The notes: generated from the letters alone by a model not told the origin. A DNA stretch of 64,000 nt from an uncultured Actinomycetota bacterium (GCA_963829525.1 CAWHIJ010000003.1:672001-736000), one strand, 5' to 3'; shown: positions 1 to 64,000, numbered from the stretch's first letter. Translations and numbers: made by a program.

Positions 1-50
1 CCCTGACGAAAGTGGCTCCGGCAGCGTGACCAGCGGCCACGACCCCACCC

Positions 51-78
51 TGGACGCCCTCGCCACCGGCCCTAGGAT
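51..78 (+). promoter_or_regulatory. Putative sigma-A promoter of nuo operon 1
   Basis: TGGACG-16 nt-TAGGAT upstream of nuoA. Confidence 0.4.
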
Positions 79-138
79 GATCTGCGATCCGTGGCGCAAC
101 GCTCGGGTCGACGCAGGACGCGAAGGGAGCGGCCCGCA

Positions 139-498
139 GTGAATCCGATCGTTCCGATCCTCTTCCTCGGCGTACTTGCTTTTGGGTTCGCCGCGTTCTC
201 GATCGTGGCGGGGTCGCTCTCTGGGCCCAAGCGTTACAACCGGGTCAAGCTCGACTCCTACGAGTGCGGAATCGACCCGACCCCACAGCCGATCGGCGGT
301 GGGCGCTTCCCGGTCAAGTACTACTTGACCGCGATGCTCTTCATCTTGTTCGACATCGAGATCGTCTTCCTCTTCCCGTGGGCGGTCGCGTTCGACCAGC
401 TAGCGGTCTTCGGCCTAATCGAGATGCTCCTCTTCATCGTCACCCTTGGCGTCGCCTTCGCCTATGTGTGGCGTCGTGGGGGGCTGGAATGGGACTAG
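139..498 (+). CDS. nuoA: NADH-quinone oxidoreductase subunit A
   Basis: YECG loop, FILFDIE..FLFPWAV, RRGGLEWD end; GTG at 139 after AAGGGAG RBS. Confidence 0.95.
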   Translation: MNPIVPILFLGVLAFGFAAFSIVAGSLSGPKRYNRVKLDSYECGIDPTPQPIGGGRFPVKYYLTAMLFILFDIEIVFLFPWAVAFDQLAVFGLIEMLLFIVTLGVAFAYVWRRGGLEWD

Positions 499-531
499 CC
501 AACACGACAGTCCAGCGAAGGAATAGCCGCC

Positions 532-1086
532 ATGGGTCTTGAAGAACAGCTTCCGAGCGGTTTCCTGCTGACTTCTGTCGAGAAGTTCGCGGGTTGGGCG
601 CGTTCGGGGTCGCTGTGGCCGGCGACCTTCGGACTTGCCTGCTGCGCCATCGAAATGATGGCAACTGGCGCTGGGCGCTATGACCTGGCTCGTTTCGGCA
701 TGGAGGTCTTCCGTGCATCTCCGCGGCAGGCCGACCTGATGATCGTCGCTGGTCGGGTCAGTCAGAAGATGGCGCCGGTGCTTCGCCAGATCTACGACCA
801 GATGGCTGAGCCCAAGTGGGTCATCTCGATGGGCGCCTGTGCATCCAGCGGAGGGATGTTCAACAACTACGCGATCGTCCAGGGTGTTGACCACATTGTC
901 CCCGTCGACATCTACCTTCCGGGCTGTCCTCCACGCCCCGAGCAGTTGATGGACGCAATCCTGAAGCTGCACGAGCAGATCAAGAACGAGAAGCTCGGGG
1001 CCCAGCGTGTTGAGTGGCAGCGCGAGCTAGAGTCGTCAGCCCTGACGGCCGTTCCGACCAGCGACATGAAGGGTCTGCTCAGGTGA
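532..1086 (+). CDS. nuoB: NADH-quinone oxidoreductase subunit B
   Basis: [29 protein letters not shown] (N2 cluster ligands). Confidence 0.97.
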
Positions 1087-1784
1087 GCGAGGACGAGACC
1101 ACTCCTGAGGTCGTTCCGGCTGGGACCCCGACGATCGACGTCGTCGACGTGCGACGAGGCATGTTTGGCGCTAATGACGGTGGCGATACGTCCGGCTTCG
1201 GCGGTTTGGTTCGTGCGGTTTCAGTCGCGCCGGCAGCCATGCGCCCCTATGGCAGCTGGTACGACGACTTTGCCGACGCGCTGGAGCGGGCTTATCCCCA
1301 GTTCGCCGAAGCGATAGAGAAGGTTGTTGTCGAGCACGACGAACTCACCTTGCACATCAGACGCGAATATCTTCGCGATGTCGCCCAGGTAGTCCGTGAT
1401 GACGCAGCCCTGCGGTTTGAGATGTGCATGGGCGTGAGCGGCTTGCACTGGCCAGGCGATGTCGGCCGTGAGTTGCACGCGGTGTACCCGCTGATATCGA
1501 TCACGCACAACCGCAGGCTCAAGCTTGAGGTCTCCTGCCCTGACGCCGACCCTCATATCCCGTCGCTCTACTCGGTGTATCCCAGCAACGACTGGCACGA
1601 GCGCGAGACCTACGACTTCTTTGGAATCATCTTTGACGGGCATCCCTCGTTGTCGCGCATCCAGATGCCTGACGATTGGCCGGGACATCCGCAGCGCAAG
1701 GACTACACACTCGGCGGAATCCCCGTTGAGTACAAAGGCGCAGAGATCGCACCGCCAGATGAGCGGAGGCAGTACTCCTCATGA
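1083..1784 (+). CDS. nuoC: NADH-quinone oxidoreductase subunit C
   Basis: [18 protein letters not shown]...GHPQRKDY; GTG overlaps nuoB stop. Confidence 0.95.
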
Positions 1785-3163
1785 CCACGACCGGCCCTTA
1801 CGAGACAGCAGACGCCAGCGCCCCGGCATCTGCTGGGGACCCGTACGCAGAGTCACGACAAACCACCGACGGCCGCGTCTACACCGTAAGTGGCGGTGAC
1901 TGGGATGCGTTTGCCGCCGAGGCTGCTGAGATGGCCGAGGGTGCGCTCGTCGTCAACATGGGTCCACAGCACCCGTCGACGCACGGTGTCCTTCGGCTCA
2001 TCCTTCAGCTTGAAGGAGAGACGGTCACCGACACTCGCTGCGGCATCGGCTACCTCCACACGGGTATCGAAAAGAACCTTGAGTTCCGCTCGTGGACCCA
2101 GGGCGTCACCTTCGTGACACGGATGGACTACCTATCGCCGTTCTATAACGAGACTGCCTACTGCATGGGCGTCGAGCGCCTTCTGGGCATCACCGACGAG
2201 GTTCCCGAACGAGCTCGACTCATCCGCATCTTGATGATGGAACTAAACCGGATCTCGTCGCACCTGGTCTGCATCGCAACAGGTGGCATGGAGATCGGTG
2301 CACTGACGGTCATGACGATCGGCTTCCGCGAGCGTGAGCTGGTGCTCGACCTGTTCGAGTTAATCACCGGCCTGCGGTTGAACCACGCGTACATCCGCCC
2401 TGGCGGTGTAGCCAACGACCTGCCGTCAGATGGCATCGAGAAGATCCGCGACTTCCACAAGTTGATGAGCAAGCGGGTCTACGACTACATCAAGCTCTGC
2501 AACGAGAATCCAATCTTCAAGGGCCGCCTGGCCGATGTCGGGTACCTTGACCTGGCTGGCTGTATGGCTCTGGGGATTACCGGCCCCATCCTTCGCTCCA
2601 CCGGTCTGCCGTGGGACTTGCGCAAGACGCAGCCCTACCTTGGGTATGAGGACTTCGACTTCGAGGTCGCCACCTGGGACACCTGCGACTCTTACGGTCG
2701 CTTCCGGATCCGGCTCGAGGAGATGGTGCAGTCGCTTCGGATCATCGAACAGGCCGTCGACCGCCTCGAAGAGGCTGGCCCCGGGCCGGTCATGGTTGGC
2801 GATCCAAAGATTGCCTGGCCGGCTCAGCTCTCGATCGGCACCGACGGGCAGGGCAACAGCCGAGCGCACATCAACAAGATCATGAACGAGTCGATGGAGG
2901 CACTCATCCATCACTTCAAGCTCGTCACCGAAGGGTTCTCGGTGCCAGCCGGTCAGGTCTACTCGGCTGTAGAGTCACCGCGCGGTGAACTTGGCGTGGT
3001 GATGGCCAGCGATGGCGGCACGCGTCCTTATCGAGTGCACTATCGAGATCCCTCGTTCAACAACCTTCAAGCTGTTGGGGCGATGTGTGCCGGTGCCCAG
3101 ATTGCCGACGTCATCGTTGCTGTCGCCTCTATCGACCCCGTCATGGGCGGCGTGGACCGCTAA
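1781..3163 (+). CDS. nuoD: NADH-quinone oxidoreductase subunit D
   Basis: [41 protein letters not shown]. Confidence 0.97.
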
Positions 3164-3193
3164 CCCCGACTCAAAGACAGACGAAGGACACCC

Positions 3194-3874
3194 ATGGCCA
3201 TCTCAGAGACCACCAGGGCGCAGATGCGCGAGGTGCTGGTCGGCTATCCCCGGAAGCGGTCGGCCCTGATGCCGCTGTTGCACCTGGCGCAGGCCGACGA
3301 GGGCCATATCAGCCAGAACGGCATCGCTGCTGTCGCCGAGATGATCGACCTCACCGAGGCCGAGGTCACAGCAGTTGCGACGTTCTACACGATGTACCTC
3401 AAGCGCGAGAGTGGACGCGTGCGGGTCGGCGTCTGCGTCAACTCGCTCTGCGCCGTTCTCGGTGGCGACGCGATCTGGGATTCCTTGGTTGACCACTGCG
3501 GTGTGGGTAACAACCAGACGACCGACGACGGTGCCGTCACCCTCGAGCGAATCGAGTGTCAGGCGGCGTGCACCCATGCCCCCGTCATGACGGCGAACTG
3601 GGAGTTCCTCGACGACATGACGGTCGAGAAAGCCAAGCAGGTTGTCGACGACGTGCGGGCTGGGCGACCGGTGCACAGTACTCGTGGCCCAGTTGTGCGT
3701 ACCTTCGCCGATGCTGAGCGCACCATCGCAGGCATCGACGACGGGTTGACCGCTGAAGGTGAGATTCGCGACGATCGGGTGCTTGCGGGGTTGCGGCTCG
3801 CACGGCAGAACGGTGACGCCGAGCGCAGCGCCGAAGCCGAACGTCAGGGTGCCGCGAACGTGAAGGGACACTGA
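3194..3874 (+). CDS. nuoE: NADH-quinone oxidoreductase subunit E
   Basis: VATFYTMY, CxxxxC...CxxxC 2Fe-2S motif. Confidence 0.93.
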   Translation: MAISETTRAQMREVLVGYPRKRSALMPLLHLAQADEGHISQNGIAAVAEMIDLTEAEVTAVATFYTMYLKRESGRVRVGVCVNSLCAVLGGDAIWDSLVDHCGVGNNQTTDDGAVTLERIECQAACTHAPVMTANWEFLDDMTVEKAKQVVDDVRAGRPVHSTRGPVVRTFADAERTIAGIDDGLTAEGEIRDDRVLAGLRLARQNGDAERSAEAERQGAANVKGH

Positions 3875-3875
3875 C

Positions 3876-5177
3876 ATGCCGCTGACCCCCGTGCTCTCCG
3901 CCCACTGGGACGAGGCCGACTCGCACACGATCGACGGCTACCGACGCCACGGTGGATACGAGGCGCTCGCTCTGGCGTTCGCCAAACAGCCCGATGACGT
4001 CATCCAGTTGGTGAAGGACTCCGGACTTCGTGGTCGCGGTGGGGCGGGGTTTCCCACCGGCATGAAGTGGGGTTTCGTGCCCCAAGGTGACGGCAAGCCG
4101 CACTATCTCGTGGTCAACGCAGATGAGTCAGAGCCGGGGGCATGCAAGGACGTCCCACTGATGCTGGCGAACCCGCACTCTTTGGTGGAGGGCGTCATCA
4201 TCGCCTCCTACGCCATCCGTGCCAACCTCGCGTTCATCTACATCCGTGGCGAGGTGCCGCACGCGATCCGCCGCGTCGCAACGGCTGTGCGTGAGGCCTA
4301 TGCTGCCGGCCTGCTAGGTGACAACATCCAAGGCTCTGGTTTCGACCTCGAAGTCGTTGTCCACGCTGGTGCGGGCGCGTACATCTGCGGAGAAGAGACG
4401 GCATTGCTCGACTCGCTGGAAGGCTTTCGCGGTCAACCACGGCTCAAGCCGCCGTTCCCCGCAGTCGCCGGCCTCTACGCATCACCCACGGTCGTCAACA
4501 ACGTGGAGACAATCGCAAGCGTCCCGTCCATCGTCACCAACGGCGCCGACTGGTACACCTCCTACGGCAGCGAGAAGTCGCCAGGGATCAAGCTCTTCGC
4601 GGTCTCAGGGCACGTCGAGCGCCCGGGTATCTACGAGGCGCCCATGGGCACGACAATGCGCGAACTGCTCGAATGGGCTGGTGGCATGCGTAAGGGGCAC
4701 CGCCTGAAGTTCTGGGTACCGGGTGGGTCCAGCGTCCCGCTGCTCACTGAGGATCATTTGGACGTCCCCTACACCTATGAAGACATTGCCGCCGCGGGTT
4801 CGATGCTCGGTACCGGCACGCCGATGGTCTTCGACGAAACCACCAGCGTGACCCGTGCCGTCACTCGGTGGCTGGAGTTCTACAAGCACGAGTCGTGCGG
4901 CAAGTGCACGCCGTGCCGTGAGGGAACCTACTGGTTGGTCGACCTGCTCCGGCGACTCGAGAGCGGTACGGGCTCCGATGCCGACATCACCCGGATCAAC
5001 GAAGTGTCGGCGCAGATCATGGGCCGGTCGTTCTGCGCCCTCGGTGACGCCGCAGCGACGCCCTTCCCCGGAGCAATCAAGTACTTCGCAGACGAGATCG
5101 AGCTTGGCACGCACACCGCGGCAGCCGACCTATTCGACCCAGTGGCCGCCACCATCTTCGCGGGAGTGAACGCCTGA
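3876..5177 (+). CDS. nuoF: NADH-quinone oxidoreductase subunit F
   Basis: GLRGRGGAGFPTGMKW, NADESEPG, AYICGEETAL, ESCGKCTPCREG. Confidence 0.97.
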   Translation: MPLTPVLSAHWDEADSHTIDGYRRHGGYEALALAFAKQPDDVIQLVKDSGLRGRGGAGFPTGMKWGFVPQGDGKPHYLVVNADESEPGACKDVPLMLANPHSLVEGVIIASYAIRANLAFIYIRGEVPHAIRRVATAVREAYAAGLLGDNIQGSGFDLEVVVHAGAGAYICGEETALLDSLEGFRGQPRLKPPFPAVAGLYASPTVVNNVETIASVPSIVTNGADWYTSYGSEKSPGIKLFAVSGHVERPGIYEAPMGTTMRELLEWAGGMRKGHRLKFWVPGGSSVPLLTEDHLDVPYTYEDIAAAGSMLGTGTPMVFDETTSVTRAVTRWLEFYKHESCGKCTPCREGTYWLVDLLRRLESGTGSDADITRINEVSAQIMGRSFCALGDAAATPFPGAIKYFADEIELGTHTAAADLFDPVAATIFAGVNA

Positions 5178-7553
5178 TGACCGTGACCACGACATCGACG
5201 ACAGGGGACGCGCTCGAGCCACGTCCAGACCTCGTGACCGTGACGATCGACGGTGTACAGACATCAGTGCCCAAGGGAACGCTGATCATCCGCGCAGCTG
5301 AGCTGCTCGGGGTTGCCGTGCCCCGCTTTTGCGATCACCCGCTGCTCGACCCGGTCGCCGCCTGCCGCATGTGCCTCATCGAGGTCGAGGGCATGCCCAA
5401 GCCTCAACCCGCCTGTGCGGTGACGTGTTCTGACGGCATGGTGGTCAAGACGCAGATGACGTCGCCGGTCGCCGATGAGGCGCAGCGCGGTGTCATGGAG
5501 TTTCTGCTCATCAACCACCCGCTCGACTGCCCGATCTGCGACAAAGGTGGCGAGTGCCCACTGCAGAACCAGGCCATGACGAACGGGCAGGGCGACACCC
5601 GGTTTGACGGCCCCAAGCGCACCTTCCCCAAGCCGATCAATCTTTCGGCCCAGGTACTGCTTGACCGTGAGCGATGTGTGTCCTGCGCCAGATGTACCAG
5701 GTTCACTGAGCAGATTGCCGGCGACCCGTTCATCGAGCTTCTCGAGCGCGGGTCGCAGCAGCAGGTGGGAATCGCTGCCGATGTCCCCTTCAACTCGTAC
5801 TACTCGGGCAACACCATTCAGATCTGTCCCGTGGGTGCCCTCACGAGTGCGATGTACCGGTTCCGGTCACGTCCCTTCGACCTCGTGTCGACCCCCACGG
5901 CTTGCGAGCACTGCGCGTCCGGCTGTGCGCTTCGCACTGACTCTCGCCGCAATGCCGTGATGCGCAGACTCGCCTCGGTTGACCCTGAGGTCAACGAAGA
6001 GTGGAACTGCGACAAAGGACGCTTCGCCTTCCGCTATCTGGAGTCTGACGTCCGACTGAGCACCCCGATGATCCGTGTGGATGGCCAGCTTCGACCGGCG
6101 TCTTGGGACGAGGCCCTCATGACGGCCGCTGCCGGCCTGAAAGCGGCAGACGGGAAGGCGGCGGTCATCACCGGTGGCCGGCTGATGGTCGAGGACGCCT
6201 ACGCCTACTCGGTCTTTGCCAGGCGAGTGCTTGGCACCAACGACGTCGACTTCCGTCCGCATGGCTCGTCGGTCGAGGAAGAGCAGTTCCTGGCCAGCCG
6301 GGTGGCTGGTGCCGGTCTTGGGCCTACCTACGCGGACCTCGAGAATGCTCCGGCTGTTCTGCTGGTCGCCTTCGAGCCAGAAGACGAGTCGCCGATTGTG
6401 CTGCTCAGACTTCGCAAGGCTGCCAGAGCAGGAACGCGGGTCCTGTCGGTCGCACCAGCAGCGAGCAACGGACTGGCGAAGACCAGCGGGACCTGGATTC
6501 CTGCTGCGCCGGGATCGGAGCCGGCGGTCATAGATGGCCTCGATGACGACTCCATCACCACTCTCAGCCAGCCCGGGGTGGTCATCCTCGTCGGCCAGCG
6601 CGCTGCCGGAACGGCTGGGCTCCTGTCAGCGGTGACGCGACTAGCCGACCGCACGGGCGCTGCCCTGGGATGGGTGCCCCGTCGCGCCGGCGACCGAGGC
6701 GCTGTCGAGGCAGGCCTGCTTCCGTCGCTGCTTCCTGGTGGGCGTCCCGTCAGCGATGCTGCTGCGCGTGTCGACACTGCTGCCATCTGGGGTGTTGCTG
6801 AGGTTCCCGAGGCAGCGGGCCGTGACATTCCGGCGATGCTGGCTGCCGTTGAAGGTGGTGAACTGTCGGCGCTGGTCGTCGGTGGGGCCCGCATCGATGA
6901 CCTGCCGGCAGACGCCGAGGCGGCACTTCGCGGGGCCGAGTTCCTGGTCGTTCTGGACACGCACGCCCATGCCCTCGTCGAGCTCGCCAACGTCGTCTTC
7001 CCGGTGGCAGCCGCCCCCGAAAAGGGCGGATCATTCATCAACTGGGAGGGCCGTCACCGTTCGTCCTCGAAGGCGCTGCGGACGAACCTGATGTCGGATG
7101 CGCGGGTACTCGCCGCACTTGCCGGTGAGCTCGGCGTCGACGACGTCGACGGGGATCCAGCCAGGCTGAGCACCCAGCTAGGGGAGTTCGCTGGATGGGA
7201 AGGCGCCCGCATCGGTTCTCCAGATGTCGCTGCGGCCCCTGGTGATGGCGCTCCCGGGCTTCTGCTGGCCACGTGGCGTCCCCTCCTCGAATCGACTGTT
7301 CTGCAAGAGGGGGAGCCCTACCTGGCAGCCACAGCCCGCCTTCGTGAGGTGTGGCTGTCACCCACCGAGAGCCACCGCGTTGGGCGCTACGGAGGGGCAG
7401 TTGATCACTGTCACCAGTGCCAGCGGTAGCGTCACTGCGCCACTCGTGGTCGCCGAGGCTGCCGAAGGCACCGTGATCGTCACGGGGGACGCTCACCGGG
7501 TCCTTGGCCAAAGCGGTGAGCGGGTGCACGTCGCCGTGGGAGGACAGGGATGA
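5177..7553 (+). CDS. nuoG: NADH-quinone oxidoreductase subunit G (+1 frameshift near 7365-7375)
   Basis: PRFCDH...[33 protein letters not shown]; C-terminal segment ([14 protein letters not shown]...) continues in another frame to a stop overlapping the nuoH ATG. Confidence 0.9.
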
Positions 7554-8861
7554 GACTCGAACTGAGCGTTACCGACGCGCTCGCCGAGACACCGTGGTGG
7601 CTATCGGTGGCCAAGGCGCTCTTCATCTTCGTCTTTCTCGTGTTGAGCACGCTGATCATGATCTGGGCTGAGCGACGCGTCGTTGCGCGCATGCAGCAGC
7701 GCGTCGGACCGAACCGCGTGGGCCCTTTCGGGCTCCTCCAGGGTTTGGCCGATGGCATCAAGCTGGCGCTGAAGGAAGACATCATTCCGACCGCCGCAGA
7801 CAAGGCGGTCTTCATCCTGGCGCCGATCATCTCGGCCACAACTTGTTTTCTTGCCTTTGCCGTCATCCCATTCGGCCCGGTGGTCAGCTTTCTCGATCGG
7901 CGACACCGAGTACACCACGGCCCTTCAGCTCACCGACTTCCCCGTCTCTGTGCTCTATGTCCTTGCTGTCACCTCGATCGGTGTCTATGGGCTGGTGCTG
8001 GCTGGATGGTCCAGTGGGTCCACCTACCCGCTGCTCGGCGGCCTTCGTTCGTCGGCACAGGTCATCTCGTACGAGATTGCCATGGGACTTTCGTTCGTCG
8101 CGGTCTTCCTCTACTCCGGCTCCATGTCGACCTCAGACATCGTGGCCTCCCAGGACCGGCTGTGGTTCGCGATCATCTTGCTCCCGTCGTTCCTCATCTA
8201 CCTCGTGTCGATGGTCGGCGAGACCAACCGGGCTCCCTTCGACCTGCCCGAGGCCGAGGGGGAGCTGGTCGGAGGCTTCCACACCGAGTACAGCTCGCTG
8301 AAGTTCGCCCTGTTCTTCCTCGCCGAGTACATCAACATGTTCACCGTCGCGGCGCTCGCAACGACCCTTTTTCTCGGTGGATGGCAAGCTCCTTGGCCGC
8401 TCGGCGGATCGATTTGGGAGGGAGCCAACAACGGCTGGTGGCCGGTTCTTTGGTTCGTCGCCAAACTATGGATCTTCATGTTTGTCTTCATCTGGTTGCG
8501 CGGGACGCTGCCTCGCATGCGTTACGACCAGTTCATGAAGCTGGGCTGGAAAGTACTGATCCCACTCTCGCTCCTTTGGATAGCGGTCGTCGCGACCGTC
8601 CGCGCCGTGTCCAACGAGGCGGCCATTGACCGTCAGGACATCTTGGTCTGGGGGGGCGTCACGCTGGCGATCCTGCTTGTTGTCAGCGTCGCCTGGGACT
8701 TCATCGCCGGACGCGCGCCGCAGGAAGCCGCAGAGGACCAGCAGCCATTCGACCCATTTGAAGGGGGCCACCCGGTTCCGCCACTGCCTGGCCAGCAGCC
8801 CGAGACGGTTTCGGTGGCAGCCACAAGTGTTGGGTCGGACAAGGAGGAGCTCGATGCCTAG
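7550..8861 (+). CDS. nuoH: NADH-quinone oxidoreductase subunit H (+1 frameshift near 7890)
   Basis: [24 protein letters not shown] in ORF 7550; [33 protein letters not shown] in ORF 7851. Confidence 0.92.
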
Positions 8862-9402
8862 CTTCCTCGACCCGATCGCGGGTTTCGGCGTCACGTTCAC
8901 CACCATGTTCCGCAAGGTGACGACCGAGCAGTACCCCGAGGAGCGCAAGCCGATGATGCCGCGCTTCCACGGTCGGCATGTGCTCAACCGGTACTCCGAT
9001 GGCCTGGAACGGTGCATCGGCTGCGAGCTCTGTGCGTGGGCCTGTCCGGCTGACGCTATCTACGTCGAGGGTGCTGGAAACACCGACGAAGAGCGCTTCT
9101 CTCCTGGCGAGCGCTACGGCCGCGTCTACCAGATCAACTATCTTCGCTGCATCTTCTGCGGCATGTGCCTGGAGGCGTGCCCGACCAGAGCACTGACCAT
9201 GAGTCATGAGTACGAGCTGGCTGACAACAACCGCGCGGATCTGATCTTCGAGAAGCAAGACCTGCTTGCACCCCTGGGCACCGGGATGGTTCCACCGCCG
9301 CACCCCATGGCATCTGGCACCACTGAGCAGAACTACTACGCCGGTGAGTTCGACCAACCAGGTACCTCCGACGCCCCAGTTCCGAGCGGTGAGAAACCGT
9401 GA
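8854..9402 (+). CDS. nuoI: NADH-quinone oxidoreductase subunit I
   Basis: Two CxxCxxCxxxCP motifs; ATG after AAGGAGGAG. Confidence 0.95.
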
Positions 9403-10184
9403 TCGAGCTGCTCTCCACGGCGCCTCCGACGTCAACTGGTGAGGCCGTGGCCTTCTGGTTCCTGGCGCCGATTGCGGTGATCGCGGCCGTCATGATCCTG
9501 GTCAGCCGTAAAGCAGTCCACAGCGCCCTCTGGATGGCGACCACGATGATCGTCCTCGCCGTTCTGTTCGTCATGCAAGGTGGAATCTTCTTGGGTGTCG
9601 TCCAGGTAGTTGTCTACACCGGCGCGGTGATGATGCTCTTCCTCTTCGTGCTCATGCTCGTCGGCGTGGACGCCTCCGACTCGTTCGTGGAGACCCTTCG
9701 AGCTCAACGGGTGGCGGGAATCCTGCTGGCTCTGGGACTCGGGGGAATGCTGGTCGCCGGCATCAGTCGCGCAACCTTCCCGGCGGCGCCGGGCGTCGGG
9801 GCTGCCAACGATCAAGCCGGCGGTCACGTCCAGGCGATCGCGCAGGCAATCTTCACTCGGTACGTGTTCACCTTTGAGGTTGTCAGCGTCCTGCTCATCA
9901 CCGCAGCTGTCGGGGCAATGGCGCTCACCCACAGAGAGCTGCTCACCCCGCGCAAGCCGCAAGCGGAGCTGTCGGTCGAGCGAGTTCGCGGCGAGCACCC
10001 GACGCCGTACCCGAGCCCAGGGGTGTACGCGCAGCACAACGCTGTCGATACGCCGGCGCTGCTGCCAGACGGTTCTGCGTCGGAAGCCTCAGTCCCGGAC
10101 GAGCTGCGTCGGCAGGGAACAGTGCGGTACACCGAACTCGAGGCCGCCCGTGATCAGGAGTCGGACGGAGGGGCGCCGCGATGA
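9399..10184 (+). CDS. nuoJ: NADH-quinone oxidoreductase subunit J
   Basis: [19 protein letters not shown]; five hydrophobic segments; operon order. Confidence 0.93.
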
Positions 10185-10480
10185 ACCCGGAGAACTACCT
10201 CTACCTCGCGACAATCCTGTTCGCCATCGGATCAGTGGGCGTGCTTGTGCGCAGGAATGCGATCGTGGTGTTCATGTGCGTCGAGCTGATGCTCAACGCG
10301 TCCAACCTCGCCTTCGTGTCGTTCGCCAGGCTGAACGGAAACATTGACGGCCAGGTAGTGGCATTCTTCGTGATGGTGGTCGCCGCGGCCGAAGTTGTGA
10401 TCGGCCTCGCTGTCATCGTCACCATCTTCCGTACGCGTCGGTCGGCATCTGTCGACGATCCCAACCTGCTGAAGCTCTGA
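10181..10480 (+). CDS. nuoK: NADH-quinone oxidoreductase subunit K
   Basis: [27 protein letters not shown]. Confidence 0.95.
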
Positions 10481-10541
10481 TCACCATGACCTCACTGCGT
10501 GATCGGAATGGGCTCGTGCCCCAGACCCCGGGGAGTGCCCG

Positions 10542-12473
10542 ATGACCGCTGCAGCCGTTCGCTGGAGCGAGAGCGGTGGCCAGATGATCGCTGACGCCAC
10601 GGGTGTGTTCAGCCTGACCTGGCTATTGATCGCCCTGCCGTTGTTCGGGGCGGCGGTGTTGCTGCTCGGGGGGCGCCGGACCAACAGCTTCGGCCCGACG
10701 CTCGCGACGCTGTTGGTCGGTTCATCGTTCGTCCTCGGGCTTGTTCTCTTCGTGCAGATGCTCGGTCAGACCGCCGAGGAACGTGCCTTCGACCAGAGTC
10801 TCTTCACCTGGGCGCCGATTGGTGACTTCAGCGTCGATGTCGGGTTCCAGCTCGACCCCTTGTCGATGGCGTTCGTCCTGCTGATCACGTTCGTCGGTGG
10901 TCTGGTGCACGTCTACTCGATCGGGTACATGGCCGACGACCCCGACAAGCGGAGGTTCTTCGCCTACCTGAACCTGTTCGTCGCTTCGATGCTTCTGCTT
11001 GTTCTCGCGAGCAGCTACGTACTGGTGTACGTGGGCTGGGAGGGTGTCGGCCTGGCCTCTTACCTGCTGATTGGATTCTGGAACGCCAAGCCCGAGTACG
11101 CGACAGCGGCCAAGAAAGCCTTCGTCATGAACCGGGTTGGCGACATCGGGATGTCGCTGGCGATCATGGTGATGGTCACCACCTTCGGAACGACGGCGTT
11201 CTCCGGGGTCTTCGCTGGCGCGAGCGAGGCGAGCTCTGGCGTGCTACTCGGGCTCGGTCTCCTCCTCCTCCTTGCAGCAACGGGTAAGAGCGCACAGATG
11301 CCGCTGCAAGCCTGGCTTGGTGACGCGATGGCCGGCCCGACGCCGGTGTCGGCGTTGATCCACGCGGCCACCATGGTCACCGCCGGTGTCTATCTGATCG
11401 TGCGCTCGAACCCGATCTACGACCTGTCCGATGGAGCACGTTTGGCCGTCGTTCTGGTCGGCGTACTGACGCTGCTCTTCGGCGCCTTTGTTGGTACAGC
11501 CAAGGACGACATCAAGAAAGCCTTGGCGGCCTCGACAATGAGCCAGATCGGTTACATGGTGCTGGCTGCCGGCTTGGGACCGGCGGGATACGCGTTCGCG
11601 ATCCTCCACCTAATGACGCACGGGTTCTTCAAGGCGGGGCTCTTCCTCGGTGCCGGGTCAGTCATGCACGGCATGGACGACGACGTAAACATGCGGCGGT
11701 ACGGAGCCTTGCGTAAGGCGATGCCAATCACGTTCATCACCTTTGGTGCCGGGTACCTGGCCATCATCGGCATCCCTCCCTTTGCCGGCTTCTTCTCCAA
11801 GGACAAGATCATCGAGGCAGCACTTGCCGACAACATCTGGATCGGCCTGGCGGCGATCCTCGGCGCAGGAATCACTGCCTTCTACATGAGTCGCGTGATG
11901 TTCATGACCTTCTTCGGCAAGAAGCGTTGGTCCAAGGACGTACACCCGCATGAGTCGCCGGGCTCCATGACCATCCCCATGGTGCTGCTTGCCATCGGCT
12001 CGGTCGTGTTGGGTGCAGTTCTCGTCATCGGTGGCCGCTTCGTCAGCTGGCTCGAACCCGTCGTAGGCTCGGCGGAAGAGCACGAGTTCGCCATCCCACT
12101 TATTGCCATCACCGCGATCATCGTGGTCGTGTCCCTTGTAGGTGTGGCCCTCGCCTACGCGATGTACCTGCGACGTCCAGTTCCGGTCGAGGCGCCGACT
12201 GGCTCGGTCCTGACTCGTGCCGCCCGTCAGGACTTCTACCAGGATGCCTTCAACGAGTCGCTCTTCATGCGCCCTGGGCAGTACCTCACGCGGTTCCTGG
12301 TCTTCTTCGACAACCGGGTCGTTGATGGGTTCGTCAACGGTTCGGCAGCAATCATCGGTGGCGGGTCAGCCCGCCTTCGACGTTGGCAGACCGGGTTCGT
12401 GCGCTCCTACGCGCTGTCCATGCTGGCTGGGGCCGTTCTGGTCGTCGGCGTTCTTGTACTGGTGGGGCTCTGA
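10542..12473 (+). CDS. nuoL: NADH-quinone oxidoreductase subunit L (start may be 10584)
   Basis: [51 protein letters not shown]. Confidence 0.95.
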
Positions 12474-12474
12474 C

Positions 12475-14046
12475 GTGAACGACTTTCCGGTACTGACCAC
12501 TCTCGGCCTCTTGCCGTTCGTCGCAGCCGTGCTTGTTGCTGCGCTGCCGCGGGGACGAGAACTGCTGGCCAAGCAGATCGCGCTGGCAGTGTCGCTCTTG
12601 ATGCTGGGCCTGACAGTGGCGATGGCCTTTTCGTTCGACCCGAATGCCGCCGAGCCGTTCCAGTTCGTCGAGAAGACAACCTGGATCGAGCGTTTTGGAA
12701 TCAGCTATGCAGTGGGCGTCGATGGCATAGCCCTGGTTCTGATTGCCATGGCTGTCTCGCTCGCACCGGTCGTCATCCTGGCTGGCTGGAACGACGCCGA
12801 CGACAATGATCGACACCGTCCGCAGACCTACTTTGCACTGTTGCTGGCATTGCTCGGTTGCATCGTGTACGTATTCGCTGCCACCGACCTCTTCCTGTTC
12901 TACGTCGCGTTCGAGGTCATGTTGGTTCCGGTCTACTTCTTGATCGGCATGTTCGGACGCGGTCAACGTACGTATGCGGCTGTCAAGTTCCTGCTGTATA
13001 GCCTGTTCGGCGGCCTGCTTCTACTGGCGGCGTTGATCGGGCTTTACGTCGTTTCAGCACAAGAGCTCGGGACGGGCACCTTCGACTGGACCCTGCTTGC
13101 GGGAATGCCGATCGACCCTGACACCCAGAAGATCCTCTTCGCCGGCTTCTTCTTTGCCTTTGCGATCAAGGCCCCCATGGTCCCGCTGCATACCTGGTTG
13201 CCGGACGCAGCAGCATCGGGAACGCCAGCGACCTCAACGCTTTTGGTCGGAGTTCTCGACAAGGTGGCGACGTTCGCGATGCTCCGCCTGGTCATTCCGA
13301 TCTTCCCGGATGCGTCCGAGTGGGCAGCCCCATTCGTGGTCGTCCTCGCCGTCATCAGCATTGTCTACGGGGCGTTGGTGGCCATCGGGCAGACCGACAT
13401 GTACCGGTTGATCGCGTACACCTCGGTGTCGCACTTCGGGTTCATCATCCTCGGCATCTTCGCCTTCACCGAGATCGGCGGTTCTGGTTCGGTGATCTAC
13501 ATGGTGGCGCACGGTCTGTCGACGGCTGCCTTGTTTATCGTTGCAGGCTATTTGGTCAAGCGCCGAGGATCGAGCCTGATCCCGTCGTTCGGCGGTGTCC
13601 AGCGAGTAGCGCCGATCCTGGCCGGTTTCTTCCTCTTCGCTGGGCTCTCCAGCCTCGCAATGCCCGGGCTGGCCAGTTTCGTCGGGGAGCTGACTGTGCT
13701 GATCGGGTCCTACCAGCGTTGGCCGGTTGCCGCCGGTATCGCCGTCATCGGGATCGTTCTCTCTTCTCTCTACGTGCTGATCATGTACCAGCGGGTGGCG
13801 ACCGGACCAGCAACTGAGAACGTCAAGGGGATGCGTGACGTTTTCCCGCGCGAACTGCTTGCCTTTGCCCCGATCATCGCCCTGACGGTCGCCGTTGGTG
13901 TGTTCCCCAAGCCGGTCTTCGATGCAGTGAACCCGGCGATCGCGCGCACCTACAGCTTCCTGAACGTCGAGCCGGTGCAACCAGACGTGCCCGTGGGTGA
14001 TGCGGGGCCCGAGAGCTCAGCGATCGAGGGGGAGGGGGACGAATGA
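12475..14046 (+). CDS. nuoM: NADH-quinone oxidoreductase subunit M
   Basis: FYVAFEVMLVP, IKAPMVPLHTWLPDA, LIAYTSVSHFG. Confidence 0.95.
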   Translation: MNDFPVLTTLGLLPFVAAVLVAALPRGRELLAKQIALAVSLLMLGLTVAMAFSFDPNAAEPFQFVEKTTWIERFGISYAVGVDGIALVLIAMAVSLAPVVILAGWNDADDNDRHRPQTYFALLLALLGCIVYVFAATDLFLFYVAFEVMLVPVYFLIGMFGRGQRTYAAVKFLLYSLFGGLLLLAALIGLYVVSAQELGTGTFDWTLLAGMPIDPDTQKILFAGFFFAFAIKAPMVPLHTWLPDAAASGTPATSTLLVGVLDKVATFAMLRLVIPIFPDASEWAAPFVVVLAVISIVYGALVAIGQTDMYRLIAYTSVSHFGFIILGIFAFTEIGGSGSVIYMVAHGLSTAALFIVAGYLVKRRGSSLIPSFGGVQRVAPILAGFFLFAGLSSLAMPGLASFVGELTVLIGSYQRWPVAAGIAVIGIVLSSLYVLIMYQRVATGPATENVKGMRDVFPRELLAFAPIIALTVAVGVFPKPVFDAVNPAIARTYSFLNVEPVQPDVPVGDAGPESSAIEGEGDE

Positions 14047-15599
14047 TGCCCCACCTCGTCGAGCCCTTCGACACCCCCTCGTTTGAGTACCAGCTACTTG
14101 CCCCGATGTTGATCGTCTTCGGGGGAGCCGTGATCGGCGTCTTGGTCGAGGCTTTCGCTCCGCGGAGCGCCCGTCGTAGCACGCAGCTGGTCTTGAGCCT
14201 GCTCACCCTCATTGCGGCCTTCGCCGCGCTGTTGGTGTGGACCAGACCAGAACTCGGCCAGATAGCGGCGTCGGGGAATGTCGCTATCGACGGCCCCGCC
14301 GTATTCTTCCAGGGCACCATCTTGATCCTGTCGTTCCTGGCCTTCCTGCTCTTCGCCGAGCGTGGAGTCGACTCGGCAGGTGATGCGTTCACACCGTCAG
14401 CCGCCACGATTCCGGGCAGCGCCTCCGAACGTGAGCTCACCACAGCAAGGGTGTCGCAGACCGAGATCTGGCCGCTGGCGCTCTTCTCGGTCGGTGGCAT
14501 GATGCTCTTCGTCGCCGCCGACGACCTGCTGACGTTCTTCGTCGCCCTTGAGGTCATGTCGCTGCCGCTCTATCTCCTCGTCGGGATGGCGCGTCGCCGG
14601 AGGCTGCTGAGCCAGGAGGCTGCGCTCAAGTACTTTCTGCTCGGGTCCTTCTCCTCAGCATTCCTGCTCTTCGGGTCGGCCTTCCTCTTCGGGTACTCCG
14701 GCTCGATCGCGTTCTCCGGCATCTACGACTCGTTGTCCACCGGCTTAGGGCTCGACCCGCTGCTCCTGATCGGTACGGGCCTTGTGTCAATCGGTCTCTT
14801 CTTCAAGGTCGGCGCCGTTCCGTTCCACTCCTGGGTTCCTGATGTCTACCAGGGTGCACCGACGCCAGTCACTGCATTCATGGCATCCGCCACCAAGGTG
14901 GCGGCCTTCGGAGCGATGCTTCGGTTGTACTACGTGGCTCTGGGTGACTACGACTGGAACTGGCGACCAATGTTCTGGGTCGTGACGATCCTCACGGTCG
15001 TTGTGGGTTCGGTCATGGCGATCACTCAGACCGACATCAAGCGCATGCTCGCCTATTCGTCGGTGGCTCAGGCCGGCTTCATCCTCATCGGTGTGACAGC
15101 GGCCTCGGACAAGGGCCTCTCGAGCTCGATGTTCTACCTCGCTGCCTACGGATTTGCGACGGTCGGCGCCTTCGCCCTCGTGACGTTGGTCCGGGACGGG
15201 ACCTCTGAGGCATCGCACCTGTCGCGATGGGCCGGACTTGGGCGAAGGGCCCCGATCCTGGCGGCGACTCTCTCGCTCTTCCTGCTTTCGTTCGCGGGGA
15301 TCCCGCTGACCAGTGGATTCATCGGGAAGTTCCTCGTCTTCGAAGCTGCAATCGATGGTGGCGCCACACCACTGGTGATCGTCGGCGCAGTCTTCAGCGC
15401 GGTGGCGGCGTTCTTCTACGTACGTGTGATCGTCCTCATGTACTTCTCGGACGCACCTGAGGATGCCCCGACAATTGCCGTCCCGAGCGCGCTCACGACG
15501 CTCTCCATCGCCGTTTGCGCTGCTGCGACGGTGGCCCTGGGTGTCTTCCCTGGCCCGGTCATCGATCTGGCTGAGCAGGCCGCCTCGTTCATCCGCTGA
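14043..15599 (+). CDS. nuoN: NADH-quinone oxidoreductase subunit N
   Basis: EAALKYFLLG, FKVGAVPFHSWVPDVYQGAP, KRMLAYSS. Confidence 0.95.
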   Translation: MMPHLVEPFDTPSFEYQLLAPMLIVFGGAVIGVLVEAFAPRSARRSTQLVLSLLTLIAAFAALLVWTRPELGQIAASGNVAIDGPAVFFQGTILILSFLAFLLFAERGVDSAGDAFTPSAATIPGSASERELTTARVSQTEIWPLALFSVGGMMLFVAADDLLTFFVALEVMSLPLYLLVGMARRRRLLSQEAALKYFLLGSFSSAFLLFGSAFLFGYSGSIAFSGIYDSLSTGLGLDPLLLIGTGLVSIGLFFKVGAVPFHSWVPDVYQGAPTPVTAFMASATKVAAFGAMLRLYYVALGDYDWNWRPMFWVVTILTVVVGSVMAITQTDIKRMLAYSSVAQAGFILIGVTAASDKGLSSSMFYLAAYGFATVGAFALVTLVRDGTSEASHLSRWAGLGRRAPILAATLSLFLLSFAGIPLTSGFIGKFLVFEAAIDGGATPLVIVGAVFSAVAAFFYVRVIVLMYFSDAPEDAPTIAVPSALTTLSIAVCAAATVALGVFPGPVIDLAEQAASFIR

Positions 15600-15600
15600 C

Positions 15601-16590
15601 ATGAATGAACTCGACCTCGGACACATCGACGCAGAGCTCGCTGCATCGCTGAACGACTCGCTCGAACGGGTCGAGAAACTGCTCCGAGGAAGTTTGGAGT
15701 CCGACTATCCGTTCGTCACCGAGGCATCGCGTCACCTGGTGGATGCTGGCGGCAAGCGCTTCCGTCCACTGCTGGTTCTGCTCGCCTCGCACTTCGGCGA
15801 CCCCTTGGCCGATGGTGTGCTTCCGGCCGCGGTGGTTGTTGAACTCACCCACCTGGCCACTCTCTACCACGACGACGTGATGGATGAGGCTGAGCTGCGG
15901 AGGGGCGCTCCCTCTGCAAATGCGCGTTGGGACAACACGGTGGCCATTCTCACCGGTGACTTTCTCTTCTCGAGGGCGTCCGAGCTGCTCGCGGATCTGG
16001 GTCCAGAGGCAGTACGTATCCAGGCGCAAACCTTCGGTCGACTCGTCGTTGGTCAGATCAAGGAAACCCTCGGACCGGCGGAGGAAGATGACCCGGTGCA
16101 GCACTATCTTGCAGTGGTTGCTGACAAGACAGGCTCGCTGATCGCTACGTCTGGCCGCTTCGGCGCGTTGATGTCTGGCGCCACGCCGGAGGTGGTGGAG
16201 GTCATGACCACGTACGGGGAGCAGATCGGGGTCGCCTTCCAGCTCGCAGACGATGTGCTGGATGTCAGCAGTGACAGCCGTGAGTCGGGCAAGACGCCGG
16301 GCACAGATCTTCGTGAGGGTGTCCGCACATTGCCGGTGTTGCACGCACTTGGCTCAACCGACCCTGGTGATGCGGAGCTGCAGGGGCTTCTGCGCGGCGA
16401 CCTCGCCGATGATGCCCGGCATGCGCGAGCGTTGGAACTCTTGCGGACTAGCGATGCCATGGCCCGATCTCGAGCAGATCTGCAGCGTCATGCCGACGCG
16501 GCGCGCGCCGTGCTTCGGCCACTCCCCGATGGGGCCGCTCGGTCCTCCCTTGAGTCACTCTGCGACGCGGTGATCTCTCGCGTCGGTTGA
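15601..16590 (+). CDS. Polyprenyl diphosphate synthase (probable menaquinone side chain)
   Basis: GGKRFRP, HDDVMD..LRRG (FARM), FQLADDVLD (SARM), KTG. Confidence 0.92.
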   Translation: MNELDLGHIDAELAASLNDSLERVEKLLRGSLESDYPFVTEASRHLVDAGGKRFRPLLVLLASHFGDPLADGVLPAAVVVELTHLATLYHDDVMDEAELRRGAPSANARWDNTVAILTGDFLFSRASELLADLGPEAVRIQAQTFGRLVVGQIKETLGPAEEDDPVQHYLAVVADKTGSLIATSGRFGALMSGATPEVVEVMTTYGEQIGVAFQLADDVLDVSSDSRESGKTPGTDLREGVRTLPVLHALGSTDPGDAELQGLLRGDLADDARHARALELLRTSDAMARSRADLQRHADAARAVLRPLPDGAARSSLESLCDAVISRVG

Positions 16591-16696
16591 AGCCCTTGCA
16601 CCGATGGCCCGGTGTTCGTCGTGCCAGGGAGGTCGACCCATCCGGCGGAAGCAATCGCATTTCCTGAATCACCACACAGGAGTCCCTTGCGCAGTT

Positions 16697-16714
16697 AACG
16701 TGTGATCACACATT
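16697..16714. promoter_or_regulatory. Near-perfect palindrome, candidate operator
   Basis: AACGTGTGATCACACATT with perfect 12-bp core GTGTGATCACAC, just upstream of the lipoprotein RBS. Confidence 0.4.
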
Positions 16715-16737
16715 GGCCCCGCCGCAAGGAGTCGATC

Positions 16738-18213
16738 ATGCGCCGCGTCGTTCCGTTGCTGCTCTTGGGATGCGTCTTGGCGGTGGCCGGATGCAGTGGG
16801 ACTCCCGGCCCATCAGCAGACTCCGACCCGCAATCGGGTGCGGTACTGGAGTTGGGCGGCAAGGCCGACGAAGTCGCCGAAGAGGCGAATCTGACCGAGG
16901 AGCGACTTGACGCACTGGCCGCGGCAAGATCCTCCGGAGACTTTGGTGCGGCGCCGCTGGCTCCGATCCGCGCGAACGGATGGTCCGGTGAGCAGCTGCT
17001 GAACCCGAAGACAGACGATTGGGAGCCGGCGCTGGCGGCCGACCCCAACGAGCCGTACGTCTACCTGACCACCACGCGCTACGGCGCTGGCAAGACCTGC
17101 GCCAAGCACTGCCCGTCGCCCTATCTTGCTACGACGATCTCAACCGATGGTGGCGCCACATGGGGTGAGCAGGTGCCGCTCTGCGTCTGCCGTGGTGCAG
17201 GTGGGCAGTACGACCCCACGATGGAGGTTGTGCCGAAGAACGGGTTTGTCTACTCGGTCTTCCTCAACGGCGATCGCGCTGGTGCCTTCTCGGCGTCGTT
17301 CATCAAGTCAACCGACCATGGTCGTACGTGGACCGACCCGGTCCACGTCTACGGGCACGTCTCGTGGACCGACAAGCCGGAAGTCACCATGAGCCCGAAC
17401 GGCAAGGACGTCTATGTCTCGTGGAACGGGCCCCAGGGCGGTGACCTCTACGTAGGCGTCTCGCACGACTACGGCAAGACCTGGTCACACGAGAAGCTCA
17501 CCACGTCGAAACGCTACTACTACGCATATGACGCGACCGTGCTGCCGGACGGCGTGGTGATGTTTGCAGAAAGCAGTGTCGTGTATGGAGGTCCGGGGCA
17601 GTCAGTCAGTGGACCGATTTGGCACCACGCGGTTATCTCCCGCGACCGTGGAGCCAGCTGGGAGAACGTCGTCGTCGCCAAGGTCGCCGGCGGAGAGCCG
17701 TGTGTCGCCCTGGGCTGCGGTAGCGACTACTACACGGGGCAAGCGAGTATCACCAGTGACACGAAGGGCAACGTCGTCTTCGGGTACGAGGGGGCGACGG
17801 TCGATCAGGGGCCGCAGCGCGTGTACGTGAAGACCTCCACCGACGAGGGGAGGTCGTGGGGATCCAGTGTCGCTCTCTCGGTCTCGGGTGAGAACGCGAC
17901 CGGTCCAAGGTTGGCATCGTCAGGCACGGGTGACGCACGAATCTGGTACATGCAGACCTCCAACGGTGACGATCAGGATGCCTGGAATGTTTGGTACCGG
18001 AGCTCTGCAGACGGCGGAAAGTCGTGGAGCTCACCGGTGCGACTCAGTAATGCGACGACCGGTCCTGGGTACAAGTCGGCGGAAGGTTTCGCGGAGATCT
18101 ACGGAGACTACGGCGAGATCGAGGTGACCAGCGCCGGCAATACCGTTGCTGCCTGGGGTGAGGGCTTTGACTACGTCGGACCCGGTGGCACCTGGTTCGC
18201 GGTGCAGAACTAA
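16738..18213 (+). CDS. Lipoprotein with six BNR/Asp-box repeats (sialidase-like beta-propeller)
   Basis: MRR+hydrophobic+LAVAGC lipobox; STDGGATW, STDHGRTW, SHDYGKTW, SRDRGASW, STDEGRSW, SADGGKSW. Confidence 0.8.
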   Translation: MRRVVPLLLLGCVLAVAGCSGTPGPSADSDPQSGAVLELGGKADEVAEEANLTEERLDALAAARSSGDFGAAPLAPIRANGWSGEQLLNPKTDDWEPALAADPNEPYVYLTTTRYGAGKTCAKHCPSPYLATTISTDGGATWGEQVPLCVCRGAGGQYDPTMEVVPKNGFVYSVFLNGDRAGAFSASFIKSTDHGRTWTDPVHVYGHVSWTDKPEVTMSPNGKDVYVSWNGPQGGDLYVGVSHDYGKTWSHEKLTTSKRYYYAYDATVLPDGVVMFAESSVVYGGPGQSVSGPIWHHAVISRDRGASWENVVVAKVAGGEPCVALGCGSDYYTGQASITSDTKGNVVFGYEGATVDQGPQRVYVKTSTDEGRSWGSSVALSVSGENATGPRLASSGTGDARIWYMQTSNGDDQDAWNVWYRSSADGGKSWSSPVRLSNATTGPGYKSAEGFAEIYGDYGEIEVTSAGNTVAAWGEGFDYVGPGGTWFAVQN

Positions 18214-18324
18214 GAGGCGCACGGGGTCTGCCGCGATTTGCCTATCTGTCGTTCGCTGAAAGGCTCGGGACGGTAGGTTTCTCCAAAGTAGACGTCACAC
18301 TTGCCGCACAGATGGGTGTCTCCG

Positions 18325-18513
18325 ATGAAGTTCATCGCCTGGTTGATCGCTGTCCTTACCGCGGGCTACATGGTCCCGTGGGCTATCGCGGTTACGCGAT
18401 CGAAGTCGAACACGGGCAAGGTTCTGGTCGTGAACCTGCTGTTGGGTTGGACCTTGATCGGTTGGGTGTGGGCCCTGGTCATGTCACTTGGAGACGAACC
18501 CTCGACTGTCTGA
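18325..18513 (+). CDS. Superinfection immunity protein (T4 Imm-like small membrane protein)
   Basis: YMVPWAIAVTR...NLLLGWTLIGWVWALVMSL matches the Imm signature YxxPxxIA...NLxLGWTxIGWxxAL. Confidence 0.75.
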   Translation: MKFIAWLIAVLTAGYMVPWAIAVTRSKSNTGKVLVVNLLLGWTLIGWVWALVMSLGDEPSTV

Positions 18514-18523
18514 CGTCGCCTGG

Positions 18524-19450
18524 TCAGTGTGCCTCCTGGGCTCGCTTGTCGATCTCCAGATCCGGCCGGCTTCGCCCTCGGTGCACTGCAGCCATTGAGT
18601 CGATGGCCAAGATGACCAGGGCTGACCAGACGAGGGCAAATCCGACCCAGCGGGATGCCGGCATGGGTTCGTTGTAGACGAACACGCCGATGAGGAACTG
18701 CAAGATCGGGGCGGAGTACTGGAGCAGTCCGATCCAAGTGAGGGGAATCCGGGTAGCGGCGGCCCCGAAGAAGAGCAGCGGGATGACCGTGATCACCCCG
18801 AGGGATGCTAAGAGGGCAGCCATCTGCGGACCCTCTGTCGCCATCGCACTCGATCCGGTGACGAGCAGAAAGCCGAGGTACGCGGCGGCCACCGGAGCGA
18901 GAATCGCAGTCTCGGCTGAAAGGCTCTCGACTGCTCCCATGTCGAGTGTCTTCTTGAGCAGGCCGTAGGTGCCAAAGCTGACCGCCAGCGTCAGTGCTAT
19001 CCAGGGAAGTCCTCCGTAGTCGAGCGTGAGAACGATCACGGCGACCCCGCCGAGTGCAACGGCGGCCCACTGGATGGCCCGCAGCCTCTCGTTGAACACA
19101 ACGACACCGAACAACACGCTTACCAGAGGGTTGATGAAGTAGCCCAGTGACGTTTGGACCACCTGGTCGCTGTTGACACCGTAGATGTAGACCCCCCAGT
19201 TGACGGCGATGGTCACGGCAGCAGCTGGGAGCAGCAACATCCGTCGCCGATCACCAAGCAACGGCCGGATCCATGACCATCGGCCCGTGACGGCGAGGAC
19301 GATGAGCAGGAAGGCCAGAGACCAGACGACCCGGTGAGCCAGGATCTCAAGCGGGGTGGTCGGCTCAAGAAGCGGGAAGTACAGCGGGAAGACGCCCCAC
19401 AGCAGGTAGGCGCTCAAGCCATAGATAAGTCCACGACGGCGCTCAGGCAC
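18524..19450 (-). CDS. rarD: EamA-family transporter RarD
   Basis: AYLLWG..PLYF, LAHRVVWS, SLGYFINPLV, GLLQY.AP.LQF. Confidence 0.9.
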   Translation of the reverse strand: MPERRRGLIYGLSAYLLWGVFPLYFPLLEPTTPLEILAHRVVWSLAFLLIVLAVTGRWSWIRPLLGDRRRMLLLPAAAVTIAVNWGVYIYGVNSDQVVQTSLGYFINPLVSVLFGVVVFNERLRAIQWAAVALGGVAVIVLTLDYGGLPWIALTLAVSFGTYGLLKKTLDMGAVESLSAETAILAPVAAAYLGFLLVTGSSAMATEGPQMAALLASLGVITVIPLLFFGAAATRIPLTWIGLLQYSAPILQFLIGVFVYNEPMPASRWVGFALVWSALVILAIDSMAAVHRGRSRPDLEIDKRAQEAH

Positions 19451-19488
19451 GACGTCATCTTGTCACCCGGCGAGAAGCGGCCAGTTGG

Positions 19489-20601
19489 TCAGGCCTCAAC
19501 GGTCCAGGTGTCTTTACCCGCAATCAGGTCTTCGAGTACCGGTCGGTCACCGATTCCCTGGTCGTCGACCGCAGCGGCGATCTGTTCGTGGAGCAGGTCG
19601 TCATAGGTGGCGCGGTGCACGTCTCGGTAGACCCCGATGGCGGTGGTGCGCAGCGAGCTCGGGTCTGCGAGTCGGGAGAGCGCGAAGGCGACCTCCGGAT
19701 TGGGAGCATGAGCATCGTGGACGATCAGCCGCTTGGTGCCGTACTCGGCTGCATCCACGACACGCAAAGTGCCATCGGGCATCCGGGCAACGCCATGCTG
19801 GCCCTCGGCTCCGAAGCGCACCGGCTCACCATGCTCGAGTCTGATCACCGCATCGTCCTTGGTGTCGGGCGACTTCAGCAGCTCGAATGCGCCGTCATTG
19901 AATATGTTGCAATTCTGGTAGATCTCGACGAGGGCGGTTCCGCGATGGTGCGCCGCTGCTCGCAGAACTCCGGTGAGGTGCTTGCGGTCTGAGTCGATCG
20001 TGCGTGCCACGAAGGAGGCCTCAGCGCCCAGCGCGAGAGACACCGGGTTGAACGGGACGTCGAGCGAGCCGAGCGGCGTCGATTTGGTGACTTTGCCCTG
20101 CTCCGAGGTTGGCGAGTACTGGCCCTTCGTCAGCCCGTAGATGCGGTTGTTGAAGAGCAGTACCTTGAGGTTGACGTTCCTGCGCAGGGCATGGATCAGG
20201 TGATTGCCGCCGATCGAAAGCGCGTCGCCGTCACCGGTGACGACCCAGACCGAGAGGTCGGGACGCGAAATGGCCAGCCCCGTGGCGATGGCAGGAGCCC
20301 GGCCATGGATGGAGTGCATGCCGTAGGTGTTCATGTAATACGGAAAGCGAGACGAGCACCCGATTCCCGAGACGAAGACGATGTTCTCGCGGCGGATGTT
20401 GAGTTCGGGTAGGAACGACTGAACGGCTGCCAGCACCGCGTAGTCGCCGCAGCCGGGACACCAGCGCACCTCCTGGTCAGTCTTGAAGTCCTTGGTGGTC
20501 AATGGTTCGTCGACCGTTGGGACTCCGGCGAGCGGATCGACGTGTGAGTTCTTGCCAGCCGCAGCGGCGATGAGCCCGAACCCGGGCGCTGGGCTATTCA
20601 T
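19489..20601 (-). CDS. korB: 2-oxoacid:ferredoxin oxidoreductase beta subunit
   Basis: WCPGCGD, SGIGCSSR, HGRA, GDGD...NN TPP motif, GLTKGQYSPT. Confidence 0.93.
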   Translation of the reverse strand: MNSPAPGFGLIAAAAGKNSHVDPLAGVPTVDEPLTTKDFKTDQEVRWCPGCGDYAVLAAVQSFLPELNIRRENIVFVSGIGCSSRFPYYMNTYGMHSIHGRAPAIATGLAISRPDLSVWVVTGDGDALSIGGNHLIHALRRNVNLKVLLFNNRIYGLTKGQYSPTSEQGKVTKSTPLGSLDVPFNPVSLALGAEASFVARTIDSDRKHLTGVLRAAAHHRGTALVEIYQNCNIFNDGAFELLKSPDTKDDAVIRLEHGEPVRFGAEGQHGVARMPDGTLRVVDAAEYGTKRLIVHDAHAPNPEVAFALSRLADPSSLRTTAIGVYRDVHRATYDDLLHEQIAAAVDDQGIGDRPVLEDLIAGKDTWTVEA

Positions 20602-22456
20602 CGGTGGCTGCCTCCTGGATCACAGATGCGAGCTCGGCTGCCTTGAACGGTAAACCACGCACCTGCGTGTATGACACGACGTCGACGAGGAACCGTCCGC
20701 GCAGCAGCAGAGCCAACTGCCCAAGGTTCATCTCGGGGAGCAGGACCTTGCGGTAGCCCTTCAGCACTTGCTCAGTGTTCTCCGGAAACGGGTTGAGATG
20801 ACGGAAGTGAGCTTGGGCAACGTGCAGACCAGCGTCTCGACAGCGCCGAACGGCTGCGCCGATAGGTCCGTAGGTGGACCCCCAACCGAGCACCAGAATG
20901 TCGGCGTCACCGTCAGGGTCGTCGACTTCGAGGCGAGGAATGGACGCAGCGATACGGTCCACCTTGGCTTGGCGGGTGCGCACCATCAAGTCGTGATTGG
21001 CTGGGTCGTATGAGACGTTGCCGCTGCCGTCTTGCTTCTCGAGGCCGCCGATGCGGTGCTCCAACCCGGCGGTGCCAGGCGCGGCCCACGCACGAGCGAG
21101 CGTCTGGGAGTCGCGCAGGTACGGCCAGAACTCCTCTGTGCCGTTGGCCGCTACGTGGTTGGCGACGATCGCGAAATCGGGATCGATCGGTGGAAGATCA
21201 TCGAGGTCAGGCAGCCGCCAAGGTTCTGAGCCATTGGCCAGGTATCCGTCGGACAGCACGATCACGGGTGTCCGATACGTCACGGCGATCCGCACCGCCT
21301 CCACGGCAGCGCTGAAGCAGTCGCTGGGGGAGCGCGGGGCGACTACTGGTACAGGTGCCTCGCCGTTCCTGCCGTATAGAGCCTGCAGCAGATCTGACTG
21401 CTCGGTCTTGGTGGGCAAGCCGGTCGATGGTCCACCACGCTGGATGTCGCAAATGACCAGCGGCAGCTCAAGCGAGACGGCCAGTCCTACCGTTTCCGCC
21501 TTGAGCGCCAGTCCGGGGCCGGACGTCGTGGTGACCCCGAGGTGTCCGCCGAATGCTGCGCCGAGTGCAGCGCCAACGCCAGCTATCTCGTCTTCGGCTT
21601 GAAAGGTGCGCACGCCGAACCGCTTGTGCTTGCTCAGCTCATGGAGGATGTCTGAAGCCGGGGTGATTGGGTAGGACCCGAGAAACAGAGGGAGCGATGA
21701 TCGCCACGAGGCGGCCAGCAGCCCGTACGCCATTGCGAGGTTTCCACTGATGTTGCGGTAGCGGCCCGGGCGTACCGGCGCCGGTTTGATCTCGTAGGAG
21801 ACCGAGAAGTCTTCGGTTGTCTCGCCAAAGCTCCAGCCGGCTTCGAAGGCGATGGTGTTTGCGCGCAGGAGCTCAGGCTTGCTGGCGAACTTCTTCTTGA
21901 GGAATTCGATGGTTCCCTCGGTCGGGCGGTGGTACAGCCAGCACAGCAGCCCGAGAGCAAACATGTTCTTCGCCCGCTCGGCATCCTTGCGGGTCACGTC
22001 AACGCCCTTGAGCGCTTCGACGGTCATCGAGGTGAGGGGGATGGCGTGCACCCGGTAGGCGTCGAGAGCACCGGCTTCCAGAGGGTTCTCGAGGTAGCCG
22101 ACCCGTGCCAGGTTGCGCTTGGTGAACTCGTCGGTGTTGACGATGAGGTCCGAGCCCCTCGGCAGGTCGGGGAGGTTGGCCTTGAGGGCGGCCGGGTTCA
22201 TCGCTACCAGGACGTTGGGGGAGTCCCCCGGAGTCATGATGTCGTGATCGGCGAAGTGCAGCTGGAAGGCCGAGACCCCAGGGAGAGTTCCTGCTGGCGC
22301 CCTGATCTCAGCCGGGAAGTCCGGCAAGGTAGCCAGGTCGTTGCCCAGCAGGGCCGTCTCACTGGTGAAGCGGTCACCGGTCAACTGCATGCCATCGCCA
22401 CTGTCACCTGCGAACCGAATGATCACTCGATCCAGCTGCACTACCTGCTTGGCCAC
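20594..22456 (-). CDS. korA: 2-oxoacid:ferredoxin oxidoreductase alpha subunit (gamma-alpha fusion)
   Basis: AGDSGDGMQL, EIRAPAG, YPITPAS, QAEDEI, TSGPG, QRGGPSTG.PT. Confidence 0.93.
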   Translation of the reverse strand: MAKQVVQLDRVIIRFAGDSGDGMQLTGDRFTSETALLGNDLATLPDFPAEIRAPAGTLPGVSAFQLHFADHDIMTPGDSPNVLVAMNPAALKANLPDLPRGSDLIVNTDEFTKRNLARVGYLENPLEAGALDAYRVHAIPLTSMTVEALKGVDVTRKDAERAKNMFALGLLCWLYHRPTEGTIEFLKKKFASKPELLRANTIAFEAGWSFGETTEDFSVSYEIKPAPVRPGRYRNISGNLAMAYGLLAASWRSSLPLFLGSYPITPASDILHELSKHKRFGVRTFQAEDEIAGVGAALGAAFGGHLGVTTTSGPGLALKAETVGLAVSLELPLVICDIQRGGPSTGLPTKTEQSDLLQALYGRNGEAPVPVVAPRSPSDCFSAAVEAVRIAVTYRTPVIVLSDGYLANGSEPWRLPDLDDLPPIDPDFAIVANHVAANGTEEFWPYLRDSQTLARAWAAPGTAGLEHRIGGLEKQDGSGNVSYDPANHDLMVRTRQAKVDRIAASIPRLEVDDPDGDADILVLGWGSTYGPIGAAVRRCRDAGLHVAQAHFRHLNPFPENTEQVLKGYRKVLLPEMNLGQLALLLRGRFLVDVVSYTQVRGLPFKAAELASVIQEAATDE

Positions 22457-22536
22457 GGTCTGATGCTACGTCCAGGCTGACCCCTACGATGGGTCGCCTA
22501 GTGCCTTGAGGCATAAATCACGCGGAGGAGGGCGGC
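22457..22536. promoter_or_regulatory. Compact divergent promoter region korA / nuoA2
   Basis: Minus strand TAGCAT (22468-22463) 6 nt before the korA GTG (leaderless); plus strand TACGAT (22485-22490); GGAGGAGG RBS for nuoA2. Confidence 0.5.
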
Positions 22537-22911
22537 ATGGACGACGGGTATATGGGCGGCTACGCGGTCATCGCCGCAGCCGTGGCCCTCGGCGTCATCT
22601 TCGTCGCGACCGGGCTGCTGGCGAACCGGCTGCTCCGCCCGGTGGTGGTCACCGCCGAGAAGTACACCACCTACGAGTGCGGACTTGACCCTGTTGGTGA
22701 CGGATGGGCGCAGACTCATATCCGCTACTACGTCTTCGCCTATCTCTACGTGATCTTCGCCGTTGACGCCGTCTACCTCTTCCCTTGGGCGACGGTCTTC
22801 GACGTAGCCGGGTACGGGCTTGTGACCCTGGTCGAGATGGTCGTCTTCATCGGCTTTCTGGCTACCGGCATCGGGTACGCCTGGCGGCGCGGCGTCCTTA
22901 GGTGGGTGTGA
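22537..22911 (+). CDS. nuoA: Complex I-like subunit A (operon 2)
   Basis: [37 protein letters not shown]. Confidence 0.9.
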
Positions 22912-22912
22912 G

Positions 22913-23458
22913 GTGACGGCCGTCGATCTCCCGGCTCCGCGAGTCGGTGCGCTGTCCTCCCTGGCGCCCAAGCCGGTGCGCCTGGTGCTCAACTGGGGAA
23001 GGCGCTACAGCCTCTGGGTCTTCAACTTCGGGCTCGCCTGCTGCGCCATCGAGTTCATCGCAACCTCGATGAGCCGGTACGACTTCATTCGCCTTGGCGT
23101 CATTCCGTTCGCGCCGAGTCCTCGACAGGCCGACCTGATGGTGGTCTCCGGCACGGTGACAGACAAGATGGCGCCGGCGATCAAGCGACTCTATGAGCAG
23201 ATGCCCGAGCCCAAGTACGTCATCTCGTTCGGCGCCTGCTCCAACTGCGGCGGCCCCTACTGGGACAGCTACTCGGTGACCAAGGGTGTCGACCAGATCA
23301 TCCCTGTCGACGTCTACGTTCCGGGCTGCCCGCCTCGCCCGGAGGCGCTGCTCCAGGGAATCCTGAAGCTGCAGGAGAAGATCGCCGATGAGAATGTCGG
23401 CACTCGGTATCGGCCTTCGGCGGATGCTCTCAGGCGACCACTGGTGGAATCGTCGTGA
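22913..23458 (+). CDS. nuoB: Complex I-like subunit B (operon 2)
   Basis: [27 protein letters not shown]. Confidence 0.93.
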
Positions 23459-24063
23459 GAATGGCAGGCGACACCGCCTCGCGATGGTCCGACATGGATG
23501 CGCTATTGGCGGCAGCTGCTGCGGCGGGTATCGACGCCGAGGTCAGCGAGAGTTTCGGCGACGTCACGGTGTCCTTCCGGCCAGATGAGTGGGTCGCCGG
23601 ATTGACGATGCTCCGCGACCGGCTGGCGCTCTCGTACTTCGACTGGTTGTCGGCAGTCGACGAAGGCGGCTCGGAGGGGTTCAGCGTCTTCTGTCACCTT
23701 TACGACCCGAGCAGTCGTGGCCACCTGCTCGCTCGCACGACGCTGGCGGCAGACGATGCGTCGCTGGCCACGGCCACCGGGGTCTTCCGCGGTGCTGCCT
23801 GGCACGAGCGCGAGACGCACGAGATGTTCGGGATCGATTTCCCCGGCCATCCGCACCTGGTGACACTGCTGCTCTCGGATGAGTTCATCGGGCATCCGCT
23901 TCGCAAGGACTTCGTGCTCACCGCAAGGGCATCAAAGTCCTGGCCGGGGGCCAAGGAGCCCGGTGAGTCCAGTGAGGGCACTCCGAGCCGGCGCAAGATG
24001 CAGCCCCCTGGCGTTCCTGACCCGGCCTGGGGCCCGCACAACGATGGTGGGGCAGATGACTGA
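23455..24063 (+). CDS. nuoC: Complex I-like subunit C (operon 2)
   Basis: [18 protein letters not shown]...GHPLRKDF. Confidence 0.9.
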
Positions 24064-25006
24064 CGCCCTCGAGGCTGCGCTCGGCCTCTTCGTCGTCTTC
24101 GCTGCCTTCCTCGTCCTTCCTTTGCTCGTCGGGCAGCTCGAGCACAAGGTGATGGCGCACATGCAGGCCAGGGTTGGTCCGATGTACGCGGGGGGCTTTC
24201 ACGGCTGGGCCCAGCTGGTCGCCGATGGCGTGAAGTTCGCCCAGAAGGAAGAGGTCGTCCCGGCTGCCGCTGACCGCACCATCTTCCGGCTTGCGCCTGC
24301 GCTCGCCCTGATCCCCTACTTCGTTGCCATGGTTGCCATCCCCATCGGCCCCGGCCTCGTAGGTCAGGAAATCGATGCTGGAGTCTTCTTCGTCCTTGCC
24401 GTCATGGGAGTCGGTGTCATCGGAACGCTGATGGCTGGGTGGGCGAGCGCAAACAAGTACTCGCTCCTTGGGGCCGTCCGCCAGGTCTCGCAGCTCATGG
24501 CGTACGAGCTGCCATTTGTGCTCGCGGCTGCGTCGGTTGTGGTGGCTGCAGGGTCGCTAGGGTTCACCGATATCGTCGACGCGTGGCAGCCGTGGTGGCT
24601 GATCTGGCAGCTCCCTGCTGGCGTGGTCTTCTTCGTCGCCGGTCTGGCCGAGTTGAACCGCCCGCCCTTCGACATGCCGATCGCGGATGCCGAGATCATC
24701 TTCGGCCCGTACACCGAGTACACCGGCTTGAGGTTCGCCCTCTTCCTGCTCGCCGAGTACGCAGGCATCGTCCTGCTGTGCTTCCTCACCGCGGTGCTCT
24801 TCCTGGGCGGTTGGAACGGTCCTTTCAGTGATTCATGGCTTTGGACGTTCGCGAAGGCCGGAGTGCTCGCTTTCGTGGTCATCTGGCTCCGCGTGAGCTA
24901 CCCCCGACTCCGGGCTGACCAGCTGCAGAAGCTCGCCTGGCAGGTTCTCATCCCAGTGGCGCTGGCTCAGCTGCTCCTGACCGGGGTGGTGACGGTCGCG
25001 TGGTGA
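24056..25006 (+). CDS. nuoH: Complex I-like subunit H (operon 2)
   Basis: [47 protein letters not shown]. Confidence 0.92.
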
Positions 25007-25566
25007 AGGACGGCGGCGAGAGATCCGGTGGTAACGGCATCGGACTTTTCAAGGGGCTGGGAATCACCTTGTCCACGATGACGAAACGGTCGATCACTGA
25101 GCAGTACCCCGACGTTCAGCCGGAGCTCCCGCCGAGAAGCCGGGGGGTCATCGCACTGTTCGAAGAGAACTGCACTTCCTGCATGCTCTGTGCTCGTGAG
25201 TGCCCCGACTGGTGCATCTACATCGACTCGCACAAAGAGACCATTCCTGCGACTGAAGAGGGTGGTCGTGAGCGTTCGCGAAACGTTCTCGATCGTTTCG
25301 CGATCGACTTCTCCCTCTGCATGTACTGCGGCATCTGCATCGACGTGTGTCCCTTCGATGCCCTCTTCTGGTCTCCCGAGTTCGAGTACTCCGAGTTCGA
25401 CATCCGGAACATGACTCATGAGAAGGATCGGCTAGGGCAGTGGATGGCCACGGTTCCGCCACCCCCGGCGCTCGATCCATCTGCCGCCGAGGCCAAGGAG
25501 CTGCAAGGCGTCCGAAAGAAGGCTGCGGCAGCGACGCCCCCAACCGAGTCGGACGGCGACTCGTGA
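25000..25566 (+). CDS. nuoI: Complex I-like subunit I (operon 2)
   Basis: [12 protein letters not shown] and [12 protein letters not shown]. Confidence 0.92.
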
Positions 25567-26090
25567 GCGATCGGTCCCTGCTGTCACCGACCGGGGTGGA
25601 CCTAGCCTTCACGCTGCTCGGCCTGGTGGCTGCTGGGTCGGCGCTGATGGTCGTGACAACCAGACAGATCGTGCATGCAGCACTTTGGCTGGTCGTCTCC
25701 CTGGGCGCTGTCGCTGGCTGCTTCCTGGTCATGACGGCCGAGTTCGTTGCGTGGATGCAGGTGCTGATCTACCTCGGAGCGGTGGTCGTCCTGCTGCTCT
25801 TCGGCATGATGCTCACGCGCGCGCCAATTGGTCCGTCCGAAGAGCTCTCCGGCACGAACCGGATTGCCGCCCTCTTCGCTGCTCTTGCGATCGTGACGGT
25901 GCTGGGAGTACTCATCGTTGACGCCTTCGACAGCACGATGATCGACGTCGAAGACCAGAAGTCAACCGCCTCTGTGATTGGTGAGTCGCTCTTCCGCTAC
26001 TGGGTGCTCCCTTTCGAGGCACTATCGGTTCTGCTGCTCTCTGCGCTTGTCGGTGCCATCGCGATCTCCAAGTCGGATGAGGAGGCGTAA
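25563..26090 (+). CDS. nuoJ: Complex I-like subunit J (operon 2)
   Basis: [38 protein letters not shown]. Confidence 0.9.
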
Positions 26091-26405
26091 GTGCACCTTT
26101 CGCTTCCGTTGCTCCTCTCCGTAGCGCTCCTCGGGATCGGGGTCTATGGCGTTCTGATTCGGCGTAATGCCATTCTCATCCTCATGTCCGTTGAGCTCAT
26201 GCTCAACGGAGTCAACATCAGCCTGGTCGCCTTCGACGTCTACTGGTCAGATGCGCTTCGCGCCGGACAGTCGTTGGCGATCTTCGTCATCACCATCGCG
26301 GCTGCAGAGATCGGTCTTGGTCTCGCGATCTTGTTGCTGCTCTATCGGGTCCGTCGCACGATCGCGATCGATGAGGCTACCGAGCTGCGTGAGGAAACCA
26401 CATGA
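26091..26405 (+). CDS. nuoK: Complex I-like subunit K (operon 2)
   Basis: [27 protein letters not shown]. Confidence 0.92.
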
Positions 26406-28255
26406 CCATCGCCATTGCCATGGTGCTGATTCCTGGCCTGGCCGCCCTGCTGGGTCTGGTGCTTGGGGGAATGTCTCGTGCTGTCGCAGCAGCGATTGCA
26501 GTCGTCGGCCCGGCGACGGCTCTTGGCCTTGCGGTCTACCTGGCGGTGCAAGAGCCGTGGGTGGAGCCGCTGGTCGGGACCGGCTTTGGCGAGGGCACCT
26601 TGCCCATAGGGGCAACCGTTGTCGACGGACTTGCCAGCACGGTCGCGCTGATGGTCTGCGTCGTTTCGTTGCTGGTGCAGGTCTACTCCATCAGTTACAT
26701 GCGTGAAGAGCCGAGGTACGCCAGCTATGCCGCCTTCATCTCGCTCTTCACCGCGGCGATGTTGGCCGTCGTTGTCGCCGGTGACCTGCTGCTGCTGGTC
26801 ATCGGCTGGGAGGTCATGGGTCTCTGCTCCTACCTTCTGATCGGACAGCACTGGGAGCACGAAGAGGCCAGGCGTGCTGCGGTCAAGGCGTTCCTTGTGA
26901 CCAAGGTCGGTGACGTTGGATTCATCATCGGCATCGTCGTCCTGATTGGAGCAACAGCGACAACCCTGCTGCCGGGAGCGGTCCAGGCCGCTGCTGCCGA
27001 CCCCACCGCTGCAGCGGTTGCATCCGAGTCTGATCTTGCTCGGCGTGCTGGGTAAGTCGGCGCAGTTCCCGCTACATGCCTGGCTCCCGGATGCCATGGC
27101 CGGTCCTTCGCCGGTGAGTGCGCTCATCCACGCGGCGACCATGGTGGCGGCCGGCGTCTACGTCGTTGCCCGGATGTACCCGATGTACCTGGCGTCACCT
27201 GCAGTTCTGACGACGATGGCGGTGATCGCCTGCATCACAATGCTCGGTGCTGCGGTGATCGCCTTAGCCCAGGACGACCTGAAGCGGGTCTTGGCGTGGT
27301 CCACGGTCAGCCAGCTTGCCTACATGGTGGCGGCGCTGGCCCTGGGCGCAAGGGATGCGGCAATCTTCCACATGCTCTCGCACGCCTTCTTCAAGGCGCT
27401 GCTCTTCCTTGCCGCGGGAGCGGTGATCCATGCCGTCGGCAGCGGCGCGCTGCGTGACTTGGGCGGGCTTCGTCGACTCGATGCCGGTCACCTTCGTCAC
27501 GATGACGATCGGCCTGCTGGCACTGGTCGGGGTCTTCCCGCTTGCGGGGTTCTTCAGCAAGGAGTCTGTGCTTGTTGCTGCCGAACACGCGGCACACGGT
27601 GAGGCCCAGGTCGCTCCGTGGGTTGGTTGGACCGTTCTGGTGGTGGCCATCATCACCATCGCTGTGACTGCCGCATATGCACTACGACTGTGGTTGCTGA
27701 CCTGGTCCGGTCCACAGCGGGGCGCCCGAGCCGGGGTCTCCGAGGCGTCTGCAGCGATGTACGTGCCACTGGTGCTGCTCGCCGTTCCAGCCGTCGTCTT
27801 CGGCTTCAGCGCCCTCAACGTGGCCTGGCTTCCGACATGGATTCAGGCCAACGCGCACAGAGCCGCTCGGGACGACTGAGGCCCTGACGCCTGAGACCGC
27901 GACCATCGTTCTGTCGCTGGTCGCGGTTGCCGCCGGCGCCGGAGCTGTCCTGATCTCCTTGAACCGCGAGATGCTGGGACGTGGACGCTTCGGTTCCTTC
28001 GTGGCCGGAGGGCTCGGCGTTGATGTGGTCTACGAGGTGCTGGTAGTCCGCCCATTCCTCGTCATCGTCGGCTGGGTAACCGCCTTCGATCGACTGGCTA
28101 TCGGGCGTTCGGTCTCGGGGGTCGCCGTGGGGACGTTGAAGGCCGGCTCGCTGCTGCAACGCCCGTATCGCGGGGATGTTCAGCGCTACGTCTCCACCGC
28201 GGTCACAGCCGTCGTTGTCGCTGTCGTCGTCATGCTGGTGGCGGTGTCCACATGA
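26402..28255 (+). CDS. nuoL: Complex I-like subunit L (operon 2), three +1 frameshifts (about 27024, 27475, 27860)
   Basis: [14 protein letters not shown] in ORF 26402; [31 protein letters not shown] in ORF 26946; GFFSKE in ORF 27430; C-terminal GDVQRY in ORF 27959. Confidence 0.85.
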
Positions 28256-29760
28256 CCTCGTCATGGTTGCTGCCTGCACTTCTGCTCGTCCCCCTTCTGG
28301 GTGCCCTGGTGATGTTGCTTGCCGGACGAGGCGCTGAACGTTGGGCTACGTGGTTCGGAGTGGGAGTGCAGTCGTTAGGCCTTCTATTGACGCTCGTTGT
28401 CCTGTCGCAGTTCAGTCAGACAGAGTCCGGCGGCATCCAGATGGTCGTCGAGGCAGATTGGATCCCCGAGCTTCTCGTCAGCTTCCGTATCGGCGTCGAC
28501 GGCATCTCAGTGCCGCTGGTGGCCCTCACATCACTGCTGGGCTGGTGTGCGGCGGTCTACACGGTGCGACGGGTCCCGGAACCGGGGCGCGCTCGCGCCT
28601 TCGTCGGCCTGCTCCTGCTGCTGCAGGTTGGGATGCTCGGCACCTTCATGGCGCTCGACCTCATCCTCTTCTTCCTCTTCTTCGAGGTGGTGCTGGCGCC
28701 CATGTGGTTCCTCATCGCATTCTGGGGAAGCGGCCAGCGACGTCGCTCGGCCAATACCTTCATCCTCTACACGGTGCTCGGCTCGGTAGTCATGCTGCTG
28801 GGATTCCTGGTTGTCATCGTCGATACCGGGTCAGCCGACATGGTGGTTCTCGCGAATGGGCTGGGCGCGCAGATGTCGACGGGCACGCAGTTAACCGCTG
28901 CCCTGTTGATCCTGGGAGGTCTTGCCGTCAAGACTCCGATGTGGCCACTGCACACCTGGCTTCCGGACGCTCACACCGCTGCACCAACGGTTGGCTCGGT
29001 GCTTCTGGCAGGGGTTTTGCTGAAGATGGGTACCTACGGGATGGTGCGTATCGTCGTACCGACCCTCCCAGACGCCATGGTGAGCATCGCTCCCTACCTA
29101 GCGGCGTTCGCTGTCGTTGGCATCCTCTACGGAGCCATGGCCAGCTATGGGCAAGACGACCTGAAGCGCGTCATTGCGTTCTCATCGGTGGGTCACATGG
29201 GCTTCGTACTCCTTGGCATCTCGACTCTTTCTGTCGTCGGCATCAACGCTGCTCTCTTCGGCAACATCGCCCATGGGCTCATCACGGGCCTGCTCTTCTT
29301 CGTGGTTGGGGGCATCAAGCAGCGCACGGGCAGCACCGCCTTTGCTGAGCTTCCCCGGGGTCTTTATGCCTCGGCACCCCGACTGGGATTTCTCTTGGGC
29401 TTTGCGGCGGTAGCCAGCCTCGGAATGCCAGGCCTTGCTGGTTTCTGGGGCGAGTTCCTCGCACTCGTTGGCGCATATCACCCGCTCGTGCCGAGTCGGT
29501 TCTTCTACCGAGCCATGCTCGTCTTGGCTGCTATCGGCATGGTGTTGGCCGCTGCGTACTTCCTCAAGGTGCTGAGGCGTGTGGGTCAGGGTCCGGCGCC
29601 CGAGGCGCAGCTGGCCGATGTTGCCACTGATGAGTGGCTGTCCTGGACTCCGCTGGTTTCTCTCGTCGTAGTCCTTGGTGTTGCGCCCTTCCTGCTCCTC
29701 CGGGTCACCGAACCGGCAGTTCGGATGGTCGTGGAGTCAGTGGCTGGGACTCTGCCATGA
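28252..29760 (+). CDS. nuoM: Complex I-like subunit M (operon 2)
   Basis: FFEVVLAPM, VKTPMWPLHTWLPDAH, LLKMGTYG, IAFSSVGHMG. Confidence 0.92.
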   Translation: MTSSWLLPALLLVPLLGALVMLLAGRGAERWATWFGVGVQSLGLLLTLVVLSQFSQTESGGIQMVVEADWIPELLVSFRIGVDGISVPLVALTSLLGWCAAVYTVRRVPEPGRARAFVGLLLLLQVGMLGTFMALDLILFFLFFEVVLAPMWFLIAFWGSGQRRRSANTFILYTVLGSVVMLLGFLVVIVDTGSADMVVLANGLGAQMSTGTQLTAALLILGGLAVKTPMWPLHTWLPDAHTAAPTVGSVLLAGVLLKMGTYGMVRIVVPTLPDAMVSIAPYLAAFAVVGILYGAMASYGQDDLKRVIAFSSVGHMGFVLLGISTLSVVGINAALFGNIAHGLITGLLFFVVGGIKQRTGSTAFAELPRGLYASAPRLGFLLGFAAVASLGMPGLAGFWGEFLALVGAYHPLVPSRFFYRAMLVLAAIGMVLAAAYFLKVLRRVGQGPAPEAQLADVATDEWLSWTPLVSLVVVLGVAPFLLLRVTEPAVRMVVESVAGTLP

Positions 29761-31220
29761 CCATCCAGTCGATCGACCTGCTGACACTGTCCCCAACTCT
29801 TGTCGTGGCGTTCGGCGCGCTTCTGGCTCTGGTGGCCGAGCTGGTCACCGGGCGGGGGCAGGTCGCCATTGGTGTCGGCCTGGGCGCGTTGGTGGCGGCA
29901 ACTCCTCTCGCGGTCTTGGCGAGCGGACAGCAGACTCTGTGCAACGGGGTTGACGCATCCTGCGCCTATGTGGTCTCCCCACTGGCAGTCGCGTTGCAGT
30001 TGATCGTGTTGACGAGCACCGCTGTGGTGCTGCTGATGGCATCGGCGGACGTCGCCGCCCACACCGTTCCGGGAGGTGAGTTCACCTTCCTCATTCTCTG
30101 CTCGGCGTCCGGTGCGGTTCTCGTTCCCGCGACCAACGACCTGGTGACCTTGATCGTGGCCCTCGAGGTGGTGTCCTTGCCCACGTTCGCGCTCGTGGCG
30201 CTTCGTCGGGGCGAACCGCGTGCCGCCGAGGCTGCACTGAAGGCGTTCATCTATTCAATCGTCTCGGTTGCCGTGTCGCTCTACGGCATCTCGTTGCTGT
30301 ATGGAACCACGGGCGCGGTCGCGTTCGACCAGCTTGCCGCTGTTGCAACGCTGACCGAGCCCACTCCACTTGGTACCGCGGGTCTGGTCATGGTGCTGGC
30401 TGTCATCGGCTTCAAGGTTGCCGCGGTTCCCTTCCACGCCTGGGCGCCAGATACCTATCAGGGTGCGACAGTTCCTGTGGCCGCCTACCTTTCGGTGGTC
30501 TCCAAGGCTGCAGGGTTCGGTGCGCTTCTCCTGGTGACGTGGACCTTTGCAGGGTGGAGCGAGATCTGGGCTCCGGTCATTGCCGTGCTGGCTGGCCTCA
30601 CGATGCTCGTCGGCAATGTGGTGGCCCTGAAGCAGCGGCACGCGGTGAGGCTGTTGGCATGGTCGTCCATTGCGCAGGCGGGCTACATATTGGTGCCGCT
30701 CGCGGCAGTATCCGGATCGGTGGTCTGGGGACCCGGGGTGACCGGCGCCGTCATCGGCTACCTGGTCGCCTATGCGGCGATGAATCTTGGCGCCTTCGGT
30801 GTCGTTGCCATTGTCGCGAGACGCACCGGCGCCGCGTCGCTTGCCGACTACCGGGGGCTGGTGCGGCGTAGCCCCTGGCTGGCGGTTGCCCTCGCCTTCT
30901 TCCTCGCGAGCCTCGCCGGTCTGCCACCGGGGTTGATCGGCCTGTTGGTGAAGGTTCGGGTGCTGCTCGTTCCGGTTGACGCCGGAGTGTGGTGGCTAGC
31001 GGCTGTCATGGCAGTTGCCACGGTGATCGGCCTGGCCTACTACCTGGCGTGGGCCGCACTCCTCTTCCGGCGGTTGGACACCGCTGATGACGGAGGACCG
31101 CCCGAGCAACTGGTCAACGGGTCATGGACCTCGACCGTCGCCGTAGCCGTTTGCCTAGCCCTGACCCTGGCCTTCTCGTTGGCTCCTTCGCTGGCCCTCG
31201 GCCTGGTCGACCGGCTCTGA
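29757..31220 (+). CDS. nuoN: Complex I-like subunit N (operon 2)
   Basis: EAALK, FKVAAVPFHAWAPDTYQGA, RLLAWSSIAQAGY. Confidence 0.92.
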   Translation: MTIQSIDLLTLSPTLVVAFGALLALVAELVTGRGQVAIGVGLGALVAATPLAVLASGQQTLCNGVDASCAYVVSPLAVALQLIVLTSTAVVLLMASADVAAHTVPGGEFTFLILCSASGAVLVPATNDLVTLIVALEVVSLPTFALVALRRGEPRAAEAALKAFIYSIVSVAVSLYGISLLYGTTGAVAFDQLAAVATLTEPTPLGTAGLVMVLAVIGFKVAAVPFHAWAPDTYQGATVPVAAYLSVVSKAAGFGALLLVTWTFAGWSEIWAPVIAVLAGLTMLVGNVVALKQRHAVRLLAWSSIAQAGYILVPLAAVSGSVVWGPGVTGAVIGYLVAYAAMNLGAFGVVAIVARRTGAASLADYRGLVRRSPWLAVALAFFLASLAGLPPGLIGLLVKVRVLLVPVDAGVWWLAAVMAVATVIGLAYYLAWAALLFRRLDTADDGGPPEQLVNGSWTSTVAVAVCLALTLAFSLAPSLALGLVDRL

Positions 31221-31263
31221 TGTCCACAGGTGTTTCTCAGCCGCAGATGGTAGAAGTGGTTTC

Positions 31264-32118
31264 ATGAACCGCTACGTCAACGGAGTCAAGACCGCCTTCC
31301 TCCTCGCGCTGATGGCCGCGGTCATCATGCTGATCGGCCTCTGGCTGGGGGGCACTCAGGGTCTGGTCATCGCCTTTGTGATCGCGCTGGGGATGAATGC
31401 CTTCTCGTACTGGAACAGCGGCTCTCTTGCAATTCGCGCGATGAAGGCCCGTCCGGTTACCGAGGCTGAGCAGCCGACGATGTACCGGATCGTGCAGAAC
31501 CTCGCCATGCAGCAGGGTGAGCCGATGCCCCAGCTCTACGTGTCGCCGACGATGGCGCCCAATGCGTTTGCCACGGGCCGCAACCCACAGAACGCCAAGG
31601 TTTGTTGCACCGAAGGCATCCTGCAACTGCTCGACGAGCGCGAGCTGCGGGGGGTCTTGGCCCACGAGCTCGCCCACGTCTACAACCGAGACATACTGAT
31701 CGCATCAGTAGCCGCCACCATGGCCTCGGTGATCATGTTCATCGCGCAGTTCGCCTGGTTGCTTCCGATCGGGGGCGACCGCGAGCGAGGGAACATCTTC
31801 GGCTCCCTGGCCCTGATGATTCTCGGGCCGATTGCTGCGTCGCTGATCCAGTTCGCCATCAGCAGGTCGCGTGAGTACCAAGCCGACCAGTCGGGGGCGG
31901 AGTACACCGGAGATCCCATGGCGCTGGCCTCTGCGCTTCGCAAGCTCGAGCAAGGAACCCAGGCAGCGCCGCTGCGGCCCGAGCCAGAGCTGGAGACGGC
32001 CAGTGCGCTGATGATCGCCAACCCATTCCGGGCCAGCGGCATGACCAAGCTCTTCTCGACGCACCCCGCCACCGCAGACCGCGTCGCGCGCCTCGAGGAG
32101 ATGGCGGGCTATCGATGA
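31264..32118 (+). CDS. htpX: Zinc metalloprotease HtpX
   Basis: PNAFATGRNP, HELAH (HExxH), SRSREYQAD, FSTHP. Confidence 0.95.
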   Translation: MNRYVNGVKTAFLLALMAAVIMLIGLWLGGTQGLVIAFVIALGMNAFSYWNSGSLAIRAMKARPVTEAEQPTMYRIVQNLAMQQGEPMPQLYVSPTMAPNAFATGRNPQNAKVCCTEGILQLLDERELRGVLAHELAHVYNRDILIASVAATMASVIMFIAQFAWLLPIGGDRERGNIFGSLALMILGPIAASLIQFAISRSREYQADQSGAEYTGDPMALASALRKLEQGTQAAPLRPEPELETASALMIANPFRASGMTKLFSTHPATADRVARLEEMAGYR

Positions 32119-32164
32119 TTGACTAACTGATCAGTCAGTCAGTAGCATCGGAAGACTGATCAGT
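32119..32164 (+). promoter_or_regulatory. Sigma-A-like promoter with overlapping palindromic operators
   Basis: TTGACT-18 nt-TAGCAT; palindrome TGACTAACTGATCAGTCAGTCA (32120-32141) and a second ACTGATCAGT (32155-32164) just before the GGAGG RBS. Confidence 0.7.
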
Positions 32165-32173
32165 GGAGGTTTC

Positions 32174-33767
32174 ATGGCTCAGCGGTATGACGCCGTCGTC
32201 ATCGGTGGGGGGCACAACGGGCTCGTCGCCGCCGCCTACCTCGCGAAGTACGGCAAGCGAGTCGTCGTGCTGGAGGCTCGTCATAAGACAGGTGGGGCTG
32301 CAGACACCAGCCAGCCGTGGCCCGAAGCTCCGGAGTTCAAGGTGACGACGTTGTCGTACACGATGAGCCTGATGCCCGAGTACATCCTCAGGGATCTCCA
32401 GCTGGCCAAGTACGGGTACAAGATCAACCCCCTCGGGCTCGGCTACCTGCCCACGTCGGATGGCCGTTCGCTGATCAGCGACGGTCCGCGTCAGTACGAC
32501 TCGTTCGCGCAGTTCTCCAAGAAGGACGCCGACGCCTACGGTCCCGTACTTCGAGTGGATCGGCCGCATCGCCGGCATCTTGCACCCGCTGCTCGACAGG
32601 ACGCCACCGCACGTTGGCTCCAAGAAGATAGGCGACATCAAGGATCTCGGCCAGCTTGCGTGGGCGCTCCGTAAGGAGATCGACGAGCGCACAGTCGCCG
32701 ACATCACCAGGCTCTTCACCATGAGCGCGGCCGATCTGCTCGACCGCTGGTTCGAGAACCCCGTGGTGCTCGGCTCGCTCGCAGTCAACGGCATCATCGG
32801 CACCTGGGCCGGCCCGATGAGCCCAGGGACCGCCTACGTGCTGATGCACCACTCGGTGGGCGAAGAAGCCGAGGGCAAGGTCTCGTCGTGGGGCATGCCC
32901 GAAGGCGGCATGGGAGCGGTGGCCGACGCCTGCCGGATGGCCGCGGAGTCTTTCGGCGTCGAGATCCGGGTGAACTCTCCGGTCAGCCAGGTCACCATCA
33001 AGGACGGCCGCGTGACCGGCGTTGTTCTGGAGGACGGCGAGGAGATTGCCGCCGACCTCGTCGTCACCACGTGCCACCCGCAGATCACTTTCTTGAACCA
33101 GATCGAACGCCACCACCTGCCCGACGACTTCGTTCACGACATCGAGAACTGGCGATCACGGTCGGGCACGGTGAAGATCAACCTCGCCCTCGACCGGCTG
33201 CCGGAGTTCACCGCCGACCCAGGGTTCGACAAGGACATTCACGGCGGCGCCATCTTCATGATGGACGACCTCGAGTACCTCGAGACCGCGTTCCAGGAGG
33301 CCAGGGCAGGCAAGCCGGCGACGCTGCCGTTCTCCGACACCGAGATCCCAACGGTTTTCGACCGCACCCTGGCTCCTGAAGGCAAGCACATCATGTCGAT
33401 GTTCACCCAGTGGGTGCCCGAGTCGTGGAGCAAGGAGCCCCACGACGAGGAGCTCAAGGCCTATGCCAACCGCCTCTACGACCGCTTCGACGAGGTGGCC
33501 CCCGGTTTCAAGGACTCGATTCTTCACGAGCAGATCATCGGGCCGCATGAGATGGAGCGAGACTTCGGATTGATCGGCGGCAACATCTTCCACGGTGAGC
33601 TGACCGTCGATCAGCTCTTCCACATGCGTCCAGCCGTTGGGTACGCCGACTACCGGACGCCGATCAAGGGCCTGTACCAGGGCTCCAGCGCCACCCACGC
33701 CGGCGGCGGCGTCACGGGGATGCCAGGCCACCACGTCGTGCGCGAGATAAGGCGCGACAAGGCCTGA
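32174..33767 (+). CDS. Phytoene desaturase-family FAD-dependent oxidoreductase (+1 frameshift near 32545)
   Basis: IGGGHNGLVAAAYLA...LEAR...GGA dinucleotide fold; PEGGMGAV; GNIFHG; RTPIKGLY..GS..THAGGGV.G.PG. Confidence 0.85.
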
Positions 33768-33901
33768 CGAATGCTTCTCAACTGGCAGCCTGAGCAGACA
33801 GAAGCGGCAAGTCGGTAGGCCAGCCGGACAACACACACACGATCCGGATCGCGGGTGCGGCGGTTTCTCAGGTGTCGAGCTGATCGCTACTCTTGCATCC
33901 C

Positions 33902-36037
33902 GTGCCCAGCCCAACGACGATCACCTCGGACGTCCAACTCCCTGCGAGTGGCATGCGTCCAACGCATCGCCGAAGTGATATCCAGGGACTCCGGGCGATC
34001 GCGGTCGGTCTGGTCGTCGCCTACCACGGGGGGCTGCCGATACCCGGCGGATTCATCGGGGTCGACGTCTTCTTCGTGATCTCCGGGTACGTCATTGTCG
34101 GGCTCCTGTACCGCGAAGTCGAACGGTCCGGGCACATTGATCTTCTGCGCTTCATGACTAGGCGGGCCAGGCGGATTCTGCCGGCGCTCGCACTGGTCAC
34201 TGCCGTGACTTGCGTTGCGGCCTGGTTCTGGCTGAGTCCCTTCGGCCCACAGCAGGTGACTGCTGGGACAGCGGCCGGGGCGATGCTCTTTTACGCGAAC
34301 TGGTACATCCGGGTCCGTAGTGGGAACTACTTCGATGAGGCAGCAGACGTAAATCCGCTACTGCACACATGGTCTCTGTCCGTTGAGGAGCAGTTCTACT
34401 TCGTCTTTCCATCACTGATGGCCGTGGTGTGGCTTGCTGCCGTACGGCGCCGAGTCGCTCCCCGACCTGCGTTGGTCACCATGATGGTGTTGGTGGGTTG
34501 CGCCTCCCTGGCCGCCGCTCTTTGGATGACCAGCAGAGGGGGTGGTCAGTCCGTCGCCTGGGCGTTCTATGGCTCGCCTTTCCGGGCCTGGGAGTTTGCA
34601 GTCGGTGCGCTCGTCGCCGTCGGCGTCCGACAGCGGTCGAGGTTGCCTGGGATTGCGCTCACCGCGTTGGCGGGGCTCGGCGTTGCCGCCATTGCGGCCA
34701 GCGCCTTTCTGATCGATAGCTCTACCCGCTTCCCTGGGCCTTGGACACTCGTTCCTGTGCTGGGAACCGCCGTAGTCATCTACGCCGGGACGGGCACCTC
34801 TACGGGTCCGTTGCGTGGTCTGTCGTCAAGACCAATGGTGTGGTTGGGAGACCTTTCATACTCTTGGTACCTGTGGCACTGGCCGGTGATCGTCTTTGCG
34901 TCCCTTTGGTTGCGCGACCAACCTGTATGGGTTGCGACTGCAGCTGCGCTGTCGCTTGTGCCAGCCTGGCTTTCATTTCGGCTGGCGGAGGAGCCGATTC
35001 GTCACAGTGGATGGACGGGTCGGACAGTAGTGGTGCTTGCCGCAATCTGCATCGGTGTGCCTGTTGCTGGCGCTGCCCTCTTGACGCACCACGCAAATGG
35101 CGCCGTGGAGCAAATGAATGAGGTCGTCAAGTCACAACCGGCGCGAAAGTTCGGTTTCGTCGCGAAGAACCCACAGCCAGATGATCTCTTTCAGGCTGCT
35201 GCCCTCGCACAGCGAGGGCAATGGGCAGTCTTCAAAGAGCCCTGCCTTTCAGGTGCCGGCAACGTGTTGGGCGATTGCAAGTTCTTTGAGGCGCCAGGTC
35301 GCCCACGAGCTGTTCTCGTTGGTGACTCGCACGCAGGCGCCTATGCGGCAGGGTTCGCGGCGGCTGCTCGTGAACTGGGGTACTCCGTAGAGATCATCTC
35401 CAACGGAGGATGCCAAGTGCTCGATGTTCCCCTTCTACGTGACGGTGAGTACGACCGTGGGTGCGCTGAACGCGTGAAGGAGACCTGGAACTACCTTCGG
35501 GAGGATCCTCCAGACCTGCTCGCCATGGCGCATCGTTCACCGCGGGTGGTATCGCCGGAGATCTTGCTGGCTGATGAGCTTCGGCCGGGCTACACGACGA
35601 CTTGCATCACCGGATCGACCCACGAAGGGTGTCTGCCGCACGACGAGGCAGTCCGGGCCTGGGCCTCAGCTCTTGGTGACGCAGCAAAGAGTCTGCAGTC
35701 ACTTGGTGTTCCACTGGTCGTGCTTCAAACAGCTCCCGAGCACAGCGCGGGCCTTCCGGAGTGCGTTTCCGGGACGACGGTCGATATGGAATGCACTGAG
35801 ACTGACCGCGACCTCACGTGGGATCGCCGGGTAGACGTCATCGAAGCCGAGAAGCAGGTCGGCGCAGATTTGGGCTTCACTGTGTATGACCCCTTTGAAC
35901 ACTTCTGCGACGCTGAGACCTGCTATCAGTACATCGACGATCGTTTCTACTACCGTAACGACGACCACATGAACGCCGACGGCAGTGAGGCGCTCACCGG
36001 CGAGATAAAGACGGCCTTGGAAGAGGCGGTTTCGTAG
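33902..36037 (+). CDS. Membrane O-acyltransferase AT3 fused to an SGNH domain (OafA/OatA-like); start may be 33953
   Basis: DIQGLRAIAV, GVDVFFVISGY, RRARRILPA, HTWSLSVEEQFY, SYSWYLWHWP; C-terminal GDSHA and DDH. Confidence 0.88.
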   Translation: MPSPTTITSDVQLPASGMRPTHRRSDIQGLRAIAVGLVVAYHGGLPIPGGFIGVDVFFVISGYVIVGLLYREVERSGHIDLLRFMTRRARRILPALALVTAVTCVAAWFWLSPFGPQQVTAGTAAGAMLFYANWYIRVRSGNYFDEAADVNPLLHTWSLSVEEQFYFVFPSLMAVVWLAAVRRRVAPRPALVTMMVLVGCASLAAALWMTSRGGGQSVAWAFYGSPFRAWEFAVGALVAVGVRQRSRLPGIALTALAGLGVAAIAASAFLIDSSTRFPGPWTLVPVLGTAVVIYAGTGTSTGPLRGLSSRPMVWLGDLSYSWYLWHWPVIVFASLWLRDQPVWVATAAALSLVPAWLSFRLAEEPIRHSGWTGRTVVVLAAICIGVPVAGAALLTHHANGAVEQMNEVVKSQPARKFGFVAKNPQPDDLFQAAALAQRGQWAVFKEPCLSGAGNVLGDCKFFEAPGRPRAVLVGDSHAGAYAAGFAAAARELGYSVEIISNGGCQVLDVPLLRDGEYDRGCAERVKETWNYLREDPPDLLAMAHRSPRVVSPEILLADELRPGYTTTCITGSTHEGCLPHDEAVRAWASALGDAAKSLQSLGVPLVVLQTAPEHSAGLPECVSGTTVDMECTETDRDLTWDRRVDVIEAEKQVGADLGFTVYDPFEHFCDAETCYQYIDDRFYYRNDDHMNADGSEALTGEIKTALEEAVS

Positions 36038-36062
36038 CGTCAGGCTCGAGTGTGCTTGCGGC

Positions 36063-36557
36063 TCAGCGGTAGTTGACGTACTGCAGCGCGACTTCGAGGT
36101 CCTTGCCGTCGAGCAGCCGCTGGACGGACTGGAGATCATCGCGGCTCTTGCTCGTCACCCGCAGCTCGTCGCCCTGGATCTGAGCCTTGATGCCCTTCGG
36201 GCCTTCGTCACGGATGATCTTGCCGATCTTCTTGGCGTTCTCCTGGCTGATGCCCTGGGAGAGCGTCCCACTGATCCTGTACTCCTTGCCGGAAGCGGCT
36301 GGGTCCCCGGCGTCGAGGTGCTTGAGGGACACCTTCCGCTTGACCAGCTTGTCCTTGAAGACGTCCAGCGCCGCTTTGACCCGCTCCTCGGAGTTGGCCC
36401 GCACCTCGATGCCCATTTCACCCTGCCAGGCGATAGACGCGCCAGTGCCCTTGAAGTCGAAGCGCTGGCTCAGTTCCTTGGCCGTCTGGTTCAAGGCGTT
36501 GTCGATCTCCTGACGGTCGACCTTGCTCACGATGTCGAACGAGGACTCCGAGGCCAT
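36063..36557 (-). CDS. yajQ: YajQ-family nucleotide-binding protein
   Basis: [43 protein letters not shown]. Confidence 0.93.
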
Positions 36558-36656
36558 GGGGTTCCTTCCGGGCTGGTCTGAGGCGCTGAATGGTCGGCAT
36601 ATGCGCGATAGGGGGCTGCGGTATTGTTGTCGTTCGTCGCCCAGCGCGGCAAGCCT

Positions 36657-36738
36657 GGCAGGTTGCCCGAGTGGCCAAAGGGAGCGGACTGTAAATCCGC
36701 CGGCTCAGCCTACGTTGGTTCGAACCCAACACCTGCCA
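36657..36738 (+). tRNA. tRNA-Tyr(GTA)
   Basis: GGCAGGT/ACCTGCC acceptor stem, GCGGA-CTGTAAA-TCCGC anticodon arm, long variable arm, GGTTCGAAC. Confidence 0.95.
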
Positions 36739-37099
36739 CGCCGAGAACCCCCGACCGCGGTCGGGGGTTCTCGCATTCGCCGGCCATTCGCCGGCCATTC
36801 GCCGCGACGATGGATGCCAGGACTGCGAGGCCCACCACAGTTCCGATCAGACGCCAGCGCCCCGTAACCGTCCCCAAAACGGCGCCGGCACTCGCCGCCG
36901 ACATCAGCGACCCCACGCTGGCGGCCGAGAGCGCTGACGCAGCCGAAGCTGCTGAGCCAATCGACAGGACCGACCCCACAGACCCCACAGAGCCGATGCT
37001 CGCTGCCGACCCAATCGAGCCGATCGATAGGACACTGCCCTGAGATGCGATGGAAAGGAACGAGTCGCTGGACGCGAGGGAGAGCCGGGAGTTCGCCAT
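36710..37099 (-). CDS. Ser/Gly/Ala-rich repeat protein with C-terminal hydrophobic segment
   Basis: Repeats SVLSIGS/SAASIGS/SVGSVGS; CACAAT -10-like hexamer 6 nt before the ATG; 3' end uncertain because it overlaps tRNA-Tyr antisense. Confidence 0.55.
   Translation of the reverse strand: MANSRLSLASSDSFLSIASQGSVLSIGSIGSAASIGSVGSVGSVLSIGSAASAASALSAASVGSLMSAASAGAVLGTVTGRWRLIGTVVGLAVLASIVAANGRRMAGECENPRPRSGVLGVAGVGFEPT
36742..36773. terminator. Perfect 32-bp palindrome after tRNA-Tyr
   Basis: CGAGAACCCCCGACCG|CGGTCGGGGGTTCTCG. Confidence 0.7.
36774..36804. repeat. 11-bp tandem repeat, about 2.8 copies
   Basis: CATTCGCCGGC x2 + CATTCGCCG. Confidence 0.8.
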
Positions 37100-37208
37100 A
37101 CGCGAATTGTGGTCCCCAAGCGGGGATCGCGATAGTCGAGCGTGAGGCCGATTTCTCCGGCAGTGTCAGCCCCGTGTAACCTGTCTCCGCTCGGGAAAGC
37201 CGAGTAAG

Positions 37209-37281
37209 GCCCCAATAGCTCAGTCGGTAGAGCGTCTCCATGGTAAGGAGAAGGTCTACGGTTCGATTCCGTATTGGGGCT
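37209..37281 (+). tRNA. tRNA-Thr(GGT)
   Basis: GCCCCAA/TTGGGGC stem, TAGCTCAGTCGGTAGAGC D arm, CTCC-ATGGTAA-GGAG, GGTTCGATTC. Confidence 0.95.
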
Positions 37282-37328
37282 CGGGGCCTGGCCATCGATC
37301 TTCACCGGTCGCGGCGTCAGGTTCGGTC

Positions 37329-37402
37329 GGCGGAGTAGCTCAGGTTGGCAGAGCAAGCGGCTCATAATCGCTGTGTCGCCGGTTCAAATCCGGCCTCCGC
37401 TA
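37329..37402 (+). tRNA. tRNA with CAT anticodon (probably elongator Met)
   Basis: GGCGGAG/CTCCGCT stem, AGCGG-CTCATAA-TCGCT, GGTTCAAATC; paired 1-72 argues against initiator. Confidence 0.9.
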
Positions 37403-37453
37403 CTCAGCAGGTAGGCAGTCCAGAATCACCCGAAAGCAACCCAAGGAGTCCCG

Positions 37454-37618
37454 GTGGCCAAGAGCGACGTTCGGCCGAAGATCACGATGGCCTGCGCGGA
37501 CTGTAAGAACCGCAATTACATCACCAAGAAGAACCGCCGGAACGACCCCGACAGGATCTCGTTGCAGAAGTTCTGTCCCAACTGCGGCAAGCACACTGAG
37601 CACCGCGAGACCCGTTAG
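37454..37618 (+). CDS. rpmG: 50S ribosomal protein L33 (Zn-ribbon form)
   Basis: Not in the ORF track; read by hand: [54 protein letters not shown]; AAGGAG RBS. Confidence 0.95.
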
Positions 37619-37695
37619 TCCCGGTCTGGTGACGCGGTGAACCCTCGCGTCCCGCCTCCGGTCACCGGGGGCCAGTTCGGAGGGATGGGCTGAGC

Positions 37696-38142
37696 ATGGC
37701 GATCAATGTCGAACTTGTCGGTAAGCACTATCCGCCGCAGACCTACGAGGTTGGACGCGAGAAGATCCGGGAGTTTGCCTCGGCGGTCGGCGATACCAAC
37801 CCCGCCTATCACGACGTCGATGTCGCAAAGGCGCTCGGCCATGGTGATCTGGTCGCGCCACCTACCTTCGCAGTCGTTGTGACGCGCGGGCCGCAGATTG
37901 CGGTCATCGACGACCCCGAGCTTGGCCTCGACTTCTCCCGGGTCGTGCACGGTGACCAGAAATTCTGGTTCACTCGCCCCATCGTTGCGGGTGAAACACT
38001 GCACACCACTGCATCGGTCCACTCTGCTCGCACGATGGCTGGCAACGACGTCTTGACGATTCGGAGCGATGTGGCAGACCAAGCTGGAGCCCCAGTGGTC
38101 TCAGTCTTCGCCACCCTCGTCGCTCGCGCATTGGAGGGGTGA
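37696..38142 (+). CDS. MaoC/HadA-like hotdog dehydratase subunit
   Basis: YEVGREKIREFA.AVG, APPTF, VHGDQKF...RPIVAG; position after rpmG. Confidence 0.85.
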   Translation: MAINVELVGKHYPPQTYEVGREKIREFASAVGDTNPAYHDVDVAKALGHGDLVAPPTFAVVVTRGPQIAVIDDPELGLDFSRVVHGDQKFWFTRPIVAGETLHTTASVHSARTMAGNDVLTIRSDVADQAGAPVVSVFATLVARALEG

Positions 38143-38145
38143 CCG

Positions 38146-38574
38146 GTGGCAGCAGCTGTTCACGCTGACGACGTTGAAGTCGGTAGCGAGCTTCCACCGC
38201 AGTCCTTCTCGCTGCGGCGCGTTGACCTCGTCAAGTACGCCGGTGCATCGGGCGACTTCAACGTCATCCATTGGAACGAGCGAGTCGCTACCGAGGTCGG
38301 TCTGCCAAACGTCATTGCACACGGAATGCTCACGATGGCCGAGGCGGTGCGAGTGGTCACTGACTGGTGTGGTGATCCCGGAGCGGTCGTTGAGTACAGC
38401 ACCAAGTTCACCAAGCCGGTACCTGTTCCGGACACCGATTCCGGCGCCACCATTGTTGTCGGTGGCAAGGTGATCGAAGTTCTGGACGCCGGGCGAGTCA
38501 AGGTTGAGCTCACCGCCACCTGCGACGGCGTGAAGGTGCTCGGAATGGCGCGCGCTGTTGTGCAGCTCGCCTGA
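38146..38574 (+). CDS. MaoC/HadB-like dehydratase
   Basis: YAGASGDFNVIHW hydratase-2 motif, IAHGMLTM. Confidence 0.88.
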   Translation: MAAAVHADDVEVGSELPPQSFSLRRVDLVKYAGASGDFNVIHWNERVATEVGLPNVIAHGMLTMAEAVRVVTDWCGDPGAVVEYSTKFTKPVPVPDTDSGATIVVGGKVIEVLDAGRVKVELTATCDGVKVLGMARAVVQLA

Positions 38575-39605
38575 TGCTCGAACGCACCGACGTCTCACTC
38601 GGCTCACTGACCACCCTCCGGATCGGTGGTAAGGCGGCACGCCTCTTCGAGGCGTCGACGACCGACGAGTTGGTGGGCGTCGTGCGTGGCGAAGGTCGGC
38701 ACGGTTGCCTCGTCCTCGCTGGAGGGTCGAACCTGGTGGTGTCCGACGAGGGGATCGATGTCCCTGTGGTCGCGGTGCGCACCACCGGTGTTGAAGTCCG
38801 GCGCGCTCCCGACAACGTGCTTATCGACGTGAAGGCTGGAGAGTTATGGGACGACCTCGTCGCACGTTGCGTCGGTGAGGGGTGGTCAGGGATTGAGGCG
38901 CTCTCGGGGATTCCCGGCTCAGTGGGTGCGACGCCGATCCAGAATGTGGGTGCCTACGGCCAAGAGGTTTCTGACGTCGTGGCCGGCGTCGACGTCTTCG
39001 ACCGGCTCACCGATCGAATCCACTCCCTGACAGCTACCGACTGTGCGTTCGGCTACCGCACGAGCGTCTTCAAGAAGGTTCCGGACAGATTTGTTGTGCT
39101 GTCGGTGCGGCTTCGGCTCCGGGCATCGAGTCAAAGCGCCCCTGTTCGATATACCGAGCTGTCCCGACGCCTGGATGTCGAGGTCGGTGAGTCCGCCCCG
39201 CTTGCCGAGGTGCGGGCCGCCGTGCTCGAACTTCGTCGCGCGAAGGGAATGGTGCTCGACGATGCGGACCACGACACCTGGTCGGCCGGCTCGTTCTTCA
39301 CTAACCCGGTGATTGCCCCGGGAGATGTTCCGGCCGACGCTCCGCAGTGGCTGCAGGCGGACGGGCGAGTCAAGACATCCGCCGCGTGGATGATCGATCA
39401 CGCGGGGTTCCCCAAGGGGTACGGCGCCAATGTTGGCACCGGCGCGGCGACTCTCTCGACCAAGCACACTCTGGCCGTCACCAATCGTGGCGGGGCGACG
39501 ACCGAAGACGTCTTGATCCTCGCTCGGACGGTACGTGAAGGCGTTCACGACCGATTCGGGTTGACTCTGCATGCCGAGCCAACCCTGGTCGGCGTCCACC
39601 TCTGA
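38574..39605 (+). CDS. murB: UDP-N-acetylenolpyruvoylglucosamine reductase
   Basis: TTLRIGG.A, GGSNL, GIPGSVGATPIQNVGAYG, FGYRTS.FK, SAGSFF.NP. Confidence 0.95.
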   Translation: MLERTDVSLGSLTTLRIGGKAARLFEASTTDELVGVVRGEGRHGCLVLAGGSNLVVSDEGIDVPVVAVRTTGVEVRRAPDNVLIDVKAGELWDDLVARCVGEGWSGIEALSGIPGSVGATPIQNVGAYGQEVSDVVAGVDVFDRLTDRIHSLTATDCAFGYRTSVFKKVPDRFVVLSVRLRLRASSQSAPVRYTELSRRLDVEVGESAPLAEVRAAVLELRRAKGMVLDDADHDTWSAGSFFTNPVIAPGDVPADAPQWLQADGRVKTSAAWMIDHAGFPKGYGANVGTGAATLSTKHTLAVTNRGGATTEDVLILARTVREGVHDRFGLTLHAEPTLVGVHL

Positions 39606-39633
39606 CCCCGGCTCGCCCATCCCCTTGAACCGA

Positions 39634-40683
39634 TCACTGACGGGGGGTCGAGAGCCAGGAGTCGATACCTTGCAGGATCTGCCGTCGGTGCGACTCGGGG
39701 GCTAGAGATGCGTTCACCGAAGACCGCGCAAGATCAGCCAGGCCGTGGTCGTCGAACGCGTGCGCGTCGCGGGCGGCCTCGTACTGCGCGGTCAGCCGCG
39801 ACCCGAAGAGCAGGGGGTCGTCGGCGCCCAGAGCCACTTCGACGCCAGCTTCCACCAATGTACGGACCGGAACGTCGGCGAGCGTGTCGTAGACCCCGAG
39901 CCCCACGTTCGAAGCCGGGCATATCTCAAGCGCAACTCCATCATCTGCCAGGCGCTTGACGAGGTCGGCGTCCTCGACACTTCGGACGCCGTGACCCACA
40001 CGGGTCGCCTTGAGAACTTCGAGGCAGCCGCGGACGCTTTCGGCTCCAAGAAGCTCACCGCCGTGCGGGACGCTAGCCAGACCGGCGTTTCTGGCGATGC
40101 GAAATGCCTCAGCAAAGTCGTCGACCCTGCCGCGACGCTCGTCGTTGGCGAGACCGAACCCCACAACCCCCTCATCGGCATAGCGCACGGCAAGCCGTGC
40201 GAGCGTGCGGGCGTCCAGTGGATGGCGGGTGCGGTTGGCGCCGACGATCACTCCGATCGCCAGACCGGTCGATCCCGATGCTGCGCGCACCGCGGCCAGC
40301 ATCAGTTCGAAGGTAGCCGTGAGGCCGTCAAATCGGGCGGCGTAGCCGGAGGGATCGACCTGGATCTCCAGCCACTGGGATCCATCGGCAACCTCGTCCT
40401 CGGCCACCTCACGGACGAGTCGGAAGATGTCGTCCGGGTCGCGCAGCACCGACCGGGCCGTGTCGTAGAGCCGCTGGAACCGGAACCAACCGCGTTCGTC
40501 AGTGGCCCGCAGCTCCGGGGGGTCGTCCGACATCAGGGCCTCGGGCAGGTGCACCTGGTGGCGCTCAGCCAGCTCGAGCAACGTGGTGTGCCGCATCGCT
40601 CCGGTGAAGTGGAGGTGCAGGTGGGCCTTGGGGAGGGCTCGCGCGCTTCGGGAGTGTCTGCTGTTCTCGTCCGCACCTGCCAC
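39634..40683 (-). CDS. add: Adenosine deaminase
   Basis: PKAHLHLHFTG, HGGE, RVGHG, EICPASN, ADDP. Confidence 0.9.
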   Translation of the reverse strand: MAGADENSRHSRSARALPKAHLHLHFTGAMRHTTLLELAERHQVHLPEALMSDDPPELRATDERGWFRFQRLYDTARSVLRDPDDIFRLVREVAEDEVADGSQWLEIQVDPSGYAARFDGLTATFELMLAAVRAASGSTGLAIGVIVGANRTRHPLDARTLARLAVRYADEGVVGFGLANDERRGRVDDFAEAFRIARNAGLASVPHGGELLGAESVRGCLEVLKATRVGHGVRSVEDADLVKRLADDGVALEICPASNVGLGVYDTLADVPVRTLVEAGVEVALGADDPLLFGSRLTAQYEAARDAHAFDDHGLADLARSSVNASLAPESHRRQILQGIDSWLSTPRQ

Positions 40684-40745
40684 GTGTCCAGGGTATGCAC
40701 CGCGACCGCCTCTAGGGCCTTTGGTCCCGGGAGTGCCGGGACTAT

Positions 40746-40761
40746 ATACCCTGGGGGGTAT
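40746..40761. promoter_or_regulatory. CsoR/CstR-family operator-like site
   Basis: ATACCC-TGGG-GGGTAT pseudo-palindrome with a G-tract, upstream of the sulfur operon; weaker half-match TTACCGTGGGGTGT near 40774. Confidence 0.6.
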
Positions 40762-40849
40762 CGGACCAGAGTCTTACCGTGGGGTGTGGAAGTCCCCCAC
40801 GGATTCTCAGGGTCCTGGTGGAGAACCCACGAAGACTCGGGAGGGCACG

Positions 40850-42097
40850 ATGAAGCGCCTGCTCGTACTCGGCGGCGGCACCGCCGGAACCATGGTCGTC
40901 AACAAACTCCGCCCCCGGCTTTCCAGGGATGAGTGGCAGATCACCGTTGTCGACCAGCGTGACGTCCACTACTACCAGCCCGGCTATCTCTTCATCCCCT
41001 TCGGCGCCTACACGCCGGACGAGGTGGTCAAACCCACCAAGCGCTTCATCCCGGAGGGCGTCGACCTTCTCCACGGTGAGATCGACCGGGTCGACGCTGA
41101 GGCAGGCCATGTACTGCTCGTGGACGGAACGGTCCTCGAGTACGACCAGCTTGTCATCGCTACCGGTACGACGCCGCGACCAGCCGAGACCCCAGGCATG
41201 GATGAGGGCGAGTGGCGCAAGAGCATCCACGAGTTCTACACCCACGAAGGAGCTACCGCCCTGGGCGAGAAGTTCAAGACGTGGGAGGGCGGACGCCTCG
41301 TGGTGCACATCGTGGACATGCCCATCAAATGCCCAGTCGCTCCGCTCGAGTTCACCTTCCTGGCAGACTCGTTCTTCCGCGAGAACGGCATCCGAGACCA
41401 GGTCGAGATCGTCTACGTGACCCCGCTTCCCGGCGCTTTCACCAAGCCCATCTCGTCCGAGCACCTCGGTGGCATGCTCGCGGAGCGCAAGGTTGAGGTC
41501 GAGTCCGACTTCATGGTCGAGAGCATCGACCCCGAGGCCAAGAAGCTCATCTCGTACGACGAGCGCGAGGTGCCGTTCGACCTGCTCGTCACGATCCCAC
41601 TCAACATGGGCGCCGACTACGTCGCGCGGTCCGGTCTCGGAGACGACCTCAACTACGTCAAGGTGGACAAGCACACCTTCCAGTCGACGCAGTTCGACAA
41701 CGTCTTCGCCATCGGGGACGCCTCGAACATCCCGGCGTCCAAGGCTGGTTCGGTCGCCCACTTCTCGGTCGACGTCTTCACCCACAACTTCTTGCGTCAC
41801 GTCGACGGCCTGCCGATGGACGAGAAGTTCGACGGGCACGCCAACTGCTTCATCGAGTCCGGTGGTGGCAAGGGACTACTCATCGACTTCAACTACGACA
41901 CCGAGCCACTCCCCGGCAAGTACCCGCTGCCTGGGATCGGCCCCTTCAGCCTGCTGAAAGAGACTGAGCTCAACCACTGGGGCAAGTTGATGTTCCGCTG
42001 GATCTACTGGAATGTCCTGCTCCCTGGCAAAGAGCTGCCGCTGCCAGCGCTGATGTCGATGGCCGGCAAGGAAGTTCCCGACGAGGTGGCATCATGA
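40850..42097 (+). CDS. Sulfide:quinone oxidoreductase-like flavoprotein (type III-like)
   Basis: LGGGTAG, YYQPG, IATG, KCPVAPLE (first active-site Cys), FAIGD, KAGSVAH, ANCFIE (second Cys), C-terminal amphipathic KLMFRWIYW. Confidence 0.8.
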   Translation: MKRLLVLGGGTAGTMVVNKLRPRLSRDEWQITVVDQRDVHYYQPGYLFIPFGAYTPDEVVKPTKRFIPEGVDLLHGEIDRVDAEAGHVLLVDGTVLEYDQLVIATGTTPRPAETPGMDEGEWRKSIHEFYTHEGATALGEKFKTWEGGRLVVHIVDMPIKCPVAPLEFTFLADSFFRENGIRDQVEIVYVTPLPGAFTKPISSEHLGGMLAERKVEVESDFMVESIDPEAKKLISYDEREVPFDLLVTIPLNMGADYVARSGLGDDLNYVKVDKHTFQSTQFDNVFAIGDASNIPASKAGSVAHFSVDVFTHNFLRHVDGLPMDEKFDGHANCFIESGGGKGLLIDFNYDTEPLPGKYPLPGIGPFSLLKETELNHWGKLMFRWIYWNVLLPGKELPLPALMSMAGKEVPDEVAS

Positions 42098-42798
42098 CCG
42101 CTCTTGCCACTGAGCGCTCCGTCGACGAGCGACTCGACCTCCTCACCGAACAGGTGGCGCTGATCGCCGAAGAGATGCGCCAGCAACGCCTGCAGAGAGA
42201 GCGTTGGGCAGATCTCGTCTCCGACTCCGCCCCGGTCGTCAGTGGTGCCTTCGACATGGTGAGTCGCGAGCTCGAGTCACTCAGCGACGACGTCACCGTC
42301 GACGACGCCGTGCAGCTGGCGCGCACTGTGGCGCGAGCTGTCCCAACCATGGAAGCGTTGCTGCGTCAGCTGGAGTCGCTCAGTTCTCTCGGTGAAGAGA
42401 TCGTCCCCCTCGCAAGCCCAGCAATGGCCACCCTGACGGCCACGCTTCAAGAGTTCGATGCCAAGGGCTATTTCACTTTTGCCAAGGGCGGGGCAGGCAT
42501 TGTCGACAAGGTCGTGACGTCGTTCACCGAAGACGACATCGACGCGCTGGGTGACAACGTCGTCCTGATCCTGAACACGGTCAAGGAGATGACGCAGCCC
42601 GAAGTCATGACATTGCTGCAGCGGACCGCGCTGACAGCCCAGGACGTTGACGAGGAGTTTGCTGAGGCACCCTCCACGTTCGCTCTGCTCAAGCAGATGC
42701 GAGACCCACAAACCCGCCGGGGCCTTGGTCGTGTGATGACCATGCTCCGCACCATCGGAGCCGAACAGTCGGCGCCGAAGTCCGAAACAGAGAGGTAA
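42094..42798 (+). CDS. DUF1641 domain helical protein
   Basis: C-terminal STFALLKQMRDPQTRRGLGRVMTMLRTIG; ATGA overlap with the SQR gene. Confidence 0.7.
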   Translation: MTALATERSVDERLDLLTEQVALIAEEMRQQRLQRERWADLVSDSAPVVSGAFDMVSRELESLSDDVTVDDAVQLARTVARAVPTMEALLRQLESLSSLGEEIVPLASPAMATLTATLQEFDAKGYFTFAKGGAGIVDKVVTSFTEDDIDALGDNVVLILNTVKEMTQPEVMTLLQRTALTAQDVDEEFAEAPSTFALLKQMRDPQTRRGLGRVMTMLRTIGAEQSAPKSETER

Positions 42799-42802
42799 GA
42801 CC

Positions 42803-43117
42803 ATGCCAGTCACCACGATCAACGGCCGCGAGATCCACGTCGACGACGAAGGCTTCCTCACCGAGTTCGACGAGTGGGACGAAGACCTCGCGAAGGTCCT
42901 CGCCGCCAATATCAACGTCGATCTCACCGATGAGCATTGGACGGCCATCAAGTTCGCCCGTGAGGACTACAAGTCTCAGGGCGAGACCCCGACGATTCGC
43001 CGGATGGCCTCGGTGGGCGGCGTCGACACCAAGAAGATGTTCCAGCTCTTCCCGAAGAAGCCAGCCAAGAAGATGTCCTACATCGCTGGTGTCCCCAAGC
43101 CCCACGGCTGCGTGTGA
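42803..43117 (+). CDS. TusE/DsrC/DsvC-family sulfur relay protein
   Basis: DDEGFL..FDEW, LTDEHW..I.F.R, LFP..PAK...IAGVPKPHGCV with penultimate Cys. Confidence 0.88.
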   Translation: MPVTTINGREIHVDDEGFLTEFDEWDEDLAKVLAANINVDLTDEHWTAIKFAREDYKSQGETPTIRRMASVGGVDTKKMFQLFPKKPAKKMSYIAGVPKPHGCV

Positions 43118-43146
43118 GCGCTGTACCCAGCGAAGGAGAGTCAGTC

Positions 43147-43677
43147 ATGACCACCGAAACCCAAGCACCGCTCGTCCCCAACTTCGATGACGACGACACC
43201 GATCGCAAGATCGCCTTCATCTGCAGCAAGGGCAACCTCGACATGGCCTACCCGGCCCTGGTTCTTGCCAACGCTGCCCTTGGTGAGGGCATCGAGACGC
43301 ACCTGTTCTTCACCTTCTGGGGCTTCGACATGATCACCAAGTCTCGGATGCACGACCTGAAGTTCAGCCCGGTCGGCAACACGGCGATGCACATGCCCGT
43401 CGGGGACATTCGTATCCCTCAGGCCCTGGCACCCCTCCCCGGCATGCAGCCGATGGCAACCAAGATGATCAAGGACCAGATCGCGGCCCTCGGTGTTCCA
43501 GAGGTACCGGAGTTCCTCGACCAGATCGTTGCCTCAGGTGGCCATCTGTGGGCCTGCCGGATGTCGGCCGACATGAACAAGCTTGTTGAAGAAGATCTGT
43601 ACGAGGGAGTCGAGGCCATCATCAACGCCTCCGACTTCATCGAGATGACTGACGGTGCGCAGCTGCTCTTCATCTAG
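43147..43677 (+). CDS. DsrE/DrsE_2 (peroxiredoxin-like) sulfurtransferase
   Basis: SKGNLDMAYPALVLANAA..G.E..LFFTFWG; WACRMSADM conserved Cys; ends LLFI. Confidence 0.82.
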   Translation: MTTETQAPLVPNFDDDDTDRKIAFICSKGNLDMAYPALVLANAALGEGIETHLFFTFWGFDMITKSRMHDLKFSPVGNTAMHMPVGDIRIPQALAPLPGMQPMATKMIKDQIAALGVPEVPEFLDQIVASGGHLWACRMSADMNKLVEEDLYEGVEAIINASDFIEMTDGAQLLFI

Positions 43678-43772
43678 CGCGCCGTGCCTGCCGTTTCCGG
43701 CCCTCGGGTCGAGGGCAGCAGGTCCAGGGACGCCGTTGTGGGGGCTTTGACTGGCACCCCGAGCAACGTGCG

Positions 43773-43816
43773 GCGGCCCCGGTCGGCTCCGTGGGGGAGC
43801 CTCCGACCGGGGCCGC
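43773..43816. terminator. GC-rich hairpin between the convergent sulfur operon and aspC
   Basis: 14-bp stem GCGGCCCCGGTCGG / CCGACCGGGGCCGC. Confidence 0.55.
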
Positions 43817-43955
43817 ATTCTGCTGTCGTAGCCCCGGCAGACTTAGCGAGGCCCACCACGCTGGTGGGTGCGTGTGGAAGACCAAACGGTCGTCGGGGGA
43901 GCTATGGGGTCCGCCAAACTCGGAGCCGACCGCCCTGTCGCCGAGAGGCGCCGAC

Positions 43956-45185
43956 CTACTGGGCGTCGGCGATGAGCTTGCCGAAGCGGGTGACGCCTTC
44001 GACGATGTCGTCGTCGCCGAGTGCGTACGACAACCGGAGGTAGCCCGGCGTGCCAAATGCCTCACCGGGAACGACAGCCACCTCGGCGACGTCGAGAGCC
44101 ACATCAGCAAGCGTGAGTGATGAGTCGATCACCGTGCCGTTGATGCTCTTGCCGAGAACGCCCTTCACCGATGGGTACGCATAGAAGGCACCCTCGGGCT
44201 CGGGACAGTTGACGCCCGGGATGTCGTTGAGCATCGAGACGATGGTCTTCCGGCGTCGATCGAACGCGACGCGCATCTCGGCGGCCGCGTCCAACGGGCC
44301 GGAGACGGCTGCGAGGGCGGCCATCTGGGCGACGTTGCTGACGTTGCCCGTGGAGTGCGACTGCAGATTGGTGGCGCCCTTGATGATGTCCTTGGGGCCG
44401 ATGACCCAGCCCACGCGCCATCCGGTCATGGCGAAGGTCTTGGCCACACCGTTGACGATCACGCAACGGTCGACGATGTCGGGCACGAGGTTCGGCATCG
44501 ACGAAAAAGTGACATCGCCGTAGACGAGGTGCTCGTAGATCTCGTCGGTCATCACCCAGATGCCATGCTCGACGGCCCACCGCCCGATGGCGGTGATCTG
44601 CTGGGCAGAGTAGACAGCGCCGGTGGGGTTCGACGGAGAGCTGAAGATCAGCATCTTGGTGCGCGGGGTACGAGCTGCCTCAAGCTGCTCGACCGTGGCC
44701 CGGTAGCCGGTGGTCTCGTCGGTGACGACCGGAACGGGCACGCCGCCGAAGATGGAGACGGCAGCTGGGTAGGTCACCCAGTAGGGCGCCTGGATGATGA
44801 CCTCGTCGCCGGGGTCGATCAGTGATGCGATGGCGCTGAAGATGGCGTGTTTGCCGCCGTTGGTCACCAGCACCTGGGACGCCTCGACCTCGAGGCCGGA
44901 GTCGCGCAGCGTCTTGGCGGCGATGGCCTCGCGCAGTGCTGGAAGGCCAGCAGCGGGGGTGTACCGGTGCCAACGCGGGTCGTGGGCAGCCGCTGCCGCC
45001 GCCTCGACGATGTAGTCGGGAGTGGGGAAGTCCGGCTCTCCGGCACCGAAGCCGATCACCGGCCGGCCAGCTGCCTTGAGCGCCTTTGCCTTGGAGTCGA
45101 CGGCCAGCGTGGCTGACTCTTCGATGTCGGCCACCCTGGCCGAAAGACGCGGGGCGGGCGAGGAGGGCGAGGAGGGAACAGTCAT
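43956..45185 (-). CDS. aspC: Class I PLP-dependent (aspartate) aminotransferase
   Basis: [39 protein letters not shown]. Confidence 0.88.
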
Positions 45186-45423
45186 GCAGCCAGTGTCCCA
45201 CCGGGCGGCTCGAGCCAGGCAGGGCGTTCCACACACCATCCTCTGTCGCCCTCCTTGGCGCCCTCCTCTGGCGTCAGTGCGGCCACACCCGCGGTTCGAC
45301 GGCGCCCGCCTCGACCCCGTAGACTCACCGCCGGTGGCATTTGCCATGGTCTTGCCATGCCCGGACTTCTGTGAAGACCCTCACAGCCCGGGTGTGGCCC
45401 GCCCGGACGCCTATGCCTCCTGG

Positions 45424-45496
45424 AGGGCAGTAGCTCAATTGGCAGAGTCCCGGTCTCCAAAACCGGTGGTTGGGGGTTCGAGTCCCTCCTGCCCTG
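45424..45496 (+). tRNA. tRNA-Trp(CCA)
   Basis: AGGGCAG/CTGCCCT stem, CCGGT-CTCCAAA-ACCGG, GGTTCGAGTC; canonical position before secE. Confidence 0.95.
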
Positions 45497-45568
45497 CACG
45501 TGGCGGCAACCGTCGTCAGGTCAACGCAAGTCCGTCTTGGCGGGCGTGAACAAGGTCAGGTGAGGCTG

Positions 45569-45817
45569 GTGGCGGAGTCGCGCGGTTCGACCGCCACGCC
45601 CGAGCACGGCCAGTCGGCGCAGAAGAAGGGCTTGATCGCCAGGATCTTGCTCTTCTACCGCCAGGTTGTCGCGGAGATGCGCAAGGTCGTCTGGCCGACG
45701 CGCAACGAGCTGATCACCTACACGATCGTCGTCGTGGTGTTCGTCGCGTCGTTCGCCGCGATCGTCCTGGTGTTCGACATCGGCGTTGCCAAGGTTGTCA
45801 GAGCCGTTTTCGGCTGA
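45569..45817 (+). CDS. secE: Preprotein translocase subunit SecE
   Basis: QVVAEMRKVVWPTRNEL followed by one TM segment. Confidence 0.92.
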   Translation: MAESRGSTATPEHGQSAQKKGLIARILLFYRQVVAEMRKVVWPTRNELITYTIVVVVFVASFAAIVLVFDIGVAKVVRAVFG

Positions 45818-45848
45818 CCGAAGAACTGATCGTCAGGAGTTTCGTACC

Positions 45849-46603
45849 GTGTCCGAGCTTGAAACCGGCGCAGCCGTCGACGTCACCGACGCTATCCGAC
45901 GACGACGGCCGTCGAGGTGACGCCAGATGCCGCAGACGCCGATGGGTCAGTTGCCGACGGGGACTCTTTGGCGGGTCGAGGAAGCTGAGGCCGAGCCCGA
46001 GGTCGACCCCGCGAGGATTTCCGCGACCACCTGAACAGCCTTCCCGGTGACTGGTACGTCGTGCACTCCTACGCCGGGTACGAGAATCGGGTGAAGCAAA
46101 ACCTCGAGAACCGCCGTACTTCGCTGTCGATGGAGGAGTTCATCCACGATGTCCAGGTGCCGCAGGAGGAGGTCATCGAGATCAAGCAGGGGCAGCGCAA
46201 GCAGGTCAAGCGCAACAAGTTCCCCGGCTACGTCCTCGTCCGGATGGACCTCACCGACGAGTCGTGGTCAACGGTTCGGCATACCCCAGGTGTGACCGGT
46301 TTCGTCGGTCACGCCCACCAGCCAACGCCGCTCACCTCAGATGAGGTCATCTCGATCCTGTACGTCGAGCCAGAAGCCGCACCTGGCAAGGCCTCGGCGG
46401 GTGGTGGGCTCAGCAAGAGCGAGACGACCCTCGTCGACTTCGAGGTCGGCGAGTCCGTCACCGTGATCGATGGCGCCTTCGCCACCCTCCCCGCAACCAT
46501 CAACGAGATCAACCCGGACGCCCAAAAGTTGAAGGTGCTCGTGTCGATCTTCGGTCGTGAGACGCCTGTCGAGCTCTCGTTCGACCAGGTCGAGAAGCTC
46601 TAA
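45849..46603 (+). CDS. nusG: Transcription factor NusG (frameshifted within the acidic N-terminal extension)
   Basis: [34 protein letters not shown] domain [10 protein letters not shown]; GTG 45849 after AGGAG is out of frame with the core. Confidence 0.9.
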
Positions 46604-46645
46604 CCCGCCCAGACTGCCCGCAGCTACCGAAGAGAAGGACCCGCA

Positions 46646-47077
46646 ATGCCCCCCAAGAAGAAGGTCTCCGGCCTCATCAAGCTTCAGATCGAGGCTGGCC
46701 AGGCCAACCCCGCCCCGCCGGTGGGCCCAGCCCTCGGCCAGCACGGCGTCAACATCATGGAGTTCTGCAAGGCCTACAACGCGGCGACTGAGTCGCAGCG
46801 TGGCAACGTGATTCCGGTCGAGATCACGGTCTACGAAGACCGCTCCTTCACCTTCATCACGAAGACTCCGCCGGCCGCCAAGCTCATCCTCAAGGCTGCT
46901 GGTCTCGACAAGGGATCTGGCGTCCCGCACAAGGACAAGGTCGGATCGCTCACCCGTGACCAGGTCCGGTCGATCGCCGAGCAGAAGATGGCCGACCTCA
47001 ACGCCAATGACCTCGACGCCGCCGAGAAGATCATCGCCGGTACCGCACGGTCGATGGGCGTTACCGTTACTGAGTAG
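46646..47077 (+). CDS. rplK: 50S ribosomal protein L11
   Basis: [30 protein letters not shown]. Confidence 0.98.
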
Positions 47078-47107
47078 CACCAACGATGCACGATCTTCAA
47101 CAGAAAT

Positions 47108-47135
47108 GTGGGAGGGCCTCCGGCCCACACACCAC
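47108..47135 (+). promoter_or_regulatory. Candidate L1-binding translational operator hairpin
   Basis: GTGG-GA-GGGCC-TCC-GGCCC-ACACA-CCAC asymmetric internal-loop hairpin between rplK and rplA. Confidence 0.45.
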
Positions 47136-47183
47136 ACCTGACAATGCCGCTCATCACGAGCGGCTCAGAATGGAGTCAGACAC

Positions 47184-47897
47184 ATGAAGCGCAGCAAGGG
47201 TTATGAGGCAGCCGCGGCCAAGATTGATGCGGACAAGCTGTACACACCTGTCGACGCGGTCCGTCTGGCCAAGGACACGTCGCCGATGAAGAACCCAGCC
47301 ACCGTCGAGGTCGCCATGCGGTTGGGCGTCGACCCCCGCAAGGCTGATCAGATGATCCGGGGAACGGTCAACCTTCCGCACGGAACCGGGAAGACTGCCC
47401 GCGTCATCGTCTTCGCCGCTGGTGAGAAGGCTGAGCAGGCTCGAGCAGCTGGCGCCGACGAGGTCGGGTCGGACGATCTCATCGAGAAGGTGTCGGGTGG
47501 CTGGACCGACTTCGACGCCGCCGTCGCAACTCCTGACCTCATGGGCAAGGTCGGTCGCCTCGGCAAGGTGCTGGGTCCCCGCGGACTGATGCCGAACCCG
47601 AAGACCGGCACCGTGACGATGGACGTCGCCAAAGCTGTCGAGGACATCAAGGGCGGAAAGATCGAGTTTCGCGTCGACCGACACTCAAATCTGCACATGA
47701 TCATTGGCAAGACCTCGTTCAGCGAGGAGCAACTTGTCGAGAACTACGCAGCCGCGCTCGAGGAAGTTCTTCGTCTCAAGCCTTCAAGTGCCAAGGGCCG
47801 CTACATCAGGAAGATTGCCGTTTCGACCACCATGGGTCCCGGGATCTTGGTCGACCCGAACCGGACGCGCAACGTCACGGTCGACGACAACGCCTGA
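47184..47897 (+). CDS. rplA: 50S ribosomal protein L1
   Basis: [39 protein letters not shown]. Confidence 0.98.
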
Positions 47898-47934
47898 ACC
47901 CGCCAACGACCACGTTGCGTGGCCGGGACCCGTT

Positions 47935-47963
47935 TTGACCAGGGTGCGACGGCCCCGTAGTCT
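47935..47963 (+). promoter_or_regulatory. Sigma-A promoter of rplJL
   Basis: TTGACC-17 nt-TAGTCT. Confidence 0.7.
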
Positions 47964-47971
47964 TGGAGCAC

Positions 47972-48110
47972 CAAAGACCGCTGGTTACCTGAGGGGCCGT
48001 CCCTCAGGTCGAAGGCCCGTAGTTGCGGGCGGCCCGCCGAGGTGAACGAGTGTCCTGCCCCGACGCCACAGGCGTCCGGTCACGCCCCGTGCGCCTGCGC
48101 CGGGGCGTTC
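47972..48110 (+). ncRNA. L10 ribosomal leader
   Basis: AAGACCGCTGG...GAAGG...CCCGCCGAGG motif plus downstream hairpin ACGCCCCG/CGGGGCGT in the rplJ 5' UTR. Confidence 0.6.
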
Positions 48111-48161
48111 GTCGTTTCACAAGGGCTGGGAACCGGCGATCCGACCAGGTTAAGGAGATCC

Positions 48162-48866
48162 ATGGCGCGGGCTGACAAAGCAGCTGCCGTTGCAGAGATC
48201 GCGGACCAGTTCCGTGACTCGTCCGGCGCCGTGCTCACCGAGTACCGCGGCCTGACCGTGAAGCAGCTCAAAGAGCTGCGTAGTGCTCTCGGTGGGAACG
48301 CCACCTACGCCGTGGTGAAGAACACGCTGACCAAGATCGCGGCCAAAGATGCCGGGGTCGAGGGGCTGAGCGAACTGCTCGCCGGTCCATCCGCCATCGC
48401 CTTCATCACCGGTGACGCGGTGGAGACGGCCAAGGGGCTGCGTGACTTTGCCAAGGCCAACCCCCAGTTGCTGATCAAGGGCGGAGTGCTCGACGGAAAG
48501 TCGCTCACCCCGGCCGAGATCGACAGGCTGGCATCGCTTGAGTCTCGTGAGGTTCTCCTCGCCAAGCTCGCCGGTGCCATGAAGGCGTCGCTGTCTGGCG
48601 CCGTCGCGCTCTTTGCCGCTCCGCTGTCGCAGACAGCGCGCGTCCTCGGCGCGTTGCAAGAGAAGGCACAGCAGGACCCGTCGGTCCTCGCTGGCGGTGC
48701 CGGTACCCCGGCTCCCGCCGCAGCAGAGGCCCCAGAGCATGTGGAGGCTCCCGCCGAAGCGGAGGCCGCCACGGCTGCTGAGACCGAAGCGGCAGTCGAC
48801 GAGGCACCGGCAGCAGAGGCGCCAGCCCCTGCCGCTGAGGCCGAGGAGACGACCCCCGAGGGCTGA
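48162..48866 (+). CDS. rplJ: 50S ribosomal protein L10 with Ala/Glu/Pro-rich tail
   Basis: EYRGLTV..L..LR, VVKNTL, L.GP.AIAF, KGG; TAAGGAG RBS. Confidence 0.96.
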
Positions 48867-48932
48867 CCGCCCGGTAGGAACCCACCTCATAACAGAGCCC
48901 TCCCGGGCCGACAACATGGAAGGACGCCGATC

Positions 48933-49325
48933 ATGGCGAAGATGAGCACCGATGAACTGCTCGATGCGTTCAAGGAAATGACGCTGATCGAGCTGAGCGA
49001 GTTCGTGAAGCAGTTCGAGGAGACCTTCGAGGTCACCGCGGCTGCCCCCGTCGCCGTCGCGGCAGCTCCTGTGGCCGGTGGCGCTGCCGGTGGCGGCGAG
49101 GCTGCGGCCGAGCAGGATGAGTTCGATGTCGTACTCGAAGCTGCTGGTGACAAGAAGATCCAGGTCATCAAGGAGGTGCGCGCCCTCACGAGCCTCGGCC
49201 TGAAGGAGGCCAAGGACCTCGTCGAGAGCACCCCGAAGCCGGTCCTGGAGAAGGTCGCCAAGGACGCAGCCGACAAGGCCAAGGAGGCCCTCGAGGCCGC
49301 TGGCGCCACGGTGACGCTGAAGTAG
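48933..49325 (+). CDS. rplL: 50S ribosomal protein L7/L12
   Basis: [27 protein letters not shown]. Confidence 0.98.
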
Positions 49326-49341
49326 CAACGCACTACCTAAG

Positions 49342-49375
49342 GAACGGCCTGCCCCATCGATGGGGCAGGCCGTTC
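49342..49375. terminator. Perfect 34-bp palindrome after rplL
   Basis: GAACGGCCTGCCCCATC|GATGGGGCAGGCCGTTC. Confidence 0.75.
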
Positions 49376-49386
49376 GTCATTCCGAG

Positions 49387-49433
49387 GGCCGGGCTCGCTG
49401 GCCGGGTTCGCTGGCCGGGCTCGCTCGCCGGGC
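49387..49433. repeat. 13-bp tandem repeat, about 3.6 copies
   Basis: GGCCGGGCTCGCT, GGCCGGGTTCGCT, GGCCGGGCTCGCT, CGCCGGGC. Confidence 0.8.
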
Positions 49434-49618
49434 CGCCAACCAGCATCGGCAATCAGGTCACAACCGGGCGGATGTGCTTGACGCGCCTAGGCTTTTGGCC
49501 TCATAGTCTTGGCCAGTGCTCGTTGCGCACTTGGGCAGCCGGCCCCTTTCGGGGATCAGCCGCCCGGTGCGTTCGACCCAGGTCGGTCCCGCAAGGGTCG
49601 GACTGAAGGAGGCGCGAC

Positions 49619-49648
49619 TGGACAGCCGCGGCCGCATGCCGCTACGCT
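49619..49648 (+). promoter_or_regulatory. Putative rpoB promoter
   Basis: TGGACA-18 nt-TACGCT. Confidence 0.5.
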
Positions 49649-49828
49649 GTCGCTTTGCGCTGCCCTGACCCCTCTCTCAGCTAATCCTCTCGTCGCGCCT
49701 TGAACGCGTGCCCCGTGCCTGCATGGTGCCCGCCAACGCGTATGGCGTCGAGATCGGCTCCTCGAGGTCCCGCTGATGTGGGGGTCCGACCGGTTGCGCG
49801 CTGTAAGTCGAGCCCGGAAGGACGCCTC

Positions 49829-52800
49829 TTGGCCCCCTCGCGAAACGCCAGTAGCTCTGTCAACACCCCAGCGCCCGTGACGCCCCGGCTGAGTTTCGCC
49901 AAGATCTCGGAGTCATTGCCGGTCCCTGATCTGCTCGACCTTCAGGTCAAGAGCTTCGACTGGTTGCTCGGCAACGACGTCTGGAGGGCGAGGGTCGAGG
50001 AGGCAGCCGCATCCTCGAAGCCAATCCCCGACAAGTCGGGGCTCGAGGAGATCTTCGAGGAGATCAGCCCGATCGAGGACTTCCAGGGCACGATGTCGCT
50101 CAGCTTCCGCGATCACCGGTTCGAGCCGCCGAAGAACTCCGTGGACGAGTGCAAGGATCGGGACTTCACCTACTCGGCGCCGCTGTTCGTCACCGCTGAG
50201 TTCATGAACAACGAGACCGGCGAGATCAAGTCCCAGACGGTATTCATGGGCGACTTCCCGTTGATGACCAACAAGGGCACGTTCGTCATCAACGGCACCG
50301 AGCGTGTCGTGGTATCGCAGTTGGTTCGTTCCCCCGGCGTCTACTTCGAGCGCTCGGTCGACAAGGCGTCCGACAAAGACATCTACACCGCCAAGATCAT
50401 CCCCTCACGGGGTGCCTGGCTTGAGTTCGAGATCGACAAGAAAGACATCGTCTCAGTTCGCGTGGACCGTAAGCGCAAGCAGAACGTGACCGTCCTGCTC
50501 AAGGCCCTCGGCTGGGATGACGCCAAGATCCGTGAAGAGCTCGGCGCCTACGAGTCCATCAATCTGACGCTCGACAAGGACAACACCACCACCCAGGACG
50601 AAGCCCTGCTCGACATCTACCGCAAGCTGCGGCCAGGCGAGCCGCCGACCCGTGAGGCTGCCCAGACTCTGCTCGACAACCTCTACTTCAACGGCAAGCG
50701 CTACGACCTGGCGAAGGTCGGCCGCTACAAGGTCAACAAGAAGCTTGGCCTTGAGCGCCCGCTCTCCGACACCGTCTTGACCGTTGACGACATCGTCGCC
50801 GCGATCAAGTACATCGTCGCTCTTCACGCCGGCGAGACCGAGGCGCCCAGCACCAAGGGCACCATCCGCGTCGAGACCGACGACATCGACCACTTCGGTA
50901 ACCGACGGCTCCGTACGGTAGGCGAGCTCATCCAGAACCAGGTCCGTACTGGCCTGGCTCGCATGGAGCGCGTCGTTCGTGAGCGCATGACCACCCAAGA
51001 CGTCGAGGCGATCACGCCGCAGACTCTGATCAACATCCGGCCCGTTGTTGCCTCCATCAAGGAGTTCTTCGGCACCAGCCAGCTTTCGCAGTTCATGGAC
51101 CAGACAAACCCGCTGGCCGGGCTGACCCACAAGCGGCGCCTGTCGGCACTCGGCCCCGGTGGCCTCTCGCGTGAGCGCGCAGGCTTCGAGGTCCGCGATG
51201 TCCATCCCTCGCACTACGGACGCATGTGCCCCATCGAGACGCCAGAAGGCCCCAACATCGGGCTGATCGGGTCGCTGTCGACCTACGGTCGGGTGAATCC
51301 GTTCGGCTTTATCGAGACGCCGTATCGCAGGGTTACCAAGGGCAAGGTCACCGACCAGATCGACTACCTGACCGCTGACGAGGAAGACCTCCACGTCATC
51401 GCCCAGGCGAACGCCGTCCTTGGCCCGGACAACAAGTTCACCGAAGAGCGCGTGCTCGTGCGCACCAAGGCTGGCGAAGTCGACTACGTCCACGGGTCTG
51501 ACGTCGACTTCATGGACGTTTCGCCCAGGCAGATCTGGTCGGTCGCCACTGCGCTGATCCCGTTCCTCGAGCATGACGACGCCAACCGTGCGCTGATGGG
51601 TTCGAACATGCAGCGCCAGGCTGTTCCGCTGCTCCGCCCGGAGTCACCGCTGGTGGGTACCGGTATGGAGCACCGCGCCGCCGTTGACGCTGGCGACGTG
51701 GTCACGGCCGAGGTCGCCGGCGTCGTGCAGGAGGTCGCTGCCGACCACATCACGATCGAGCAGGACGACGGCGTCCACCGCACCTACCGGATCGCGAAGT
51801 TCATGCGTTCCAACCAAGGCACGTCCTACAACCAGAAGCCGCTGGTTGACGAAGGTGCACGGGTCGAGGCCGGACAGGTCATTGCCGACGGCCCGAGTAC
51901 GCAGAAGGGCGAGCTCGGACTCGGCAAGAACCTGCTGGTTGCGTTCATGTCGTGGGAGGGACACAACTACGAGGACGCGATCATCCTCTCGGAGCGCTTG
52001 GTCAAGGACGACGTTCTTTCCTCGATCCACATCGAGGAGCACGAGGTCGACGCTCGCGACACCAAACTCGGCCCTGAAGAGATCACCCGGGACATACCGA
52101 ACGTCTCCGAAGAGGTACTGGCCGACCTCGACGAGCGGGGCATTATCCGTATCGGCGCCGAGGTTCGGCCGGGCGACATTCTCGTCGGCAAGGTTACGCC
52201 GAAGGGCGAGACCGAACTGACACCTGAAGAGCGCCTCCTCCGCGCGATCTTCGGTGAGAAGGCTCGCGAAGTTCGGGACACCTCGCTCAAGGTGCCGCAC
52301 GGTGAGTCCGGCATCATCATCGGCGTTCGCGTCTTTGAGCGGGAGAACGGCGACGAGCTTCCCCCAGGCGTCAACGAGCTGGTTCGCGTCTACGTGGCAC
52401 AGAAGCGCAAGATCACCGAGGGCGACAAGCTCGCCGGACGTCACGGCAACAAGGGCGTCATCTCCAAGATCCTGCCGGAAGAGGACATGCCTTTCCTCGA
52501 GGACGGCACCCCGGTCGACATTGTGCTCAACCCACTCGGTGTCCCTGGACGCATGAACGTGGGTCAGGTTCTCGAGACGCACCTCGGGTGGGTCGCCAAG
52601 ACCGGATGGTCGATCGAGGGCACTCCGCCCTGGGCCGCCCGACTGTCGGAAGAGGCGCAGTCGGCCGAACCGGGCACCAAGGTTGCCACCCCGGTCTTCG
52701 ACGGAGCTCGAGAAGAGGAGATCACCGGCCTGCTTGGCTCGACCCACCCGAACCGTGACGGCGTACAGCTGATCGGATCATCGGGGAAGGCCACGTTGTT

Positions 52801-53299
52801 CGACGGCCGGACCGGCGAGCTGCTGCCCCAGGCAGTCTCGGTCGGCTACATCTACATCCTCAAGCTGCTCCACCTGGTGGATGACAAGATCCACGCCCGG
52901 AGCACCGGTCCGTACTCGATGATCACCCAGCAGCCGCTTGGCGGTAAGGCGCAGTTCGGCGGTCAGCGATTTGGTGAGATGGAGGTTTGGGCGCTCGAGG
53001 CGTACGGCGCTGCGTACGCACTCCAAGAGCTCCTCACCATCAAGTCCGACGACGTTCTCGGTCGCGTGAAGGTTTACGAGGCCATCGTCAAGGGCGAGAA
53101 CATCCCAGAGCCAGGCATCCCTGAGTCTTTCAAGGTGCTCATCAAGGAGATGCAGTCGCTTTGTCTCAACGTCGAGGTGCTGTCCAGCGACGGTATGTCG
53201 ATCGAGATGCGCGACACCGATGATGAGGTCTTCCGCGCCGCGGAAGAGCTCGGTATCGACCTGTCCCGGCGTGAGCCGAGCAGTGTCGAAGAGGTCTGA
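49829..53299 (+). CDS. rpoB: RNA polymerase beta subunit
   Basis: [49 protein letters not shown]; TTG start after GGAAGGA. Confidence 0.98.
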
Positions 53300-53381
53300 G
53301 GTTTCGCCGGAGCACGCACTTTGCTCCGGCCGGCCTCAGGCGGACCTGACGACGACTAGATCCAAGAAGGACTGGTAAACC

Positions 53382-56300
53382 GTGCTCGACGTCAACTACT
53401 TCGACGAACTGCGAATTGGTCTTGCAACTGCTGACGACATCCGTCAGTGGTCGCACGGTGAGGTGAAGAAGCCGGAGACCATCAACTACCGCACTCTCAA
53501 GCCGGAGAAGGACGGTCTCTTCTGCGAGAAGATCTTCGGGCCGACTCGCGACTGGGAGTGCTACTGCGGCAAGTACAAGCGCGTTCGCTTCAAGGGCATC
53601 ATCTGCGAGCGCTGCGGCGTCGAGGTCACCCGTGCCAAGGTGCGCCGTGAGCGGATGGGCCACATCGAGCTCGCCGCACCCGTTACGCACATCTGGTACT
53701 TCAAGGGCGTGCCGAGCCGGTTGGGATACCTGCTCGACCTTGCACCGAAGGATCTTGAGAAGGTCATCTACTTCGCGGCGTACATGATTACGTGGGTCGA
53801 CGAAGACTCTCGTCACCGCGATCTGCCGTCGCTGGAGACAAAGATCGGCCTCGAGCGCGAAAAGCTCGAGAAGAAGCGGGACTCCGACGTGGAGGCTCGA
53901 CAGAAGAAGCTCGAGACAGACCTGGCTGCTCTTGAAGCAGAGGGCGCCAAGGCCGACCAGCGGCGCAAGGTCCGCGAGTCAGCGGAGCGCGAGATGAACC
54001 AGATTCGCAAGCGCGCCGACCTTCAAATTGACCGAATCACTGCCGTCTGGGACCGCTTCAAGGGTCTGAAGGTTCAAGATCTCGAAGGCGACGAGATGCT
54101 GTACCGCGAGATGCGGGACCGCTTCGGCATGTATTTCAAGGGTGGCATGGGCGCTGCGGCGATCAAGGCGCGTCTTGAATCCTTCGGCCTCGAAGCCGAA
54201 GCTGAGCGACTGCGCGAGATCATCGCGACCGGCAAGGGCCAGAAGAAGACCCGCGCGCTCAAGCGCCTCAGGGTTGTCTCCGCCTTCCTGTCGACGCGCA
54301 ACAGCCCCATGGGCATGGTGCTAGATGCTGTCCCGGTGATTCCGCCGGACCTTCGCCCCATGGTTCAGCTCGACGGTGGCCGATTCGCCACTTCCGATCT
54401 CAACGACCTCTATCGCCGCGTGATCAACCGGAACAACCGGTTGAAGCGCCTTCTCGACCTCGGCGCCCCCGAGATCATCGTCAACAACGAGAAGCGCATG
54501 CTGCAAGAGGCCGTCGACGCTCTGTTCGACAATGGCCGTCGAGGACGACCTGTCACCGGTCCTGGTAACCGCGCCCTGAAGTCGCTGTCGGACATGCTCA
54601 AGGGCAAGCAGGGACGATTCCGCCAGAACCTCCTCGGCAAGCGCGTTGACTACTCGGGCCGTTCGGTCATCGTTGTCGGTCCACAGCTGAAGCTTCACCA
54701 GTGTGGCCTGCCCAAGCAGATGGCACTCGAGCTCTTCAAGCCCTTCGTCATGAAGCGGCTGGTCGACCTGTCACACGCTCAGAACATCAAGAGTGCAAAG
54801 CGCATGGTCGAGCGTCAGCGCCCCGTGGTGTGGGATGTTCTCGAAGAGGTCATTGCCGAGCACCCGGTGCTGCTGAACCGGGCACCGACACTCCACCGCC
54901 TCGGGATCCAAGCGTTCGAGCCACAGCTGGTCGAGGGCAAGGCCATCCAGATTCACCCGCTGGTCTGCACTGCCTTCAACGCCGACTTCGATGGTGACCA
55001 GATGGCGGTTCACCTGCCGCTTTCAGCAGAGGCGCAGGCCGAGTCCCGGATCCTCATGCTGTCGAGCAACAACATCTTGTCGCCGGCAGACGGTCGTCCG
55101 ATTGCTTCGCCGACGCAGGACATGGTGCTTGGCATCTACTTCCTCACCACCGACAAGCCCAAGGGCAAAGGCGCCGGAGAGGCTTTCTCTTCGATTTCTG
55201 AGGGCGTCATGGCTTTCGATCGGGGTCTGCTCGACATTCAGGCGCCCATCAAGTTGCGGCTCCGCGGGGTTGTGCCCTCGAACGAGGTCCACGCGCCTGA
55301 AGGTTGGAGCGAGGGCGAACCCCTCACTGTCGAGACGACACTCGGTCGTGCGCTGTTCAACGAGGCGTTGCCGGTTGACTATCCCTATGTCGACGCGCGC
55401 GTCGACAAGAAGCGTCTGTCGTCGATCGTCAACGACCTGGCTGAGCGCTACCCGAGAGTGACTGTCGCAGCCGTTCTCGACGCGCTCAAGGCAACGGGTT
55501 TCCACTGGGCAACGCGGTCCGGCGTCACGATCTCGATCGACGATGTCGTCACTCCTCCGAACAAGTCCACGATCATGGAGACCTACGAGACCAAGGCCGA
55601 AAAGGTTCAGAGCCAGTACGAAAAGGGCCTGATCACCAACGATGAGCGCCGTCAGGAGCTCATCGAGATCTGGACCCAGGCAACGAACGAGGTCTCGCGT
55701 CAGATGGAGATCAACTTCGTCGCGTCAGAGGCGAACCCGATCTGGATGATGGTCAACTCCGGCGCCCGCGGAAACATGATGCAGGTCCGACAGATCGCCG
55801 GTATGCGTGGACTGGTCGCCAACCCAAAGGGTGAGATCATCCCGCGGCCCATCAAGTCCAACTTCCGTGAGGGCCTGTCGGTGCTCGAGTACTTCATCTC
55901 CACGCACGGCGCCCGCAAGGGTCTGGCTGACACCGCGCTACGTACCGCTGACTCCGGTTACCTGACGCGGCGTCTGGTCGACGTCTCCCAGGACGTGATT
56001 GTGCGTGAGGAAGACTGCGGGACCGACCGGGGTCTCGTGCTGCCGATCGCCACGCAGGCGGCCGACGGAACCTGGCAAAAAGTCGAGTCCGTCGAGAACA
56101 GCATCTACTCACGTGCGCTCGCTGAGGATGTCGCAGGGCACAAGGACGCGAAGGCGACCACCCTGCTCGGCGACGTGCTGATCGATGCACTTGTCGCAGC
56201 TGGCGTGCACGAGGTGAAGGTCCGTTCGGTTCTCACTTGTGAGAGCAAGAAGGGGATCTGCGCCTTCTGCTACGGCCGTTCCCTGGCCACCGGAAAGCTC

Positions 56301-57248
56301 GTCGACGTGGGCGAAGCAGTCGGCATCATCGCGGCCCAGTCCATCGGTGAGCCGGGTACTCAGCTGACCATGCGGACCTTCCACACAGGTGGCGTGGCCG
56401 GTGAGGACATCACTCACGGTCTGCCGCGTGTGGTCGAGCTCTTCGAGGCCCGAACTCCCAAGGGCAACGCGCCGATCGCTGAGGCAACGGGCCGGATCCG
56501 CATCGAGGACTCCGAGCGTGAGCGCAAGATCGTCCTCGTTCCCGACGATGGCACCGACGAGTTCCCCTACAAGGTCAGCAAGCGTTCGCGTCTGCTGGTG
56601 GGTGAGGGTGACCATGTCGAGGTGGGCCAGCAGCTCATCGTCGGTGCGGTTGACCCGAAGACCGTGCTGAGGATTCTCGGTCCCCGCAGGGTGCAGGAGT
56701 ACCTCACTGCGCAGGTGCAGGAGGTGTACCGCAGTCAGGGCGTGCAGATCCACGACAAGCACATCGAGGTCATTGTCCGGCAGATGCTGCGTCGGGTCAC
56801 GATCATCGAATCTGGCGACTCCGACATGCTGCCGGGCGAGCTGGTCGAGCGTGCTCGATTTGAGACCGACAACCGTCGGATCGTCTCGGAGGCCGGTTCG
56901 CCGGCGTCTGGACGTCCGGAGCTGATGGGTATCACCAAGGCGTCGCTGGCGACCGAGTCATGGTTGTCGGCGGCCTCCTTCCAGGAGACGACGCGAGTAC
57001 TCACGGATGCGGCCATCCACGCCAAGTCCGACTCGCTGCTCGGCCTGAAGGAGAACGTCATCATCGGAAAGCTCATCCCGGCTGGAACCGGTCTTGCCCG
57101 CTACAGCAACGTGCGGGTCGAGCCAACCGAGGAGGCCAAGGCGGCGATGTACTCGATGGTCGGCTACGACGACTACGCCTATGGATTCGGTGCCAACTCC
57201 GGCGAGGCCGTACCACTGGAGGACTACGACATGGGTTACCGCGGCTAG
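53382..57248 (+). CDS. rpoC: RNA polymerase beta' subunit
   Basis: [20 protein letters not shown]...CERC Zn finger, QLTMRTFH. Confidence 0.99.
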
Positions 57249-57265
57249 CCGCGGACCCGCACGCC

Positions 57266-57301
57266 AAGGCCCGGCGCTCCTCCGTGGAGTAGCCGGGCCT
57301 T
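57266..57301 (+). terminator. Hairpin after rpoC
   Basis: AAGGCCCGGC...GCCGGGCCTT stem. Confidence 0.6.
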
Positions 57302-57404
57302 CGCGCGTGATTCCCATGAAGGCGAGCCGATGGTCCGGGGTCATCAGTTCGTCGAGGAATCTCCCGGTGCTCGCAATTTGGCCACCTTGGGCAAGAATGA
57401 GCTG

Positions 57405-57827
57405 GTGACCGATTCGCCTGACTCCTCACTGCCTGACCCGACGGCATCGTCACGTGCAGCGCCGCCGACATCCCCACCAGTCCCACCAGTTCCGCCGGCC
57501 GCCGATCTGCCACCGGCTCTCGCGTACCCAGCCCAGGGAGAGCCCCCGGCCGTCCAGCCGCTTCTGGTCCCTCGAACCGAGGGAAGTGCGGTTGCTGCCC
57601 TGGTCTGCGCGATCCTCGCGTGGTTCGTCGTGCCGATCGTGCTGGCCATCGTTGCCCTGGTTCTTGCCAGAAGCGCGGAAAAGGCGATCGATGCGCGACC
57701 GACCGAGCTCTCCGGCAGGGGCCTGGTGACCGGCGCGCGGTGGGTGGCCTGGGTGCACCTGGTGCTGGTTGCGATGGTCGTGGCCTTCTTGGCAGCGTTC
57801 GCGATCGCGGTCTGGGTCGGCCGCTGA
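57405..57827 (+). CDS. DUF4190-like membrane protein with Pro-rich N-terminus
   Basis: RTEGSAVAALVCAIL...IVALVLA...ID......GRGLVTGA; two to three TM segments. Confidence 0.65.
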   Translation: MTDSPDSSLPDPTASSRAAPPTSPPVPPVPPAADLPPALAYPAQGEPPAVQPLLVPRTEGSAVAALVCAILAWFVVPIVLAIVALVLARSAEKAIDARPTELSGRGLVTGARWVAWVHLVLVAMVVAFLAAFAIAVWVGR

Positions 57828-57870
57828 CCGGCCAGCTGCATACTGTTCCCGGGTCGAGGAGGCCCCCGTT

Positions 57871-57900
57871 TTGACCGTTCGCGGGACCACTCGGTAGTCT
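57871..57900 (+). promoter_or_regulatory. Sigma-A promoter of the str operon
   Basis: TTGACC-18 nt-TAGTCT, same hexamers as the rplJ promoter. Confidence 0.7.
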
Positions 57901-58037
57901 CGTTCCCTGTGCCTGGGTCAGACCAGGCTGCCGTGCCTGCCCGCACGCCCCTCGTTCGTCCCGCACCATAGGTGTGGATCCAGCGGCGAGGATGCTCCAG
58001 GGCGCCGCATGGTCCCAAGTAACAGCCCTCATTCTGG

Positions 58038-58086
58038 GTGTTCGTGCTGTGCAGACAGCGCGACACACCCGGGCGCGGGGGTGGGA
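58038..58086 (+). promoter_or_regulatory. rpsL leader element shared with the rpsJ leader
   Basis: Hairpin GTGTTCGTGCTGT-GCAG-ACAGCGCGACAC continuing as ACCCGGGCGCGGGGGTGGGA. Confidence 0.55.
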
Positions 58087-58149
58087 GGTTCCATCCGGGC
58101 CCCCCGCGAATGACTTCTGTACGCGACGACGAACGGGAAAGACGCACCG

Positions 58150-58524
58150 GTGCCTACGATCCAGCAGTTGGTCCGCAAGGGCCGTCAGGACAAGGTCGAC
58201 AAGAGCAAGACGCCCGCGCTCAAGGGAAGCCCGCAGCGCCGCGGCGTCTGCACGCGCGTGTACACGACCACGCCGAAGAAGCCGAACTCCGCGCTCCGCA
58301 AGGTTGCTCGTGTGCGACTGACCTCCGGTATCGAGGTCACTGCGTACATCCCCGGCGTCGGCCACAACCTGCAGGAGCACTCGATCGTGCTCGTGCGTGG
58401 TGGCCGTGTTAAGGACCTCCCCGGTGTCCGCTACAAGATCATCCGCGGCGCGCTCGATACCCAGGGCGTGAAGAACCGCAAGCAGGCTCGTAGCCGTTAT
58501 GGCGCGAAGAAGGAGAAGAGCTAA
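58150..58524 (+). CDS. rpsL: 30S ribosomal protein S12
   Basis: [22 protein letters not shown]. Confidence 0.99.
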
Positions 58525-58994
58525 TGCCCCGCAAGGGCCCGGCCCCCAAGCACCCGGTCGTCGCCGACCCGGTCTACAACAGCCCCGTCGTCACCTCGGT
58601 GATCAACAAGATCCTGGTGGACGGCAAGCGCTCGACGGCGCAGAAGATCGTCTACGGCGCCCTCGAGGGCTGCCGCGCCAAGACCGGCACCGACCCGGTT
58701 GTCACGCTCAAGCGCGCACTCGACAACGTCAAGCCCACCCTCGAGGTGCGCAGCCGTCGCGTCGGTGGTGCTACCTACCAGGTACCCGTTGAGGTAAAGC
58801 CTGGTCGTAGCCACACGCTCGCCATTCGCTGGCTGGTGATGTATGCCCGACAGCGGCGTGAGAAGACGATGACCGAGCGCCTCATGAACGAGCTTCTTGA
58901 TGCCTCCAACGGCCTCGGCGCATCAGTGAAGCGTCGCGAGGACACCCACAAAATGGCTGAGTCCAACAAGGCGTTCGCCCACTACCGCTGGTAG
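58524..58994 (+). CDS. rpsG: 30S ribosomal protein S7
   Basis: [24 protein letters not shown]. Confidence 0.99.
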
Positions 58995-59064
58995 GCCTTG
59001 CCGCTCTCGCGCAGCCCATCCCGGCACCCGCCCCTGATCGCATCAACCGACGGAGACCCCGACC

Positions 59065-61167
59065 GTGTCCACCGACACCGCTGCCGACCTGGCCAAGGTC
59101 CGCAACATCGGCATCATGGCGCACATCGACGCCGGAAAGACCACGACGACCGAGCGGATCTTGTTCTACACCGGCATCAACTACAAGATCGGTGAGGTCC
59201 ACGAGGGTGCGGCGACGATGGACTGGATGCCTCAAGAGCAGGAGCGTGGCATCACGATCACCTCGGCCGCGACCACCTGCGAGTGGGACGGCCACCTCAT
59301 CAACATCATCGACACGCCCGGCCACGTCGACTTCACCGTGGAGGTCGAGCGATCGCTGCGGGTCCTCGACGGTGCCGTCGCAGTGTTCGATGGAGTGGCA
59401 GGCGTTGAGCCTCAGAGCGAGACCGTCTGGCGCCAGGCCGACCGCTACAGCGTTCCTCGTATCTGCTTCGTCAACAAGCTCGATCGCACCGGGGCGGAGT
59501 TCCACCGCTGCGTCGACATGATCGAGAACCGGCTCGCCGCCGTCCCGCTCGTTCTGCAGATTCCGATCGGGGCAGAGGCCGACTTCCGCGGCCTCGTCGA
59601 TCTGATCGCCATGAAGGCCCTCGTCTGGCCGCCGGAGGCCGAAAAGGGCGAGATGTACAACATCGAGGAAATCCCCTCGACCCACGCCGAGGCAGCCCGC
59701 GACTGGCGGGACCGGCTGATCGAGACCATCTCCGAGGCCGACGACGAGATGATGGAGCTCTACCTCGAGGGAACAGCACCCACCGAGGAGCAGCTCATCG
59801 CGGCAATTCGTCGTGCCACCCTCGCAGCCAAGCTCACCCCAGTTCTGGCCGGATCGGCGTTCAAGAACAAGGGCGTCCAGCCCATGCTCGACGCCGTTGT
59901 CCGCTATTTGCCGAGCCCGCTGGACGTCGACGCAATCACCGGTCACGACGTGAAGGACGAGAGCCTCGAGATCGAGCGTCAGCCGAACGAGAACGAGCCG
60001 TTCTCTGCTCTGGCCTTCAAGATCATGAGCGACCCGCACCTGGGCAAGCTCACCTACATCCGCCTCTACTCCGGCACCCTTGAGACCGGCACATCGGTGC
60101 TCAACTCGACGAAGGGGCGCAAAGAGCGGATCGGCAAGATCTTTCAGATGCATGCCAACAAGCGGGAAGAGAAGCCGAACGCGGTTGCCGGCATGATCGT
60201 GGCCGTCATGGGACTGAAGGACACCACCACGGGCGACACGCTCTGTGACAACGCCAAGCCGGTGATCCTTGAGTCGATGACCTTCCCGGCCCCGGTCATC
60301 TCCGTCGCCATTGAGCCGAAGTCGAAGGCTGACCAGGAGAGGCTGGGTACTGCCATTCAGCGGCTCGCCGAGGAGGACCCCACCTTCCAGGTGCGCTCCG
60401 ACGAGGAGACCGGCCAGACGATCATCGCCGGTATGGGCGAGCTGCACCTTGAGGTGCTCGTCGACCGCATGAAGCGTGAGTTCCGCGTCGAGGCCAACGT
60501 CGGACGCCCGCAGGTCGCCTACCGCGAGACCATCACCGCAGTCGTCGACCGCATCGACTACACACACAAGAAGCAGACCGGTGGCTCTGGCCAGTTCGCC
60601 AAGGTGCAGATCAGCATGGAGCCCCTCGGCGCCGGCGAAGAGGCTGGCTACGAGTTCGAGAACAAGATCTCCGGTGGCCGCATCCCTCGCGAATACATCC
60701 CGAGCGTTGACGCCGGAGCCCAGGAGGCCATGGAGTACGGCGTCCTTGCCGGTTATCCCATGGTCGGTGTCAAGGTGACCCTGAAGGACGGGGCCTACCA
60801 CGACGTCGACTCCTCAGAGCTCGCGTTCAAGATCGCCGGTTCGATGGCATTCAAGGAAGGCGCCAAGCGCGCCAAGCCGGTGCTTCTCGAACCGATGATG
60901 TCCGTCGAGGTGATCACCCCAGAAGACTTCATGGGTGACGTCATCGGCGACCTCAACTCCCGCCGCGGACACATTTTGTCGATGGACGAGCGCTCAGGTT
61001 CGCGCATCGTCACGGCAACTGTTCCACTGTCGGAGATGTTCGGATACGTCGGCGACCTGCGCAGCAAGACGCAGGGCCGCGCGTCGTACTCGATGCAGTT
61101 CGACTCCTACGCCCAGGTCCCGAACAATGTGGCGACGGAGATTATCGCGAAGGCGCGAGGCGAGTAG
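59065..61167 (+). CDS. fusA: Elongation factor G
   Basis: [30 protein letters not shown]. Confidence 0.99.
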
Positions 61168-61256
61168 CCCCGGGCGACGCACCACCACAACTTCACCAAG
61201 AAGATCCAAGATTACGTCGAACGACGTAAGGCAAATCAGTCCAGAGGAGGACTCCA

Positions 61257-62450
61257 GTGGCGAAGGCCAAGTTCGAGCGGACCAAACCGCACGTCAACAT
61301 CGGCACCATTGGCCACATCGACCACGGTAAGACGACTCTGACCGCGGCGATCACCAAGGTGCTGCACGACAAGTACCCAGACCTCAACGAGGCCTCGGCG
61401 TTCGACCAGATTGACAAGGCTCCTGAGGAGCGCGAGCGCGGTATCACGATCTCGATCGCGCACGTCGAGTATCAGACCGAGGCACGCCACTACGCACACG
61501 TCGACTGCCCAGGGCACGCCGACTACATCAAGAACATGATCACCGGTGCTGCGCAGATGGACGGTGCGATCTTGGTGGTTGCAGCGACCGACGGCCCCAT
61601 GCCGCAGACCAAGGAGCACGTCCTCCTGGCCCGCCAGGTGGGTGTGCCCTCGATCGTCGTTGCGCTCAACAAGGCCGACATGGTCGACGACGAGGAGATC
61701 CTCGAGCTCGTCGAGCTCGAGGTCCGCGAGCTGCTCAGCGAGTACGAGTACCCCGGCGATGACATTCCGATCGTTCGGCTCTCGGCGCTGAAGGCCCTCG
61801 AAGGTGACGCAGAGTGGGGGGAGAAGATCCTCGAGCTCATGAACGCAGTCGACACGGCGATCCCAACCCCCGAGCGCGAGACCGAGAAGCCCTTCCTCAT
61901 GCCCGTCGAGGATGTCTTCACGATCACCGGTCGTGGCACCGTCGTCACCGGCCGTATCGAGCGCGGAATCGTCAAGGTCAACGAAGACGTCGAGATCGTC
62001 GGCATCAAGCCGGAGAGCACCAAGACCACGGTCACCGGCATCGAGATGTTCCGCAAGCTCCTCGACGAGGGCCAGGCCGGTGAGAACGTCGGTCTGCTCA
62101 TTCGTGGCATCAAGCGCGAGGACGTCGAGCGTGGCCAGGTTGTGGTGAAGCCCGGAACGACCACCCCGCACACCAACTTCGAGGCAAACGTCTACATCCT
62201 CTCCAAGGATGAGGGCGGCCGGCACACACCGTTCTTCAACAACTACCGTCCGCAGTTCTACTTCCGCACCACGGACGTCACCGGTGTTGTGACTCTTCCT
62301 GAGGGCACCGAGATGGTCATGCCGGGCGACAACACCGAGATGTCGGTCGAGCTGATCCAGCCCATCGCCATGGACGAGGGTCTGCGGTTCGCCATTCGTG
62401 AGGGTGGCCGCACCGTTGGCGCTGGTCGCGTGACCAAGATCAACAAGTAA
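61257..62450 (+). CDS. tuf: Elongation factor Tu
   Basis: [39 protein letters not shown]. Confidence 0.99.
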
Positions 62451-62638
62451 GGCACGATTTCGGTAATCCGCCCCCCATGGGGCATACTGTCCAGGTTGCT
62501 TGGGCAGGGGCTCAGGTTCAAAGAGCGTTGGTCGCAAGACTGACCAGGACCTAACGTCCCTGCCCGGCGCCCGGCACCAGCCGGGCTTCGAACCCCGTCT
62601 CTTTGGCGCAATCGCTGGAGGACGTCTGTGTGCGCAAA

Positions 62639-62666
62639 CGCGACACACCCGACCGCGGGGGTCGGA
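62639..62666 (+). promoter_or_regulatory. rpsJ leader element shared with the rpsL leader
   Basis: CGCGACACACCCGACCGCGGGGGTCGGA, 25/28 identical to 58059-58086. Confidence 0.55.
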
Positions 62667-62749
62667 GCCACGAGGCTCGCAGCGAGGCTGCGGGGCTTAC
62701 CGGCTAGCCACTAACGGCACTTACGAAGAGAAGGATTTCGGGAAACGAC

Positions 62750-63058
62750 ATGGCGGGACAGAAGATCCGCATCCGGCTGAAGGCGTATGACCATGAGGTC
62801 ATCGACTCATCGGCCCGGAAGATCGTTGAGACGGCCACCCGCACGGGTGCGCAGGTCGCCGGCCCTGTGCCGTTGCCGACGGAGAAGAATGTCTTTGTCG
62901 TCATCCGGTCGCCGCACAAGTACAAGGACAGCCGCGAGCACTTCGAGATGCGTACGCACAAGAGGCTCATCGACATCATCGACCCGACCCCGAAGACCGT
63001 CGATTCGCTCATGCGACTCGACCTTCCGGCCGGCGTCGACATCGAGATCAAGCTCTAA
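62750..63058 (+). CDS. rpsJ: 30S ribosomal protein S10
   Basis: [34 protein letters not shown]. Confidence 0.99.
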
Positions 63059-63072
63059 AGGGACGCGGGACA

Positions 63073-63723
63073 ATGGGTAAGAACGTGAAGGGAATCCTGG
63101 GCGAAAAGCTGGGGATGACTCAGGTGTGGGACGAGGACAACAAGATCGTTCCAGTGACCGTCGTCAAGGCTGGCCCCTGCGTCGTGACGCAGGTGCGCTC
63201 CGCCGATGGCGACGGGTACTCCGCTGTCCAGCTCGGCTTCGGTGCCATCGACCCGCGCAAGGTGAACAAGCCTGCTGCAGGGCACTACGCCAAGGCCGGT
63301 GTCACGCCGCGCCGTCATCTGGTCGAGCTTCGCACCGACGACGCGTCTGAGTACACGCTCGGTCAAGAGCTCGGCCCGGACGTGTTCGAGGCGGGCCAGA
63401 TGGTCGACGTCGCCGGCACGTCCAAGGGCAAGGGCTTTGCTGGAACGATGAAGCGTCACAACTTCAAGGGAGTCAGCGCCAGCCACGGCTCGCACCGCAA
63501 CCACCGCAAGCCCGGGTCGATCGGCGCCGGATCAACTCCAAGCCGCGTCTTCAAGGGCCTGAAGATGTCTGGCCGCATGGGTGGCGAGTCGGTAACCCTG
63601 CAGAACCTCACTGTGCACGCCGTCGACACCGAGAATGGCTTGCTCCTGATCAGGGGCGCGATCCCCGGTTCCGTCGGCAGCCTCGTCTTCGTCAAGAGCG
63701 CAGCGAAGGGAGCCACCAAGTGA
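63073..63723 (+). CDS. rplC: 50S ribosomal protein L3
   Basis: [28 protein letters not shown]. Confidence 0.98.
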
Positions 63724-64000
63724 GCACCGTCGACGTCATCACCCCTGACGGCACCAAGAGCGGTACAGCTGAGCTGCCTGCCGAGATCTTCGAGGTCCAG
63801 GTCAACATCCCGCTGATCCACCAGGTCGTGGTCGGCCAGCTTGCCGCCGCTCGGCAGGGCACTGCGTCGACCAAGACTCGCGCTGAGGTGGCCGGCGGTG
63901 GCCGGAAGCCTTACCGCCAGAAGGGCACAGGGCGTGCTCGCCAGGGTTCGATTCGCGCACCGCAGTTCGTCGGTGGTGGCGTGGTTCATGGCCCGCAGCC
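63720..64000 (+). CDS. rplD: 50S ribosomal protein L4 (partial, runs off the window)
   Basis: Read by hand: [11 protein letters not shown]...[50 protein letters not shown]. Confidence 0.96.

Follow-up and report, generated by a model that had tools for sequence, protein, structure and literature searches.

Two complex I operons and a polyprenyl synthase gene between them lie in the window, the 64,000-nucleotide stretch of DNA from an uncultured Actinomycetota bacterium (GCA_963829525.1, CAWHIJ010000003.1:672001-736000) that we analyzed (Table 1). The first, nuo1, is of the NADH type. The second, nuo2, occupies positions 22537-31220 of the plus strand with the order nuoA2-B2-C2-H2-I2-J2-K2-L2-M2-N2, as established by Pfam, and faces away from korA and korB, which lie upstream on the opposite strand. 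The true start of nuoJ2 is probably later than the one listed, because its Pfam match opens at residue 67, and the overlap of the nuoN2 ORF with the end of nuoM2 leaves the start of nuoN2 uncertain.

Table 1. Features of the locus. Positions are counted from the first nucleotide of the window, except for nuoD2, which is given in contig coordinates.
Feature	Position	Strand	Evidence	Remarks
nuo1 (nuoA-N)	91..15599	+	ORFs; Pfam for D, E, F, G; PF00346, PF01058	Complete, 14 genes, NADH type
Polyprenyl synthase	15463..16590	+	PF00348	Between nuo1 and nuo2
korB	19489..20601	-	TPP_enzyme_C, E 1.9e-30	Predicted beta subunit, 2-oxoglutarate:ferredoxin oxidoreductase
korA	20594..22456	-	POR, POR_N, PFOR_II	Predicted fused gamma/alpha subunit
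Divergent intergenic region	22457..22536	.		80 bp, from korA GTG (22456) to nuoA2 ATG (22537)
nuoA2	22537..22911	+	PF00507, E 7.6e-30	YECG motif
nuoB2	22913..23458	+	PF01058	Four Cys ligands of cluster N2 (CC, GAC, GCPP)
nuoC2	23455..24063	+	PF00329, E 5.6e-31	Conserved C-terminal tail including ..PPGVPDPxWGP
nuoH2	24044..25006	+	PF00146, E 3.4e-101	Start is the in-frame ATG at 24044
nuoI2	25000..25566	+	2x Fer4	Two [4Fe-4S] motifs
nuoJ2	25440..26090	+	PF00499
nuoK2	26091..26405	+	PF00420	Both membrane Glu residues (VEL, AAE motifs)
nuoL2	26402..28255	+	PF00662 and PF00361 pieces	Three frames in the assembly
nuoM2	28252..29760	+	PF00361, E 2e-65	Lys/Glu motifs
nuoN2	29634..31220	+	PF00361, E 4.8e-55	Pump motifs
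htpX-like M48 peptidase	31264..32118	+	PF01435
nuoD2	G000:C3:572933-574078	-	PF00346, E 4.9e-73	381 aa

nuo2 encodes a predicted complex I without an NADH-input head

Alignment and motif searches found every NuoB2 ligand listed in Table 1, as well as both CxxCxxCxxxCP motifs of NuoI2, in which eight cysteines align for two [4Fe-4S] clusters. Motif searches also identified the Lys/Glu/His motifs conserved in the antiporter-like subunits in NuoM2, NuoN2 and the intact G006 copy of NuoL2, and the two conserved glutamates in NuoK2. Identity between Nuo2 subunits and their Nuo1 paralogs is low, at 29-55%. Among congeners, NuoB2, NuoD2 and NuoH2 are 91-97% identical (91-92% for NuoH2) and NuoI2 is 84-91% identical. 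Judged from sequence, Nuo2 does not stem from a recent duplication and is under strong constraint. The original prediction had described an operon with A, B, C and H to N, intact NuoB and NuoI ligands and no E, F or G, and Pfam, alignments and motifs bear this out; likewise, the full NADH-type operon that it placed 7 kb away is nuo1, which ends 6.9 kb before nuoA2, and the start-codon coordinates agree with its 80-bp divergent region.

We assign the locus to actinobacterial Nuo2, a putative ancient complex I paralog without the NADH-oxidising NuoEFG head, and regard it as a further member of the Streptomyces-type nuo2 already described. The Streptomyces operon (SCO4599-4608 of S. coelicolor, plus a separate nuoD2) has the same gene order, also lacks an N-module, and likewise has htpX on its downstream side and, upstream of it, korBA on the other strand; its NuoC2 and NuoH2 are 55-64% and about 70% identical, respectively, to the proteins of the window. 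The same order recurs in Nonomuraea, Actinomadura and other loci. nuoC2 is omitted from published Streptomyces lists, but was found here by Pfam between nuoB2 and nuoH2. The present host differs in being an uncultured bacterium with a 2.96-Mb genome. In S. coelicolor, the two-component genes of AbrC (SCO4596-4598) are divergent from SCO4599 (PMC9739823). Published work describes the Streptomyces nuo2 as one expressed operon that lacks the N-module and has its "function unclear" (PMC3765725, PMC8388888, PMC9239103), much as the original prediction had mentioned a Streptomyces set without a settled donor (PMC3765725, PMC9239103).

The eleventh subunit is encoded outside the operon

nuoD is likewise missing from nuo2, a gap that was not noticed in the original prediction, and the overlap of nuoC2 and nuoH2 leaves no room for it. 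We found nuoD2 ~99 kb upstream of the window. Across 251 genomes of the class, nuoC2 and nuoD2 are both present in 121 and both absent from 123, with nuoC2 alone in 3 and nuoD2 alone in 4, whereas at 12 of the 16 loci sampled in other classes of the phylum (the outgroup loci), D2 sits within a nuo operon between C2 and H. Because nuoD2 is conserved and co-occurs with nuoC2, the enzyme would be a headless complex I of 11 subunits (A2, B2, C2, D2, H2, I2, J2, K2, L2, M2 and N2), ten of which are encoded in the window. When aligned to solved NuoD chains, NuoD2 holds GPQHPATHG and HRGAEKLFEVRDY, so that both residues that we take to form the quinone site, the His of the HPxxHG loop and the Tyr of HRGxEK......Y, are present. 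Its matches include cyanobacterial NdhH (6hum_H, E 4.8e-82) and mycobacterial NuoD (8e9g_D, E 5.1e-72), and it is no closer to the latter than to the former. We consider it very probable that the host has a headless complex I that is functional, comprises 11 subunits and is orthologous to the Nuo2 of Streptomyces.

One gene of the operon is formally broken: relative to four congeners, DNA alignment places single-base insertions near positions 27024, 27478 and 27855 of nuoL2, which tblastn finds spread over three frames in the assembly. Were these frameshifts real, the operon could be a decaying relic that is being lost in this host, which would fit both the frameshifted nuo2 membrane genes of two other few-contig assemblies (J2, L2, M2 and N2 in G001, M2 in G018) and the lack of membrane genes in many lineages. 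However, the three bases are absent from every covering near-identical contig in four of four metagenome runs (X1, X2, X3 and X5), and the same contigs also resolve a fourth frameshift, which affects an unrelated gene at 32546. Moreover, homologs can still be matched to every one of the shifted frames at 84-91%, the insertions total +3, and 12 of 13 loci of relatives have nuoL2 in one frame. A relic thus has only the slightest chance of being the right explanation: the contigs of the four runs led us to reject nuoL2 as a pseudogene and, because they lack the inserted bases, the insertions are probably assembly errors in a gene that is intact in the natural population.

Linkage of korAB to nuo2 is seen only within the class

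KorAB has the domain set of a gamma/alpha fusion plus a beta subunit that binds TPP and has a single [4Fe-4S] site. No Fer4 'delta' domain was found by Pfam in KorA or KorB. KorB is 70-97% identical to its relatives, and C48, C51, C82 and C231 are invariant in a 13-row alignment. We assign the pair as a putative two-subunit 2-oxoacid:ferredoxin oxidoreductase with predicted specificity for 2-oxoglutarate. Comparison of 13 intergenic regions identified two motifs that are conserved in relatives, GATGCTACGTC, which is located 7 nt before the korA GTG, and CCCCTACGATGGG; these may represent back-to-back -10-like boxes. A scan of positions 22300-22700 for E. coli-type promoters returned no promoters and no terminators.

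Adjacent and divergent korAB genes were observed in 15 of 17 loci of relatives. Among the 80 named loci of the class, 67 have korA upstream in the opposite orientation; at eight of the remaining 13, less than 3.3 kb of upstream sequence is available. The distance between korA and nuoA2 has a median of 4.3 kb in the 67 loci and is below 500 bp in only two. The tight 80-bp spacing of the window is therefore lineage-limited, and differs from the several kb found in Streptomyces and its relatives, where 1.8-8.5 kb of other genes intervene. No korA or korB was found within 20-kb stretches at 16 nuo2-type loci from other classes of the phylum, and korA is encoded elsewhere in all five outgroup genomes checked, more than 1 Mb away in two single-contig cases. 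The linkage described in the original prediction holds widely within the class but not at the 16 loci from other classes, and does not characterize nuo2-type enzymes in general. htpX is a conserved downstream neighbor of nuo2 across the phylum; it comes after N2, or after I2 where the operon has the reduced form described below. Because the neighborhood of EamA, korBA, nuo2 and htpX is syntenic as a whole, the adjacency of korAB to nuo2 may in part be inherited gene order.

We also surveyed the co-occurrence of the two systems. Orthologs of korA are present in 203 of the 251 class genomes, comprising 119 of 124 genomes with nuoC2 (the exceptions being G023, G030, G085, G210 and G228) versus 84 of 127 without it, counts in which related genomes are not independent; thus korA accompanies nearly every nuoC2, but is frequent where nuoC2 is missing as well. 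In family f38, which we take to be mycobacteria, korA is present and neither nuoC2 nor nuoD2 was found in the genomes sampled; therefore, KorAB does not need Nuo2.

Many genomes retain only the Q-module

nuoH2 was not found in 38 of the 124 nuo2 genomes. Ten mapped loci keep B2-C2-I2 alone, with three separate sets of membrane genes (A2; H2; J2-N2) gone, and nine of these ten still adjoin korAB; in family f28, the reduced module and korA are on different contigs in the three cases with both positions (G071, G112 and G245). nuoD2 is encoded elsewhere in seven reduced-form genomes examined, all seven of the NuoD2 proteins retain the His and Tyr of the quinone site, and the Cys ligands are intact in the two reduced-form loci examined. 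The conserved core thus seems to be the Q-module B2-C2-D2-I2. Since only the genes for this module are left in about a third of nuo2-bearing genomes, it probably rides on the Nuo1 membrane arm in those organisms. Neither the reduced form nor the link between korAB and nuo2 was found described in the openly accessible papers searched.

Alternatively, Nuo2, or the Q-module alone, could assemble with the single NuoEFG of nuo1. The product would be a second NADH:menaquinone oxidoreductase that differs in its quinone-site or pumping properties, reduced forms would use the Nuo1 membrane arm, and korAB would be no more than a syntenic neighbor. All 124 nuoC2 genomes do encode nuoF, usually in single copy, nuo2 never occurs without nuo1 and nuoF (0/124), and reduced forms, having no membrane genes of their own, need other subunits if they are active at the membrane. 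The lack of korAB linkage at the 16 loci outside the class also fits, and cooperation or hybrid machinery is proposed for Streptomyces in PMC9239103 and PMC3765725. However, with nuoF present in 239 of the 251 genomes, finding it together with nuoC2 says little, and the 11-gene form that lacks E, F and G occurs across the phylum, with the complete 11-gene operon found in other classes. Given the divergence of Nuo2 from Nuo1 and the similarity of NuoD2 to NdhH, a long independent headless history is the simpler reading, and we consider assembly with NuoEFG unlikely.

Candidate electron donors of Nuo2

None of the 80 named orthologous loci contains nuoD, nuoE, nuoF or nuoG. We considered and rejected an orphan N-module, as the sole other NuoEFG-like set in the genome is that of a formate dehydrogenase of the FdsGBA(D) type, which has a full molybdopterin domain. 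F420H2 was likewise rejected as donor, since the host genome (97% complete) has no FrhB/FpoF homolog (0 matches to PF04432). The nuo1-nuo2 gaps of four outgroup loci held no candidate input gene, only polyprenyl synthase, UDG-like and GNAT-like genes, the first of these families being shared by the window and outgroup loci L123, L124 and L126. These results argue against an unlinked input subunit or another reduced carrier that would feed Nuo2 with KorAB not the main source. Such an arrangement, which we consider improbable, has a precedent for an unlinked Nuo2 subunit in nuoD2, and would accommodate both the conserved NuoC2 tail and the unlinked korAB of the outgroup loci.

The best explanation as a whole, to which we give an even chance, is that headless Nuo2 is fed by KorAB-reduced ferredoxin, reduces menaquinone and pumps protons. 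KorAB would oxidise 2-oxoglutarate and reduce a ferredoxin encoded elsewhere, most likely of the 7Fe type; electrons from this low-potential carrier would enter at the exposed cluster of NuoI2 and pass through NuoB2 (cluster N2) to menaquinone, presumably the quinone of Nuo2, at the NuoD2/NuoH2 site, and their transfer would drive proton pumping via NuoL2, NuoM2 and NuoN2. Taken separately, ferredoxin is a tentative candidate for the donor, with somewhat less than an even chance, and it is possible, if doubtful, that KorAB is the main source of that ferredoxin. A 7Fe-type ferredoxin ORF is located at about C3:899.2-899.6 kb, whereas a search for single-cluster ferredoxins with PF13370 gave no match. 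The lack of a ferredoxin-like delta subunit in KorAB is compatible with a separate ferredoxin partner. The genome also encodes another possible sink for ferredoxin, a Hyc/Ehr-like cluster at C3:1100-1107 kb.

KorAB might also dock directly on the B2-C2-D2-I2 module, with NuoI2 as its missing delta partner. This would create a proton-pumping 2-oxoglutarate:menaquinone oxidoreductase that needs no free ferredoxin pool; in the lineages with the reduced form (about a third), the head would sit on the Nuo1 arm, giving one pump with two alternative heads, for NADH and 2-oxoglutarate. The retention of korAB beside nine of the ten mapped reduced loci is a hint in this direction, and complex prediction gave a weak signal for KorB-NuoI2, with a score of 0.41 (runs 0.43, 0.35 and 0.41; best of three controls 0.04), a partner pLDDT of 76 or more and 68% or more of the contacts common to the runs. 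Of 80 solved complexes, 58 reach the mark for a pass, as do 2 of 110 mismatched pairs, but only 7 of the solved complexes, together with both passing mismatches, do so at 0.60 or below; a pass at the level of KorB-NuoI2 is wrong in more cases than not, except where the guess was likely beforehand. Solved 2-oxoacid oxidoreductases carry a docked ferredoxin domain in this place, and for this reason the predicted contact may also reflect likeness only. We regard direct docking as a long shot.

Complex I is reversible in principle, and the same korAB-nuo2 linkage would be expected if Nuo2 ran backward, with the pmf driving electrons from menaquinol up to ferredoxin and so supplying a reductive KorAB or other enzymes. 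NADH synthesis by complex I in chemolithotrophs is mentioned by Spero et al. (PMC4453560). The mycobacterial KOR, however, is described as oxidative, within the TCA cycle, in PMC2773412, and we judge reverse operation to be very improbable.

Discussion

The proposed feeding of Nuo2 by KorAB-reduced ferredoxin resembles several known systems. Cyanobacterial and chloroplast NDH-1, which is ferredoxin-dependent, has 11 core subunits without NuoEFG, as does Nuo2, and its NdhH matches NuoD2 about as well as any NuoD does. Unlike NDH-1, which docks ferredoxin through NdhS, NdhV and NdhO, the nuo2 operon itself has no genes for extra ferredoxin-docking subunits, and the host of Nuo2 also has a full NADH-type complex I. 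In Campylobacter jejuni, the flavodoxin that feeds complex I is linked to 2-oxoglutarate oxidoreductase, and the single nuo operon keeps nuoG while two other genes replace nuoE and nuoF. The logic is the same, in that a low-potential carrier from a 2-oxoacid:acceptor oxidoreductase replaces NADH; nuo2 differs in that nothing replaces E, F or G, as C2 and H2 overlap with no gene between them. PMC4453560 names flavodoxin as the donor in C. jejuni, reports partial complex I enzymes with flavodoxin, F420H2 or ferredoxin as donor, and covers archaeal Fpo/Fqo, where an 11-subunit core has a non-NADH donor. Fpo/Fqo differs from Nuo2 in its input, the present host having no gene of the FpoF/FrhB type. 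KorAB, in turn, has the same domain set as its Mycobacterium tuberculosis counterpart (Rv2454c-Rv2455c), which is described in PMC2773412 as an air-stable, two-subunit enzyme of fused gamma/alpha and beta subunits whose physiological acceptor was not identified.

Two gaps in actinobacterial bioenergetics meet at this locus, namely the donor of Nuo2 and the re-oxidant of the air-stable KorAB (reported from M. tuberculosis in 2009). The 11-subunit set with its unlinked nuoD2, the 11-gene operons found elsewhere and the frequent Q-module-only form all offer handles for tests. If Nuo2 is indeed fed by KorAB-reduced ferredoxin, the TCA cycle would conserve more energy at its 2-oxoglutarate step than it does via NADH, which would bear on the redox balance of these aerobes.

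Gene content of the korAB–nuo2 locus

An ORF map and Pfam searches bore out the layout of the original prediction, in which a second complex I operon (nuo2) without the NADH-input N-module (NuoEFG) is divergent from korAB, encoding 2-oxoglutarate:ferredoxin oxidoreductase. That prediction was also right that 80 bp separate the korA start codon from the nuo2 operon, that a full NADH-type operon (nuo1) sits nearby, 6.9 kb upstream of nuo2, and that the Fe-S ligands are retained: the four cluster N2 cysteines in NuoB2 and both four-Cys motifs in NuoI2. Between nuo1 and korB lie a polyprenyl synthase gene, whose enzyme may synthesize the side chain of menaquinone, a BNR/Asp-box repeat protein gene, and an EamA-type transporter gene, the last being a conserved korB neighbor in most relatives.

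Coordinates of the features discussed (bare numbers refer to the window; G000 is the source organism's own genome, C3 its contig carrying the window, and L numbers are fetched loci)
Feature	Location	Strand	Description
nuo1	91-15599		full nuoA-N including D, E, F, G
polyprenyl synthase	15463-16590		between both nuo operons
BNR/Asp-box repeat protein	16702-18213
EamA-type transporter	18524-19450
korB	19489-20601	minus	TPP domain (Pfam)
korA	20594-22456	minus	gamma, alpha, and domain-II families (Pfam)
nuoA2, B2, C2, H2, I2, J2, K2, L2, M2, N2	22537-31220	plus	ORF map and Pfam
nuoC2	23455-24063	plus
amine-oxidase/FAD-oxidoreductase-like gene	32174-33767		two ORFs, 32174-32674 and 32580-33767
ORFs of 1199, 1288, 700, and 397 aa	49700-62450		fit rpoB, rpoC, fusA, and tuf, judged from size and order only
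nuoD2	G000:C3:572933-574078	minus	381-aa NuoD paralog, stand-alone
Fds-like set (L139)	G000:C3:334500-339600		FdsG/FdsB/FdsA-like genes with fused FdsD domain
third complex-I-related cluster (L140, L003)	C3:1100000-1107400		antiporter-like genes, NuoH-like gene, 430-aa NuoCD/[NiFe]-hydrogenase-large-subunit-like gene
NuoB-like gene (L007)	C3:1159577-1160380		53 kb from the third cluster

Operon 2 lacks nuoD as well, and since NuoC2 and NuoH2 overlap, there is no room for a nuoD remnant between their genes. Genome-wide (2.96 Mb in 3 contigs, 97% complete), PF00346 picked out three NuoD-like genes: NuoD1 of operon 1, one gene resembling a hydrogenase, and the stand-alone nuoD2, ca. 99 kb upstream of the window. 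In NuoD2, both the GPQHPATHG loop and HRGAEKLFEVRDY are kept, and in an alignment with solved NuoD chains they match the His and Tyr of the quinone site. Compared with solved chains, NuoD2 matches those of an Aquifex NuoCD2, NdhH, and Thermus Nqo4 better than that of a mycobacterial NuoD. The genes beside nuoD2, named from ORF order and size only, are of the folate-synthesis type, with a large upstream ORF taken as ftsH. With NuoD2, Nuo2 has an 11-subunit complement in which a motif search found all redox, quinone-site, and pump motifs.

Nuo2 has no input module of its own: E, F, and G are missing, and the genome encodes neither FpoF nor an orphan N-module. Apart from that of nuo1, the genome has just one NuoEFG-like set, the Fds-like one, likely an NAD-dependent formate dehydrogenase. 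The third complex-I-related cluster, which resembles Hyc/Ehr-type clusters, could be another ferredoxin sink.

In a tblastn comparison of NuoL1 with the window, nuoL2 was spread over three frames, and alignment with four congeners placed single-base insertions near 27024, 27478, and 27855, none within a homopolymer. We compared positions 22400-33800 with Logan contigs from four publicly available metagenome runs (X1, X2, X3, and X5), many pieces of which were 95-99+% alike. The 27024 base (27026 in X5) and the 27855 base were absent from all four runs and the base at 27479 from X1-X3, X5 having no cover there; each omission made up the whole depth at its position. Because the inserted bases are absent from these contigs and nuoL2 is in a single frame in 12 of the 13 relatives' loci holding it, errors in the consensus of this few-contig assembly most probably account for the frameshifts. 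The split of the amine-oxidase/FAD-oxidoreductase-like gene likewise looks like an assembly indel, as one base at 32546 is missing from an X1 contig. Frame changes occur in nuo2 membrane genes of two other few-contig assemblies from the same family (J2, L2, M2, and N2 in G001, locus L020; M2 in G018, locus L026), with korAB, EamA, and htpX intact in both.

Identity with Streptomyces nuo2

An alignment search of a species-genome collection with NuoC2 gave at least 569 relatives, the best 80 of which came from Streptomyces, Kitasatospora, Streptacidiphilus, Nonomuraea, Streptosporangium, Actinomadura, Actinoallomurus, and metagenome-assembled genomes. Every sufficiently long locus among these 80 has the order A2-B2-C2-H2-I2-J2-K2-L2-M2-N2-htpX, and no nuoD or nuoF match was found in any of them. 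Judged by this common order and absence, the window's nuo2 is the enzyme called nuo2 in Streptomyces. A similar Streptomyces set had been mentioned in the original prediction, and the orthologs and the account of Moody et al. (PMC3765725) match it: streptomycetes carry "nuoA2, B2, D2, and H2 to N2", contiguous except nuoD2, apparently as a single operon without an N-module. PMC8388888 describes S. ambofaciens nuo2 in the same way; a 2022 paper (PMC9239103) calls nuo2 function unclear and suggests a hybrid machinery with nuo, and subunits have been seen by proteomics (PMC9739823). In S. coelicolor the nuo2 cluster is SCO4599-4608, and korAB carries the numbers SCO4594/5 in PMC8981147. The window's nuo2 is a real, correctly described feature of a kind already described.

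Distribution and korAB linkage

Every marker was searched in the same 251 genomes of the window's class (Actinomycetes), each at least 90% complete and four of them unpublished (G039, G044, G050, and G253). NuoC2 (E ≤ 1e-20) was present in 124 and NuoD2 (E ≤ 1e-90) in 125; 121 genomes had both, 3 only NuoC2, 4 (including G050) only NuoD2, and 123 neither. All 86 genomes with NuoH2 (best E ≤ 1e-100) had NuoC2. NuoF (E ≤ 1e-120; 239 genomes) was found in all 124 NuoC2 genomes, and korA (E ≤ 1e-100; 203 genomes) in 119 of the 124, compared with 84 of the 127 without NuoC2. Conservation among congeners is strong, with B2, D2, and H2 91-97% identical; two tallies, one of them behind the NuoD2 congener comparison, include the unpublished G024. 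Divergence from Nuo1 is ancient, Nuo2 subunits sharing 29-55% identity with their Nuo1 paralogs. A WPG(A/V)KEP(G/A)E segment past the NuoC core is common to nuo2-type NuoC across the phylum and missing in NuoC1; the PSRRK..PPGVPDPxWGP tail of NuoC2 is class-specific, with long acidic extensions added in some lineages.

The korAB-nuo2 linkage proved common within the class but was found in none of 16 loci from other classes of the phylum (outgroups). Of 17 relatives' loci, 15 have korAB adjacent and divergent to nuo2, and the genomes of the other two (G023 and G030) have no korA at the threshold used. All fetched and mapped loci are from published genomes. Among the 80 named loci, 67 carry korA upstream of nuo2 and on the other strand; upstream sequence in the other 13 was <3.3 kb in 8 and ca. 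9 kb in 5. The korA-nuoA2 gap in the 67 is 96-8488 bp (median 4289 bp). Since it is <500 bp in only two, it is the window's family and some further ones that have a genuinely shared promoter region, and the 80-bp spacing in the window differs from the arrangement in Streptomyces, which has no such region. Two conserved motifs, GATGCTACGTC and CCCCTACGATGGG, stand ca. 13 bp apart in the intergenic region (22457-22536) and those of relatives, and we infer that they are back-to-back -10-like boxes; a simple promoter scan of the region found nothing. Because GATGCTACGTC ends only 7 nt short of its GTG, korA may be leaderless.

At E ≤ 1e-75, NuoD2-like genes were present in 127 of the 201 genomes searched from the phylum, a tally that includes the unpublished G261, G277, G305, G324, G342, G372, G396, and G419. 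D2 lies within the nuo operon, between C2 and H, in 12 of the 16 fetched outgroup loci (canonical order in 11, another order in L136) and stands alone in the remaining 4. Five of the 12 operons directly follow the 3' end of nuo1, and two have N2 then htpX. As in the window, the nuo1-nuo2 gap holds a polyprenyl synthase in three of four outgroup loci examined (L123, L124, and L126). The 16 stretches gave no korA or korB match; korA lies elsewhere in 5/5 outgroup genomes checked, >1 Mb away in both single-contig cases. The likely ancestral arrangement is an old phylum block of nuo1, polyprenyl synthase, an 11-gene nuo2, and htpX; within the window's class, korBA (with EamA) probably came to precede nuo2 and nuoD2 relocated.

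A reduced form without membrane genes

NuoH2 was not found at threshold in 38 of the 124 NuoC2 genomes; in at least one of these (G020) a contig end interrupts the locus, and two (G040 and G229) are doubtful. The one-contig genome G229 has nuoC2, nuoD2, korA, and nuoF, and NuoH of either type gave no match in it at E ≤ 1e-50. Ten mapped loci (G029, G022, G100, G115, G124, G066, G258, G051, G228, and G041) hold only nuoB2-nuoC2-nuoI2, the membrane genes A2, H2, and J2-N2 having been lost at three separate places. Their layout is korBA, then B2 C2 I2, with htpX after I2 in four; korAB adjoins the module in nine, and G228 has no korA. In the three cases from family f28 with both positions listed (G071, G112, and G245), korA is on another contig than the reduced module. 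B2 and I2 Cys ligands are intact in both reduced loci examined, and the unlinked D2 retains its His and Tyr in 7/7 reduced-form genomes examined. At the membrane, this Q-module (B2-C2-D2-I2) would need other subunits, presumably the Nuo1 arm.

A candidate ferredoxin link

In the proposed route from 2-oxoglutarate through ferredoxin and Nuo2 to menaquinone, a low-potential carrier would donate electrons to NuoI2; the genome has a gene for a 7Fe-type ferredoxin. KorAB would use an external acceptor, because the delta subunit is absent: Pfam found no ferredoxin-like delta domain in KorA or KorB. According to PMC2773412, the acceptor of the mycobacterial KOR was never identified. A predicted complex of KorB with NuoI2 scored 0.41 (best control, 0.04), with a partner pLDDT of 76 or higher and no less than 68% of contacts recurring across runs; it lends weak support. 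Of 80 solved complexes, 58 reached the mark that it passed, as did 2 of 110 mismatched pairs, and passes at 0.60 or under comprised only 7 of the 80 together with both mismatches. A pass of this kind is wrong more often than right unless the pairing was likely beforehand, and it may also stem from the way ferredoxin domains are known to dock on these enzymes.

Against a ferredoxin link, nuo2 never occurs without nuo1, and korAB occurs much more widely than nuo2 and is unlinked to it outside the class. In its favor, korAB stays paired with the Fe-S genes of the Q-module even after membrane-gene loss. A ferredoxin link of KorAB to Nuo2 is a testable hypothesis.
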